NCBI RefSeq assembly: GCF_006345805.1
Contig: NW_021835970.1
Coordinates: forward strand, 35,905 to 99,904
Direction of reading: 5' to 3'
DNA: 64,000 bases
From: Octopus sinensis
Taxonomy: Eukaryota
The notes below the pieces were generated by a model. That model did no database searches, had not been told where the DNA came from, and saw nothing but the letters and a program-made list of their open reading frames with translations. Shown here piece by piece: positions 1-64,000 of this stretch. Position 1 is the stretch's first letter, and each line of letters opens with the position of its first letter. A program made the position numbers and the translations under genes.

Positions 1-736
1 AAGCGGAAAGCACGCAACGCACCTAATCGCTGCATTGCACGCATTTTCGTACGTGCAATGTGATCATCAAACTTACCGGACGGCTTAAAGAGCACGCCCA
101 AATAAGTCATCCGATCAACTGCAGCGATTGCTGACCCGCTCAGCAATAACCTAGGAACAAAATTAGTGTAACCCCTCGTCCTTTTACAGACTTTAAGGAC
201 ACTGCACTTGTCCGCGCACATTCTCAGACCCCTACTCCCACACCAGTTTGCAAGTCCATCCACAGCAACCTGAAGCCTACGACACGCACACTCCGGTTTC
301 ATTGAGTGATCCCAGAGGATAATGTCGTATGCATAGATTACCATTTCAGTACGAGCATTGACTGGCATAGGCGCAGTGGCCATAAACACTTGAATAGTGT
401 CGGACTGAGCACAGAGCCCTGAGGGACCCCGCGAAGGACTGTTGCGACTTTAGAAAAGACCCCCTGATGCCGCACGACCTGTCTGCGAGATTCAAGAAAC
501 CCGACAGCCAGCGCCTTAGACACGGAGAAAACCCCACACGTGGCAAGGGAACTCCGGAGGCCGTCGTGCCACAACCGAGTCGAAGGCCTTTTCAATGTCG
601 AGACTAACTAAATATACCGCATTCCCTTTTTCTGGAGGGCGCTCTTCATACTAGACGACACCTTGTGAAGGCAGTCCCCGCATGAGCGGCCCTCCCTGAA
701 GCCCCATTGGAACTCAGGGAGGGGAACTCAGGGAGG
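1..736 (-). mobile_element. LINE-A non-LTR retrotransposon, RT fragment (inverted 5' segment)
   Basis: Minus-strand RT motifs FQWGFREGRSCGD, LDIEKAFDSV, GVPQGSVLSP; 1-546 is a direct copy of ~3666-4216. Confidence 0.9.
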
Positions 737-761
737 TGCCTCCCTTAACTAATAAATTTTT
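737..761 (+). mobile_element. LINE-A 3' terminus, 9 host nt upstream of the H2A ATG
   Basis: TGCCTCCCTTAACTAATAAATTTT is the reverse complement of the LINE-A 3' end at ~3301-3325 and contains AATAAA. Confidence 0.85.
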
Positions 762-779
762 CCTCCAGGACAGAGTATA

Positions 780-1139
780 ATGTCTTCAAGAGGAAAAGGA
801 GGAAAAGTACGGTCAAAGGCTAAAAGCAAATCCGTTCGGGCCGGGTTACAGTTTCCAGTTGGACGCATTCACCGGTGTCTCCGTCATGAAACCCGAATGC
901 GAGTAGGAATTCCTGCCGCAGTATATATGTGCGCAGTATTGGAATATGCTGTGGCTGAAATGCTTGAACTTGCTGGAAATACAGCAGTAAAATGTGGAAA
1001 AAGAAGAATTAAACCACGTCACATTGTCGTTGCAATTGGAAATGACGACGAATTAAAAGAATTAACTCAGAAAGCTATTATTTCATCTGGTGGATTTATG
1101 ATTCGCAAAACTGCAGAAACTCCTAAACCAACTTCTTAA
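780..1139 (+). CDS. H2A: Histone H2A (divergent)
   Basis: [33 protein letters not shown]; divergent C-terminal docking domain; native promoter replaced by LINE-A. Confidence 0.97.
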
Positions 1140-1389
1140 CTTTAAATTAATTATTTGAATAATGCGCTGTTATTTTGTAATATTGTTTTCGAAATACAAT
1201 AGATCAACCAGTTAAGTTTTTTTAACGAATTTCAAAATAATTTCAAACACAATTAACGAATAAACGTTTAGAAGTAATTATAAATAAAATATCGCAATAC
1301 TGTGTTATTCTATCATTGGCAAAATATTTTTTAGTCCAATATAATTTATTTACTTAAGCTAAATTATCCCAAAAAATAGTAAATATATA

Positions 1390-2594
1390 CAGTGAACAAA
1401 AATAAAAATTGAAAAGGCATTTTCTCATGAATTTACTATGAAACAATATTTAAAAAATAACTTCTATCGATTTAAAACATTAAATAAAGTTTTGCTTTAT
1501 TTTTTAGTTTGTCTAAAAAATATTATATTTATACGTTTTTCCATTCATTGATAATTCAGAACCCAAAAAAATGAACAAATTTATTTAATATCCATTATAT
1601 CCTCCATTAGCTCTAATTACATCTAGTGTTCGGCCTGGCATGCTATTAATAAGACTTTTTGCGTATTTCATTTTGAGTTAATTCCAAATGGATGATATTT
1701 TTGCAAATAAATGTTCTTTTTTTCAAAAATTCTCTTCTTTTGATTTTTTCTTTAATAAAGGCCCAAACATTATCTATAGGGTTTAAATCTGGGCTTTGTG
1801 TTGGCCATAGTAGTAATTTGATATTATTTACTTGAAAAAAAGCTCTTTGCTATTGCCGAAGTATGTTTCAGATCATTGTCTTGTTGGAAACTAGGATCTT
1901 TATGTTTGATTTTGTTCAGAAATGAGATCATATTATTCGTTAATATGTTAACATGCAAAGCTCCACCAATCTTCTCTTTTATCAAAACCAAATTAATAAA
2001 TCCAATATTGATTATGGCATGATAGTTCATGATAGTTCCTTTACCGAATTTTACTGTTTTTGTAAGATTGTTTGTTAAATATTTTTCCTTGCGATTTCTC
2101 GATACTAAAGTTCTTACATCACTATTTTACATATTAAATTTACTTTTATCACTTAAAATAACTCGCTCCCAAAATATTTCGAGAGCATATTGCATGTTTG
2201 GCATAGCTTTAATCATTGAAGTTTAGGGTTTTTAGTAAAAAGTGGTCTTTTCGTGGGTGGATATGCATTCAGACCAATTTTTTCGTGGTATTTCTTATTG
2301 TTTGAGCTGTTACTGATTTCCCTTTTTTTGTAAATGTTTTGGTAAATTTAAAACAGTTGAAATTGGCATCCACTTTTCAAGCTTCTTTAATTTAAAATAT
2401 TTTTTGCAGAGAAGTTACAATTTTAAATTTGTTCAGTAATTTAAATTTGTTCAGTTTTTTTTTGGTTTTAAATTTTCGATATCATAAAAAAATACTTTAA
2501 TCTATGTTAAAAATAAATTTGAAACATATTTGCAATATTGTCCATTTGTAAATTTATAAGAAAAAGCATGTCCAGTTTTTATTTTTGTTCACTG
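1390..2594 (-). mobile_element. Tc1-like transposon, degenerate
   Basis: TIRs CAGTGAACAAAAATAAAAA at both ends with TA TSDs (1388-89, 2595-96); remnants SVTAQTIRN, FQQDND.KH, WPTQSPDLNPIDNVW. Confidence 0.93.
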
Positions 2595-2825
2595 TAGCTT
2601 GTTCATGGTTATAGGTTTTTGTTTGTTTTCCTACTATTTATTAATTATCCAACAAATCCGAATTGAACAATTTTTAATTATATTTTTTCTAAAATACACA
2701 ACTAGTATCTTCTTTTTATCTAAACGAGGTGCAACATTACATTTTCTACAAACTTCAACAAAAAATTTAAAAATTGTCTCAGAGTTATACAAACAATAAA
2801 TCATTTTTTTATTTAAAAAAACAAG

Positions 2826-3236
2826 TTATGTTTTTTCACCTCGAATTCTTCTCGATAAATGCATATCGTTTGGCATTATAGTTACTCTTTTTCCGTGAAT
2901 TGCGCACAAATTACTGTCTTCAAAAATTCCAACTAGGTAACTCTCTGCCGCTTCTTGGAGAGCGACAATCGCTGACGATTGAAAACGCAAATCAGTTTTG
3001 ATAAACTGAGCGGTTTCTCTCACGAGTCTCTGGAATGGAAGTTTTCGTAGTAACAAATCAGTGCTCTTTTGATATCGTCTAATTTCTCGCATTGCAACAA
3101 CTCCAGGTCGAAATCGATGAGGTTTCTTTACTCCTCCAAATTGTGAAACAGACTTGCGAGCAGATTTTGCAGACAACTGTTTCCTTGGTACTTTTGCACC
3201 AGTAGATTTTCGAGCCGTTTGTTTTGTTCTAGCCAT
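2826..3236 (-). CDS. H3: Histone H3 (divergent)
   Basis: [13 protein letters not shown]...EIRRYQKST...FQSS...RIRGE; 136 aa intact; same protein as 38792-39202. Confidence 0.98.
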
Positions 3237-3292
3237 ATTTTATTATTTCAGAAAACAATGACAATGCCAGTATAGTAAAAAAAGACATCATT

Positions 3293-4216
3293 TGGGGGGG
3301 AAAAATTTATTAGTTAAGGGAGGCAGTTAAAAACTAACTAAGTAGACCTTCGGCATCGCTGCCTTTTCAGTCTCCATCACACACACGCCTCCCTACACAC
3401 AACCACAAGTTAAGACTTACCGCCTTACTGCCATCCAGAAATAATCTTCTCTAGGACCTCAGAGAGGCCTTTGAGGGATGATTCTGGGCGTCGGAGAGCT
3501 CAGTCCGGAATCCTAAGCCATAGGCTAGCCTTATGGCTCGTCTTCTTACTTTTAAGCACGTCAACATGCTTATCCCTGTCCTCATAGAGGTACCAAGCGT
3601 GGACGCCATAGGTCAAGACGGGTAACACCATGGCGTTAAACACGCGGAACCAGGCACCTCTGCTCAAGCGGAAAGCACGCAACGCACCTAATCGCTGCAT
3701 TGCACGCATTTTCGTACGTGCAATGTGATCATCAAACTTACCGGACGGCTAAAGAGCACGCCCAAATAAGTCATCCGATCAACTGCAGCGATTGCTGACC
3801 CGCTCAGCAATAACCTAGGAACAAAATTAGTGTAACCCCTCGTCCTTTTACAGACTTTAAGGACACTGCACTTGTCCGCGCACATTCTCAGACCCCTACT
3901 CCCACACCAGTTTGCAAGTCCATCCACAGCAACCTGAAGCCTACGACACGCACACTCCGGTTTCATTGAGTGATCCCAGAGGATAATGTCGTCTGCATAG
4001 ATTACCATTTCAGTACGAGCATTGACTGGCATAGGCGCAGTGGCCATAAACACATTGAATAGTGTCGGACTGAGCACAGAGCCCTGAGGGACCCCGCGAA
4101 GGACTGTTGCGACTTTAGAAAAGACCCCCTGATGCCGCACGACCTGTCTGCGAGATTCAAGAAACCCCGACAGCCAGCGCCTTAGACACGGAGAAACCCC
4201 ACACGTGGCAAGGGAA
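3293..4216 (-). mobile_element. LINE-A 3' portion (RT domains to tail), 56 nt upstream of H3
   Basis: GVPQG...YADD...YLGV ORF; 3' end AATAAATTTTCCCCCCC joined to the H3 promoter at TTCGG^AATGATG. Confidence 0.92.
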
Positions 4217-4500
4217 CATCACAAATAACCAAGTGAATGTCACATATATGAAGGCTCTGAATGCTGGATAATTGGAATATGAGACTTCAGATGTCAACGA
4301 ACTTGGTTATTTTATTAAATATAAAAAATGTCGGAATATTTGGACATGGATATTTTCTTGTTAATAGAAATGATAAAGAGGGAACAAACTACATAATGCA
4401 TAGATTTATTGGAAAATATGAATATCCGATGGAATTTGTGGAAATAGTTTGCAACAAATATTTGTTGCCTTTTAAGTAAATTACTTTTTGATGTAAAAAT
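4217..4500 (+). pseudogene. 3' fragment of the hypothetical gene at 14456
   Basis: 4217-4365 matches ~14885-15036 and continues to ...YLLPFK*. Confidence 0.55.
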
Positions 4501-4574
4501 AAATTTATCTGAAAAATTATCTTTTATAAATACAGATAAGCTGTTTTTAATCCAAATATTTTTTTTGACTTTAA

Positions 4575-4813
4575 ATCAGTTTGAGCGGAAACCAGATTCG
4601 GAGATAAACGAGTATCTTTCGGAGAGAAAGCGGCGCAGCCAGAGGTAGAGTTCCGCTGTAGGCACACAGAGTTGGATCCTTTCCAGTAGGTCTCTGTGCC
4701 AGACGGTGTCGAAAGCTTTTGAAATGTCCAGACATACAAGAGATAGAGTTTCTTTAAATTCCATTGCTCTCGAAATTATGGACTGTACCGTTATGAAACA
4801 GTCACTGCCTTAT
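4575..4813 (-). mobile_element. LINE-B RT fragment (duplicate of 15605-15840)
   Basis: LDISKAFDTVWH; same junction to the histone-type promoter as at 15840. Confidence 0.88.
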
Positions 4814-5749
4814 TAAACAACCTTATTCCGAATTTTTTTGAGTAATGCAAAAAGTATCATTCCGAAATTTTTTGGTTAATTCACTCATCATTTTTAAAAT
4901 AAGTAATTAAATATTTAAAAAAAAATATTTTATTAGCACCATCAAATAATTGTAACTATTTCTTAAATTGATGAATTTTACGAGATTACAGATTAAATTA
5001 CTAGTGTACTAATTAAAGAACTTTTGTTTATAAATCCCATTCCGTGGAGCGAGAGGAATTATATGCGATATATTGAAAGTAATAATATGTTTGGTCTATA
5101 GTTATAGGACACACTCATAATTGGCGACGACCTTTGCCAGTTTTTCGCTTGCTTAGAATTTAACATTAATTATTTTGACTGTTTCGACACATATTTGTGT
5201 CCAGAACTTGTTGAAATGATGCAAAAATCTGGCAGCGAAAAGAAGTCATTGAAAGAAACGCCCAGAATCATTTGGACTTCGAAAATTATGACTCGTGGTC
5301 AGGAATAAGAGCTGCGCGTGATCTTTACTAATTAGTCGATTCTATAAAAAACAATAGCTTAGATTGGTAAATTTTTAAATTTGTCCGAATTTTATTTTTT
5401 TAACCTCGTGTGCTCTGCAGGTAAATCGTTCGATACACCCAAGGCCTGTGACATTATAATTTATAAAAATAAAATAATTAAATTCGTGTTCAGTTTAAAA
5501 AAATCTAGAAAAAATTATAAACATAATGATTAAAATTTGGTAGAAATTGATCATTTAGATTTTAGGGCGCTAAAATACAAGATCGCCAATCCGGGAACAA
5601 ATAAATAAAAGTTAGCCATAAGAATATAAAGAATAGAACTTTCTAAAAATTCAAGTAATAAAGATAAATGAGAAGATGAAATAAGCGAAATAAACAAATT
5701 GAAAGAATAAACTCGCAAATATAACAAAATGATGAAATTCAGATAATTT

Positions 5750-8700
5750 TTTTTCACGTGCGCGTGTTGTTGTTGTGGGTACTTTCTGTATTCATTTGTT
5801 CATTCGTTATTTGCTATTCAATTATACTATTAATTATTAATTCATTGTGTTAATCATTGTTTCATTCTACTTTCTATTGTTCCATTCTATTGTCCTAATC
5901 CTTTGTCATTGTTTCAATCTACTTTTTTTTCCTCATGCCTCTCTGTTTCTCTAAAAAGTCGCTTTGTTGCACTTCGTGCATGCTTAACAACCCCAGGAAG
6001 AACGGCTGTCATTGCTCCTCCTGTGACCGTTTTTTCCATCTATCCTGTGCCGGAATACCTAAATCGGCCGCCGCTTCTCTGTCGAAGTGGAGTTGCCACC
6101 CTTGTCTTACCCAATTAAACTTGAGCCCGCAGCCGGTATTCTCATCCAAAGATTCACACTCTCAGCCCATCATTTCTTCCCCCTCGGTAAAAGACTTCCT
6201 CTTGGCGGTCGCAAAAGCCAAGAGAAGCCGCTCGATCCCTATCAAAATCCCGAAGGCCGCACGTATCCTTGCCGCAGACTCTTTATCAATAGTCATCGAC
6301 AAAGCCATTACTTCCAATGACCCAGCCTCCTGGAATCATCTTTTCTGCTTTGGCGTCATGGCTCTCGGCCTCCGCAGAGAGGATTCCCCACCAAAATCGA
6401 TTTCCAACCGTTCTAAGCATAACATCTCAGCCTACCTGAATCGCCCTGATGATGACTTTTCTGCCTGGCTGGGCGAAACAAAGCCCCAGCCAACGCATAA
6501 AGTCAAAAAATCCGGTCAAAGTAGCAACGCAGACTCAGAATCCCAAGACATTTTGCGCCTGCGGAACAGGATCAACACTAAACTGATGGAGGGAAATGTT
6601 GCCAGCGCTGTCCGTGTTTTATCATCTGATGACAGAGTTCTTTCCATTACACCAAGTGTCCTCGCTGAGCTTAATGCAAAACATCCGAGTCCCCCCGCGG
6701 ACCTTCGCTCTACTACTCTAAACTCCGATTACCCCGCAACCTATGCCCCCAAAGAAGATGTTCTAGATGCTATTAATTCCCTCGCAACCGGCAGCTGCGG
6801 GGGCATCGACGGACTACGCCCAGGGCATGTGAAAGATCTACTCTCAAGCCACACCTGCGAGGCCGGCGCTCGCCTCCTCGTCTCCATAACTGCTCTGACA
6901 AACATGATCATCCAGGCACAAATCCCCGAGTACGCTCGGGACCTCCTATTTTCTGCAAACATCACCGCATTGAGGAAGAAGGAAGGCGGGATCCGCCCTA
7001 TTGCTGTTGGTACATTTTTTCGCCGTCTAGCTTCCAAAGTAGCCTGTAGACAAGTTACCAAGTTTTTGGGCCAGGAACTACGCCCGTTTCAGTTGGGCGT
7101 CGGTGTCCGCGGCGGCTGTGAAGCTGCTGTCCATGCCGCAAGAAAGTTTATTTCCGCCTCGTCCGAAAGGCCGGATAACGCCTCTGTACTCGTGAAGCTA
7201 GACTTGACAAATGCCTTCAACAGTCTTCGTCGGGACTGTATTCTCGAAACTTGCTACCGCCGTGCTCCCTCAATTGCCCGCTTGGTATCTATGGCTTACT
7301 CCAAGCCAAGCCTTCTTATTGCCGATGACCAAATCCTACATTCCAGCAACGGTGTTCAACAGGGCGACCCACTTGGCCCGTTGCTTTTTGCCCTGACGAT
7401 CGATCCTGTTGTTCGGAACATCTCATCTCGTTTCAATGTATGGTACCTGGACGACGCTACTATCGGAGGTCCGGTAGCTTCTGTCCTTAAAGATTTGGAA
7501 AATCTGATCCCCTCCCTTAATTCTCTTGGCCTATCCATCAATCCGCTCAAATCCGAAATTGCCAATATTGGCTTTACCCCAGAAGATTTTACCTCTGTAT
7601 TTAATACGTTCTCGAATGTCCTTCCAAATATCCGCAGGACCTTGATTGAAAATTTGAAAATCTTAGGGTCCCCTATATCTAATCTGGGTGTTGAATCATC
7701 CCTATATGCTAAAACATCCTCGCTGTTGGCAATTTCTAACAAACTAGCAAAAATCGATTCCATTCCGGCCTGTTTTTCCTACGCAATTGTTTTGCAATTC
7801 CAAAGCTTCTATTATCCTCAGAAGTGCCCCATGTTTCTTTAACCTGAGGGCTCTCGAATCATTGATTTTTCGCTTAAATCCAGCTTGGAGTCCATTTGCA
7901 ATATTACCCTCGATGAGATCGGTTGGCAACAGGCCATCCTTCCTATAAGCCATGGCGGTATTGGTATCCGATCATCTGTCGACCTTTCTATCCCGGCGTA
8001 CTTATCTTCAGTTAATGCGACAAATGATCTGGTCCAGGAGATTCTCCAATCCGTAACCGAATCATCTATGGACACAGAGTCGGTCGCCGCAGAAAGTTGC
8101 TGGAAAGGGATGTCTCTGGAAATCCCGGAGAATACGCACGCCCAAGGCCAATGGGACCGGATCCTTTGCGACCACAAGATAAACAGCCTCAAGCCGAAAC
8201 TCAATCAACATCGCTTGGCGTGCTTATTGGCCGCCTCGCAACCATACTCCGGTGCATGGCTTACAGCAATCCCTATGGCGTCAATCGGCACCTTAATGGA
8301 CAACGACTGTGTAAGGATTTCCGTCTCTCTCCGCCTCGGACTTCCCATTTGCAAAACACACCAGTGCCGCTGCGGTTTAAGAGTGGACCCTTATGGCCAT
8401 CATCCCCTCTCCTGCTCACGTAGTGCCGGACGTTTCCCACGACACGCCGCCATCAACGACACCGTGAGCCGTGCCCTAACGACGGCGGGGTTTCCTAATG
8501 AGCTCGAACCAGTCGGGCTCGACAGAGGCGACGGTAAGCGCCCGGATGGCATGACAATCTTCCCGTTTGAAAAGGGGAAATGCCTTATCTGGGACGCCAC
8601 CTGCTCCGACACTTTCTCCGCCAAGAATCTAATTGCCTCCGCTGCGGAACCGGGCTCAGTTGCAAAGCAGGCGGAACTAACAAAACAGAAGAAGAAGTAC

Positions 8701-8937
8701 CGGGTCCTGGCCATGAATCACCTATTCGCTGCAGTCGCGGTGGAAACCTCTGGAGTCATCGGTCCGCAGACGCTATCGTTTCTCCGTCGCCTTGGATCTA
8801 AGCTCGTGGTTGCCACGAAAGATCCCAACGAGTCGATCAGACTCTTTCAAAGGATCTCATTGGCCATCATGCGCGGGAATTGCCAGTCGATTCGCTGCGC
8901 ATTTTACTCTTTCGTTCATTAACAATAAGATTGCACA

Positions 8938-8971
<34 letters not shown>
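5750..8971 (+). mobile_element. CRE-like RT-RLE retrotransposon CRE-1, apparently full length
   Basis: 33-nt poly(A) at 8939-8971; TSD AATTT (5745-49 / ~8970-74); empty site CAGATAATTTATTAATT at ~16795-16810. Confidence 0.93.
5935..8922 (+). CDS. CRE-1 polyprotein PHD-RT-CCHC-RLE, ~995 aa, frameshifted near 7780-7840
   Basis: C4HC3 PHD (CTSC..CSSC..H..C..WSCHPC), GIRPIAVG, QQGDPLGP, YLDD, CRCG..HPLSC, KRPDG..WDAT..AVETSG. Confidence 0.93.
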
Positions 8972-8974
<3 letters not shown>

Positions 8975-9266
8975 ATTAATTAAAAGAAACTACATCGCAA
9001 AATATTCCTTCTAATCCAAATAAATAAAAAAATAAAGATTGACCAAATAATGGCAAATTGTGAAACAGAATTGCGAGCAGATTGTTTCCTTGGAAATTTT
9101 GCTCCAGTAGATTTTCGAGCAGTTTGTTTAGTTATTTTTGTTTTATATTATTCCGAATTTTTAACAACCTTATTCCGAATTTTTTTGAGTAATGCAAAAA
9201 AGTATCATTCCGAAAATTTTTTGGTTAATTCACTCATCATTTTTAAAAATAAGTAATTAAATATTA

Positions 9267-9370
9267 CCGCTTTGTCTGTCTATGAGCAGGGACACCTGCT
9301 ATTCTCCACGATCGATGAATAGGTCAGTTACTTAGAGCGTTTCCGAAAATTCGGATAGAAGCCTCGATGG
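9267..9370 (-). mobile_element. LINE-B near-3' fragment
   Basis: Matches 17100-17205 and 44183-44289; same TCTGCGGTT junction as at 17206. Confidence 0.85.
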
Positions 9371-9379
9371 TCTGCGGTT

Positions 9380-9855
9380 AAATTTAAGAAATAGTTACAA
9401 TTATTTGATGTTGCTAATAAAATATTATTTAAAAATATTTAATTTTTTATTTTAAAATTTTCGGAATGATACTTTTTTGCATTACTCGAAAAATTCGGAA
9501 TAACGTTGTTTAAAAATTCGGAATAATATAAAACAAAAATAACTAAACAAACTGCTCGAAAATCTACTGGAGCAAAATTTCCAAGAAAACAATCTGCTCG
9601 CAATTCTGTTTCACAATTTGCCATTATTTGGTCAATCTTTATTTTTTTATTTATTTGGATTAGAAGGAATATTTTGCGATGTAGTTTCTTTTAATTAATA
9701 AATTATCTGAAATTTCATCATTTTGTTATATTTGCGATTTTATTCTTTCTATTTGTTTATTTCGCTTATTTCAAATCTTTTCATTTATCTTTATTCATTG
9801 AATTTTACCTTGTTTTTGATAGAAAGTTCTATTCTTTATATTCTTATGGCTAACT
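9380..9855 (+). repeat. Repeat R copy (promoter + ATG-less psiH3), fold-back to 8972-9260
   Basis: TTCGGAATGATACTTTTTTGCAT motif followed by ACTAAACAAACTGCTCGAAAATCTACTGGAGC. Confidence 0.85.
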
Positions 9856-10365
9856 ATTCTTATGGCTAGTTTTAGAGCGTATCTCCGTTTTTTTTCGCAT
9901 TTTCGCAGAATTTTCTCATATTGTTTCGAGTAGAACCAAGCTTCCATACCATACAGTAGGCTGGGCAAGTTTGTTGCATGGTATACAAATAGGAAGGTAT
10001 TTGGATTCAAGTGCATGCTTCTTAAGAGTCGGAGAGCGGCTATGGCTTTCCCTTTTCTCCGTTTGAAATGCAAATGGTATCTCGAGTTTGCGTCGATTGT
10101 GAGCCCCAGGTAAGTCTAAGCTCAAAGAAAACCACTCGTACGAACTTCCGGGCTACCGGTCAGTGGATCTAAAATGGGGAAGCTGCTCTACGCCAGGGAC
10201 TGGCTCGAGCATCTCTGTACGCCGAAAATCTCCAAATCCGTAACCTCACCATCATCAAGAGCACGGTGTGCGAATTCCTCTCTTTTGAGGTGAAAACTGA
10301 TTCCTTCTGGATAAAGGTCGGTGGAATATATTGCAAATATCTCCCCTGGCGATTTCATTGACAAT
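9856..10365 (-). mobile_element. LINE-B derivative: RT C-terminus (minus) joined to an inverted endonuclease segment (plus, ~10113-10365)
   Basis: 9856-10112 matches 44360-44606; 10113-10365 is the reverse complement of ~46450-46710. Confidence 0.85.
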
Positions 10366-10837
10366 TTCAACTAAATTTTCAATTTTTTTACATGTTCGTC
10401 GTGTAAAACCAGTTTTGTTTTCTACGTCGACGACGCGTAAATCTGTGCATTATCCTTCAGATCCTCAACTTTTGATATTTGAGAGTTTAATAAAGTTTTA
10501 AAGTACTTGAAATTTTTCTTCTTGATTTTCATGTTAATTTTGATTTGATAAACTTAGATAATTATCAATCTTTTGAGCCATAATTTTAATAAACATAAAA
10601 CCAGGGCATTATCGCGGACCATGACAATAGAGAGTCTCTCAATAAAATGCAAATATTCCCAATGGTCTCTAATAATATCTGCATGCAGCCTCCAGTCTTT
10701 TTATTTAGATTTTGTTCAAAAGTTCCCTGGCACAAGTTTTTCTATTGCGACCAATATACTCCATTTTAGTGTTTTCAGCAAATTTATAAATGTTTCGGGT
10801 TCCAAAAAAGATGATTTCAAATTTGCGGTCAAATTAT

Positions 10838-11995
10838 TGTCACCGGTTTTAGAGCGGACCCGGTTTTTGGAAGGACCACACAAAAAATTGTATAAATCGT
10901 TTTATTTTATCCTGAAAATAGTTATACAATAAATTAGACCATGTTTAAATAATTTCTTAAGCTGTTTCTGATTTTATCATTGCTCACAAAACCAACATAC
11001 CCTTAAAAAGTGCTTTTTAAATTTTAAATAAGTAATTTTATTTAATTTTTGTGTAAAATATTAAAAAAACATTATATTTTTATTTAATGATTTTAAACCT
11101 AAATATTTTAAAAATTAAATCTTAAAATTACCGTCAATAAAAAACTATTCTAACCCACAAGGTTTAATATAAAAATTCAACTAGTCCCCTATGCGGCCTA
11201 CGGCCGAGGTATCTCTTCACTTAGAGAATTTTAAAATTTAGTTAAACTTTTTTATTTTAGAAATATTAATATTCTTATGGACATTTCCATTTTCATCTTC
11301 TAAAGAATAGTTGTAATGAATTTGAATCGTTTAATTCCGAATATCTCCTTAAGTCAATGAGATCGGCTATGTATCTATCACGCGGGCCTCTCGCAATGAT
11401 TGGCCTAATAGGAGGTTTTGTTGCCATTAATCTCATTGACTAATCGCCTTATTTTAATTATTATACCTGACAAAAAACACAGTTTTTAATAACATTTTTA
11501 ATCTCATTTCGAGTAACACCGTAAATTTTTTCTGACAGCTGACTAATCATTCTATCTTTGCCAAAATGATTAGAATTATGCGCCTTCTAAACATAAGAAG
11601 ATTTATAGATAACCTCAATCATTGTTGGCTTTAGTTCTTTCTCTTCTATACAAAAAAATCTGAGTAAGCAATTGTTTTTTCGAATAAATGCCTTTCCGTC
11701 AGAGAATTCAAATTTTTTTGCGTGAATTCTAAATCTATACTTTTTTCTTTTTTCAATCACTTCATCTAGATCCCTCAACTCATTGATTTTTTTAATTTTT
11801 GAAGATTTGCTTTTGAAAGTACAACGAAACCCATTTTTTATGTTGAATTTAATTAATTAATTATTACAATAATATAATAAAAAATAAAACCAATTTTTAT
11901 CTTCTAATGAAAATAAATTATTTTATCCATTTTTTATTTTAATATACGCACCTGGTCCTTCCAAAAAAACCGGGTCCGCTCAGAAACCGGTCACA
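10838..11995 (-). mobile_element. Ginger2-like DNA transposon with integrase remnant
   Basis: ~41-bp TIRs TGT(C/G)ACCGGTTT..GAGCGGACCCGGTTTTT..GGAAGGACCA; 5-bp TSD ATTAT; HHCC (HNSNH..CVFC) plus RYIADLIDL after removing a 27-nt intron at 11440-11466. Confidence 0.88.
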
Positions 11996-12249
11996 ATTAT
12001 TATTAACAGAACAGACGTTGATGATAAATAAACTGGGTAAATTGTCCAGGTTTCGAATGAAAATAGGTTTCGAATGAAAATAGATCTCTGTCGAATGATT
12101 GAGACTTGGACAAGTAAATTTTCTTCTTTTTTGGTCATCTAGAAAAGTAAGTATTCTTTTAGAATTTTTCAGAATTTTGAAATAAACAATAAATCACGCT
12201 GTGTGTACTTCTTTTGAAATAAATGGCAGGCGTTTTCGATTTTCCACAA

Positions 12250-12680
12250 GTAATAATTATTGTTTTTTATATATAAATAATATATGTCCTCGTCTACGAA
12301 TATGGGAGAATTGTGTCCTTCCTCGTCGAACAGTAAAAGGTGGAATGATCTGATGGACTTTGGGGATATATTGGGGATGTATTAACTACATATTAATGGC
12401 TAGAGAAGGTTTGGTTACACTTTTTTTTATATTCAATTATTAATACATTATTTTTACTTTTTTATTAAGGTTTTCGGGATCAAAAAACAAAAAAATTAAT
12501 ATTAATGTTATACTCCTTTGTGGATTTGAACCCATGACGTCTGAGAACTGTTCTCGTTGTCCGAATGATTCATCACACCTTAAAATGAGTTTTCTTAGTT
12601 GCTTGTTACTACAACAGATCTACATTTTAAAAGTAATGTAACATTAAAAAATTATTAGTAATAACTTTAAACATTTATCA
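12250..12680. repeat. Segment duplicated in inverted orientation at ~40195-40625
   Basis: Reverse-complement match with few substitutions. Confidence 0.85.
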
Positions 12681-12699
12681 TAAACTAATAAAGCAAAAA

Positions 12700-13224
12700 C
12701 TTTGTCGTTCTGGGAAAAAGTATGGAGCAAAAGGCGCGAAATATCCGTGCCACTGGGCAATGTTAGTAAAAGAATAACCGGCAGTGAAGACATGTTGCCA
12801 GATTTAACAAATAATTACATAATGGAGATCATTAAATATCTTCCTGACTGGAAGGCACCGGGATGTGACGGAATATATAATTTCTTCATTAAAAGACCAG
12901 AATCTCTGCATGAATTTTTTATGTGTTGAAATCAAGAAAATAATCAACGGTGATTACATGCCAGAAAACTGGTTTTATACTGGAATTACATATCTAATTC
13001 CTAAAAAGAACGATTGTGAGACCCCGAAAGATTTACGGCCTATAACATGCATGTCGACACTTTATAAGTTAGTTACCAAGTGTATTAATGGAAAACTGTC
13101 TGAGTTTATGGATGTATTTAGCTTAATTTCCGACAATCAACTTGGTACAAAGAGACAGTGTCAGGGTGCTAAAGAACAGGCCCTTATTAACCAATGTTTC
13201 CGAACTTTAGCTTCGAAAGATTAG
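12700..13224 (+). mobile_element. RT fragment of an R4/NeSL-like RLE-type retrotransposon
   Basis: WKAPGCDGIYNFFIK, YLIPK..LRPITCMSTLYK, NQLG..GAKEQALIN. Confidence 0.85.
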
Positions 13225-13779
13225 TGTAGATAGATCAAGCATCTATGTTTCTGATTAATCTCGAAGCTTTAGACATTAGCTTTTAAATCGCATATAAGCA
13301 AGCATCGACGTTTTTCAGGAAATTCTGTGTTAATATCCCTTTCAAAAAAACTGATTGTTGAACATTAAATTGTTAAAAAAACCAATAAAAAAATAAGTGA
13401 CTATCTAAATAAGCCTCAATTCTCTATAAGTCGAATACTTCGTCAATGGAAAAAAATCCGAAGATATTAATAGCAAACCTCTTAGTGGAGTTTATTTTTT
13501 TTAATTAAATGATTTACACAACCAATACATTTTCAGTTTGCACGCATGCGGAAAAAGAGAGAGCCAAGTCTGAAATTTCTTTTATTTGACAGTACTTAAG
13601 GTAAAAAACAGGAAAATTTCTTTCGCAGGAATAAACAAATATAAAAACATTTTCCATGAAAAATAACATTAATAAAAAACGAATGAAATAACTATTGAAA
13701 ACTATGACTCTTTAACAAAAATGCTCAAATATGTCTTTTTTACCGAGCAGAAAGTAATAATTAATCAATAAAATTTTAA

Positions 13780-14150
13780 TTTATTAAAAAAATTGTAACT
13801 ATTGCTTAAATTGATGAATTTTGCGAGATTACAGACTAAATTACTAGTGTACTAATTAAGGAAAAAACAGAGAACGATCAGATCCCGGTCAAAAGAATAG
13901 CTTGCGCGTTGCCGCGCATGAAAACGTTTCCGGACTAAAGTGGAAGTGAATTATGAATTTGATTTTTTAACCTGTGTCAGAGAAAAACCCACCCCTGGCA
14001 TTCGAGATCTGGAATATTAAGTTGTACATTATTTATCAAATTAACTCCAAGATGACATTGAAAAAACTGCATCACAATTAACAGAGCTTGGTTCACTCTC
14101 TTCGGTTCGTACAGATCTTTTGTCATACTATATTGGTTAAAGTAAGTTCC
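13780..14150. repeat. Repeat S, lying upstream of the R promoter (also ~22680-22930, 26050-26400, 29400-29760, 43350-43470)
   Basis: Shared GATCCCGGTCAAAAGAATAGCTTGCGCGTTGCCGCGCATG block. Confidence 0.8.
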
Positions 14151-14455
14151 ACAGTCATTTTCCACCAATTTACTAAATAATTAAAATTAATTTATTCAAG
14201 TTTAATGCAACTTGGGTCACTCGTCTTCTGAAAAAGTTAAATTTGTTGACTTAAATAGCAATATCAAAAAAATGACAAATTGGGAAATTAATTTTTTTAA
14301 AAATAAAATGAATAACAACGTAATTAAGAAATGCCAAATCGCATAAAAAAGCTTATTCGAAACGTAAAGAAAAAAAGTAAATTTACAAAAAAATAACACT
14401 CATAGATGAATTAAAACACAAAACTGATCACCAACGCGTAATAGCGACCACTCCA

Positions 14456-15036
14456 ATGCAGTTAAGCATTATTGAACTCCAAAAACAAGCCCGTAAACAG
14501 ATGACCGTACAAGAAAAACTCCTGCAAGTAGTGGACAGTTTTGACGTTCTGTCCCAATCAGAGGCCAACTACTTAGTCCTAGACCAGAAATTACTTGACA
14601 GAGCTAAAATAATCGAAAATCCACCAACATATGCCCCTTCAAAACACAGCCTTAGTCTTGAATCTATCAAAGCTCCAATTCAAAGAAAGCCTTACAAACC
14701 TCGTGTTAAACCACATTCAACAAGCGCGTTTGTACTTTCCTCAATTATATTTAGTATAATTTGTATGTTTATATTTTAGCTGTAATCGCACTTTTGGTAA
14801 ACCATAACGAATTCAGACCACAAATGAACGACATTAAACCCATTGAACAGATTTGTGAAAAAATGTCTCTACATATATTGATTACAAATAACCAAGTGAA
14901 TGTCACATATATGAAGGCTCTGAATGCTGGATGGTTGGAATATGAGAATTCAGATGTCAACGAACTTAGTTATTTTATTGGTTCGAATATAAAAATGTCG
15001 GAATATTTGGACCTGGATATTATCTTGTGAATAGAA
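14456..15036 (+). pseudogene. Hypothetical protein with one hydrophobic helix and a 17-nt intron (14763-14779); cut by LINE-B
   Basis: Removing GTATGTTTATATTTTAG joins ORF 14456 to ORF 14761 in frame (SIISVIALL). Confidence 0.6.
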
Positions 15037-15840
15037 AGCGCGTAGCATCGGATTTTCTCGCATTTCCTGTAAATTTTCTCGAGATCTTTCGAGTAGTACC
15101 ATGCTTCCATTCCGTACAGCAAGCTGGGTAGGATGGTTGCATGGAACACAAAGAGGAATGTCTTAGGATCCAGATGCATGCTTCTTAAAAGGCGGAGAGC
15201 CGCAATGGCTTTCGCTCTCTTTTTCTTTACATGCAGACGGTAGCCCGAGTTAGTGTCGATCGTAAGCCCCAGGTAGCGTATGCAGCTGGGGTGCCCAATA
15301 TCGGCTAGGGGCCCAGAGCTCTGATCTGATGACTTTTTCGAGTTGATTTGTAGGAAAGCGGATTTATCCATTGCTAACGAGAGCTGTTTGATGGCGCACC
15401 ACTCCTTTATTACCTCAATGTAGGTGAAAAGCCTCTTTTCTGAGGCCATCACATCTTTTGAGGTGTCAAGGATAAGGACGTCATCAGCATAGAGAAGTAG
15501 ATTTGTCCGAGGGTCCCGGGGCAAAGGGAAACTGCTCATAACCAAATTGAAAAGAAGTGGACTGAGGCAGGACCCCTGCGGAACCCCTCTTTGGAGTGAA
15601 ATATCTCTTGAGCGGAAACCAGATTCGGAGATAAACGAGTATCTTTCGGAGAGAAAGCGGCGCAGACAGAGGTAGAGTTCCGCTGTAGGCACACAGAGTT
15701 GGATCCTTTCCAGTAGGTCTCTGTGCCAGACGGTGTCGAAAGCTTTTGAAATGTCCAGACATACAAGAGATAGAGTTTCTTTAAATTCCATTGCTCTCGA
15801 AATTATGGACTGTACCGTTATGAAACAGTCACTGCCTTAT
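15037..15840 (-). mobile_element. LINE-B, 5'-truncated RT region
   Basis: 273-aa ORF with LDISKAFD, GVPQG, YADD, YLG; 5' junction in the H3-type promoter. Confidence 0.92.
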
Positions 15841-16991
15841 TAAACAACCTTATTCCGAATTTTTTTGAGTAATGCAAAAAAGTATCATTCCGAAAATTTT
15901 TTGGTTAATTCACTCATCATTTTTAAAAATAAGTAATTAAATATTAAAAAAATATTTTATTAGAACCATCAAATAATTGTAACTATTTCTTAAATTGATG
16001 AATTTTACGAGATTACAGATTAAATTACTAGTGTACTAATTAAAGAACTTTTGTTTATAAATCCCATTCCGTGGAGCGAGAGGAATTATATGCGATATAT
16101 TGAAAGTAATAATATGTTTGGTCTATAGTTATAGGACACACTCATAATTGGCGACGACCTTTGCCAGTTTTTCGCTTGCTTAGAATTTAACATTAATTAT
16201 TTTGACTGTTAAGACACATATTTGTGTCCAGAACTTGTTGAAATGATTCAAAAATCTGGCGGCGAAAAGAAGTCATTGAAAGAAACGCCCAGAATCATTT
16301 GGACTTCGACTTCGAAAATTATGACTCGTGGTCAGGAATAAGAGCTGCGCGTGATCTTTACTAATTAGTCGATTCTATAAAAAACAATAGATTAGATTGG
16401 TAAATTTTTAAAATTTGTCCGAATTTTATTTTTTTAACCTTGTGTGCTCTGCAGGCTAAATCAGTTCGATACACCCAAGGCCTGTGACATTATAATTTAT
16501 AAAAATAAAATAATTAAATTCGTGTTCAGTTTAAAAAAAATCTAGAAAAAAATATAACAATAATGATTAAAATTTAAAGAAATTGATCATTTTAGATTTT
16601 AGGGCGCTAAAATACAAGATCGCCAAATCCGGGAACAAATAAATAAAATTTTGCCATAAGAATATAAAGAATATAACTTTCTATCAAAAACAAGGTAAAA
16701 TTCAATGAATAAAGATAAATGAAAAGATTTGAAATAAGCGAAATAAACAAATTGAAAGAATAAACTCGCAAATATTACAAAATGATGAAATTTCAGATAA
16801 TTTATTAATTAAAAGAAACTACATCGCAAAATATTCCTTCTAATTTAATTAAATAAAAAAATAAAGATTGACCAAATAATGGCAAATTGTGAAACAGACT
16901 TAAGAGCAGATTGTTTCCTTGGAAATTTTGCTCCAGTAGATTTTCGAGAAGTTTGTTTAGTTCTAGCCATATTTTTTTATTTCAGACAGAA
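15841..16991 (-). repeat. Repeat R copy
   Basis: 16050-16990 is an inverted repeat of 17390-18330. Confidence 0.88.
16845..16970 (-). pseudogene. H3-tail-only ORF (41 aa) with a hydrophobic end
   Basis: MARTKQTSRKSTGAKFPRKQSALKSVSQFAIIWSIFIFLFN*. Confidence 0.8.
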
Positions 16992-17205
16992 TGAATGAAG
17001 AATTTTATTGTAAGAAAGAAGAGCGAGACAGAAACTTAGTGCGGAAAGTAATTTTGACGAGACGATTGCTTTGGGCATTTGAGCTCTTCAATGGTTCGTC
17101 CGCTTTGTCTGTCTATGAGCAGGGACACCTGCTATTCTCCACGATCGATGAATAGGTCAGTTACTTTAGAGCGTTTCCGAAAAGTTCGGATAGAAGCCTC
17201 GATGG
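16992..17205 (-). mobile_element. LINE-B 3' end, 21 nt upstream of the psiH3 ATG
   Basis: AATAAAATTCTTCATTCATTC tail; matches 44075-44289. Confidence 0.9.
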
Positions 17206-17214
17206 TCTGCGGTT

Positions 17215-18330
17215 AAATTTAAGAAATAGTTACAATTATTTGATGTTGCTAATAAAATATTATTTTAAAAATATTTAATTTTTTATTTTTAAAATTTTCG
17301 GAATGATACTTTTTTGCATTACTCGAAAAAATTCGGAATAACGTTGTTTAAAAATTCGGAATAATATAAAACAAAAATAACTCGTCTGAATTGGTTCTGT
17401 CTGAAATAAAAAAATATGGCTAGAACTAAACAAACTGCTCGAAAATCTACTGGAGCAAAATTTCCAAGGAAACAATCTGCTCTTAAGTCTGTTTCACAAT
17501 TTGCCATTATTTAGTCAATCTTTATTTTTTTATTTAATTGGATTAGAAGGAATATTTTGCGATGTAGTTTCTTTTAATTAATAAATTATCTGAAATTTCA
17601 TCATTTTGTAATATTTGCGAGTTTATTCTTTCAATCTGTTCATATCGCTTATTTGAAATTTTTTCATTTATCTTTATTCATCGAATTTTACCTTGTTTTT
17701 GATAGAAAGTTCTATTCTTTATATTCTTATGGCTAACTTTTATTTATTTATTCCCGGATTTGGCGATCTTGTATTTTAGCGCCCTAAAATCTAAAATGAT
17801 CAATTTCTACCAAATTTTAATCATTATTGTTATATTTTTTTCTAGATTTTTTTTAAACTGAACACGAATTTAATTATTTTATTTTTATAAATTATAATGT
17901 CACAGGCCTTGGGTGTATCGAACTGATTTAGCCTGCAGAGCACACGAGGTTAAAAAAATAAAATTCGGACAAATTTTAAAAATTTACCAATCTAATCTAT
18001 TGTTTTTTATAGAATCGACTAATTAGTAAAGATCACGCGCAGCTCTTATTCCTGACCACGAGTCATAATTTTCGAAGTCGAAGTCCAAATGATTCTGGGC
18101 GTTTCTTTCAATGACTTTTTTTCGCTGCCAGATTTTTGCATCATTTCAACAAGTTCTGGACACAAATATGTGTCGAAACAGTCAAAATAATTAATGTTAA
18201 ATTCTAAGCAAGCGAAAAACTGGAAAAGGTTGTCGCCAATTATGAGTGTGTCCTATAACTATAGACCAAACATATTATTACTTTCAATATATCACATATA
18301 ATTCCTCTCGCTCCACGGAATGGGATTTAT
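17215..18330 (+). repeat. Repeat R copy with intact promoter and H3-tail ORF
   Basis: Three TTCGGAAT boxes (17299, 17334, 17357) followed by ATG 17416. Confidence 0.88.
17416..17514 (+). pseudogene. H3-tail-only ORF (32 aa)
   Basis: [32 protein letters not shown]. Confidence 0.8.
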
Positions 18331-18339
18331 AAACAAAAT

Positions 18340-18630
18340 ATTAAAACAGCGATACATAAGAAATTATTTCAAGTACAATGATTAGGCCTTGTTTATCACT
18401 TGGTAGTTTTGTAACTCCTCCTTTGTCATCTCTCTCGATCGACCGTGGAGGTCGACAACAAAATTGGTATAGAAAGTGTGATCATTGATGTAATGCTCGA
18501 ACCTCTCATAATAACTATTGAATACTGGAGTGATCTAATAAATATAAACGTTCAGATAAAATTACTTGAAAATTTTTTTTTAATTCAGGATGGTCAATGA
18601 AGTGGCGATCATCAGAATCATATGGATTTA
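18340..18630. repeat. Repeat T (also ~24270-24560, 35440-35740, 41900-42220)
   Basis: Shared GATCGACCGTGGAGGTCGACAACAAAATTGG block. Confidence 0.8.
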
Positions 18631-18723
18631 TATACCATAATGACCCGTATTTAACATTCTATTGTATCTCGCAATTAATGCAATTCACACTAGCACATAT
18701 TACTAATTTAAAAATGTATAATA

Positions 18724-19590
18724 TGTCGCGCCCATAGCTGGCGACCATACCACGCTGGCGATAATGGTGACCTACATTGTTGACAGCGTGACCTACATAG
18801 TTTGACATTCAATTAAAAACGAAAATAATTTATTATAAAAAGGGTTTAGTGTCATTTTAATTAGAAAAATGGTATCTTCCAAAAGATGTTGTATTAGTAT
18901 AGTCTCAATCCTTAGGTTACGTGAAAAATGACAGTGAATACCAAAATATTGTAAATGCACTACTCCAAATACCGGTACAAACTACATCTAAATCCGAAAA
19001 ATACAAATTTATTAAAAAAGCTAATCAATTTATGATAATTGATGATCGGTATATTTGATATTCCTAATTCATAGTCTCTATCTAAAGGACGATAATAACC
19101 AAAAACACAAATTGGTTATCTGTTTGGACAATGAAATGGAGATGAAGACACTGGCATTCGCTATTCACCAAGAATGCCACTGGGGAATACTATAGCTTCA
19201 TAAGAAGTGCTTTGAATTTTATTTTACTGTGAAGCGCCCTATTATCGAACAGATTATAAAAGACTGCGAAATTTGTAAATTTGCTGGCCCATTAAAAGTA
19301 TTTTTGATTAAATATACTTAGGAATCCGATTCTAATTACCATGTAACGGCAAGAAGTCCAAATGAAAGATTCCAGGCGGATCTTATTGACGTTAGAAGAT
19401 ATAAAGATTTTAACGATGGATATAATTGGATATTAACAATTATTGACATCTACAGCAAATTTGTGGTTTGCAAATCCTTAAAAAATAAATCTGCTTTCAA
19501 TAAAACTTAACATTTAGTTTTAGAAGTTAAAAATAAATTAAAAAAAAATTTTCGTCAAATTGGATATTGTCAAATTTTGCAAACTAAATA
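18724..19590 (+). mobile_element. Second Ginger2/KRBA2-like integrase element, right end missing
   Basis: Starts with TGT; HQECH..CEIC then RFQADLIDVRRY..GYNWILTIIDIYSKF after removing 26-nt (19049-19074) and 24-nt (19298-19321) introns; one in-frame TAG. Confidence 0.82.
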
Positions 19591-19599
19591 GTTAATATT

Positions 19600-21085
19600 T
19601 TTACGCAAATTCTTCTGATTGCGCTGTCAATTGGTGGTAAATTGTGTTAATGATTGTGCTAATGTGGTTTCAACTATCAAAGTGTTTTTCAAAATCTGTT
19701 AATTGCACACTCTATTCAAGGTCGTGCGTCAATTGGTGGTAAATTGTGTTAATGATTGTGCTAATGTGGTTTCAACTATTAAAGTGGTTTTTCAAAATCT
19801 GTTAATTGCACACTCTGTCAAAGTCAAATATGATAATAGCTTTAATTTTGATTCATGGTCGATAATGATATATGCATTTAATTTTAAAGAGAAAAACATA
19901 GGATGAATTGAATTTCTTTATCGCGAATAATTGGGAGTTCATCATTGTTAATATTCTCGCTGTCGTTTTCATCAAGGATATTCTTAATACGTGAGATTTT
20001 TGCCTGGAAGGTTTTAATGGACCTCATCATGAATGTCGAGGACATTCGCGTTGTTCATTTTAATCAAAATGCAGAAAATAATTTTTTGATTTTTTGGCGG
20101 GAGGTTTTAAGGACCTCATCATGTAAGTCGAGGACATCGTAGTTGTTCATTTTAACCAAAATGCAGAAAATTTTTTTTTAATTTTTTTTGGGGGGAAGGT
20201 TTTAAGGACCTCATCATGTAAGTCGAGGACATCGTAGTTGTTCATTTTAACCAAAATGCAGAAAATTTTTTTTTAATTTTTTTTGGGGGGAAGGTTTTAA
20301 GGACCTCATCATGTAAGTCGAGGACATCGTAGTTGTTCATTTTAACCAAAATGCAGAAAACTTTTTTTTAAATTTTTTTTTGGGGGGAAGGTTTTAAGGA
20401 CCTCATCATGTAAGTCGAAGATATCGTAGTTGTTCATTTTGACCAAAATGCAGAAAAATTTTTTTTAATTTTTTTTTGGGGGGAAGATTTTAAGGACCTC
20501 ATCATGTAAGTCGAGGACATCGTAGTTGTTCATTTAAACCAAAATGCAGAAAATTTTTTTTGATTTTTTTGGGGGGAAGGTTTTAAGGACCTCATCATGT
20601 AAGTCGAGGATATCGTAGTTGTTCATTTAAACCAAAATGCAGAAAATTTTTTTTTAATTTTTTTTGGGGGGAAGGTTTTAAGGACTCATCATGTAAGTCG
20701 AGGACATCGTAGTTGTTCATTTAAACCAAAATGCAGAAAATTTTTTTTAATTTTTTTTGGGGGGAAGGTTTTAAGGACCTCATCATGTAAGTCGAGGACA
20801 TCGTAGTTGTTCATTTTAACCAAAATGCAGAAAATTTTTTTTAATTTTTTTTGGGGGGAAGGTTTTAAGGACCTCATCATGTATGTCGAGGATATCGTAG
20901 TTGTTCATTTTGACCAAAATGCAGAAAAATTTTTTTAATTTTTTTTGGGGGGAAGGTTTTAAGGACCTCATCATGTAAGTCGAGGATATCGTATTGCCAA
21001 TTTGAAGTTGGTGTGCACAGACAGACAGACAGACAGAAAGACAGACAGACAGACACACACACACCATACCATTTTATTATTAAGA
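19600..21085 (-). mobile_element. Helitron 5' portion (subfamily 2)
   Basis: Minus strand A|TCTTAATAATAAAATGGTATG followed by (GTCT)n, as at 30776; 19790-19870 is homologous to 33420-33470. Confidence 0.8.
20030..20995 (-). repeat. Tandem array, ~11 x ~95 bp
   Basis: Unit AAGGTTTTAAGGACCTCATCATGTAAGTCGAGGACATCGTAGTTGTTCATTTTAACCAAAATGCAGAAAA.. Confidence 0.95.
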
Positions 21086-21257
21086 TTATTTATAAAAAAA
21101 TTAGTTAAATATTTTTAATTGGTTAGCCTATATATCAATAGTATGTATGGGAAGTAAAAATTAAAGTTATCGATGTACGTTTCTGTCTGTTGGAAATTTG
21201 TGGAAGTATATCTAAGGAAATCTGCTCTAGGTATCTTACTGTTTATTCAAATAAATT

Positions 21258-21625
21258 TTTTTTTTTTTTAAACAGAATTGTTTATTAACGAAAACAACAA
21301 AAAACTATTATGAACTGGCTCGCAGGATTGAAAGACAATTCCCGCGTAAAACAGCCAGCGAGATCCTCTGAATGAGGAATATAAATTCCCTCGGATCTCT
21401 GGAGCGGTGGGTGCACAAGCGGCCAAGTTTCTTGAGATGGGCAAGCGTCTTGGCCCCAAAAACACAGGAGGTTTCGACAGCAATTGCCCAAAAGCAAAAT
21501 CGATCGAGTAAATCAACATATTTCGATAGTTTTGCAAATTCGGCCTTCTCGGCCGACGAGCCGGGACGACAAGCCGTAGCATTTAAGGCACCCTTGGCGA
21601 AGGAGTCGGAACAGGTGACGTCCCG
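21258..21625 (-). mobile_element. CRE-2, short 5'-truncated insertion
   Basis: DVTC..AVETS..QRISLAV; poly(A) seen as poly-T at ~21256-21269; 12-bp TSD TTCAAATAAATT at 21246-57 and 21626-37. Confidence 0.92.
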
Positions 21626-21711
21626 TTCAAATAAATTATAGCGTGCAAGTATATATAACGCGCAATAATTTAATCGACGTGGTGACATTTCAAAAAATTT
21701 AGAAAAGCCAA

Positions 21712-22620
21712 ATGAAGAACGAAGAAGCAAGAAACAAAGACCCGTGTCAACTCACTCACTCTACCAGCGCATGTGCTACCTGCTCCCGAAAGAACTCTCG
21801 GAAACTGGGCCTATTCTGCTCCTCTTGTGGGGTCTACCATCATATTGGCTGCGCAAAGTTAAGGAAGAAGGCTGTCAAGGGCTTTCGTAGTTGGCTTTGC
21901 TCACCTTGTTTACGCATGTTCACCTTTTCTGAACACCGAGCAAAACGCTCTGATCCATTTTCAATCATAGACGGAGATTCAATTATTCTGCTGCTCTCTT
22001 CTATTCGAAAATCCAGAAGGATCCCTTTAAAGATCCCCAAGTCAGCCAGAGTTCCTGCTGCCTCGTGCCTCAACAGTCTTGTTGAAAGGACACTCCAGTC
22101 ACGTGACACAGAATCATGGATTCGCCTTTTCTGTTTTGCACCTCTTGGACTTGGAACTTCTGTACACTTTTCAGAAAACCGCAAGTCTTTGGATTCTGAA
22201 AATAAATCGCATCTAAAATCCCTCCTTGAACGCCCTATTGAGGAACTAATTGATCAGTCTGAGCGGCACGACGAATTTAATCGGCCACGCTTGGGAGATG
22301 AGAAGGAATGGGTCAGAGGAGAAGTTTCTCGTAAATTTATGGAGGGGGACCTGCGGGGAGCACTCCGATTTGGCTGAGGTACATAAAGTTCAGAAATATT
22401 CCAACCTGTTGGACAACTTCATCTTCTCCCCAATATCCGTAGAAACCTCCGGGGTCATGAGCCAAAAATCGTTCGAACTCGTCGGGAAAATCGGGAATCT
22501 GATTTGAGAAGACGGAGAGAGCCTCGGGAGAAGCAATGGTTGTTCCAAAGAATATCCATTGCGATCCTGAGGGTTAACGTCTTCTCGATCATCAGTAGCT
22601 TTAGATTGTGATAATCATTT
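21712..22620 (+). mobile_element. CRE-like element: PHD-containing 5' part fused to the CRE-3 3' end (RT deleted)
   Basis: CATC..CSSC..HIGC..WLCSPC, IPLKIPKSARV; at ~22372 it jumps to the VETSGVM..QRISIAI segment shared with 29150-29400. Confidence 0.85.
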
Positions 22621-22929
22621 TCGTTCTGTTTAATAAATAGTTTGAGCAATATAGTATGAGCAATGAGTTTGAGCAATGACAAAAGATCTGTACGAACCGA
22701 AGAGAGTGAACCAAGCTCTGTTAATTGTGATGCAGTTTTTTCAATGTCATCTTGGAGTTAATTTGATAAATAATGCTTAAATACAACTTAATATTCCAGA
22801 TCTCGAATGCCAGGGGTCGGTTTTTCTCTGACACAGGTTAAAAAATCAAATTCATAATTCACTTCCACTTTAGTCCGGAAACGTTTTCATGCGCGGCAAC
22901 GCGCAAGCTATTCTTTTGACCGGGATCTA

Positions 22930-23900
22930 AAATATTATTTTAAAAATTTTTAATTTTTTATTTTTAAAAATGATGAGTGAATTAACAAAAAAATTTTCGG
23001 AATGATACTTTTTTTATTACTCGAAAAAATTCGGAATAATGTTGTTTAAAAATTCGGAATAATATAAAACAAAAATAATTTGTCTGAATCGGTTCTGTCT
23101 GAAATAAAAAAATATGCCTAGAACTAAACAAACTGCTCGAAAATTATTAAAATGGATTAGAAGGAATGTTTTGCAATGTAGTTTCTTTTAATTATTAAAT
23201 TATCTGAAATTTCATTCTGGTAATATTTGAGTTTATTCTTTCGATCTGTTTATATCGCTTATTTGAAATCTTCTCATTTATCTTTATTAATTGAATTTTA
23301 CCTTATTTTTTGATAGAAAGTTCTATTCTTTATATTCTTATGGCAAACTTTTATTTATTTGTTCCCGGATTTGGCGAACTTGTATTTTAGCGCCCTAAAC
23401 TCTAAAATGATTCATTTCTACCAAATTTTAATCATTATTGTTATTTTTTTTTCTAGAATTTTTTTTAGACTGACACGAATTTAATTATTGTCATATTATT
23501 TTTATAAATTATAATGTCACAGGCCTTGGGTGTATCGAACTGATTTAGCCTGCAGAGCACACGAGGTTAAAAAAAATAAAATCCGGACAAATTTTAAAAA
23601 TTTACTAATCTAATCTATTGTTTCGTATAGAATCGACTAATAAGTATAGATCACGCGCAGCTCTTATTCGTGACCACGAGTCATAATTTTTGAAGTCGAA
23701 GTCCAGAATGATTTTGGCAGTTTCTTTCAATGACTTCTTTTCGCTGCCAGTTTTTTGCATCATTTCAACGAGTTCTGGACACAAATATGTGTCGAAGCAG
23801 TCAAAATAATTAATGTTAAATTCTAAGCAAGCGAAAAACTGGCTAAGGTCGTCGCCAATTGTGAGTGTGTCCTATAACTATAGACCAAACATATTATTAC
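22930..23900 (+). repeat. Repeat R copy (psiH3 reduced to ~10 codons, [10 protein letters not shown])
   Basis: Promoter boxes at 22990-23060; homology to 17260-18270. Confidence 0.85.
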
Positions 23901-26835
23901 TTTCACACGTTTATCACGCACACAAAAAATATTGAACAGATTGTGCCGTTTGAATGTCTCTTTCATCAAAACAGCCACTCGATCACCCACTTGAAAGTGT
24001 TCTGGCCTGATTTGCTGGTTCGGATTAGAAAATATTAAATCATGTGAAAGTTAAGCTGCTTTGACTGTTTCTCATGAGTTTTCGTGTACGATCCGGAATC
24101 GGAAATGGATCGGACAACGGAAATGTGATGCGTCCACCAAAAAGAGCACCAACATTCGAATATCTCCGGTCGACGGAATGTTAAATCTAAGCAAGCAAAA
24201 AAACTGGCTAAGGGTTGTCGCCAAATATGAGTGTGCTCGCTCTACGGATGGGATTTATAAACAAAATATTAAACAAAACATACATAAGAAATTATTTCAA
24301 GTACAATGGGCCTTGTTTATCACTTGGTAGTTTTGTAACTCCTCCTTTGTCATCTCTCTCGATCGACCGTGGAGGTCGACAACAAAATTGGTATAGAAAG
24401 TGTGATCATTGATGTAATGCTCGAACCTCTCATAATAACTATTAAATACTGCAGTGATCTAATAAATATAAACGTTCAGATCAAATTACTTGAAAAAATT
24501 CTTTAAATTCAGGATGGTCAATGAAATGGCGATAATCAGAATCATATGGATTTATGATTGTTTTGTATTAAGTTTTCTAAAAATTTGTTCTTGGGCAAAT
24601 TTAAATCAGTTGTTAAGAAAAGAAAATTTTATTAAAAATATACAAGTGTCCCAAGACTAATTTGACCCACTGTAAATAATTAAAGGAGGACGCGACACTA
24701 TAAACATCCTCTGGCTCACTCATTCGTCCACACTACTATTCAAAATGGGTAATGTGGGCTACAAATAAGGGGACAAAGCAAACGTTTGCTAAAGAATAGT
24801 TATCTTCCAAGTCAGAATCGTCTTCTTCTGGTTCCGAATTCACAAACCTCTCGGGATCCACAGCCAACCAGTTCAACTAAACATTACAACAGCACATACT
24901 CGACTACGAGTGGACACACACTTCCAGCGCCCAGGCCAGAACACTTTCAAGTGGGTGATCGAACCCACTTAAATCAGTTGATTCAAAATATTCACCACCA
25001 TAAACAGGAAGCATTGATTGCATCGCTCTTTATTTATTAAATATTAAATAACATCCGACATAACCCGATCTTATTAACAAATTTAAATACTTTAAAAAAT
25101 ATACCTTTATTTTAGTATGTATCAATGTGCTTATTTAGGGCACTTTTACGTGTTTTTTTATTATTGTGAGCCTACATTTGTCAAACTGATTTTATCGGTT
25201 CGGCTTTTACCCAGCGTACTGGGCTTTTTGTCTGTGGGCTCTTCGCAGCCCTAAGACTGCTGTGCTGCTTTGGCAGACGGACATCACCGTCACGCAAGTG
25301 CGCCAGTGTTCTTGCAATTAATGCAAGTTTTTGCAGCTGGGACACTCGGTTTCGGCTTGGAACTCGGGCAGTTTTGGTGCCTGTGTTCTTTACCGCAGAG
25401 GAGGACAACGGAGTTTTCTGAGCATTCTGTAGGACGTATGTCCAAAATGATTGCAAACGGAAACATCTCGTTGCTGAGGGCTTGTGCAATCGCAGCGGAT
25501 ATGGCTGAAGCCCGCAGTATTCCAAAGCGGACGAAGCAGCATCCTATGGCGAACTGAATTTTAGAATGAAGGTGCCGGACTTCTGTAAGGTTATCCGGGC
25601 TTTGGAAGCAGTTGAGACTTGGATAGGAGGTTTAAACTCTTGATCTTTCCAAGTGCGAGTTTACGATAGTCAGAGAATATGTGAGGTTTGAGCTGTTAAC
25701 CTCAGTAGTCGTCTGATAAAATGGGTCTCACTGTGTTTTTGAGCCACAGTAGGGTTCGGATGTTTGGTGGGTTATTCAGCTTGATGGGTTCGCAAAAAAG
25801 CTGTGGCTTTCCGCTGTTCGTCTTTGAACTTTGGAGCAAGCTTTGATTGATAAAAAAATTTTGTTTATTCTTGACCATTTTTTCTTCTTTCTTGACTATG
25901 CAATGGATTTTCACAGCAATTTGAATTTTCCGAATTTTTCGAGGAATGCCAAAAAGTATCATTCCGAAAATTTTGGTTTATTCCCTCGTCATTTTAAAAA
26001 TAAAATTAAATATTTTTAAAATAATATTTTATTAGCACCATTAAATAATAGGAACTATTTCTTAAATTGATGAATTTTGCGAGATTACAGACTAAATTAC
26101 TAGTGTACTAATTAAAGAAAAAACAGAGAACGATCAGATCCCGGTTCAAAGAATAGCTGCGCGTTGCCGCGCATGAAAACGTTTCCGGACTAAAGTGGAA
26201 GTGAATTATGAATTTGAATTTTATGACTGTGTCAAGAAAAAACCCACCCTTTGCATTCGAGATCTGGAATATTAAGTTGTATTTAAGCGTTATTTAGCAA
26301 ATTAACTCCAAGATGACATTGAAAAAACTGCATCACAATTAACAGAGCTTGGTTCACTTCTTTGGTTGTACAGATCTTTTGTCATACTATATTGGTCAAA
26401 CTATTTATTAAACAGAACGAAAATGATTATCACAATCTAAAGCTACTGATGATCGAGAAGACGTTAACCCTCAGGATCGCAATGGATATTCTTGGAAACA
26501 ACCATTGCTTCTCCCGAGGCTTTCTCCGTCTTCGAGATCAGATTTCCGATTTTCCCGACGAGTTCGAACGATTTTTGGCTCATGACCCCTGAGGTCTCTA
26601 CGGATATTGAGGAGAAGATGAAGTTGTCCAACAGGTTGGAATATTTCTGAACTTTATATACCTCAGCCTTCTCAGCGGCCGACCCTGGACTGAAACGGAG
26701 TCAACTATATTGGTCTTTGAGAAGGTGTCTGTGCACTTGGAGTCCCACGCGAGGCATTTCCCATTACTCCACGGAAAAATGGTGACTCCATCTGGGCGTT
26801 AACCGTCTCCACGGTCAAGCCCAACGGGTTCCAGT
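23460..26835. repeat. 3.4-kb arm duplicated in inverted orientation at 28960-30775 + 34967-36552
   Basis: Continuous reverse-complement match once the Helitron (30776-34966) is removed. Confidence 0.88.
25190..25928 (-). mobile_element. LINE-B ORF1 fragment (gag-like), fused to the histone-type promoter
   Basis: Inverted copy of 29879-30640; KPSATRCF.. Confidence 0.8.
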
Positions 26836-27230
26836 TCTGTCGGGAATCCAGCTGCTTGTAACGCAGCCGAAATAGTCTCGTTGATAGCGGAGTGTCTGGG
26901 AGCACGGCCAGCACTCCTTCTGCATGACAGGGGATGTAGTCCTTTGGTATCGACTTTACTACCACATCGGCATTGGCCCCCCGAACAGACTTTAAGTCCC
27001 AAGCGTATTGCTACGCCAATCCTCACACAGTCATTATCGAGAAAGGTTCCAGATTGGGAGCAAGGGAGGGCATTAAGCCACGCCCCACTTTCAGGTCTGG
27101 CAGCGGCACCGAAACAAGCGAGGCGATGCTGATCCAATGTGGGTCTGATTGCTTCAATTTTAGCTTTCTGAAGATATCATCTCATTCCCATTGGCGTGAA
27201 ATGTTAGATGGAATGGCCAATCCAAAAAAA
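26400..27230 (-). mobile_element. CRE-3 3' portion (CCHC + RLE)
   Basis: QHRLAC..GAWLNALP..CRCG..HPLSC..RH.AIN..EPVGLDRGDG. Confidence 0.9.
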
Positions 27231-27329
27231 TTAAATGTTTTCTATGAAATTTTATTATTTCATCTGACTATAAACAGACAAATACGTGGTGAAATACAAC
27301 ATACTATACAGCAACTGTTCTAAAGGCAA

Positions 27330-28010
27330 TAATTTTACGCAAAATGAATGGCCCACTTTTTACTCGAGTTCAGATTTTATGCGGAGGCTAATAACTTCCA
27401 AATTGAGCATGATGAGCTGAAACCTTTTGGGTCGGGTTGCCATCAAATACGACAGGTTTTGTTACATTCATCGGAGATCTTCTTACTGGCCAAGTAATGA
27501 AGAACTGGAGAAGTATCTATCCCTCTGGGATTTAAAGTGAAATGCTTCATGAAGGATGGAATAAAATTTATCAATAGCAAAGCTGACTATCCTCTTGAGA
27601 GGTGAGGCAAACTCATTAATCCGACTGATAACAAACATTAACTTCAGAAAAATTGACTGCGAATGGTTTTGTTGTTACAAATGTTGTTATAAATGCCAAT
27701 CCTACGGGCATATAGCACGTTATTGCTATGCAGAAATAAGATACTTTACTTGTGGCGGTTCTCATCATAGAAAATAATGCCCAAATCCAAGAGGAAGCAC
27801 AAAACTCTGTATCAATTGTAAATCATCAGAACATTGGGCTACATACGGAGGCTGCCCCTTAGCGAAAAACAACAAAACTACAGAAGCCAATCCGCCTTCT
27901 GATTCCAGATTGTACACGGTCTCTAAGAAAGTCCAAAGTGTGACCTCAGCTTGGAAAAAACAGCAAATTGTAATTAACCGAGAAAGAGAAAGTGACAGGA
28001 ATTAAAGACG
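27330..28010 (+). mobile_element. Degenerate ORF1 (three zinc knuckles) of a further LINE family (D)
   Basis: CYKCQSYGHIARYC, CGGSHH..C, CINCKSSEHWATYGGC. Confidence 0.75.
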
Positions 28011-28089
28011 GTGATAGGACGAGACTGATGTCAAGGCAACTGAACTCTTCTGAGCTTGCGTCCAATTCATCTGTCGTGAGCCAGAGTTA

Positions 28090-28745
28090 ATATTGGCTAT
28101 GTTGCTGAATTGCTCCATTCTAGCAGGAGCTCTTGCAGCATATTCATGTCCACTCCAAGTTTGGTCAGGGCTCCTACATACCAGCGGAAGACTTCCAGTT
28201 GGGAATCTCTGTTGAGTTGGTCCTGATCCGAGTGGGCTCCTCTTTGTGACAAAGCTTTGTCACGGTTGGTTTTTCTCCTCTTATGAGGGACAGCCGAGCG
28301 GACCACTTCTATGTTAGAGCACTCATTAGTGTTTGACTCCGCGTTTGTGAGTGTGCTGTGGGCCGGCGACGTCCGAATAGAGACATCGACTTTGGACGGA
28401 CTTGAGGGAGACCCTTTTGTCCAGACTGATTCTGTGGGATTGGCTTTTACCCAGCGGACTGGGCTTTTGGCTTGTGGGTTCTTCGCAACCATTGAGGCTG
28501 CTGTTGCTGCTTTGGCAGACGGACATCCACCGTAGCACGCCAAGTGCCGAGAGTTCTTGCAGTTAATGCAAGTTTTTGCAGCTGGGACACTTGGTTTCGG
28601 CTTGGAACTCGGGCAGTTTTGGTGCCTGTGTTCTTTATCGCAGAGGAGACAACGGAGTTTTTCCAAGCATCTGTAGGAAGAATGTCCAAACTGATTGCAA
28701 CGAAAGCATCTCGTTGCTGAGGGCTTTTGCCATCCGCAGCGGATA
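28090..28745 (-). mobile_element. LINE-B family ORF1 3' half
   Basis: Three CCHC knuckles; the C-terminus NRDSQLEVF..GALTKLGV..MLQELLL is homologous to the 5' end of the 44-47 kb element. Confidence 0.88.
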
Positions 28746-28962
28746 TCGCTTATTTGAAATCTTCTCATTTATCTTTATTCATTGAATTTTACCTTATTTT
28801 TTTGATAGAAAGTTCTATTCTTTATATTCTTATGGCAAACTTTTATTTATTTGTTCCCGGATTTGGCGATCTTGTATTTTAGCGCCCTAAAATCTAAAAT
28901 GATCAATTTCTACCAAATTTTAATCATTAGTGTTATATTTTTTTTCTAGATTTTTTTTTAAA

Positions 28963-29400
28963 CTGGAACCCGTTGGGCTTGACCGTGGAGACGGTTAACG
29001 CCCAGATGGAGTCACCATTTTTCCGTGGAGTAATGGGAAATGCCTCGCGTGGGACTCCAAGTGCACAGACACCTTCTCAAAGACCAATATAGTTGACTCC
29101 GTTTCAGTCCAGGGTCGGCCGCTGAGAAGGCTGAGGTATATAAAGTTCAGAAATATTCCAACCTGTTGGACAACTTCATCTTCTCCTCAATATCCGTAGA
29201 GACCTCAGGGGTCATGAGCCAAAAATCGTTCGAACTCGTCGGGAAAATCGGAAATCTGATCTCGAGAAGACGGAGAAAGCCTCGGGAGAAGCAATGGTTG
29301 TTCCAAAGAATATCCATTGCGATCCTGAGGGTTAACGTCTTCTCGATCATCAGTAGCTTTAGATTGTGATAATCATTTTCGTTCTGTTTAATAAATAGTT
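28963..29400 (+). mobile_element. CRE-3 3' end (inverted duplicate of 26400-26835)
   Basis: RPDGVTIFPW..VETSGVM..QRISIAILR. Confidence 0.88.
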
Positions 29401-29878
29401 TGACCAATATAGTATGACAAAAGATCTGTACAACCAAAGAGAGTGAACCAAGCTCTGTTAATTGTGATGCAGTTTTTTCAATGTCATCTTGGAGTTAATT
29501 TGCTAAATAACGCTTAAATACAACTTAATATTCCAGATCTCGAATGCAAAGGGTGGGTTTTTCTTTGACACAGTCATAAAATATCAAATTCATAATTCAC
29601 TTCCACTTTAGTCCGGAAACGTTTTCATGCGCGGCAACGCGCAAGCTATTCTTTTGACCGGGATCTGATCGTTCTCTGTTTTTTCTTTAATTAGTACACT
29701 AGTAATTTAGTCTGTAATCTCGCAAAATTCATCAATTTAAGAAATAGTTACTATTATTTAATGGTGCTAATAAAATATTATTTTAAAAATATTTAATTTT
29801 TATTTTTAAAAATGACGAGGGAATAAACCAAAAATTTTCGGAATGATACTTTTTTGCATTACTCGAAAAAATTCGGAA

Positions 29879-30640
29879 AATTCAAAATTGCTGTGAAAAT
29901 CCAGTTGCATAGTCAAGGAAAAGAAAGAAAAAATGGTCAAGAATAAACAAAATTTTTTATCAATCAAAGCTTGCTCCAAAGTTCAAAGACGAACAGCGGA
30001 AAGCCACAGCTTTTTTGCGAACCCATCAAAGCTGAATATCCCACCAAACATCCGAACCCTACTGTGGCTCAAAAACACAGTGAGACCCAATTTTATCAGA
30101 CGACTACTGAGGTTAACAGCTCAAACCTCACATATTCTCTGACTATCGTAAACTCGGCACTTGGAAAGATCAAGAGGTTTAACCTCCTATCCAAGTCTCC
30201 AACTGCTTCCAAAGCCCGGATAACCTTACAGAAGTCCGGCACCTTCATTCTAAAATTCAGTTCGCCATAGGATGCTGCTGCGTCCGCTTTGGAATAACTG
30301 CGGGCTTCAGCCATATCCGCTGCGAATTGCACAAGCCCTCAGCAACGAGATGTTTCCGTTGCAATCAGTTTGGACATACGTCCTACAGATGCTCAGAAAA
30401 ACTCCGTTGTCTCCTCTGCGGTAAAGAACACAGGCACCAAAACTGCCCGAGTTCCAAGCCGAAACCGAGTGTCCCAGCTGCAAAAACTTGCATTAATTGC
30501 AAGAACACTGGGCACTTGGCGTGCTACGGTGGATGTCCGTCTGCCAAAGCAGCAACAGCAGTCTTAAGGGCTGCGAAGAGCCCACAGACAAAAAGCCCAG
30601 TACGCTGGGTAAAAGCCGAACCGATAAAATCAGTTTGACA
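29879..30640 (+). mobile_element. LINE-B ORF1 fragment directly downstream of the histone-type promoter
   Basis: Begins at ..AAAAATTCGGAA|; SGTFILKFSS, GFSHIRCELHKPSATRCFRCNQFGH. Confidence 0.82.
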
Positions 30641-30984
30641 AATGTAGGCTCACAATAATAAAAAAACACGTAAAAGTGCCCTAAATAAGCACATTGATAC
30701 ATACTAAAATAAAGGTATATTTTTTAAAGTATTTAAATTTGTTAATAAGATCGGGTTATGTCGGATGTTATTTAATCTTAATAATAAAATGGTATGCTGT
30801 GTGTCTGTCTGTCTGTGCACACCCACATTCAAATTGTTACAAACCAGATCAAATTGTCAAAACCTTCCCTTTTGTAGTTATTCGATAATGAGGCACAATA
30901 AAAGGTTGATATCCTCTAAGAACCTTCCTGTCAAAAATTTTAATAAGAAAGAATATCCTCGATGATGAGGTCCCCCAAAACCTT

Positions 30985-33325
30985 CAAGTCAATTTTCTGC
31001 GTTTTTGTTAAAATGAACAACAAGAAAGTCCTCGACTCACATGATGTGGTCCCCCAAAACCTTCAAGCCAAAAAATTAAAAAAAATTATTTTCTGCGTTT
31101 TTGTTAAAATGAACAACAAGAAAGTCCTCGACTCACATGATGTGGTCCCCCAAAACCTTCAAGCCAAAAATTAAAAAAATTATTTTCTGCGTTTTTGTTA
31201 AAATGAACAACAAGAAAGTCCTCGACTCACATGATGTGGTCCCCCAAAACCTTCAAGCCAAAAAATTAAAAAAATTTTTTATTTTCTGCGTTTTGTTAAA
31301 ATGAACAACAAGAAAGTCCTCGACTCACATGATGTGGTCCCCCCAAAACTTCAAGCAAAAAATTAAAAAAAATTATTTTCTGCGTTTTTGTTAAAATGAA
31401 CAACAAGAAAGTCCTCGACTCACATGATGTGGTCCCTCAAAACTTTCAAGCCAAAAAATTAAAAAAATTATTTTCTGCGTTTTTGTTAAAATGAACAAGA
31501 AAGTCCTCGACTCACATGATGTGGTCCCCCAAAACCTTCAAGCCAAAAAATTAAAAAAATTATTTTCTGCGTTTTTGTTAAAATGAACAAGAAAGTCCTC
31601 GACTCACATGATGTGGTCCCCCAAAACCTTCAAGCAAAAAATTAAAAAAATTATTTCGCGTTTTGTTAAAATGAACAAGAAAGTCCTCGACTCACATGAT
31701 GTGGTCCCCCAAAACCTTCAAGCCAAAAAATTAAAAAAATTTTTTCTGCGTTTTTGTTAAAATGAACAACAAGAAAGTCCTCGACTCACATGATGTGGTC
31801 CCCCAAAACCTTCAAGGCCAAAAAATTAAAAAAATTATTTTCTGCGTTTTTGTTAAAATGAACAACAAGAAAGTCCTCGACTCACATGATGTGGTCCCCC
31901 AAACTTTCAAGCCAAAAAATTAAAAAAAATTATTTTCTGCGTTTTTGTTAAAATAAACAACAAGAAAGTCCTCGACTCACATGATGTGGTCCCCCAAAAC
32001 CTTCAAGCCAAAAAATTAAAAAAATATTTTCTGCGTTTTTGTTAAAATGAACAACAAGAAAGTCCTCGACTCACATGATGTGGTCCCTCAAAACCTTCAA
32101 GCCAAAAAATTAAAAAAATTATTTTCTGCGTTTTTGTTAAAGTGAACAACAAGAAAGTCCTCGACTCACATGATGTGGTCCCCCAACCTTCAAGCCAAAA
32201 AATTAAAAAAAATTATTTTCTGCGTTTTTGTTAAAATGAACAACAAGAAAGTCCTCGACTCACATGATGTGGTCCCCCAAAACCTTCAAGCAAAAAATTA
32301 AAAAAAATTATTTTCTGCGTTTTTGTTAAAATGAACAACAAGAAAGTCCTCGACTCACATGATGTGGTCCCTCAAAACTTTCAAGCCAAAAAATTAAAAA
32401 AATTATTTTCTGCGTTTTTGTTAAAATGAACAAGAAAGTCCTCGACTCACATGATGTGGTCCCCCAAAACCTTCAAGCCAAAAAATTAAAAAAATTATTT
32501 TCTGCGTTTTTGTTAAAATGAACAAGAAAGTCCTCGACTCACATGATGTGGTCCCCCAAAACCTTCAAGCCAAAAAATTAAACAAATTATTTTCTGCGTT
32601 TTTGTTAAAATGAACAACAAGAAAGTCCTCGACTCACATGATGTGGTCCCCCAAAACCTTCAAGCCAAAAAATTAAAAAAAATTATTTTCTACGTTTTTG
32701 TTAAAATGAACAACAAAAAGTCCTCGACTCACATGATGTGGTCCCCCAAAACCTTCAAGATAAAAAATTAAAAAAATTATTTTCTGCGTTTTTGTAAATG
32801 AACAACAAGAAAGTCCTCGACTCACATGATGTGGTCCCCCAAACTTTCAAGCCAAAAAATTAAAAAAATTATTTTCTGCGTTTTTGTTAAAATAAACAAC
32901 AAGAAAGTCCTCGACTCACATGATGTGGTCCCCCAAAACCTTCAAGCCAAAAAATTAAAAAAATTTTTTCTGCGTTTTTGTTAAAATGAACAACAAGAAA
33001 GTCCTCGACTCACATGATGTGGTCCCTCAAAACCTTCAAGCCAAAAAATTAAAAAAATTATTTTCTGCGTTTTTGTTAAGTGAACACAAGAAAGTCCTCG
33101 ACTCACATGATGTGGTCCCTCAAAACCTTCAAGCAAACCAAAAATTAAAAAAATTATTTTCTGCGTTTTTGTTAAATGAACAACAAGAAAGTCCTCGACT
33201 CACATGATGTGGTCCCCCAAAACCTTCAAGCCAAAAATTAAAAAAAAATATTTTCTGCGTTTTTGTTAAAATGAACGACAAGAAAGTCCTCGACTCACAT
33301 GATGTGGTCCTCCACAACCTTCAAG
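30985..33325 (+). repeat. Tandem array, ~25 x ~95 bp, inside the Helitron
   Basis: Unit TTTTCTGCGTTTTTGTTAAAATGAACAACAAGAAAGTCCTCGACTCACATGATGTGGTCCCCCAAAACCTTCAAGCCAAAAAATTAAAAAAATTA. Confidence 0.97.
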
Positions 33326-33989
33326 CCTCGTGAGGCCATTAATTAGCTTAGCTATCTTTTTCGATGACATAAATTCTTTTTTGTTAAATTTTCGTTAAAA
33401 AAAAAAATAAAAGCTCTAATTGTTATCGACCATGAATAGACTGTGCAATTATCAGATTTTGAAAACCACTAAAAAGGAAAAAGCAAAAATTATTAGAGAT
33501 TTACATAATTGATTCTTTTTAACTGCCGAAACTGACAAATTCGATTATGCTACTGTTTAGATTTCTTAACAGATAGAGGCAAATAAAATTAAATTAGTCA
33601 TGTAAATTTCAATTTGCCTATATTTAAATCTCCTTGATTTAACAGGCTTTAATTTTTTTCCTTATAATACTACAAAGATGAAGCTGATTATCATTTTCTT
33701 TACCGAACAGACAAGTTCGATTATGCTAAAGTTTCAATTCCTTAAACATAGAGGCAATTTAGTATAATGGCTTTGATTGGATAATACACTTTACATAAAT
33801 TTCACTAAATAAATTTACGTAGAAAATTTAATATAATTACTGATTCGCGTTTACAAAATCATAAGAATGTCCTATAAAGAGAGATCTGAGAATGTTAACA
33901 AACAAGAGAATATGAACCATATAACAAAAAAAGAGAAACGAGGGAAGATGTGCTTAAATGGTGAGGGAATTTAGACAACAGCTGAACAA

Positions 33990-34834
33990 GGTCAGGACTG
34001 CTGTTAGACTCAACTACGGGTAATAGAATTATGCATTCTAGGTTAATTGTTTGGGATGAATGTACGATGGCTCATAAAGGCGCATTCAAGCAGTTGACCG
34101 AACATATAGAAATATCAAGAATTGTAGCGACCATTTGTTTGGGGGAGCATTAGTTGTATTGGCAGGTGATTTTAGACAGACGCTGCCAATTATTCAAAGA
34201 GGGACGCCTGCGGATGAATTGAATGCCTGCCTCAAATCGTCATATTTGTGGACACACGTGAAAAAGGTAAGCTTAGATGTAAATGTACATGCACATTTAC
34301 AAGGCGTTAATAGCATATTCCCACAAATCCTTCTAGATATTGGAAATGGGGCAATCACTTCAGAAATGCACGACCAAAAATTAGGCTACCGGAAGAATTA
34401 TGTATTTTCGTAGAAACACAGAAGAATTATGAATGCCGTCTATTCCGAACTATCTGAACACTACGTGAATTTCGACTGGCTGCGTGAACGAGCTATATTA
34501 GCTCCACTTAATGATGAGGTACTTAATATAAATTTAGATTTATTAATGAAAATCCCTGGCAGAGAAAGAATATATAAATCGGTCGACGTTATTATGGACC
34601 ATGAAAGGGCCTGCGATAGATTTAAGAGACTACAATTTCCGCTGAAGATAAGTTTTGCTATGACAATAACAAGGCCCAGGGACAGTCTTTAAAGGTAGTA
34701 GGCTTATTTTAGAGAACGAGTGCTTTTCACATGGCCAGCTGTATGTGGTGCTCAAGGGTAGGTAGAAGAGAAATTTATTTATATTTGCCAAGGATGGACG
34801 GACTGCAAACATCGTTTATCCACAGGCCTTAGAA
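33990..34834 (+). pseudogene. Helitron PIF1-family helicase C-terminal remnant
   Basis: WDECTMAHK, LAGDFRQTLP, RAILAPLN, RLQFPL..FAMTI, HGQLYV. Confidence 0.92.
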
Positions 34835-35850
34835 TAAGGTTATATCAAAGCAGGTCGCATTTATATATCTACATAAATTTATAGTTATTTAAGGAAACTG
34901 CGAGCGTAGCGAGCAGGGCCTCCGCAGGAGCTAGCTCGTAGTGAGCGAAGCGAACTGCTGAGCTAGTATTTAATAAATAAAGAGCGATGCAATCAATGCT
35001 TCCTGTTTATGGTGGTGAATATTTTGAATCAACTGATTTAAGTGGGTTCGATCACCCACTTGAAAGTGTTCTGGCCTGGGCGCTGGAAGTGTGTGTCCAC
35101 TCGTAGTCGAGTATGTGCTGTTGTAATGTTTAGTTGAACTGGTTGGCTGTGGATCCCGAGAGGTTTGTGAATTCGGAACCAGAAGAAGACGATTCTGACT
35201 TGGAAGATAACTATTTCTTTAGCAAACGTTTGCTTTGTCCCCTTATTTGTAGCCCACATTACCCATTTTGATAGTAGTGTGGACGAATTGAGTGAGCCAG
35301 AGGATGTTTATAGTGTCGCGTCCTCCTTGTAATTATTTACAGTGGGTCAAATTAGTCTTGGGACACTTGTATATTTTAATAAAATTTTCTTTTCTTACAA
35401 CTGATTTAAATTTGCCAAGAACAAATTTTTAGAAAACTTAATACAAAACATCATAAATCCATATGATTCTGATTATCGCCATTTCATTGACCATCCTGAA
35501 TTAAGAATTTTTTCAAGTAATTTGATCTGAACGTTTATATTTATTAGATCACTGCAGTATTTAATAGTTATTATGAGAGGTTCGAGCATTACATCAATGA
35601 TCACACTTTCTATACCAATTTTGTTGTCGACCTCCACGGTCGATCGAGAGAGATGACAAAGGAGGAGTTACAAAACTACCAAGTGATAAACAAGGCCCAT
35701 TGTACTTGAAATAATTTCTTATGTATTGTTGTTTTAATATTTTGTTTATAAATCCCATTCCGTAGAGCGAGCACACTCATAATTGGCGACAACCTTAGCC
35801 AGTTTTTTGCTTGCTTAGAATTTAACATTCCGTCGACCGGAGATATTCGA

Positions 35851-36401
35851 ATGTTGGTGCTCTTTTTGGTGGACGCATCACATTTCCGTTGTCCGATCAT
35901 TTCCGATTCCGGATCGTACACGAAAACTCATGAGAAACAGTCAAAGCAGCTTAACTTTCACATGATTAAATATTTTTCTAATCCGAACCAGCAAATCAGG
36001 CCAGAACACTTTCAAGTGGGTGATCGAGTGGCTGTTTTGATGAAAGAGACATTCAAACGGCACAATCTTGTCAATATTTTTTTGTGCTGTGATAAACGTG
36101 TGAAAGTAATAATATGTTTGGTCTATAGTTATAGGACACACTCACAATTGGCGACGACCTTAGCCAGTTTTTCGCTTGCTTAGAATTTAACATTAATTAT
36201 TTTGACTGCTTCGACACATATTTGTGTCCAGAACTCGTTGAAATGATGCAAAAAACTGGCAGCGAAAAGAAGTCATTGAAAGAAACTGCCAAAATCATTC
36301 TGGACTTCGACTTCAAAAATTATGACTCGTGGTCACGAATAAGAGCTGCGCGTGATCTATACTTATTAGTCGATTCTATACGAAACAATAGATTAGATTA
36401 G
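35851..36401 (+). CDS. Gene Y: spliced 173-aa ORF (intron 36106-36134), possibly DEDD 3'-5' exonuclease-like; source of much of repeat R
   Basis: Removing a 29-nt GT..AG intron gives an open frame ..DKRVK|DTLTIGDDL..KSLKETAKIILDF..W..AARDLYLL; inverted twin at ~23630-24150. Confidence 0.5.
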
Positions 36402-36759
36402 TAAATTTTTAAAATTTGTCCGGATTTTATTTTTTTTAACCTCGTGTGCTCTGCAGGCTAAATCAGTTCGATACACCCAAGGCCTGTGACATTATAATTT
36501 ATAAAAATAATATGACAATAATTAAATTCGTGTCAGTCTAAAAAAAATTCTAAATTTTTATACGATTTTTGGAACAACCTGTGTTTTGGAACAATTAATG
36601 TTCCAAACGAAGGTTAGACTGTAACAATAAATTACCACAATAATGTCTTGCAATTCATGTCAGGCATTCCCTCTAGTAAAACAAAATTGGAAATAACTGT
36701 TGATGGCAGTAACGCTCTCCTCAATCAATTTTATCCATTACTCTGAAATATTATTTTAA

Positions 36760-37690
36760 GTATATTTAATTACTTATTTTTAAAAATGATGAGTGAATTA
36801 ACCAAAAAATTTTCGGAATGATACTTTTTTGCATTACTCGAAAAAATTCGGAATAAGGTTGTTTAAAAATTCGGAATAATATAAAACAAAAATAACTAAA
36901 CAAACTGCTCGAAAATCTACTGGAGCAAAATTTCCAAGGAAACAATCTGCTCGCAATTCTGTTTCACAATTTGCCATTATTTGGTCAATCTTTATTTTTT
37001 TATTTATTTGGATTAGAAGGAATATTTTGCGATGTATTTTCTTTTAATTAATAAATTATCTGAAATTTCATCATTTTGTTATATTTGCGATTTTATTCTT
37101 TCAATTTATTTATTTCGCTTATTTCAAATCTTCTCATTTATCTTTATTAATTGAATTTTACTTTATTTTTTGATAGAAAGTTATATTCTTTATATTCTTA
37201 TGGCAAAATTTTATTTATTTGTTCCCGGATTTGGCGATCTTGTATTTTAGCGCCCTAAAATCTAAAATGATCAATTTCTTTAAATCTTAATCATTATTGT
37301 TATGTTATTTATCTAGACTGTTTTTTAAACTGAACACGAATTTAATTATTTTATTTTTATAAATTATAATGTCACAGGCCTTGGGTGTATCGAACTGATT
37401 TAGCCTGCAGAGCACACGAGGTTAAAAAAATAAAATTCGGACAAATTTTAAAAATTTACCAATCTAATCTATTGTTTTTTATAGAATCGACTGATTAGTA
37501 AAGATCACGCGCAGCTCTTATTCCTGACCACGAGTCATAATTTTCGAAGTCGAAGTCCAAATGATTCTGGGCGTTTCTTTCAATGACTTCTTTTCGCTGC
37601 CAGATTTTTGCATCATTTCAACAAGTTCTGGACACAAATATGTGTCGAAACAGTCAAAATAATTAATGTTAAATTCTAAGCAAGCGAAAA
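36760..37690 (+). repeat. Repeat R copy (ATG-less psiH3)
   Basis: Homology to 17260-18225. Confidence 0.88.
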
Positions 37691-37694
37691 ACTT

Positions 37695-38535
37695 TGGCCA
37701 CCACGAGGTCATTATCCTCGAAGTCCCGAGGAACCCCGAGGAGGAGGACACTTACCTTACGTTCGATCCTGACAAGGCGATGCATGCCAGGACCGAACGG
37801 ATTTGACTTCTCCAGCTCCCCTTTGAAGTTGGAGAAGTCATCCTCCTTCTCCCACCCAAGCAGGAATTGGGTGGGCTCCCTCTTCAGGACTCTATACAGC
37901 TTTGAAGGCTGGATAGAGTCTAACGTACCTAAGATCTTTATGACCGAGGCCTTCCCACTTGTAGGGAGGACCTCAAGTCGTGCCACAGCACCGAAGGTAA
38001 TTCTGCCCCCCCGCCAGTGGTCTCTTTGGGTGTGCATCCACCTGATCGGACACACACCCAGTACCTAAAACATTAGGGGGGGGTTGGACGGCCAGCCGCA
38101 CGTTTGGGTTTCCCCACCGTGTACCAACCGTCCTCAAGGGCAACCTTATTTCCTGCCGGACCCACCGGACGGCCTCAGGAGACGACACCCGTGTCATTAA
38201 TTGACTTACCTAGGCTGGGTTTGGTACCACTAGACAAACCGCAAACACGTGGCGAACCAGCATGCTGTGCGGTTGTGGCGGATACCAAACGATCAGAACA
38301 GTTGCACCTGCAGCTCCCCCGACACCAGCCATAGGGGGAGCAGAGGAAGAAGTGTCTCCAGTGAGTGCTGAACCCACCTGGGAGGGTCCAGGCTTCGACT
38401 TCTCCTTCCTGCTTCGCCTAGAAAATTAAAGACACCACTAGAATAGCCGGAAGCGCGTGGCGGTGAACCACGGCTCCGGCAATTCATCGTAGTGGCACAC
38501 TGAACCGTCTTGTCCTTCTGGGAGAGCGAGACGGG
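37695..38535 (-). mobile_element. GC-rich LINE-C 5' region / ORF1 fragment
   Basis: Frameshifted EDGWYTVGKPKR..VSVLLLGVPRDFEDNDL resembles an ORF1 RRM-like region; a diverged piece recurs at 48071-48192; no RT seen. Confidence 0.55.
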
Positions 38536-38658
38536 AACACCTCCACTTCTGCATAGTCTTCTTAGTGCAGACAGCTTGCGAGCAGATTTTGCAGACAACT
38601 GTTTCCTTGGTACTTTTGCACCAGTAGATTTTCGAGCCGTTTGTTTTGTTCTAGCCAT
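38536..38658 (-). pseudogene. H3(1-27)::H4-like(33-43) in-frame chimera
   Basis: [23 protein letters not shown]; 38536-38568 is 28/33 nt identical to the local H4. Confidence 0.85.
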
Positions 38659-38791
38659 ATTTTATTATTTCAGAAAACATTGAAAAAAAAAATTTTCGGA
38701 ATAATACTTTTTTGCATCACTCGAAAAAATTTCGGAATGATGTCTTTTTTTACTATACTGGCATTGTCATTGTTTTCTGAAATAATAAAAT
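38659..38791. promoter_or_regulatory. H3 promoter with 2 TTCGGAAT boxes 36 nt apart
   Basis: CGGAAT at 38697 and 38733, each followed by A-T-(A/G)-x-T-run. Confidence 0.7.
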
Positions 38792-39202
38792 ATGGCTAGA
38801 ACAAAACAAACGGCTCGAAAATCTACTGGTGCAAAAGTACCAAGGAAACAGTTGTCTGCAAAATCTGCTCGCAAGTCTGTTTCACAATTTGGAGGAGTAA
38901 AGAAACCTCATCGATTTCGACCTGGAGTTGTTGCAATGCGAGAAATTAGACGATATCAAAAGAGCACTGATTTGTTACTACGAAAACTTCCATTCCAGAG
39001 ACTCGTGAGAGAAACCGCTCAGTTTATCAAAACTGATTTGCGTTTTCAATCGTCAGCGATTGTCGCTCTCCAAGAAGCGGCAGAGAGTTACCTAGTTGGA
39101 ATTTTTGAAGACAGTAATTTGTGCGCAATTCACGGAAAAAGAGTAACTATAATGCCAAACGATATGCATTTATCGAGAAGAATTCGAGGTGAAAAAACAT
39201 AA
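38792..39202 (+). CDS. H3: Histone H3 (divergent)
   Basis: Intact 136 aa; AATAAA just downstream; no stem-loop. Confidence 0.98.
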
Positions 39203-39433
39203 CTTGTTTTTTTAAATAAAAAAATGATTTATTGTTTGTATAACTCTGAGACAATTTTTAAATTTTTTGTTGAAGTTTGTAGAAAATGTAATGTTGCACC
39301 TCGTTTAGATAAAAAGAAGATACTAGTTGTGTATTTTAGAAAAAATATAATTAAAAATTGTTCAATTCGGATTTGTTGGATAATTAATAAATAGTAGGAA
39401 AACAAACAAAAACCTATAACCATGAACAAGCTA

Positions 39434-40013
39434 CAGTGAACAAAAATAAAAACTGGACATGCTTTTTCTTATAAATTTACAAATGGACAATATTGCAAAT
39501 ATGTTCAAATTATTTTTAACATAGATTAAAGTATTTTTTATGATATCGAAAATTTAAAACCAAAAAAAAACTGAACAAATTTAAATTACTGAACAAATTT
39601 AAAATTGTAACTTCTCTGCAAAAAATATTTTAAATTAAAGAAGCTTGAAAAGTGGATGCCAATTTCAACTGTTTTAAATTTACCAAAACATTTACAAAAA
39701 AGGGAAATCAGTAACAGCTCAAACAATAAGAAATACCACGAAAAAATTGGTCTGAATGCATATCCACCCACGAAAAGACCACTTTTTACTAAAAACCCTA
39801 AACTTCAATGATTAAAGCTATGCCAAACATGCAATATGCTCTCGAAATATTTTGGGAGCGAGTTATTTTAAGTGATGAAAGTAAATTTAATATGTAAAAT
39901 AGTGATGTAAGAACTTTAGTATCGAGAAATCGCAAGGAAAAATATTTAACAAACAATCTTACAAAAACAGTAAAATTCGGTAAAGGAACTATCATGAACT
40001 ATCATGCCATAAT
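39434..40013 (+). mobile_element. Truncated copy of the Tc1-like element
   Basis: TA|CAGTGAACAAAAATAAAAA; inverted duplicate of ~2015-2594. Confidence 0.88.
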
Positions 40014-41119
40014 CGGTGAGGACACTCAGTTGAACAATTACTTTGACGCAGAAATGGAAAATGATGAGAATTTTGTTGCAAACTCTTTTTCCAAACGAAG
40101 AAGAGAAATCACTGACGATCTGGATTCTTAAATAATTTAAGATAGAATTTACATAATTAATTTTTATTAAACATTGATAAATGTTTAAAGTTATTACAAA
40201 TAATTTTTTAATGTTACATTACTTTTAAAATGTAGATCTGTTGTAGTAACAGGCAACTAAGAAAACTCATTTTAAGTTGTGATGAATCATTCAGACAACG
40301 AGAACAGTTCTCAGACGTCGTGGGTTCAAATACACAAAGGAGTATAACATTAATATTAATTTTTTTGTTTTTTTGATCCCGAAAACCTTAATAAAGAAAG
40401 TAAAAATAATGTATTAATAATTGAATATAAAAAAAGTGTAACCATAATGTGTAACCAAACCTTCTCTAGCCACTAATATGTCTTTAATACATCCCCAATA
40501 TATCCCCAAAGTCCATCAGATCATTCCACCTTTTACTGTTCGACAAGGAAGGACACAATTCTCCCATATTCGTAGACGAGGACATATATTATTTATATAT
40601 AAAAAACAATAATTATTATTTTATTGTGATAATATCACCTCTAGTTGTCGTTCTCATCCACACCAACACAAATACAGTGCTTTGAATTCCTATAATATGT
40701 GTATTCTAACAATATTTCTGTGATTTTACCTGAATTCCCGAAATTGACAACTGCCAATTGATATATGAACTAATAGAGGAACTCGTTAGGGATCCCCCAA
40801 ATCACTGACCCCGGGATCCTTCTATAAAACCAATTTCAAAATTCCAGTCGTTGATTGTCCATAAGCCTCGGATTACTAAAGTCTCCACCTCCGTGAGAGA
40901 TTCCGTCTCTTGAAGGACACTAGTACTCTAACAACATGTGCTATTTGGACGTTGTGGAGAAGAGTAATGTCCTTATCAACTCAAATGGGAATGTTGTGCG
41001 TAACTTCGTCACGGGACTACTTAAACTCAACTTAGTGGAAAGGGATTTCAGATTATTTTTGAAATTGAATTTACATAAAACATTTTTTTAGCTTATAAAA
41101 TTTTTTGGAAGAATTTGGT

Positions 41120-41300
41120 TTTGGCATAAACATGCATCGGAGCTGCAATAATTAGATTGTCAGCGTATGATAAAAGGATTGTATCTTCGTCGTTTGGATT
41201 TGGGAGATCTTTTGTAAATAAATTGAACAGGATTGGTTATAAGGAAAATCCTTGTGGGACCCCGTTTGGGAGGTATCGTTGTTTTGATTTTTGGTTATTC
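41120..41300 (-). mobile_element. Old RT remnant
   Basis: GVPQGFSL*PILFNLFTKD..SYADNLII. Confidence 0.7.
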
Positions 41301-43094
41301 ATTATACCGACTAACACCGTGCAAGCACTGTTAAATGCTTTAAAAGTAATAAAATAAAGGTATATTTTTTAATGTATTTAAATTTGTTAATAAGATCGGG
41401 TTATGTCGGATGTTATTTAATATTTAATAAATAAAGAGCGATGCAATCAATGCTTCCTGTTTATGGTGGTGAATATTTTGAATCAACTGATTTAAGTGGG
41501 TTCGATCACCCACTTGAAAGTGTTCTGGCCTGGGCGCTGGAAGTGTGTGTCCACTCGTATTCGAGTATGTGCTGTTGTAATGTTCAGTTGAACTGGTTGG
41601 CTGTGGATCCCGAGAGGTTGTGGATTCGGAATCAGAAGAAGACGATTCTGACTTGGAAGATAACTATTTCTTTAGCAAACGTTTCCTTTGTCCCCTTATT
41701 TGTAGCCCACATTACCCATTTTGATAGTAGTGTGGACGAATTGAGTGAGCCAGAGGATGTTTATAGTGTCGCGTCCTCCTTGTAATTATTTACAGTGGGT
41801 CAAATTAGTCTTGGGACACTTGTATATTTTTAATAAAATTTTCTTTTCTTAACAACTGATTTAAATTTGCCCAAGAACAAATTTTTAGAAAACTTAATAC
41901 AAAACAATCATAAATCCATATGATTCTGATTATCGCCATTTCATTGACCATCCTGAATTTAAAAGAATTTTTTCAAGTAATTTGATCTGAACGTTTATAT
42001 TTATTAGATCACTGCAGTATTCAATAGTTATTATGAGAGGTTCGAGCATTACATCAATGATCACACTTTCTATACCAATTTTGTTGTCGACCTCCACGGT
42101 CGATCGAGAGAGATGACAAAGGAGGAGTTACAAAACTACCAAGTGATAAACAAGGCCCATTGTACTTGAAATAATTTCTTATGTATTGCTGTTTTAATAT
42201 TTTGTTTATAAATCCCATTCCGTAGAGCGAGCACACTCATAATTGGCGACAACCATAATTGACGACAACCTTAGCCAAATTTATGTTTTCCGATAGTGCT
42301 ATATAATAATTGTCCAATTCCAAAAAATTCAAATTTAAATCCGATTGATGGAAACTTAGCCTACTATAAGGCAATGAATAGGAAAATAAATGACAAATAG
42401 TAAATACGAATTTAGTGTCGGAAATAAGTTTAGATAAAAAATTATAGATAGGTTCGAGTTAAAAAGACTATGAAACAAACCCTTCGTTGTGATTGGATAA
42501 ATTCGAATCTCCATTCTATCAGGCCGCTGAAATAATTAACATTTTATCAAATAATCGAGACGAGGTAAATCAATCAACTTTATTTAACGGATAAAATATG
42601 TTAAAGAAGAGAAATGAACAGGAACCCATGTCACAAATTATCATTCAATTTTAAATAACAGAATATTTTCAAAATTTAAAAAAATAAAATCTGCTATAAG
42701 AATATATAAAATAAAACTTTCTATCAAAAAAAACGTAGAATTCAATAAATAAAGATAAAGCAGATGTCAAAATAAGTGGAATAAACAGATTGAAAGAATA
42801 AACTTGCAAATATTACAAAATGATGAAATTTCAGACAATTTATTAATTAAAAGAAACTACATCGCAAAATATTCCTTCTAATCCAATTAAATTAAAAAAT
42901 AAAGATTGACCAAATAATGCAACAGGACAACAAGGTTTGTCAAAAGAGTGCTCACACGTGCCACAATTTATTATGTTTTCTATTAATAATTGGGTAACTA
43001 AGAATCAAGATAATTTTAATTAAAACACAATTCTACCTAGTAGCTTATAAACAGTGTAAATACCAGAAAGGATATCTCAATGATGGCAAAGAAA

Positions 43095-43400
43095 TTTTGC
43101 TCCAGTAGATTTTCGAGCAGTTTGTTGTGTTCTAGCCATATTTTTGTTATTTCAGACAGAACCGATTCAGACAAGTTATTTTTGTTTTATATTATTCCGA
43201 ATTTTTAAACAACGTTATTCCGAAATTTTTTCGAGTAATGCAAAAAAGTATCATTCCGAAATTTTTTTGGTTAATTCACTCATCATTTTTAAAAATAAAA
43301 AATTAAATATTTTTAAAATAATATTTTATTAGCACCATCAAATAATTGTAACTATTGCTTAAATTGATGAATTTTGCGAGATTACAGACTAAATTACTAG
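43095..43400 (-). repeat. Repeat R promoter + short H3-tail ORF ([16 protein letters not shown]..)
   Basis: Homology to 17280-17460. Confidence 0.8.
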
Positions 43401-43680
43401 TTAATCAATTAAACAAAAAGCAGAGAACGATCAGATCCCGGTCAAAAGAATAGCTTGCAAGTTGTCGCGCATGATTGTAACCGAGATCCTCTGTTTCAGC
43501 CAAGAAGATTCGCGTGCATACATGTTTCTCCGAGCTATAAGGAGGCCGACATCTTTTAAGAACTTGGATGTTTGAGAAGGCTGCGGAGGTCTCGAATGGC
43601 AAAGGAACAATTACTAGTTAGATTTCGATTGTTGCAATAGTTATTTAGAGAACAAATGAATAAAAATTATTTTTAAAGTG

Positions 43681-44046
43681 TTATTTTGTATTTGTGTACT
43701 TAGTAACTGCCTTTGCACCTTCTGTAATAGCATGTTTTGCCAATTCACCCGGAAGAATCAGACGAACTGCAGTCTGTATTTCACGTGAGGTAATGGTAGC
43801 CTTCGAATTCTGATAGACTAAATTTGAAGCCTCGGTTTTTATTTTGTCATAAACATCGAATGTAAAACTGTCCATAGCCATCATAGCCTTCTTTGACATC
43901 CCAAGTTGATTATGTACTGTCTTTAAAATTTTCATAAGATATATCGAAAAAGTTTTCCTTTTCTTTTTTTTCTTTGTAGCGACGGAAAAATTTTTTGTTT
44001 TAATGGGAGCTCTTTTTTGTCCTTTTGTGCTAACTTTAGGTGCCAT
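43681..44046 (-). CDS. H2B: Histone H2B (divergent)
   Basis: [51 protein letters not shown]. Confidence 0.97.
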
Positions 44047-44069
44047 TATTAACAAAATTTGTATGTTCG

Positions 44070-46938
44070 AACGAACGAACGAAGAATTTTATTGTAAGAA
44101 AGAAGAGCGAGACAGAAACTTAGTGCGGAAAGTAATTTTGACGAGACGATTGCTTTGGGCATTCGAGCTCTTCCATGGTTCGTCCGCTTTGTCTGTCTAT
44201 GAGCAGGGACACCTGCTATTCTCCACGATCGATGAATAGGTCAGTTACTTTAGAGCGTTTCCGAAAAGTTCGGATAGAAGCCTCGATGGCTGCCGCCGTA
44301 GCTCTGGAGACTTGCTCTCCGCCCAGCTTGGGACAGGCTCCCATGGATTTAGCATATAGGCTAGTTTTAGAGCGTATCTCCGTATTTTTTCGCATTTTCG
44401 CAGAATTTTCTCATATTGTTTCGAGTAGAACCAAGCTTCCATACCATACAGTAGGCTGGGCAAGATTGTTGCATGGTATACAAATAGGAAGGTATTTGGA
44501 TTCAAGTGCATGCTTCTTAGGAGTCGGAGAGCGGCGATGGCTTTCCCTTTTCTCCGTTTGAAATGCAAATGGTATCCCGAGTTTGCGTCGATTGTGAGCC
44601 CCAGGTAACGTATGCTCTCAGGGCGAGCAATTTCCACCAAGAGCCGGGTTTGCAATCTTGCGACTTTCTTGGGTTATTTGGAGATATGCAGATTTGTCCA
44701 TGGCCAGCGAGAGTCGCTTACCAATGCACCAATTCTTTATCTCCTCAATGTAGCCGGCAAGTCGTTTCTCCGAGGCATGGTGTCCATCGAGGTGTCCAGA
44801 ACGAGAACATCGTCCGCGTAGAGGAGTAGGGATGTCCTGGGATCGGAGGGTGTGGGGAAACTGCTCATTACCAAATTGAAAAAGATTGGGCTGAGACAGG
44901 ACCCCTGCGGAACCCCCCTTCGGAGCGAAATATATCTTGAGAAGAAGCCCGACTCAGAGATAAAAGAGTAGCGATTTGTGAGGAAGCAGCGCATCCAGAG
45001 GAAGACTTCCGCTGTTGGCTCACAGAGTTCGATCCTTTCCAGGAGGTCTCTGTGCCAGACGCTGTCAAAAGCCTTTGAGATGTCCAGACATACAAGAGAT
45101 ATAGTTTCTTTAAACTGTTGCTCTCGAGATGGTGGACTGTACCGTAATGAAACAGTCACCGCAGCTACGTCCAGAGCGAAAACCCCATTGCTGCGGGAGC
45201 AGCACTTTCTTCTCTTCGGCGTGGAAGTCGAGGCGCTTGGCCATAAATTTCTCCATCAGCCTGAGATAGTTGGGATTAGGCTTATGGGACGGTAGCTGCT
45301 AGCGAGATTCACCGGTTTCGCAGGCTTTTTGATCATCCGGACCTCTGAGATTTTCCATTTTCCCGGCACATGGCCCCATTTGAGACTTGCCGTAAACAGA
45401 TCCGCGAGGAACACATGTAGGTCTTCGGTGTGCTCTTAAACAATCGCATCGGTATTTTGTCATGGCCCGGTGCGTTGCCTTTTGACGAACGGATGGCCCA
45501 GGTCACCTCTGCAATGGTGATCGGGTGATGGTCCGACGACAGTGGGGCGGCAGTGCTCTCCGACTCCCGGTTTTGCGAAGTTTCCGGATTGGCCTCATGG
45601 ATAGTGGCAGGTGTTTTGCGAATATGTTTGGCATCTCTTGTGGCGAGGCGGGCATACCAGACTGGTTGCACAACCTCGGGGGTGAGGATTTTCCTTCGAG
45701 GTTAGCCACTTTGTGGAAACAGTCCAGAATTTGGGTTTCTGTAGTCCAGGTTTTGACAAGCCTTCTGCCATTCCTGGCTGCTTCCAGCTTTTCGCGACGT
45801 GGACCTTATAACCAATTTCCGAGATCATGTTCCTAAGTCTTCCCCTGTCAGCTGGGTCCACACAGCGTTTGAGTTTATTTCTCAGCCGCTTCCTTTCGTT
45901 GAGGATGATCTTCACTTTCACGCTCAGAGTGGTCCTCCGTGCGCGGTCTGCACTTGACAATTCTCCGTACGACGTTAGATACTGAAGCATGAATTTGCTT
46001 AGCTTATCGCTTGCGGAGTCGATGTCGAGGGCTGAGTTATACCCAACAGGGCGACCGTTGTCGTGCAGGAATGCACTTATGGAGCTCCTGTAGTGTGGCC
46101 AGTTGATCTTTGAGAGATTGTAGTGAGAGGAAATGTGTTCTTGTCTAACAATGCTAGTGTGAATTTTGATCTCCATTGGTAGTGGTCACTTCCGATATCG
46201 TCAAGGACTGTAGGCTTTTCCATAAGGTTAGCGACAGAGTGAGAACAGATGCACAGGCACAGGTTGTCCCCGCCAAAGGGCGAGATGGTGGTTCGGGTTT
46301 CGGATGTCCTGACGAAAACACCAAGCTTGTCAGTGACTTCTTCAGTGTTCGACCATCTTGGTTGGTTAAACGACATCCACAACGCCGTGTGCTTCGAGTT
46401 TAAGTCTCCGATAAGAAGGCAATGAGCTGTGCTTGAGAAGAATTCGTCAATCAATCTGATGCAGGGGGGGAGATATTTGCAATATATTCCACCGACCTTT
46501 ATCCAGACAGGAATCAGTTTTCACCTCAAGAGAGAGGAATTCGCACACCGTGCTCTCGATGATGGTGTGAGGTTACGGATTTGGAGGTTTTCGGCGTAGA
46601 AGATGCTCGAGCCAGTCCCTGGCGTAGAGCATCTCCCCATTTTAGATCCACTGACCGGTAGCCCGAAGTTCGTACGAGTGGTTTTCTTTGAGCTTAGACT
46701 CGTTGACGACAATAATGTCTGGATGGCCGCTGTTACCATCTCAACGAAGTCTGGTGCCGTCTCTGATAGATCGGGCATTCACAGCGATGATTTTGACTGG
46801 GGCTATGTTGCTGCTCGTGCTCCCCCTAATAGGAGCCGTTGCAGCATCTCAGGTTCCACACCCAAGTTTGGTTAGAGCTCCCACCAAACACGATGAAAGA
46901 ATTCCATAAGGGAATCTCTGTTGTGCAGGTCTTCGTCC
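44070..46938 (-). mobile_element. LINE-B (I/Jockey/R1-like: ORF1 end + APE-RT ORF2), 5'-truncated, inserted in the H2B 5' leader
   Basis: KIIAVNARSI, DIIVVNESK, LIGDLNSKH, SDH, LDISKAFD, YADD; AATAAA + (TTCG)n tail; 13-bp TSD ATTTGTATGTTCG at 44057-69 and 46939-51. Confidence 0.95.
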
Positions 46939-46951
46939 ATTTGTATGTTCG

Positions 46952-47040
46952 GAATGGAAAAAACATTATATAATAAAAAAGTGTTATTCCAAAATTTTTT
47001 TAAAAAGTAGCATTCCGAATTTTTTGAGAGGAATAATTTG
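46952..47040 (-). promoter_or_regulatory. Displaced H2B promoter
   Basis: Minus strand TTCGGAATGCTACTTTTT..TTTTGGAATAACACTTTTTT immediately outside the TSD. Confidence 0.65.
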
Positions 47041-47099
47041 TAATAGTAGATAATTAAAATATTTCTTAATAAAATAAAACAATAAAGTAAAACGAGAAA

Positions 47100-47560
47100 G
47101 TTATAAATTAGTTAATGTCATGAGGAAATTATTATTATAATACATTCCGTAGGAACATTAACAAAGTTATAATCCGACACGTGTCACAAGCAAAACAATC
47201 TTCTGTTCCTTGCTCGTCCATGCCCCTCTGTTGCGGGCGAAATCCCGCAAAGATTTTAGGTCGTCCCAGTTTTTGAAACTTTTGCCACGAAGTTTGAGAT
47301 CCCTTTCAAGAACTGTGTGTGATGACATGGGATGAACTGGTCACCAAATTACTCAAGCGGTACTTAAGACAGTTGGATGTAGATAAGTCTCTACAGGCTT
47401 ATATACAGTCAGCCCTTTCCTGACGTTTAGTCAGCAAGAGGCGCTAGACTGCACCTTCTCGAAGGTCTACAGTGCCAAGAAGAAAAGGAAGAAAAAGAGG
47501 AGGTGCGTGGAGTGCCACGTTCTGCTCACTTCGAAGGCTCTGGACTTAGTAAAATACTTA
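47100..47560. other. Segment X between H4 and H2B (inverted twin at ~52050-52520); function unknown
   Basis: GC-richer than its flanks; partial Arg/Lys-rich reading frame; no clean ORF. Confidence 0.4.
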
Positions 47561-47670
47561 GTTTCTTTTTTTAATAAAGCTAGTTAGTATATTTATGAAA
47601 TTGCTAATTTTTATATCTGGTTAATTTGTAAGGAATATCAATGTATTTTATTAAAAAAATTATGTATAAT

Positions 47671-47978
47671 TTATCCACCAAATCCGTAAATTGTCCTACC
47701 TTGACGTTTCAAGGCATTAACAACGTCCATTGCGATACACGTTTTTCTTTTGGCATGCTCAGTGTAAGAATACAATCACGAACAGTTTGCTCAATAAAAA
47801 TCTTAAGGACAGAACGTGTCTCCTCGTAAATTTTTTCCAGAATTCTTCGAACACCCCCTCTTCGACATAGTCTTCTTATTGCTGGCTTAGTAATTCCTTG
47901 TATATTGTCAATTAATATCTTTCGAAATCGTTTTGCACCACTCTTTCCTCCTTTGCCACCTTTACCACGTCCAGACAT
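47671..47978 (-). CDS. H4: Histone H4 (1-nt indels, probably read errors)
   Basis: [42 protein letters not shown]. Confidence 0.93.
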
Positions 47979-48070
47979 TAGGAAAAATTCTCTAAATAAA
48001 CACTATTTTCAACCTATGCAAAAAAAGTATCATTGCCAAATTTTTTTCGACTGATGCAAAAAAGGACCAT

Positions 48071-48192
48071 ACAGCCATCTAGGCGGTATAGAGTCCTGAA
48101 GAGGGAGCCCACCCAATTCCTGCTTGGGTGGGAGAAGGAGGAGGACTTCTTTAACTTTAAAGGAGAGTTGGAGAAGTCCAGCCCGTTCGGTC
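48071..48192 (+). mobile_element. LINE-C ORF1 piece joined to the H4 promoter box
   Basis: Diverged reverse complement of 37790-37915; junction at TTCGGA^ATGG. Confidence 0.7.
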
Positions 48193-48521
48193 GATTATTT
48201 TAGCTCTGTCAAGTAATTTCTGGTCTAGGACTAAGTAGTTGGCCTCTGATTGGGACAGAACGTCAAAACTGTCCACTACTTCGAGGTGAAAAAACATAAC
48301 TTGTTTTTTTAAATAAAAAAATGATTTATTGTTTGTATAACTCTGAGACAATTTTTAAATTTTTTGTTGAAGTTTGTAGAAAATGTAATGTTGCACCTCG
48401 TTTAGATAAAAAGAAGATACTAGTTGTGTATTTTAGAAAAAATATAATTAAAAATTGTTCAATTCGGATAATTAATAAATAGTAGGAAAACAAACAAAAA
48501 CCTATAACCATGAACAAGCTA

Positions 48522-50871
48522 CAGTGAACAAAAATAAAAACTGGACATGCTTTTTCTTATAAATTTACAAATGGACAATATTGCAAATATGTTTCAAATT
48601 TATTTTTAACATAGATTAAAGTATTTTTTTATGATATCGAAAATTTAAAACCAAAAAAAAACTGAACAAATTTAAATTACTGAACAAATTTAAAATTGTA
48701 ACTTCTCTGCAAAAAATATTTTAAATTAAAGAAGCTTGAAAAGTGGATGCCAATTTCAACTGTTTTAAATTTACCAAAACATTTACAAAAAAAGGGAAAT
48801 CAGTAACAGCTCAAACAATAAGAAATACCACGAAAAAATTGGTCTGAATGCATATCCACCCACGAAAAGACCACTTTTTACTAAAAACCCTAAACTTCAA
48901 TGATTAAAGCTATGCCAAACATGCAATATGCTCTCGAAATATTTTGGGAGCGAGTTATTTTAAGTGATGAAAGTAAATTTAATATGTAAAATAGTGATGT
49001 AAGAACTTTAGTATGGAGAAATCGCAAGGAAAAATATTTAACAAACAATCTTACAAAAACAGTAAAATTCGGTAAAGGAACTATCATGCCATAATCAATA
49101 TTGGATTTATTAATTTGGTTTTGATAAAAGAGAAGATTGGTGGAGCTTTGCATGTTAACATATTAACGAATAATATGATCTCATTTCTGAACAAAATCAA
49201 ACATAAAGATCCTAGTTTCCAACAAGACAATGATCTGAAACATACTTCGGCAATAGCAAAGAGCTTTTTTTCAAGTAAATAATATCAAATTACTACTATG
49301 GCCAACACAAAGCCCAGATTTAAACCCTATAGATCAGAGGTTTCCAAGCTTTTTTTTACGCGCCTCCCTTAGAGAAAAAGTACAATCTTGCGCCTCCCTT
49401 TATATTCCATAATATAATACAATTATTATTTTATCAAAAACAATTTTTTAAAACAAAAAGTTAATGAGATAATTTTTTTTCCATCTTGGCGCAAAGTTTT
49501 TCAAATCTTGGTGTCATCGCAGAGAGTGCTACTCTTAGCTCATTAGTCACTACTAAACGAGTTCGATATTTAGATTTAATTGCAGCTAGTGCAGAAAATC
49601 CAGTTTCGCATAAATATGAAGTAGCAAATGGCAACAAAACTTTCATTGCTTTATTCGACAAAATTTCATATTCCGTTCTTACATTCACCAAAAAGAAATT
49701 AGCGGTTCTCTCTCAAATTTTTGTTTCAATAATGTATCGCATGACAATTCTATCAATTTTTCTTTTTCAAAGTTGTCAATGCAAATTGATTATCTTCTTC
49801 ATCAATAAATGGATTCTGTATCCATTCGAACATTTTACAGTCGAGATCTTTAAAATAGTGAGCAAAATGCTTCAACAAACAATCCAATGTTCAGCAAATA
49901 TGTCTTTGTTTGCTTCAATGTTCACTATGGCGCAAAAGGTGTTTAAAAGTGGAAACATGTCATAGATATTTTTTTGTATATTTGATTTCCATAATACCAA
50001 TTTTTTCATAAATGCTTTTATTTTGTCCTTTTGAGAGAATAAATGTAGTTGTGGTCCCTGCATTGATTTATTCAATATACTCAATTTACAGGCAAAGCAA
50101 ACAGAGGGGTTTTTCCATAGAATCAACAAAGATACGTGTGAATCCTAACAATAAGTAAGATGGAAAGTATTTTCTTGTCTTTGGAGTGGTATTGATTATA
50201 TTCCAATCATTTTGATTTTTTGAACCATCGTCAAAATCTTTATTATTCGTGAATTTTCTTTTGCAACCACTCAAGAATTTATCCATGTGTTAAAATTATT
50301 TAATTGTCTAATAAATTAAATAAATTTTTGAAAAAATATAATTTTTAAATTAATAACTCTTATTATCGGAATATAGTCACGTTTTTTACATAGATATAAT
50401 TTTCTAAAAATGTTTCTGAATACTTTTCGCCTCCCTTGACACGAGTCAACGCCTCCCTAGGGAGGCGCGCCTCCCATTTGGAACCTCTGCTATAGATAAT
50501 GTTGGGCCTTTATTAAAGAAAAAATCAAAAGAGAGAATTTTTGAAAAAAGAACATTTATTTGCAAAAATATCATCCATTTGGAATTAATCAAAATAGAAT
50601 ACGCAAAAAGTCTTATTAAAGCATGCCAGGCCGAACACTAGATGTAATTAGAGCTAATGGAGGATATAATGGATATTAAATAAATTTGTTCATTTTTTTG
50701 GGTTCTGAATTATCAATGAATGGAAAACCGTATAAATATAATATTTTTTAGACAAACTAAAAAATAAAGCAAAACTTATTTAATGTTTTAAATCGATAGA
50801 AGTTATTTTTAAATATTGTTTCATAGTAAATTCATGAGAAAATGCCTTTTCAATTTTTTTTTTGTTCACTG
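48522..50871 (+). mobile_element. Tc1-like element (copy 2) interrupted by hAT
   Basis: Both TIRs with TA; inverted duplicate of 1390-2594. Confidence 0.92.
49335..50489 (-). mobile_element. hAT (Buster-type) internally deleted transposon
   Basis: TIR CAGAGGTT(T)CCAA; 8-bp TSD CTATAGAT (nnnTAnnn); LLPFATSYLCETGFSAL dimerisation motif; subterminal CGCCTCCC repeats; empty site at ~1772-1779. Confidence 0.95.
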
Positions 50872-51118
50872 TATATATTTACTATTTTTTGGGATAATTT
50901 AGCTTAAGTAATAAATTATATTGGACTAAAAATATTTTGCCAATGATAGAATAACACAGTATTGCGATATTTTATTTATAATTACTTCTAAACGTTTATT
51001 CGTTAATTGTGTTTGAAATTATTTTGAAATTCGTTAAAAAAACTTAACTGGTTGATCTATTGTATTTCGAAAACAATATTACAAAATAACAGCGCATTAT
51101 TCAAATAATTAATTAAAG

Positions 51119-51478
51119 TTAAGAAGTTGGTTTAGGAGTTCCTGCAGTTTTGCGAATCATAAATCCACCAGATGAAATAATAGCTTTCTGAGTTAATTCT
51201 TTTAATTCGTCGTCATTTCCAATTGCAACGACAATGTGACGTGGTTTAATTCTTCTTTTTCCACATTTTACTGCTGTATTTCCAGCAAGTTCAAGCATTT
51301 CAGCCACAGCATATTCCAATACTGCGCACATATATACTGCGGCAGGAATTCCTACTCGCATTCGGGTTTCATGACGGAGACACCGGTGAATGCGTCCAAC
51401 TGGAAACTGTAACCCGGCCCGAACGGATTTGCTTTTAGCCTTTGACCGTACTTTTCCTCCTTTTCCTCTTGAAGACAT
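51119..51478 (-). CDS. H2A: Histone H2A (copy 2, one aa difference)
   Basis: Intact 119 aa. Confidence 0.97.
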
Positions 51479-51646
51479 TATACTCTGCTAACTATTTTTT
51501 GTTTACATAATAAAAAAATGGCATTCCGAAATTTCGTTGAAGATTTTTTTCGGAATGGTCCTTTTTTGCATCAGTCGAAAAAAATTTGGCAATGATACTT
51601 TTTTTGCATAGGTTGAAAATAGTGTTTATTTAGAGAATTTTTCCTA
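51479..51646. promoter_or_regulatory. 168-bp bidirectional H2A/H4 promoter
   Basis: CATTCCGAA (minus box), TTCGGAATGGTCCTTTTTTGCAT, TTGGCAATGATACTTTTTTTGCAT. Confidence 0.72.
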
Positions 51647-51954
51647 ATGTCTGGACGTGGTAAAGGTGGCAAAGGAGGAAAGAGTGGTGCAAAACGATTT
51701 CGAAAGATATTAATTGACAATATACAAGGAATTACTAAGCCAGCAATAAGAAGACTATGTCGAAGAGGGGGGTGTTCGAAGAATTTCTGGAAAAATTTAC
51801 GAGGAGACACGTTCTGTCCTTAAGATTTTTATGAGCAAACTGTTCGTGATTGTATTTCTTACACTGAGCATGCCAAAAGAAAAACTGTTATCGCAAGGAC
51901 GTTGTTAATGCCTTGAAACGTCAAGGTAGGACAATTTACGGATTTGGTGGATAA
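51647..51954 (+). CDS. H4: Histone H4 (copy 2; indels differ from copy 1)
   Basis: ATG TCT GGA CGT GGT .. TTT GGT GGA TAA. Confidence 0.93.
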
Positions 51955-52624
51955 ATTATACATAATTTTTTTAATAAAATACATTGATATTCCTACAAAT
52001 TAACCAGATAAAAATTAGCAATTTCATAAATATACTAACTAGCTTTAAAAAAAAAAACTAAGTAATTTTACTAAGTCCAGAGCCTTCGAAGTGAGCAGAA
52101 CGTGGCACTCCACGCCACCTCCTCTTTTTCTTCCTTTTCTTCTCTGGCACTGTAGACCTTCGAGAAGGTGCAGTCTAGCGCCTCTTGCTGACTAAACGTC
52201 AGGAAAGGGCTGACTGTATAAAGCCTGTAGAGCTTATCTACATCCAACTGTCTTAAGTACCGCTTGTGGTATTTGGTGACCAGTTCATCCCATGTCATCA
52301 CACACAGTTCTTGAAAGGGATCTCAAACTTCGTGCAAAAGTTTCAAAAACTGGGACGACCTAAAATCTTTGCGGGATTTCGCCCGCAACAGAGGGGCATG
52401 GACGAGCAAGAAACAGAAGATTGTTTTGCTTGTGACACGTGTCGGATTATAACTTTGTTAATGTTCTACGGAATGTATTATAATAATAATTTCCTCATGA
52501 CATAACTAATTTATAACTTTCTCGTTTTCTTTATTGTTTTATTTTATTAAGAAATATTTTAATTATCTACTATTACAAATTATTCCTCTCAAAAAATTCG
52601 GAATGCTACTTTTTAAAAAAATTT

Positions 52625-52995
52625 TGTTGGATTAGAAGGAATATTTTGCGATGTAGTTTCTTTTAATTAATAAATTATCTGAAATTTCATCATTTTGTTA
52701 TATTTGCGAGTTTATTCTTTCAATTTGTTTATTTCTCTTATTTCAAATCTTCTCATTTATCTTTATTAATTGAATTTTATTTTATTTTTTGATAGAAAGT
52801 TCTATTCTTTATTATTATGGCAAAATTTTATTTATTTGTTCCCGGATTTGGCGATCTTGTATTTTAGCGCCCTAAATCTAAAATGATCATTTCTTTAAAT
52901 TTAATCATTATGTTATATTTTTATCTAGACTGGTTTTAACTGAACACGAATTTTATTATTGTTAATTATTTCTATAAATTATTATGTCACAGGCC
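52625..52995 (+). repeat. Partial repeat R
   Basis: GGATTAGAAGGAATATTTTGCGATG..GTCACAGGCC. Confidence 0.85.
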
Positions 52996-53104
52996 TGGGT
53001 TGACCGAGCCTAGGTGTTCTACTTTCGGACTTGGAAAAAAAATTTAAAAAATATTTGAACTCTATTCAAAAGATATTTTGGTCAAGATAAATATTATTAA
53101 ATGG

Positions 53105-56100
53105 ACAATTGGTTGAGGTGGTGACGTGCCTCTCTTGCACTAATGTCTATTAAGCATTCGAAACAATCTAATGAACTAACAATCCTTACCTTCAATGTCA
53201 GAGGTCTGAAAACCGTGGCTAAGAGGCACCTTCTATGTACTGATCTCGAAAAATACCAGGGCTCTATATGCTGTCTACAGGAGACTAAAGTAAAACACGG
53301 ACTTGACGAAATACACGGAAATTATCGCCTAATACTGCTTCCCTCAGAATCTATACATTATGGACAAGGATTCGCAATACACAAGAACCACACCTCCAGA
53401 CTATATCGATATTGGAAAGTCAGCGATAGGATCAGCGTCTTACAACTACGTACATCTCAAGCAGCAAGTCGAGGAGACTCACGTCAATTGTCAATGTCTA
53501 CGCGCCACACAGTGGACGTATTCAAAAAAATCCAGAAGAACTTGATATCTTCTATGAGGAATTAGGAAGGACATTAACAGACCTCGGTCTTCGTACTTTC
53601 TGTTTGTTGCCGGGGACTGGAATGCGAAAGTTGGAACCCGTAAGGGAAACGAAAGTTTTATTGGCCATCACGGAAGAGGAATCAGAAACTATCCAGGAAC
53701 TGTTTCTAGCTGAATTCTGTCGGTCTTTGACCTATTCCTATACACACCGGTTTCCAGCCATCCTCCCGCGCGTCACAAAACGACGTGGACTGGCCAACGA
53801 CCCTCACCGACCGCAGGGTCCGTCAACATTTTCAACCAAATTGACTACATCGTCTGTCGAGCCGGGGAAAAATCGCTTCTTCCGAGACTCAAGGTCTTAT
53901 GGAGGTGCAGCTACTTACAGTGATCATAAAATTGTCCTCTGCCAAGTTTGCTATGAAGGACATCAATTGACCTACGACGAAGGGGCCCAACGCTGATGTA
54001 AGGATAAGGCATAAAATCGAACAACTGTGCTCATCTACGCTGGTCAGAGACAACTACCAACTGTCAATCATGAAATCTCTTGGAAACATAAATGCCGAAC
54101 TTTCTCCAGGAGGTGCCTGGGCGGAGACAATGAAAGGGATCCTCTTGGCAGCCGACGAGGCAATTGGCCTTCGGTCGCAAGTACTATGCAACAAAGTATA
54201 CACTCTGATCTCCCTGCCCTCATCAAAGAACAAAAGGAGCTAAGACTACAACTGGAAAACACATCTGATCCGAAGAAGAAACAAATCTTACAGAATAGAC
54301 GTTCATCTACCCAGAAAAAAATCAAAATGTTGAACAAGACAAACTTCACTAACAACTCGACTTAATAGCTGCAGGAATTGAACAGCTAAAGGACTCTTCA
54401 AAAATGTTTACGGCAATCCGCCTACTCAACAGGAAAAACAAACTAACAAACTCAAAATCCATGACAGCAATGGAAGATTCATCACAAATCCCAAAGAGCA
54501 GGCTGAATATATAGCCTCGTATTTCGAGAGTATATTAACCGCTCACGGAGAAATATCCGATTACACCAGCGGATACACCACTCATCTCAGCCTACCTATC
54601 ACCACCGTGAAGTATCAACTGCAATAGCCAAACTTAAAAATGGCCGCTCCTCTGGACCGGATGGAATAAATTCAGAACTGTTTAAATACGGACCGCCTGC
54701 ACTAACAGACAAACTGGCGGAGCTACTCAATGGTATGTTTATGAAAAAGGAATTCCTCGGTCTTGATTCCGGATTATTAATACCGATCCAAAAGCCTAAC
54801 AAGCAGGCTGGGCCTGTCGAAAATCTACGCCCTATAATCTTGCTAAACACCTTACGGAAACTTTTGGGATTAGTTACACTGAACCGAATAAGAGAACAAG
54901 TGGACAACTATCTATCCCCGAGTCATAGTGGATTTAGGACAGGAAGATCCACCGCCGATGCTGTCTGGGCCCACAAGTGGTACTGCGCTATCACCCAGAG
55001 ATACAAAAGTGCAACAACAGTCCTGGGAATAGACCTGTCTAGGGCCTTTGACACGGTACGCCGTGGTCTACTCCTCAAAATACTGGAACAATTCCTGGAC
55101 CCTGACTCTATCATATGATAAGAGTACTACTATCGAACACAAAGCTCAAGGTGCGGGTCGGCACACGGCGTTTTCCCCGTGAATTCACGTGCAACGTCGG
55201 TACCCCCCAGGGAGACGCCCTCTCGCCGTTGCTATTCGTGATCTATCTGGAGACGGCACTACGAGACCTTCGAAAATTCTATGCTGGCAATATCGTCGAA
55301 ATTGTATATGCAGATGACGTCGACTTCGTGTCAGACGACAAATCGGCCTTACTTCGACTCCTTGAAGTGGCACCTGCTGAGCTGAACAGATGGTTCCTTA
55401 AAATGAACGTTGGAAAAACCGACATCGTTGAAATCATGAGGATGGAGAGCAGCTCAAGTGAAGCCTGGCGCAAAACGAACAAACTCGGTTCTCTACTTGG
55501 GGACGGCCATGATATTGTCAGAAGAAAGGCTCTCGCTTGGGCCACGATGAACAAGATAAAGAAAGAGTGGATCGGCAAACGACGACTCTGTACGTCACTT
55601 CGTCTGAGGATGTATGAAGCCTTTGTCAAACAATCCTGACATATAATTCGGCGACCTGGGGAATGTCTAGTACTGAACAACGTGGACTCGATTCTTTTCA
55701 CCGCAGGCAACTTAGATCCCTACTGGGATTGAACTGGCCTATAAGAATCAACCAGGAATCGCTATACAATAGATGCAGAACTGGCCCTCTGAGTGTGGAA
55801 ATCGTCAATATGCGGTGGAGGTTTTTGGCCATATTCTACGAATGGACATGCTTGCCCCAGCTAACATAGCAATGGAGGGCTACTTCCTGAAAAGGGATCG
55901 AGCTTCCGTGACGTCCACGTGTTACGCTGCCGGAAACACTTGACGGAGACCTGAAATGTGTGAAGAAAGGCTAAGGAGTGGTGAGGATCTGGACGAGCTG
56001 AGGAACTCGCTCACGACAGAGGAGGTTGGAGGAGGCTGGTTCAAAGGATTGTTTTTAATGCTGCACGAGTAAAATTATAAACTAATATGATTCTACGTAT

Positions 56101-56122
56101 GTGCAAATAATACTAATAATAA
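53105..56122 (+). mobile_element. RTE-like LINE (APE + RT), near full length, frameshifted
   Basis: ILTFNVRGL, CLQETK, GDWNAKVG, YSDHK, LRPI.LLN, DLSRAFD, GTPQG, YADD; (TAA)n-like tail at ~56105-56122. Confidence 0.92.
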
Positions 56123-56127
56123 TATGA

Positions 56128-56598
56128 CTAATTGACCCAGTGTAATTTTTCTGCACGCCAACTCCTTTTAAGACTACTTATTTTTTCCTCTGTTTTCATT
56201 AAAAAATTCTTATTTTCTTCCATAAGTGCTTCTTTGTAATATTAGAGTGCCACTCCTATTTGTAATAAGCCTTTATTTCTTGGCTTAGATGGAATATTCA
56301 TCAGTGCTTTTAATTCTTTGATTTCTTCATTTTCTTTCTTTCGTCTTTGTTTTTCATGATTTGCATGTTTTCTCCTTTTTTCAATACTTAGCAATAAAGT
56401 ATCTAAAAAATAGTACTTTGCCGAACTGTTTCGATTTTCAGATTTATTTAATGATTGGGGTTTACCTGGTTTTCTACTTTTAACGAGCAAGTCTATATTT
56501 GGAAAAGCAACGTTACTTTCATCCAATATATTGTTGTTGATTAGGTCATTAACACGTGATAGTTCGGAGAATTTGTCTGAATCAATTGAAGATTCCAT
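56128..56598 (-). pseudogene. bHLH(-ZIP)-like transcription factor with one in-frame TAA (56242-44)
   Basis: RRKHANHEKQRRKKENEEIKELKALM basic/helix 1; KGLLQIGVAL*YYKEALMEENKNF helix 2/zipper-like. Confidence 0.55.
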
Positions 56599-56749
56599 AT
56601 TGTAATTTTAATCCGCACCTCTCGTAATTTAATACTTTCTGCGTCGTAGCTTCTTTTATATGATTTTAGCATATTAATTACTGTAAATCACTATAATTTT
56701 ATTTTAACTGCCGATTAGTTTTAATTTATTTTGCGAAAATTTTTAATTT

Positions 56750-57712
56750 ATTTGAATTAAACGAAATCATCAAAAAAAACTAGCTATTATGAACTGGCTC
56801 GCAGGATTGAAAGACAATTTCCGCGTAAAACAGCCAGCGAGATCCTCTGAGTAAGGAATATAAATTCCCTCGGATCTCTGGAGCGGTGGGTTCACAGGCG
56901 GCCAAGTTTCTTGAGATGAGCAAGCTTCTTGCCCCAAAAACACAGGAAGTTTCGACGGCAATTGCCCAAAAGCAAAATCGATCGACTAAATCCTCATATT
57001 TCGTTAGTTTTGCGAATTCTGCCTTCTCGGCCGACGAACCGGGTCGACAAGCCGTAGCATTTAAGGCACCCTTGGCGAAAGAGTCGGAACAGGTGACGTC
57101 CCAAACGACCTGTTTCCCGGATTCAAAAGCAAACAGCGTACAGCCGTCTGGACGTTTTTTCATCTTCAAGAACAATGCCCGTCGGTTCCAGAATACAAGG
57201 GAAACCATCTCTTTCCAGAGCTTTCTGAATTAGGTTGTTGATTTCGGTGTGCCGAGGAAATCGCCGGCGCTCATTCGACAAGACAAGGATGTATCCCAAA
57301 GGCGTCCTTTATCCCCCACAACGACATGGGTGAGTCTGCAGACAGGAGTCCAAAGCGATTACAGATACCCGACGAGGAATTCCTATCGAGGACAGTATCC
57401 AAAAGCGGGAAGGGAGAACATTCACCAGGAGCCTGAGTATGGCTGACAGGGCGGATCGGAAACAAGCCAGTCTGTGTTGGTCGAGAAGTGGTTCCAATTC
57501 AGTTGAAGATCGACGGAAAAGAATTTTGTCCCAGTCTCGCTGAGAAAAGACATCGGAAGGGACTTCAGAGAAATTGCGTTTCCAAAAAGCGAGGCCGAAT
57601 CAATATCAGAGTCCAACGATGATTCAGTAGTTTTTCCAGATCTTTTGGACAAGAAGATATGATCCAGCGAGTCTAAAAAACTTCTCTCTCCCGCATCGAT
57701 TATTAACAGCAA
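56750..57712 (-). mobile_element. CRE-2 family 3' ~1 kb
   Basis: QHRLAC, CRCG, RH.EIN, WDVTCSDSF, AVETS; 3' part nearly identical to 21300-21623. Confidence 0.9.
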
Positions 57713-57719
57713 CTCGCCC

Positions 57720-60175
57720 TATTCGATCATTGTACTTCTCTGTTTCCCTCCCAGTTCGATTCCCTCCACTCTGACTACACAAATGTCGCCCCTTCTGTGG
57801 TTAACACTAAAACTTCCTCCGATTGCATTTACCTCCGTCGTAAGGTGAACAGCAAGCTGTTGGATGGCGATGTCCGTGGAGCTGTCAGACTTGTTGCCTC
57901 CTCTAACCGGCTTTTGTCCCCATCTCCTTCCGTTTGGTCTAATTTGAGATCCAAGCACCCCAGTCTTCCAGTCTCCCGCACCCAACCCGTTACTGCTGGT
58001 TACGCGCTTCACAGGTTGAGAAGGCACTGAAAAGTTTTCCCAACAGCGTAGTGGGGGTATAGATGGGCTGAAGCCCGGACACATTAAAGACTTGACATCA
58101 CCTCTTACTGCTGAGGCAGGCCGTCTCCTCTTGGAATCTATCACCAATCTCTGTAACCGTCTTATCGGTGGGAATTTACCGGATTTTGCCCGGGCGATTT
58201 TTCTTCTCGGCTAATCTCACTGCTTTGGGTAAAAAAGTAACGGGGTCAGGCCGATCGCCGTGGGTAATGTTTTCCGCAGATTGGCCGGAAAGCTCGTTTG
58301 CCACGTTGTGATCCCCGAGTTGGTCCCGAAATTTTTTTGCCAGTCCAATTGGGCGTCGGCGTCAGTGGAGGGTGTGAATCGGCTGCCCATGCCGTAAGAG
58401 AACTTATGATTCTTCATTGGAATATCTTTTAGTTAACTGGACATATCAAATGCGTTTAACACAGTGAGACGGGATCATTTGCTCGAGACCTGCCTTTCTC
58501 TCGCCCCCTCCGCTTATCCTCTGGTCCACCTTTCGTACTCACATAACCCAGCCTCCTCCTGTTTGGCGATTCCTTTATCGTCTCATCGACCGGAGTGCAA
58601 CGGGATCCCCTGGGGCCTTTCCTCTTTGCTATGTGTGTCAACTCCGTCGCTCATTCTGTCGCTCCGCTCTCCGGTAAATATCTGGTACTTGGACGACGCG
58701 ACGATTTGTGGACCTCCCCCTCTGTCTTAGACGACCTGCGGAGTCATTATCCCGGCCCTTTCATCCATCGGTCTGGAGATAACTCAAGCAAGTCCGAAGT
58801 CCTAAAATCTGAATATTCCTTCCGATTTTTTGCCGAAACTCTGGACGCCCTGAAACCTATTCTAAAAGCGCGCGGGTATCAGAAACAAAGGACCTTGTAA
58901 TCCTTGGTTCGCCAATTGGTCACGAGGCCCTCTCACAACGCTCATCGCCAGGCACAGCAATCTGTCAAAAATGATCGACGGCTTTTTTCCTCATTGATGC
59001 CCACGTCGGGTTCTTTCTTCTGCGTAACTATTCTCAACTCCGAGGCTTTTGTACACCTAAGGAATTCTCCTGTTTTCGCATGCCTAATCTGTTATCCGAT
59101 ATCGATTCTATCTTGAAGTCTGGAGCCGAGTATCTGTGCAACATCCATTTCGACGCTCTGGGGTGGCTTCAATCTTCCTGCCTGTTAATCTTGGGGGATT
59201 GGCCTTCGTTCGCCCGTTTATCTGGCTCTTCCTGCCTTCCTCTCGTCCTGGCATCATCCCTGCCCTCACTGACATCGTTCTCAGGAACCTCCCGAACGAA
59301 AAGTGTCAGTTGATCACGTTGGCCGTTCGCTGGACCTTTGGGACTCTGCGTATACCAAAAGACCTGCCGACCCATCCGTTCCAGGGTCAGTGGGACTCGA
59401 TCACTTGTGACACTCTCTCCTCTGTCCTGCTTCAGAGTTTCGACCAGCACAGGCTGGCCTGTCTTCGTGCGGGCTGCAGTCCGGGCAGTGGGGCCTGGCT
59501 TGACGCCCTTCCCCTACCGAACATCGGGACATTACTAGACGACGACTGTCTCAGAGTCGCTATTTCTCTGCGTCTCGGTTTGAAGATCTGTGAAATTCAC
59601 AAGTGCCGCTGTGGGCCATGATCGACCAGCACGGACTACACCCTCTTTTCTGCAGACGCAGTGCTGGGCGGGCACCACGCCACACAGCCTTAAATGACGT
59701 CGTCTTGAGGGGTCTCATCGCTGCCGGAATTCCATCAATTCTAGAACCGGCCGGGCTTGCTAGGGGAGACGGAAAAAGACCAGACGGTCTATCCACCTTC
59801 CCCTTTGAGTTCGGCAAGTCGCTGATTTGGGACGCGACATGTTCAGATACTTTCTCTGAACCTAATCTTCCCTTGTCAGCCGTCGCAGCCGGTTCGGTGT
59901 CCCTTAGAACAGAAAAGCTTAAGATTGCAAAATATAGAGAACTCTCGGAGCGATATCTATTCGCCCCTGTTGCTGTCGAGACTTCAGGGGTCATTGGGGA
60001 AAAGTCTTTGACTTTCCTCTATAAGCTCGGACGTCTGATCTCTCTGAAGAGAAATGACACACGCGAGACGGGCTGGCTCCTTCAGAGGATTTCCCTTGCC
60101 ATCGTACGAGGAAACTGTTTCTCCATCTACGAAGCGGGGAAGTCCTCTAACTAACTTCATCACATTTGATAAAAA
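57720..60175 (+). mobile_element. CRE-like family 5, 5'-truncated, many indels
   Basis: RPIAVGN, QRDPLGP, WYLDD, QHRLAC, KRPDG..WDAT..AVETSG..QRIS. Confidence 0.92.
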
Positions 60176-60884
60176 ATTATATACACCAAAAAAAAATTAT
60201 GTCTAGTATTGACACTAATCAATACTTTACAATCTGATTTATGCTCTAAATGAATGCATCTTTTTTGCAGTGAAAATATATTGGAGAGGAGTGTCATCTT
60301 TGAATCGAATCTTAATGTTGGAACCAGATTTGATGGCATGCGCATATTATAGTGTACCACTAAAATATATAACCATCAATTTAACTCCCTCCAATTTAAT
60401 CGATCGGATTAAAGTGTTTTAAAAGAAGAGTCAAGCTTAACAAAAAAAACGAAAAACGTGAAAGAATAAACGGTTAAATACGAATTCAATGTGTTTTGAA
60501 TTGTTGCAAATTTTTGATATTTAGGAGTCTTGTTTTTTCTTTGCTTTTGTAAAGTGGCTAGAGCGAAGCTATTTAAAGGTAAAGGTTTCAGCAAAGTCAG
60601 CGATCTTAACAAATTTAAAAGCATGCGCCATTTTGTATGAATCACGTTGTTGTTAGAAGTTTGTTGGGGTTAGAATATTCTACTAACTATTCTTGTATGT
60701 TCGACTAACGCTACAATTGATTTGATCCAAGTCGCAAATGTAATTTGTAAATCTCCAACCGCCCCGAGGGCCCGGACTTCGGAACACCATAATGAATCTT
60801 TACGAACTTCTATTTAAGAATGCAGAGGATATAAACGACTTTATTTATGATTGGGAGCGGAATCTTCTTTTAAGTCTTTGCAAG

Positions 60885-62676
60885 GGAAATCGGCACTTAA
60901 TAAAAGTGATGGGGGCATCAGACCCATCGCTGTGGGAAACACATTCAGGAGGCTCTCTGCAAAAATTATCCTCAGTGTTGTCCTCCCTGATTTGAGCTCT
61001 CAGCTGCTGCCACATCAGTTCGGTGTCGGTGTTCGCGGTGCTTGTGAGGCTTCTGGCCATGGGGTGAGGGAGTTGGTCATCAATGGCAATCCAAAAATTC
61101 CATATCTTGTTAAGCTGGACGTGCGCAACGCTTTTAACAGTGTTCGCAGAGACCACATCCTGGAAGTTGTGCACACCCGCTGCCCGGCACTCTACCCAAT
61201 TGTCCATCTATCTTATGCGCGTTCCTCGAATCTCCTTTTTGGGAAAAATCTGCTGTCCTCAGCGTCTGGGGTTCAGCAAGGGGACCCATTGGGGCCTCTC
61301 CTATTTGCCCTTGCAGTGGACCATATTGCTCAAAGGCTTTCGTGCCCGCTATATTTCTGGTATCTCGACGATGTCACCTTAGGTGGCTCGCTCGAAAATA
61401 TTCATAACGACGTTGCTGATATTATTTCGGGTTTTAGCCAAATTGGCTTATCCCTTAATGGCTCCAAGTCGGAATTTACCCTGCTCTCCCTCGATCATTC
61501 TTTATTTCATCCTGCCTTTACGTCCCTGTCCGAGAAAGTTGTCGGTCTCTCTGCGACAGACCCGGATGATCTGGTCATCCTTGGTTCACCAATCTCTGGT
61601 CGAGGTATTTCCGCTGCCATTGAGTGTAAAAAACGCCAGCTGGCTCAAACACTGGAGCGTATCTCCCAACTGGGCGCACATGTCGGGCTATTCCTTATAA
61701 AGAATTCTATTCATCCTCCGCCTAACCTACTTATTCCGCTCGTCTCCATGCTTTCGGGAACCAGACCTCTTGTCCGACCTGGACTCCGTAATCTGGAAGT
61801 CAGTTGGGAAGCTTCTTAATGTTGACTTTGGCGGGGACCAACTTACCCGCGCAATGTTACCCCTCCGTTTTGGAGGCATCGGTATCCGCTCGTGCAAAGA
61901 CATTTCTATCCCATGCTACCTATCTTCGCTCTCGGAATCAAGAAATTTTGTCAGTTCTGTTCTTTTTCGCTCCTGAACGTTTTGAACTGACTGAATTTTC
62001 TTCTGCCCTCGCTGCCTGGACCGCCTCAGGTCTTTCCTTCCCTGTGGAGGATCACTTGCAGAGGAGTTGGGACTCCATCCGCTGCAAAGAAGTGGTAAAG
62101 TCCCTTAAAGGAAGCGCCGATCAAGTTAAACTCGCCTCGTTGAATGCAGCCTGTCACCCGCATTCTGGAGACTGGTTGAAAGCCATCCCTCTGTCCACCG
62201 CTGGCCTCTTCTTGGATGATGAATCGACTCGAATCGGGACCTGTCTTCGTCTGGGAATTTCCCTTTGCCACCCTCACCGGTGCAAGTGCGGCCACATGAT
62301 TGACCCCAATGGGCTCCACCCCCTTTCGTGCCGCTTAAGCACCGGGCGTCTCCCGAGACACGCTGGCCTGAACCACGTCGTTAAACAGGCCCTCAATGCC
62401 GCAGGCTTCCCTTCTGTACTGGAGCCTGTCGGCCTCGACCGTAGCGACGGCAAGCGTCCAGACGGAATGACGGTCTTTCCATTCTCGGAGGGGAAATATC
62501 TCGTTTGGGATGTTACCTGCGAGACACCTTTGCCCCCGGGACCGTTGCTCAGTCTGCGTCCTCTCCCGGCTTCGCTTCCCGTCGGGCTGAGGAGACGAAG
62601 CGGAAGAAATACGCCTCTCTCGCACCAAATTACCACTTTGTCCCGATTGCTGTGGAGACAAGTGGAGTGATAGGGA
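60885..62676 (+). mobile_element. CRE-like family 6, truncated at both ends
   Basis: GGIRPIAVGN, QQGDPLGP, YLDD, CKCG..HPLSC, KRPDG..WDVT, AVETSGVIG. Confidence 0.92.
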
Positions 62677-62830
62677 CGATTTTCCGTTTTAAGGCCATTA
62701 CTTTTTCTACATCTACACTCTTTAGGCTATCTATTGAAGTCACACCCACATCAATAAGCCATATTAGGTTCTCTTTTTTATCGTAGAGGAAAATGTTGAG
62801 TTTTTTATATTGTATTTTCAACTCTGTTGG
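62677..62830 (-). mobile_element. RLE-domain fragment of an R4/NeSL-like element
   Basis: IFLYDKK..IWLIDVGVTS.D.L..V..EK. Confidence 0.65.
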
Positions 62831-63048
62831 AATTGTTGTATCTACTCGTATTTCTTAATGTCTTCAATATACTCAAGATTTTCTATATTAAAGAATTCTT
62901 CTTGATTATATAACTCTTTTAATTTTTTTAAAGCGATAAAACCCTTGTTAATAGTAACTACTTTCTGACTTTGTTCACACGATTTTTCGTTAATTTCTTG
63001 TTCTATTTTTTCTAAATTATTTAATTCAAGTTCTTCACTTTCGTTATA

Positions 63049-64000
63049 CACCCTTCGACATTAAAATTCGAACACTTAATTTAAGCAAATTTTTAATCAT
63101 TTTCAATAAAATAATTTATCTGAGCTTCTTTATTTGTATTATTCTAACTATTTTAATATTTAAATATATATTGAAACATGTAATTTTAAAGAATAAAACA
63201 AAAAACGAGAATTTCATGACAAAGAAAACCGAACAAAATTTAATTAGTAGCTTGAATGCCTTCCTTTTCTGTTGTAAACTTCCAAATTTTTCATTGAGCT
63301 AACAAGTTTTCTGATGAATTCCATTGGGATATTTTCCCAAATTTCCGATATTTTTTGCTTCAGATCAATTTTTGTACTTGTTCTGCTTTCTGACGTATCA
63401 CTTGAAAGAACGTTTTTAATGTGAAGCCAAATATGGTCGATTGGGTTCATGTCAGGTGACTGAGGTGGCCAGTCGAGCAAATTAATATTTTGAGAGGACA
63501 TATATTCTTTAGTTGCCTTAGATGTGTGGCAAGGCGCATTATCTTGTTGGAATATATAGTCGCTCAATCCCATTTTATTCGCTGAATCTTCAAGATTATT
63601 TGCCAGAATATTAATATATTCCCCAGAGTTCATTTTTCCATCAATAAAAACTAATTTCCCTATTCCGAAATACGAAAAACAGCCCCAAACAAGAACTTTC
63701 CCTCCACCAAACTTAAAAGTAGGTATTATCTTCGAATATCTCAACTTATTTCCTTTTTTTCTGTATTGATACATTCGTCTTGAATGGGAAAAAAGTTCAA
63801 AACTACATTCGTCGGAGAAAATAACTTTCCTTTATCCGCTGTCGGAAATTGCAAGAAATTTTTTAGATATTCCATATCGGGAGCAATATTTTTTGAACTT
63901 ATAAATAATCGTTTCTTTACAACTCGTCCATACAAACCTTTTGATTTTAGAATTCTTGTTATTGTGTGTGCTGAGACTTTTTTGTGTAATTTTTTCCATT
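63049..64000 (-). mobile_element. Second Tc1-like transposon (runs off the window); transposase ORF 63244-63774 plus frameshifted 5' part
   Basis: FSDE, GGGKVLVWGC, FQQDNAPCH, WPPQSPDMNPIDHIW; TIR-like TA|CACCCTTCGACATTAAAATTCGAACAC at 63049. Confidence 0.92.

Follow-up and report, generated by a model that had tools for sequence, protein, structure and literature searches.

A LINE family with a probable preference for the start sites of variant histone genes in Octopus sinensis

It is likely, as judged from the histone-centred loci sampled here, that LINE-B of Octopus sinensis is a young APE-type LINE which integrates by TPRT preferentially at the TSS or 5′ leader of multicopy variant histone genes (H2A, H2B and H3), always in sense. 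The analysis is based on the last 64 kb of the O. sinensis contig VCDQ01011424.1, referred to below as the window, and on further loci (L-numbered) on other contigs of the same genome, which were reached through annotated proteins. The LINE-B copies studied were all found in loci retrieved via histone proteins, which total ~285 kb of the 2.7-Gb genome. The histone genes clustered in the window are divergent and apparently polyadenylated, many of them are frameshifted, and an Rfam scan of the window returned no matches, the histone 3′ stem-loop included. The window is heavily duplicated and holds many other repeats besides LINEs. A sequence termed “Y” (...GATTGTTTCGC), first read as a transposon end, turned out to be ordinary cluster DNA. 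Table 1 provides an overview of the features in the window.

Table 1. Histone and LINE features of the window, with window coordinates.
Feature	Position	Strand	Remarks
H2B coding sequence	43684..44046	-	121 aa, intact; cut off from its own promoter by E1
H2B promoter remnant	46952..47019	-	upstream of E1
H2B promoter TATA	46967-46975	-
H2B promoter proximal box	46986-46993	-	TTTGGAAT; 34 nt from E1 nick
H2B promoter distal box	47012-47019	-	TTCGGAAT
E1, LINE-B copy	44070..46938	-	APE and RT, 5′-truncated, without ORF1, 2869 bp
E1 TSD, proximal copy	44057..44069		sense CGAACATACAAAT
E1 TSD, distal copy	46939..46951
E1 3′ tail	44070..44083	-	(TTCG)3TT in sense; abuts the target directly
E1 AATAAA	about 44088-44093	-	after the stem-loop, 9 nt before the tail
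E1 3′-UTR stem-loop	44139..44185	-	common to LINE-B, C and D families; covariation weak
E1 ORF2 reverse-transcriptase region	44305..45435	-	PF00078 match in 44737-45159
E1 ORF2 apurinic-like endonuclease region	46079..46809	-	PF14529 match in 46077-46454
E2, LINE-B 3′ fragment	16989..17206	-	97.7% identical; tail TTCATTCATT
E2 duplicate	9267..9375	-	same 5′ truncation junction; 3′ part deleted
LINE-B internal fragments	9864..10346	.	rearranged, without preserved ends; sense positions 2331-2580 direct, joined at 10113 to 239-472 inverted
B'/D RT fragment	15037..15835	-	98% to L014; 5′ junction in H3-type promoter, 16 nt past box-2 site
B'/D RT fragment	4581-4808		duplicate of 15037..15835
B'/D 5′ part	25177..25927	-	with CCHC ORF1; 5′ junction at box 2 of H3-type promoter
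B'/D 5′ part	29879-30642	+	inverted duplicate of 25177..25927
B'/D derivative	27967..28768	-	ORF1 fused to 3′ UTR, ORF2 deleted; also at L012:18337-19856

Insertions of LINE-B at histone genes

The copy in front of the H2B gene (E1) had been recognised in a sequence-only reading as a 2.87-kb APE-RT LINE in H2B sense between perfect TSDs, and both the coordinates and the domain matches agree with this. The TSD is a perfect 13-bp direct repeat (plus strand ATTTGTATGTTCG), the proximal copy of which ends 10 nt from the H2B ATG (44044-46), as also noted before; the junction between tail and target lies 23 nt upstream of this ATG. The ORF2 of E1 is collinear with that of the C family (tblastn), its frame is broken and split over several frames, and some of the indels may be assembly errors. 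A full-length element was ruled out for E1, as ORF1 is absent and the relatives run on upstream through a CCHC ORF1. We infer that E1 is a dead, 5′-truncated product of histone-start targeting.

E5, on another contig (L002:17036-18145), is also found at an H2B site. Both of its TSD copies read GGAACATAC where E1 has CGAACATAC (GGAAC vs. CGAAC); since the base at which it departs from E1 is the same in both copies, E5 is independent of E1, and its interpretation as a deletion derivative of E1 was rejected. E6 lies at an H2A leader (L016:5858-7504) between copies of the TSD AGAGTATAATGT, and E7 at an H3 leader (L008:1-416) with the tail (TTCG)4. In the window, the 3′ end of E2 was placed correctly before the ATG of the psiH3 stub (16968-16970) and in sense by the sequence-only reading, the distance being 16-19 nt and not 21 nt. 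A TSD was looked for at E2 and none was seen; the stub's own promoter is missing there. The TSDs of three copies measure 13 bp (E1), 15-19 bp (E5) and 12 bp (E6), the 5′ ends fall at element positions 1, 1757 (E5), 1220 (E6) and 2646, and the 3′ end is constant with a (TTCG)n tail; LINE-B thus shows the hallmarks of TPRT, namely TSDs, variable 5′ truncation and a defined 3′ end. At H2B, E1 and E5 occupy the same position to within 1 nt and have different TSDs; the H3-leader insertions E2 and E7 are no more than 3-5 nt apart, and in the H2A leader E6 and a copy of family C differ by no more than 1 nt. All of these insertions are in sense. The LINE-B copies are 97.5-99% identical to each other and are therefore recent. 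The tail had further been thought to change in order to match its target, which is not supported: (TTCG)n tails are present at H2B, H2A and H3 targets alike, and the lone (TTCA) tail departs from them by CpG-to-CpA changes, a type of change also seen at one body position of that copy.

Target geometry and the sister families

All five LINE-B 3′ ends precede a sense histone ATG by 8-23 nt, for which 0.46% is expected (binomial P ~2e-12, within the 285 kb of histone-centred loci). At these loci, and with the same chance expectation of 0.46%, 9 of the 14 3′ ends of B, C and D together and ~15 of the 21 of family X are followed within 35 nt by a sense histone ATG, and 29% of the histone starts (21 of 73) are occupied. 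The initial proposal that histone starts are the safe-haven target gained support from this census, from the further insertions at H2B, H2A and H3 leaders, and from the related families, which behave alike.

In 12 events at H2A, H2B, H3 and H4 promoters, which involve the families B, C and X, the distance from the end of a TTCGGAAT-type box to the nick is 33-37 nt, about half of these distances being taken on paralogous empty sites and not on the true pre-insertion allele. The nick lies 7 to 30 nt from the ATG and 20 to 37 nt from the TATA in the same events. A nick-site consensus was sought among the events and none was found, the sequences differing between histone types. Since the nick sequences differ and the distance to the box is fixed, the element or a host factor probably reads the box, and the pattern in the sequences suggests that targeting near the expected transcription start is guided by the box in the manner of a ruler. 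The reader would be the LINE-B protein itself or a host factor bound by it, and the endonuclease would cut about three and a half helical turns downstream of the box. A second box follows 34 nt after box 1, which would account for the secondary insertions at box 2, located 75-95 nt upstream of the ATG. The expected transcription start roughly coincides with the 33-37-nt mark, and the few box-2 events alone separate a box ruler from targeting of the start site or the pre-initiation complex. Landing in sense would set a full-length copy immediately downstream of a histone promoter, from which it would be transcribed, and with a multicopy target the loss of single units may be tolerable, by analogy with R1 and R2 in rDNA.

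The sister families B'/D and C and the more distantly related X occupy the same histone sites as LINE-B, H4 leaders included. Two 5′ junctions in H3-type promoters had been assigned to LINE-B; the junctions do exist there, but the elements are 91-98% identical to the sister family B'/D (L014:1-3896), which itself is only ~81% identical to LINE-B. Both are situated at or just after box 2 and occur as pairs (15835/15837 corresponding to 4808/4810, and 25927/25928 to 29878/29879), each pair being one event copied by segmental duplication. Two of the four distinct events counted originally belong to B'/D. A full-length copy of family C (L006:6022-9968) interrupts an H3 promoter precisely at the boundary of ...AACTAGCC and TGAAACTG.... 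The complete ORF2s of C and X (945 aa and 896 aa) carry APE and RT, and an ORF1 with a CCHC zinc knuckle is present in B'/D (window 28097-28768, L014:1-1131), C and X. In X and E, the histone leader and N-terminal histone codons are fused in frame to ORF1, and these fusions fit transcription from histone start sites. We see an even chance that B, B'/D, C, X and E form a guild on one Pol II protein-coding family, which reads the TTCGGAAT box, nicks ~35 nt downstream and is expressed from the captured promoter, some of the ORF1s beginning with a histone leader, ATG and N-terminal tail codons.

Alternative explanations

A general preference for start sites or open promoters, by which LINE-B would enter the nucleosome-free or melted DNA of any active gene and the link to histones would be a result of sampling, appears unlikely. 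It agrees with the lack of conservation of the nick-site sequences, with nicks ~20-37 nt after TATA-like boxes, and with the fact that the sampled loci are all histone-centred. However, no start site is expected at the position of the box-2 insertions, and yet another box is found 34 nt upstream of them. The nick spacing is also tighter to the box than to the TATA or the ATG, a LINE entering all promoters would be strongly deleterious, and no close LINE-B-like protein was found among the annotated proteins of the genome. The site could otherwise be picked by RNA, as proposed for R1 and SART1, if a read-through RNA with a histone leader annealed to the nicked leader of another unit. The elements lie in sense right before leaders, which a read-through RNA would contain, and at the 5′ end, X-type elements demonstrably contain sequence from a histone leader and coding region. 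Such homology guidance is nevertheless quite improbable for LINE-B, as near-identical copies are found at three unrelated leaders (H2B, H2A and H3), what adjoins the target is always the tail and never leader sequence, and an AATAAA stands 9 nt ahead of the tail.

Hardly credible is an origin without any targeting, which would trace the pattern to a handful of chance insertions, amplified through segmental duplication, gene conversion or 3′ transduction of units made up of “LINE end + histone gene”, or preserved in a repeat graveyard. The region is indeed heavily duplicated and rich in other repeats, and several junctions are copies of one event, such as E2 and 9267-9375, the tandem copies in L016 and the 13-kb repeat in L006. 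Three LINE-B events, however, have TSDs of their own that enclose nothing but the LINE; these events differ in the length and sequence of the TSD and in the point of truncation, and the base that distinguishes E1 from E5 differs in both TSD copies. Moreover, none of the five LINE-B 3′ ends falls in the neutral AT-rich spacer, which accounts for >99% of the sampled DNA, and the one 3′ end of an RLE-type LINE that was surveyed bears poly(A) and lies away from any leader.

Comparison with known elements and classification

Targeting of histone starts by LINE-B resembles the R1 and R2 elements of arthropod rDNA in the independent, sense-oriented insertions that recur at one fixed site in a multicopy gene, in the sizeable share of occupied units (29% of the histone starts in the octopus), and in the frequency of dead, 5′-truncated copies; dependence on the promoter of the host unit is probably common to R1/R2 and the octopus LINEs. 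R2 has a restriction-like endonuclease. Unlike in R1 and R2, the octopus target is a Pol II protein-coding family, which is hit in the promoter or leader and not inside the transcribed product, and at least three unrelated nick sequences serve a single family. SLACS, CZAR and CRE of trypanosomatids and NeSL-1 of nematodes insert a few nt after the start of multicopy Pol II spliced-leader genes, in sense, and inherit the host promoter. They share with LINE-B the sense position near the start of a multicopy Pol II gene, but use restriction-like endonucleases and one exact sequence in a small RNA gene. TRE5-A of Dictyostelium is an APE-type LINE that integrates ~50 bp upstream of tRNA genes via TFIIIC/TFIIIB (PMC3159450, PMC5391098). 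Like LINE-B, it is APE-type and specific for a position rather than a sequence, at a fixed distance from a promoter landmark of a multicopy family. In LINE-B the distance from the promoter element is likewise constant whatever the nick sequence (33-37 nt, 12 events), the contact with the landmark being putative; the two differ in their targets, Pol III tRNA genes as opposed to Pol II histone genes, and in their rules of orientation and distance.

Other target-specific elements likewise pair an APE-type endonuclease with specificity for repeated sequences. Histone genes are absent from the published target lists consulted, and our literature searches gave no report of histones or another protein-coding gene family as a LINE target. 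If the targeting is true, histones would be the first protein-coding family to serve as a dedicated landing site of a LINE and the first histone “safe haven”, and LINE-B would represent an APE-type LINE guided to Pol II promoters by a landmark, with a ruler-like mechanism. Confirmation across the genome would extend the “safe haven” strategy to Pol II genes and would provide a natural APE-type LINE guided by a promoter landmark instead of the nick sequence, which bears on engineered site-directed retrotransposon insertion. It would also add a second system beside rDNA with R1/R2 for the co-evolution of a multigene family and its parasites, and many “pseudo-histone stubs” in octopus assemblies would be LINE 5′ ends.

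LINE-B was classified as an APE-type non-LTR retrotransposon by the order within ORF2, an N-terminal apurinic-like endonuclease followed by RT. A gag-like ORF1 is present in the relatives B'/D, C and X and absent from the truncated E1. A Cys/His motif behind the RT of ORF2 is typical of the R1 clade; in the C ORF2, the last 100 residues contain one Cys and no CCHC pattern. A PDB search gave R2 and L1 RT chains only, human L1 ORF2p and R2 scoring alike and weakly (E 1e-15 to 1e-19), and the endonucleases of R1Bm and TRAS1 were not among the matches. The ORF2s of C and X are 32% identical to each other and 24-30% identical to anything else, the database relatives being without names. A word-index protein search with the B'/D RT piece, the C ORF2 and the C EN region retrieved nothing above 36% identity except one annotated C fragment, and an exhaustive HMMER search yielded two annotated octopus relatives, P0140 and P0148, whose loci (L018 and L019) represent the families F and G. 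In the tree of the RT domain, B, B' and C group as a clade (99/97) inside an octopus-specific clade that also holds X. F and G, which were reached without histone queries, do not adjoin histone genes and branch between X and B/C; histone targeting is therefore either not shared by all members of the clade or has originated on two occasions.

LINE-B insertions upstream of histone genes

The sequence-only reading had described a 2.87-kb APE-RT LINE in H2B sense with a perfect 13-bp target-site duplication (TSD) ending 10 nt before the ATG, and this was borne out for E1, the LINE-B copy at H2B. Its flanking direct repeat reads CGAACATACAAAT in sense, its tail is (TTCG)3TT, and its 3' junction lies 23 nt from the ATG. 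Pieces of E1 match the APE (PF14529) and RT (PF00078) models, and the intact 945-aa ORF2 of a relative is collinear with it. E1 is incomplete, as relatives extend upstream into an ORF1 with CCHC knuckles, and its ORF2 contains several frame switches. Since single-base indels are the main difference between LINE-B copies (11 gap positions against 7 mismatches over 1116 bp), these switches may partly be long-read assembly errors, and the coding status is blurred by assembly indels.

A second LINE-B 3' end reported at a psiH3 (E2, 16989-17206) is present, but at 16-19 nt from the ATG instead of 21 nt. Three more 3' junctions (E5, E6 and E7) were found in fetched histone loci (prefix L). Both TSD copies of E5 read GGAACATAC... 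and both of E1 CGAACATAC..., which, together with the start of E5 within the element, identifies E5 as an insertion of its own, in a paralog of the H2B gene, and rules out a copy of E1. E6 has a tandem duplicate at L016:80-1724. All five LINE-B events are in sense, and the identity of 97.5-99% among the copies points to recent activity. At 9864-10346 of the window, internal LINE-B fragments lie in inverted order, joined at 10113, an arrangement that resembles a twin-priming product with later loss of the 3' end.

For comparison with chance, the window was merged with 17 loci fetched from other contigs for their histone genes, and de-duplication left 284,749 bp, so that the sample represents histone-centred loci of one assembly. 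Within these 285 kb, the proposed role of histone starts as landing site was upheld: all LINE-B 3' ends (5/5) are followed by a sense histone ATG within 35 nt, as are only 0.46% of the oriented positions in the sample (binomial P = 2e-12). AT-rich spacer accounts for nearly all of the sampled DNA, yet it contains none of the five. Duplication is ruled out as an explanation because three events each have their own distinct TSD, and 3' transduction because nothing but the LINE is enclosed by the TSDs. In their behaviour, the LINEs at histone starts resemble target-specific non-LTR elements, namely R1/R2, the SL-gene elements, and Tx1- and R1-clade APE elements; full-text literature searches yielded no histone-targeting LINE.

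The suggestion that the tail changes to match its target fails, with TTCG tails at all three LINE-B targets. The TTCA tail of E2 differs by CpG-to-CpA changes, also seen at one position of its body, and (TTCA)n occurs on the non-histone relative G as well.

Coordinates of LINE copies, fusions and histone genes (L, fetched loci; other positions refer to the window)
Feature	Location	Strand	Remarks
E1	44070-46938	minus	2869 bp
LINE-B fragment	9267-9375		duplicate of the 16989-17206 fragment, identical truncation junction
E5	L002:17036-18145		H2B, position as in E1; upstream of the window on the shared contig; starts at element position 1757
E6	L016:5858-7504		8 nt upstream of H2A ATG; TSD AGAGTATAATGT; 5' end at position 1220
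E7	L008:1-416		tail (TTCG)4; 17-19 nt upstream of H3 ATG
B'/D type copy	L014:1-3896		tail (TTCA)n
X copies	3297-4217, 1-723, 37706-38658	minus	also L006:596-5141 and many loci
Family F	L018:7257-15330		tail (TACC)n; 1.29-Mb contig; 3' end without histone gene or leader
Family G	L019:8915-12627		tail (TTCA)3; 202-223 kb of a 428-kb contig; 3' end without histone gene or leader
In-frame histone N-terminus::ORF1 fusion	38293-38658	minus
In-frame histone N-terminus::ORF1 fusions	L007:939-2189, L006:19311-20084, L001:17268-18686
PHD-finger/RLE-like LINEs	5935-8922, 59136-60154, 60851-62670	plus
PHD-finger/RLE-like LINEs	26799-27137, 56780-57208	minus
PHD-finger/RLE-like LINEs	21308-22377, L013:16363-18900
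Histone genes, unusually divergent, AATAAA-trailed	43684-44046, 47712-47978, 38792-39202, 780-1139		with 3' flanks

Related families at histone starts

A listing of the 100 nt upstream of each histone ATG and a census of 3' ends revealed that histone starts are targeted by a guild of families, beyond LINE-B alone. Two 5' junctions previously assigned to LINE-B are real and lie inside H3-type promoter blocks, but the elements belong to the sister family B'/D, to which they are 91-98% identical, as opposed to ~81% between B'/D and LINE-B. B'/D, with a (TTCA)n tail, is inserted at H3 -26 and at promoter box 2, and family C, with a (TTCCA)n tail, at H3 -30, H2A -7 and H3 promoter box 2. B, C and D have in common the 3' end ...TTACAATAAA(A/C), to which a tail of short tandem repeats is attached. 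They also share a stem-loop ~70-110 nt upstream that shows little covariation. X, a more distant APE LINE with an ORF1 of 327 aa (CCHC) and an ORF2 of 896 aa, ends in ...CTTAACTAATAA(A/T)(G)TTTTTCC(C)n, and about 15 of its 21 3' ends lie 10-28 nt upstream of H2A, H2B, H3 and H4 ATGs; in the window, one such 3' end falls inside a TTCGGAATG box, 57 nt before the H3 ATG at 3236. Such a LINE 3' end is found within 75 nt of 21 of the 73 histone starts (29%).

The RT tree contains one octopus clade, (X,(G,(F,(C,(B,B'))))), with backbone supports of at least 96/94. The ORF2 sequences of C and X are 32% identical over 873 residues, and a search of 1.8 billion representatives gave best matches of 25-30% identity, octopus fragments aside. 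Families F and G, found via annotated proteins without histone queries, have no adjacent histone genes in their loci (L018 and L019) and thus serve as a useful negative control, showing that not every clade member targets histone genes. The G tail adjoins a ATTACAATAAAT motif similar to the 3' end of another clade member. In several further LINE families, found in the window and at L013, the RT is preceded by a PHD-like finger at the N-terminus and followed at the C-terminus by a region resembling a restriction-like endonuclease (RLE), as judged from motifs by eye; the one 3' end surveyed (window ~8958) lies away from histone leaders and carries a long poly(A).

Position of the cut and captured promoters

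The nick sites vary, with TTC^CGAAC (H2B), AGC^AGAG (H2A), GTT^CTGTC (H3), GCC^TGAAAC (H3, family C) and GTTC^ATTTAG (H4, family X), and lie 7-30 nt from the ATG and 20-37 nt from a TATA-like box. Counted from the end of the closest TTCGGAAT-type box upstream (TTTGGAAT in H2B, TTGGCAAT in H4), the nick follows at 33-37 nt in 12 events at all four promoter types and in three families (B, C, X), about half of these spacings being taken on paralogous empty sites and four of the 12 on the true 5' flank (34 nt for E1, 35 for E5, 36 for E6 and 37 for the full-length copy of C). Promoter-internal insertions, including the two B'/D 5' junctions, are located at box 2, which itself follows box 1 by 34 nt. 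From this spacing and the box-2 hits we infer landmark-guided cutting, in which a protein contact at the promoter box would fix the cut ~35 nt downstream. The expected transcription start lies at roughly the position of the box-derived cut; the box-2 events alone distinguish between these readings. If cutting is landmark-guided, the box could be bound by the element's own protein, as in R2, whose protein binds upstream of its own cleavage site, or contacted via a host factor, as in TRE5-A. The latter, which the octopus LINEs resemble in their ruler-like spacing, integrates through TFIIIB (PMC3159450).

In an H3 promoter, the full-length C copy (L006:6022-9968) separates ...AACTAGCC precisely from TGAAACTG...; it is inserted 24 nt past the start of the TATA box, with 0-2 bp duplicated. 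The 5' end of X copies consists of the H3 leader, starting from this same TGAAACTG, and of H3 codons 1-28 in frame with ORF1; in other copies H2B codons 1-25 are joined to the same ORF1, and the ORF1 of a further family, E, starts with MAPK... (MAPKKNSKEN...) behind an H2B-like leader. The fused X 5' end at L006:566/567 abuts non-promoter DNA, so the histone-derived 5' end belongs to X. The 'psiH3 stubs' of the window (9132-, 9542+, 16970-, 17416+, 36895+ and 38658-) are 5' ends of fused LINE units. These leader and codon fusions fit elements that would be transcribed from histone start sites, using the histone promoters. The last ~25 nt of X (TAATAATGTTTTTTCCCCCC, L006:5117-5141), compared with window 46952-46975 and the region upstream of L016:10409, match the native H2B core promoter over 14 identical nt in the stretch from TATA to leader (TATAATGTTTTTTCC...); X may be a source of a replacement core promoter for the downstream gene, or may have picked it up by read-through.

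Histone genes and repeats of the window

The window is AT-rich eukaryotic DNA with H2A, H2B, H3 and H4 genes and gene fragments, pervaded by segmental duplications and LINE fragments of several kinds. It corresponds to 35905-99904 of contig VCDQ01011424.1 in the Octopus sinensis assembly GCA_006345805.1, to which exact matches of its H2A and H3 proteins led. The histones are divergent, AATAAA is present 3' of the genes, and the canonical histone 3' stem-loop is absent from the window (no Rfam hit); the O. sinensis annotation includes H2A variants termed 'histone H2A-beta, sperm-like'. In H4, a 12-residue string is read in another frame behind the called stop; a frameshift or an indel in the assembly is the likely cause. 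H3-stub units form head-to-head inverted repeats with arms 97-98% identical, at 16049-16991 / 17395-18338, where the left arm terminates exactly at the LINE-B 3' junction, and at 8970-9220 / 9454-9704 and 38571-38880. Two arrays of a 94-95-bp satellite (20006-20993 and 30992-33327; 10.5 and 24.8 copies, 94% matches) are in mutually opposite orientation and share ~78% identity. A Tc1/mariner-like transposase fragment at 63244-63774 (-) comprises a 176-aa ORF with DDE-region motifs.
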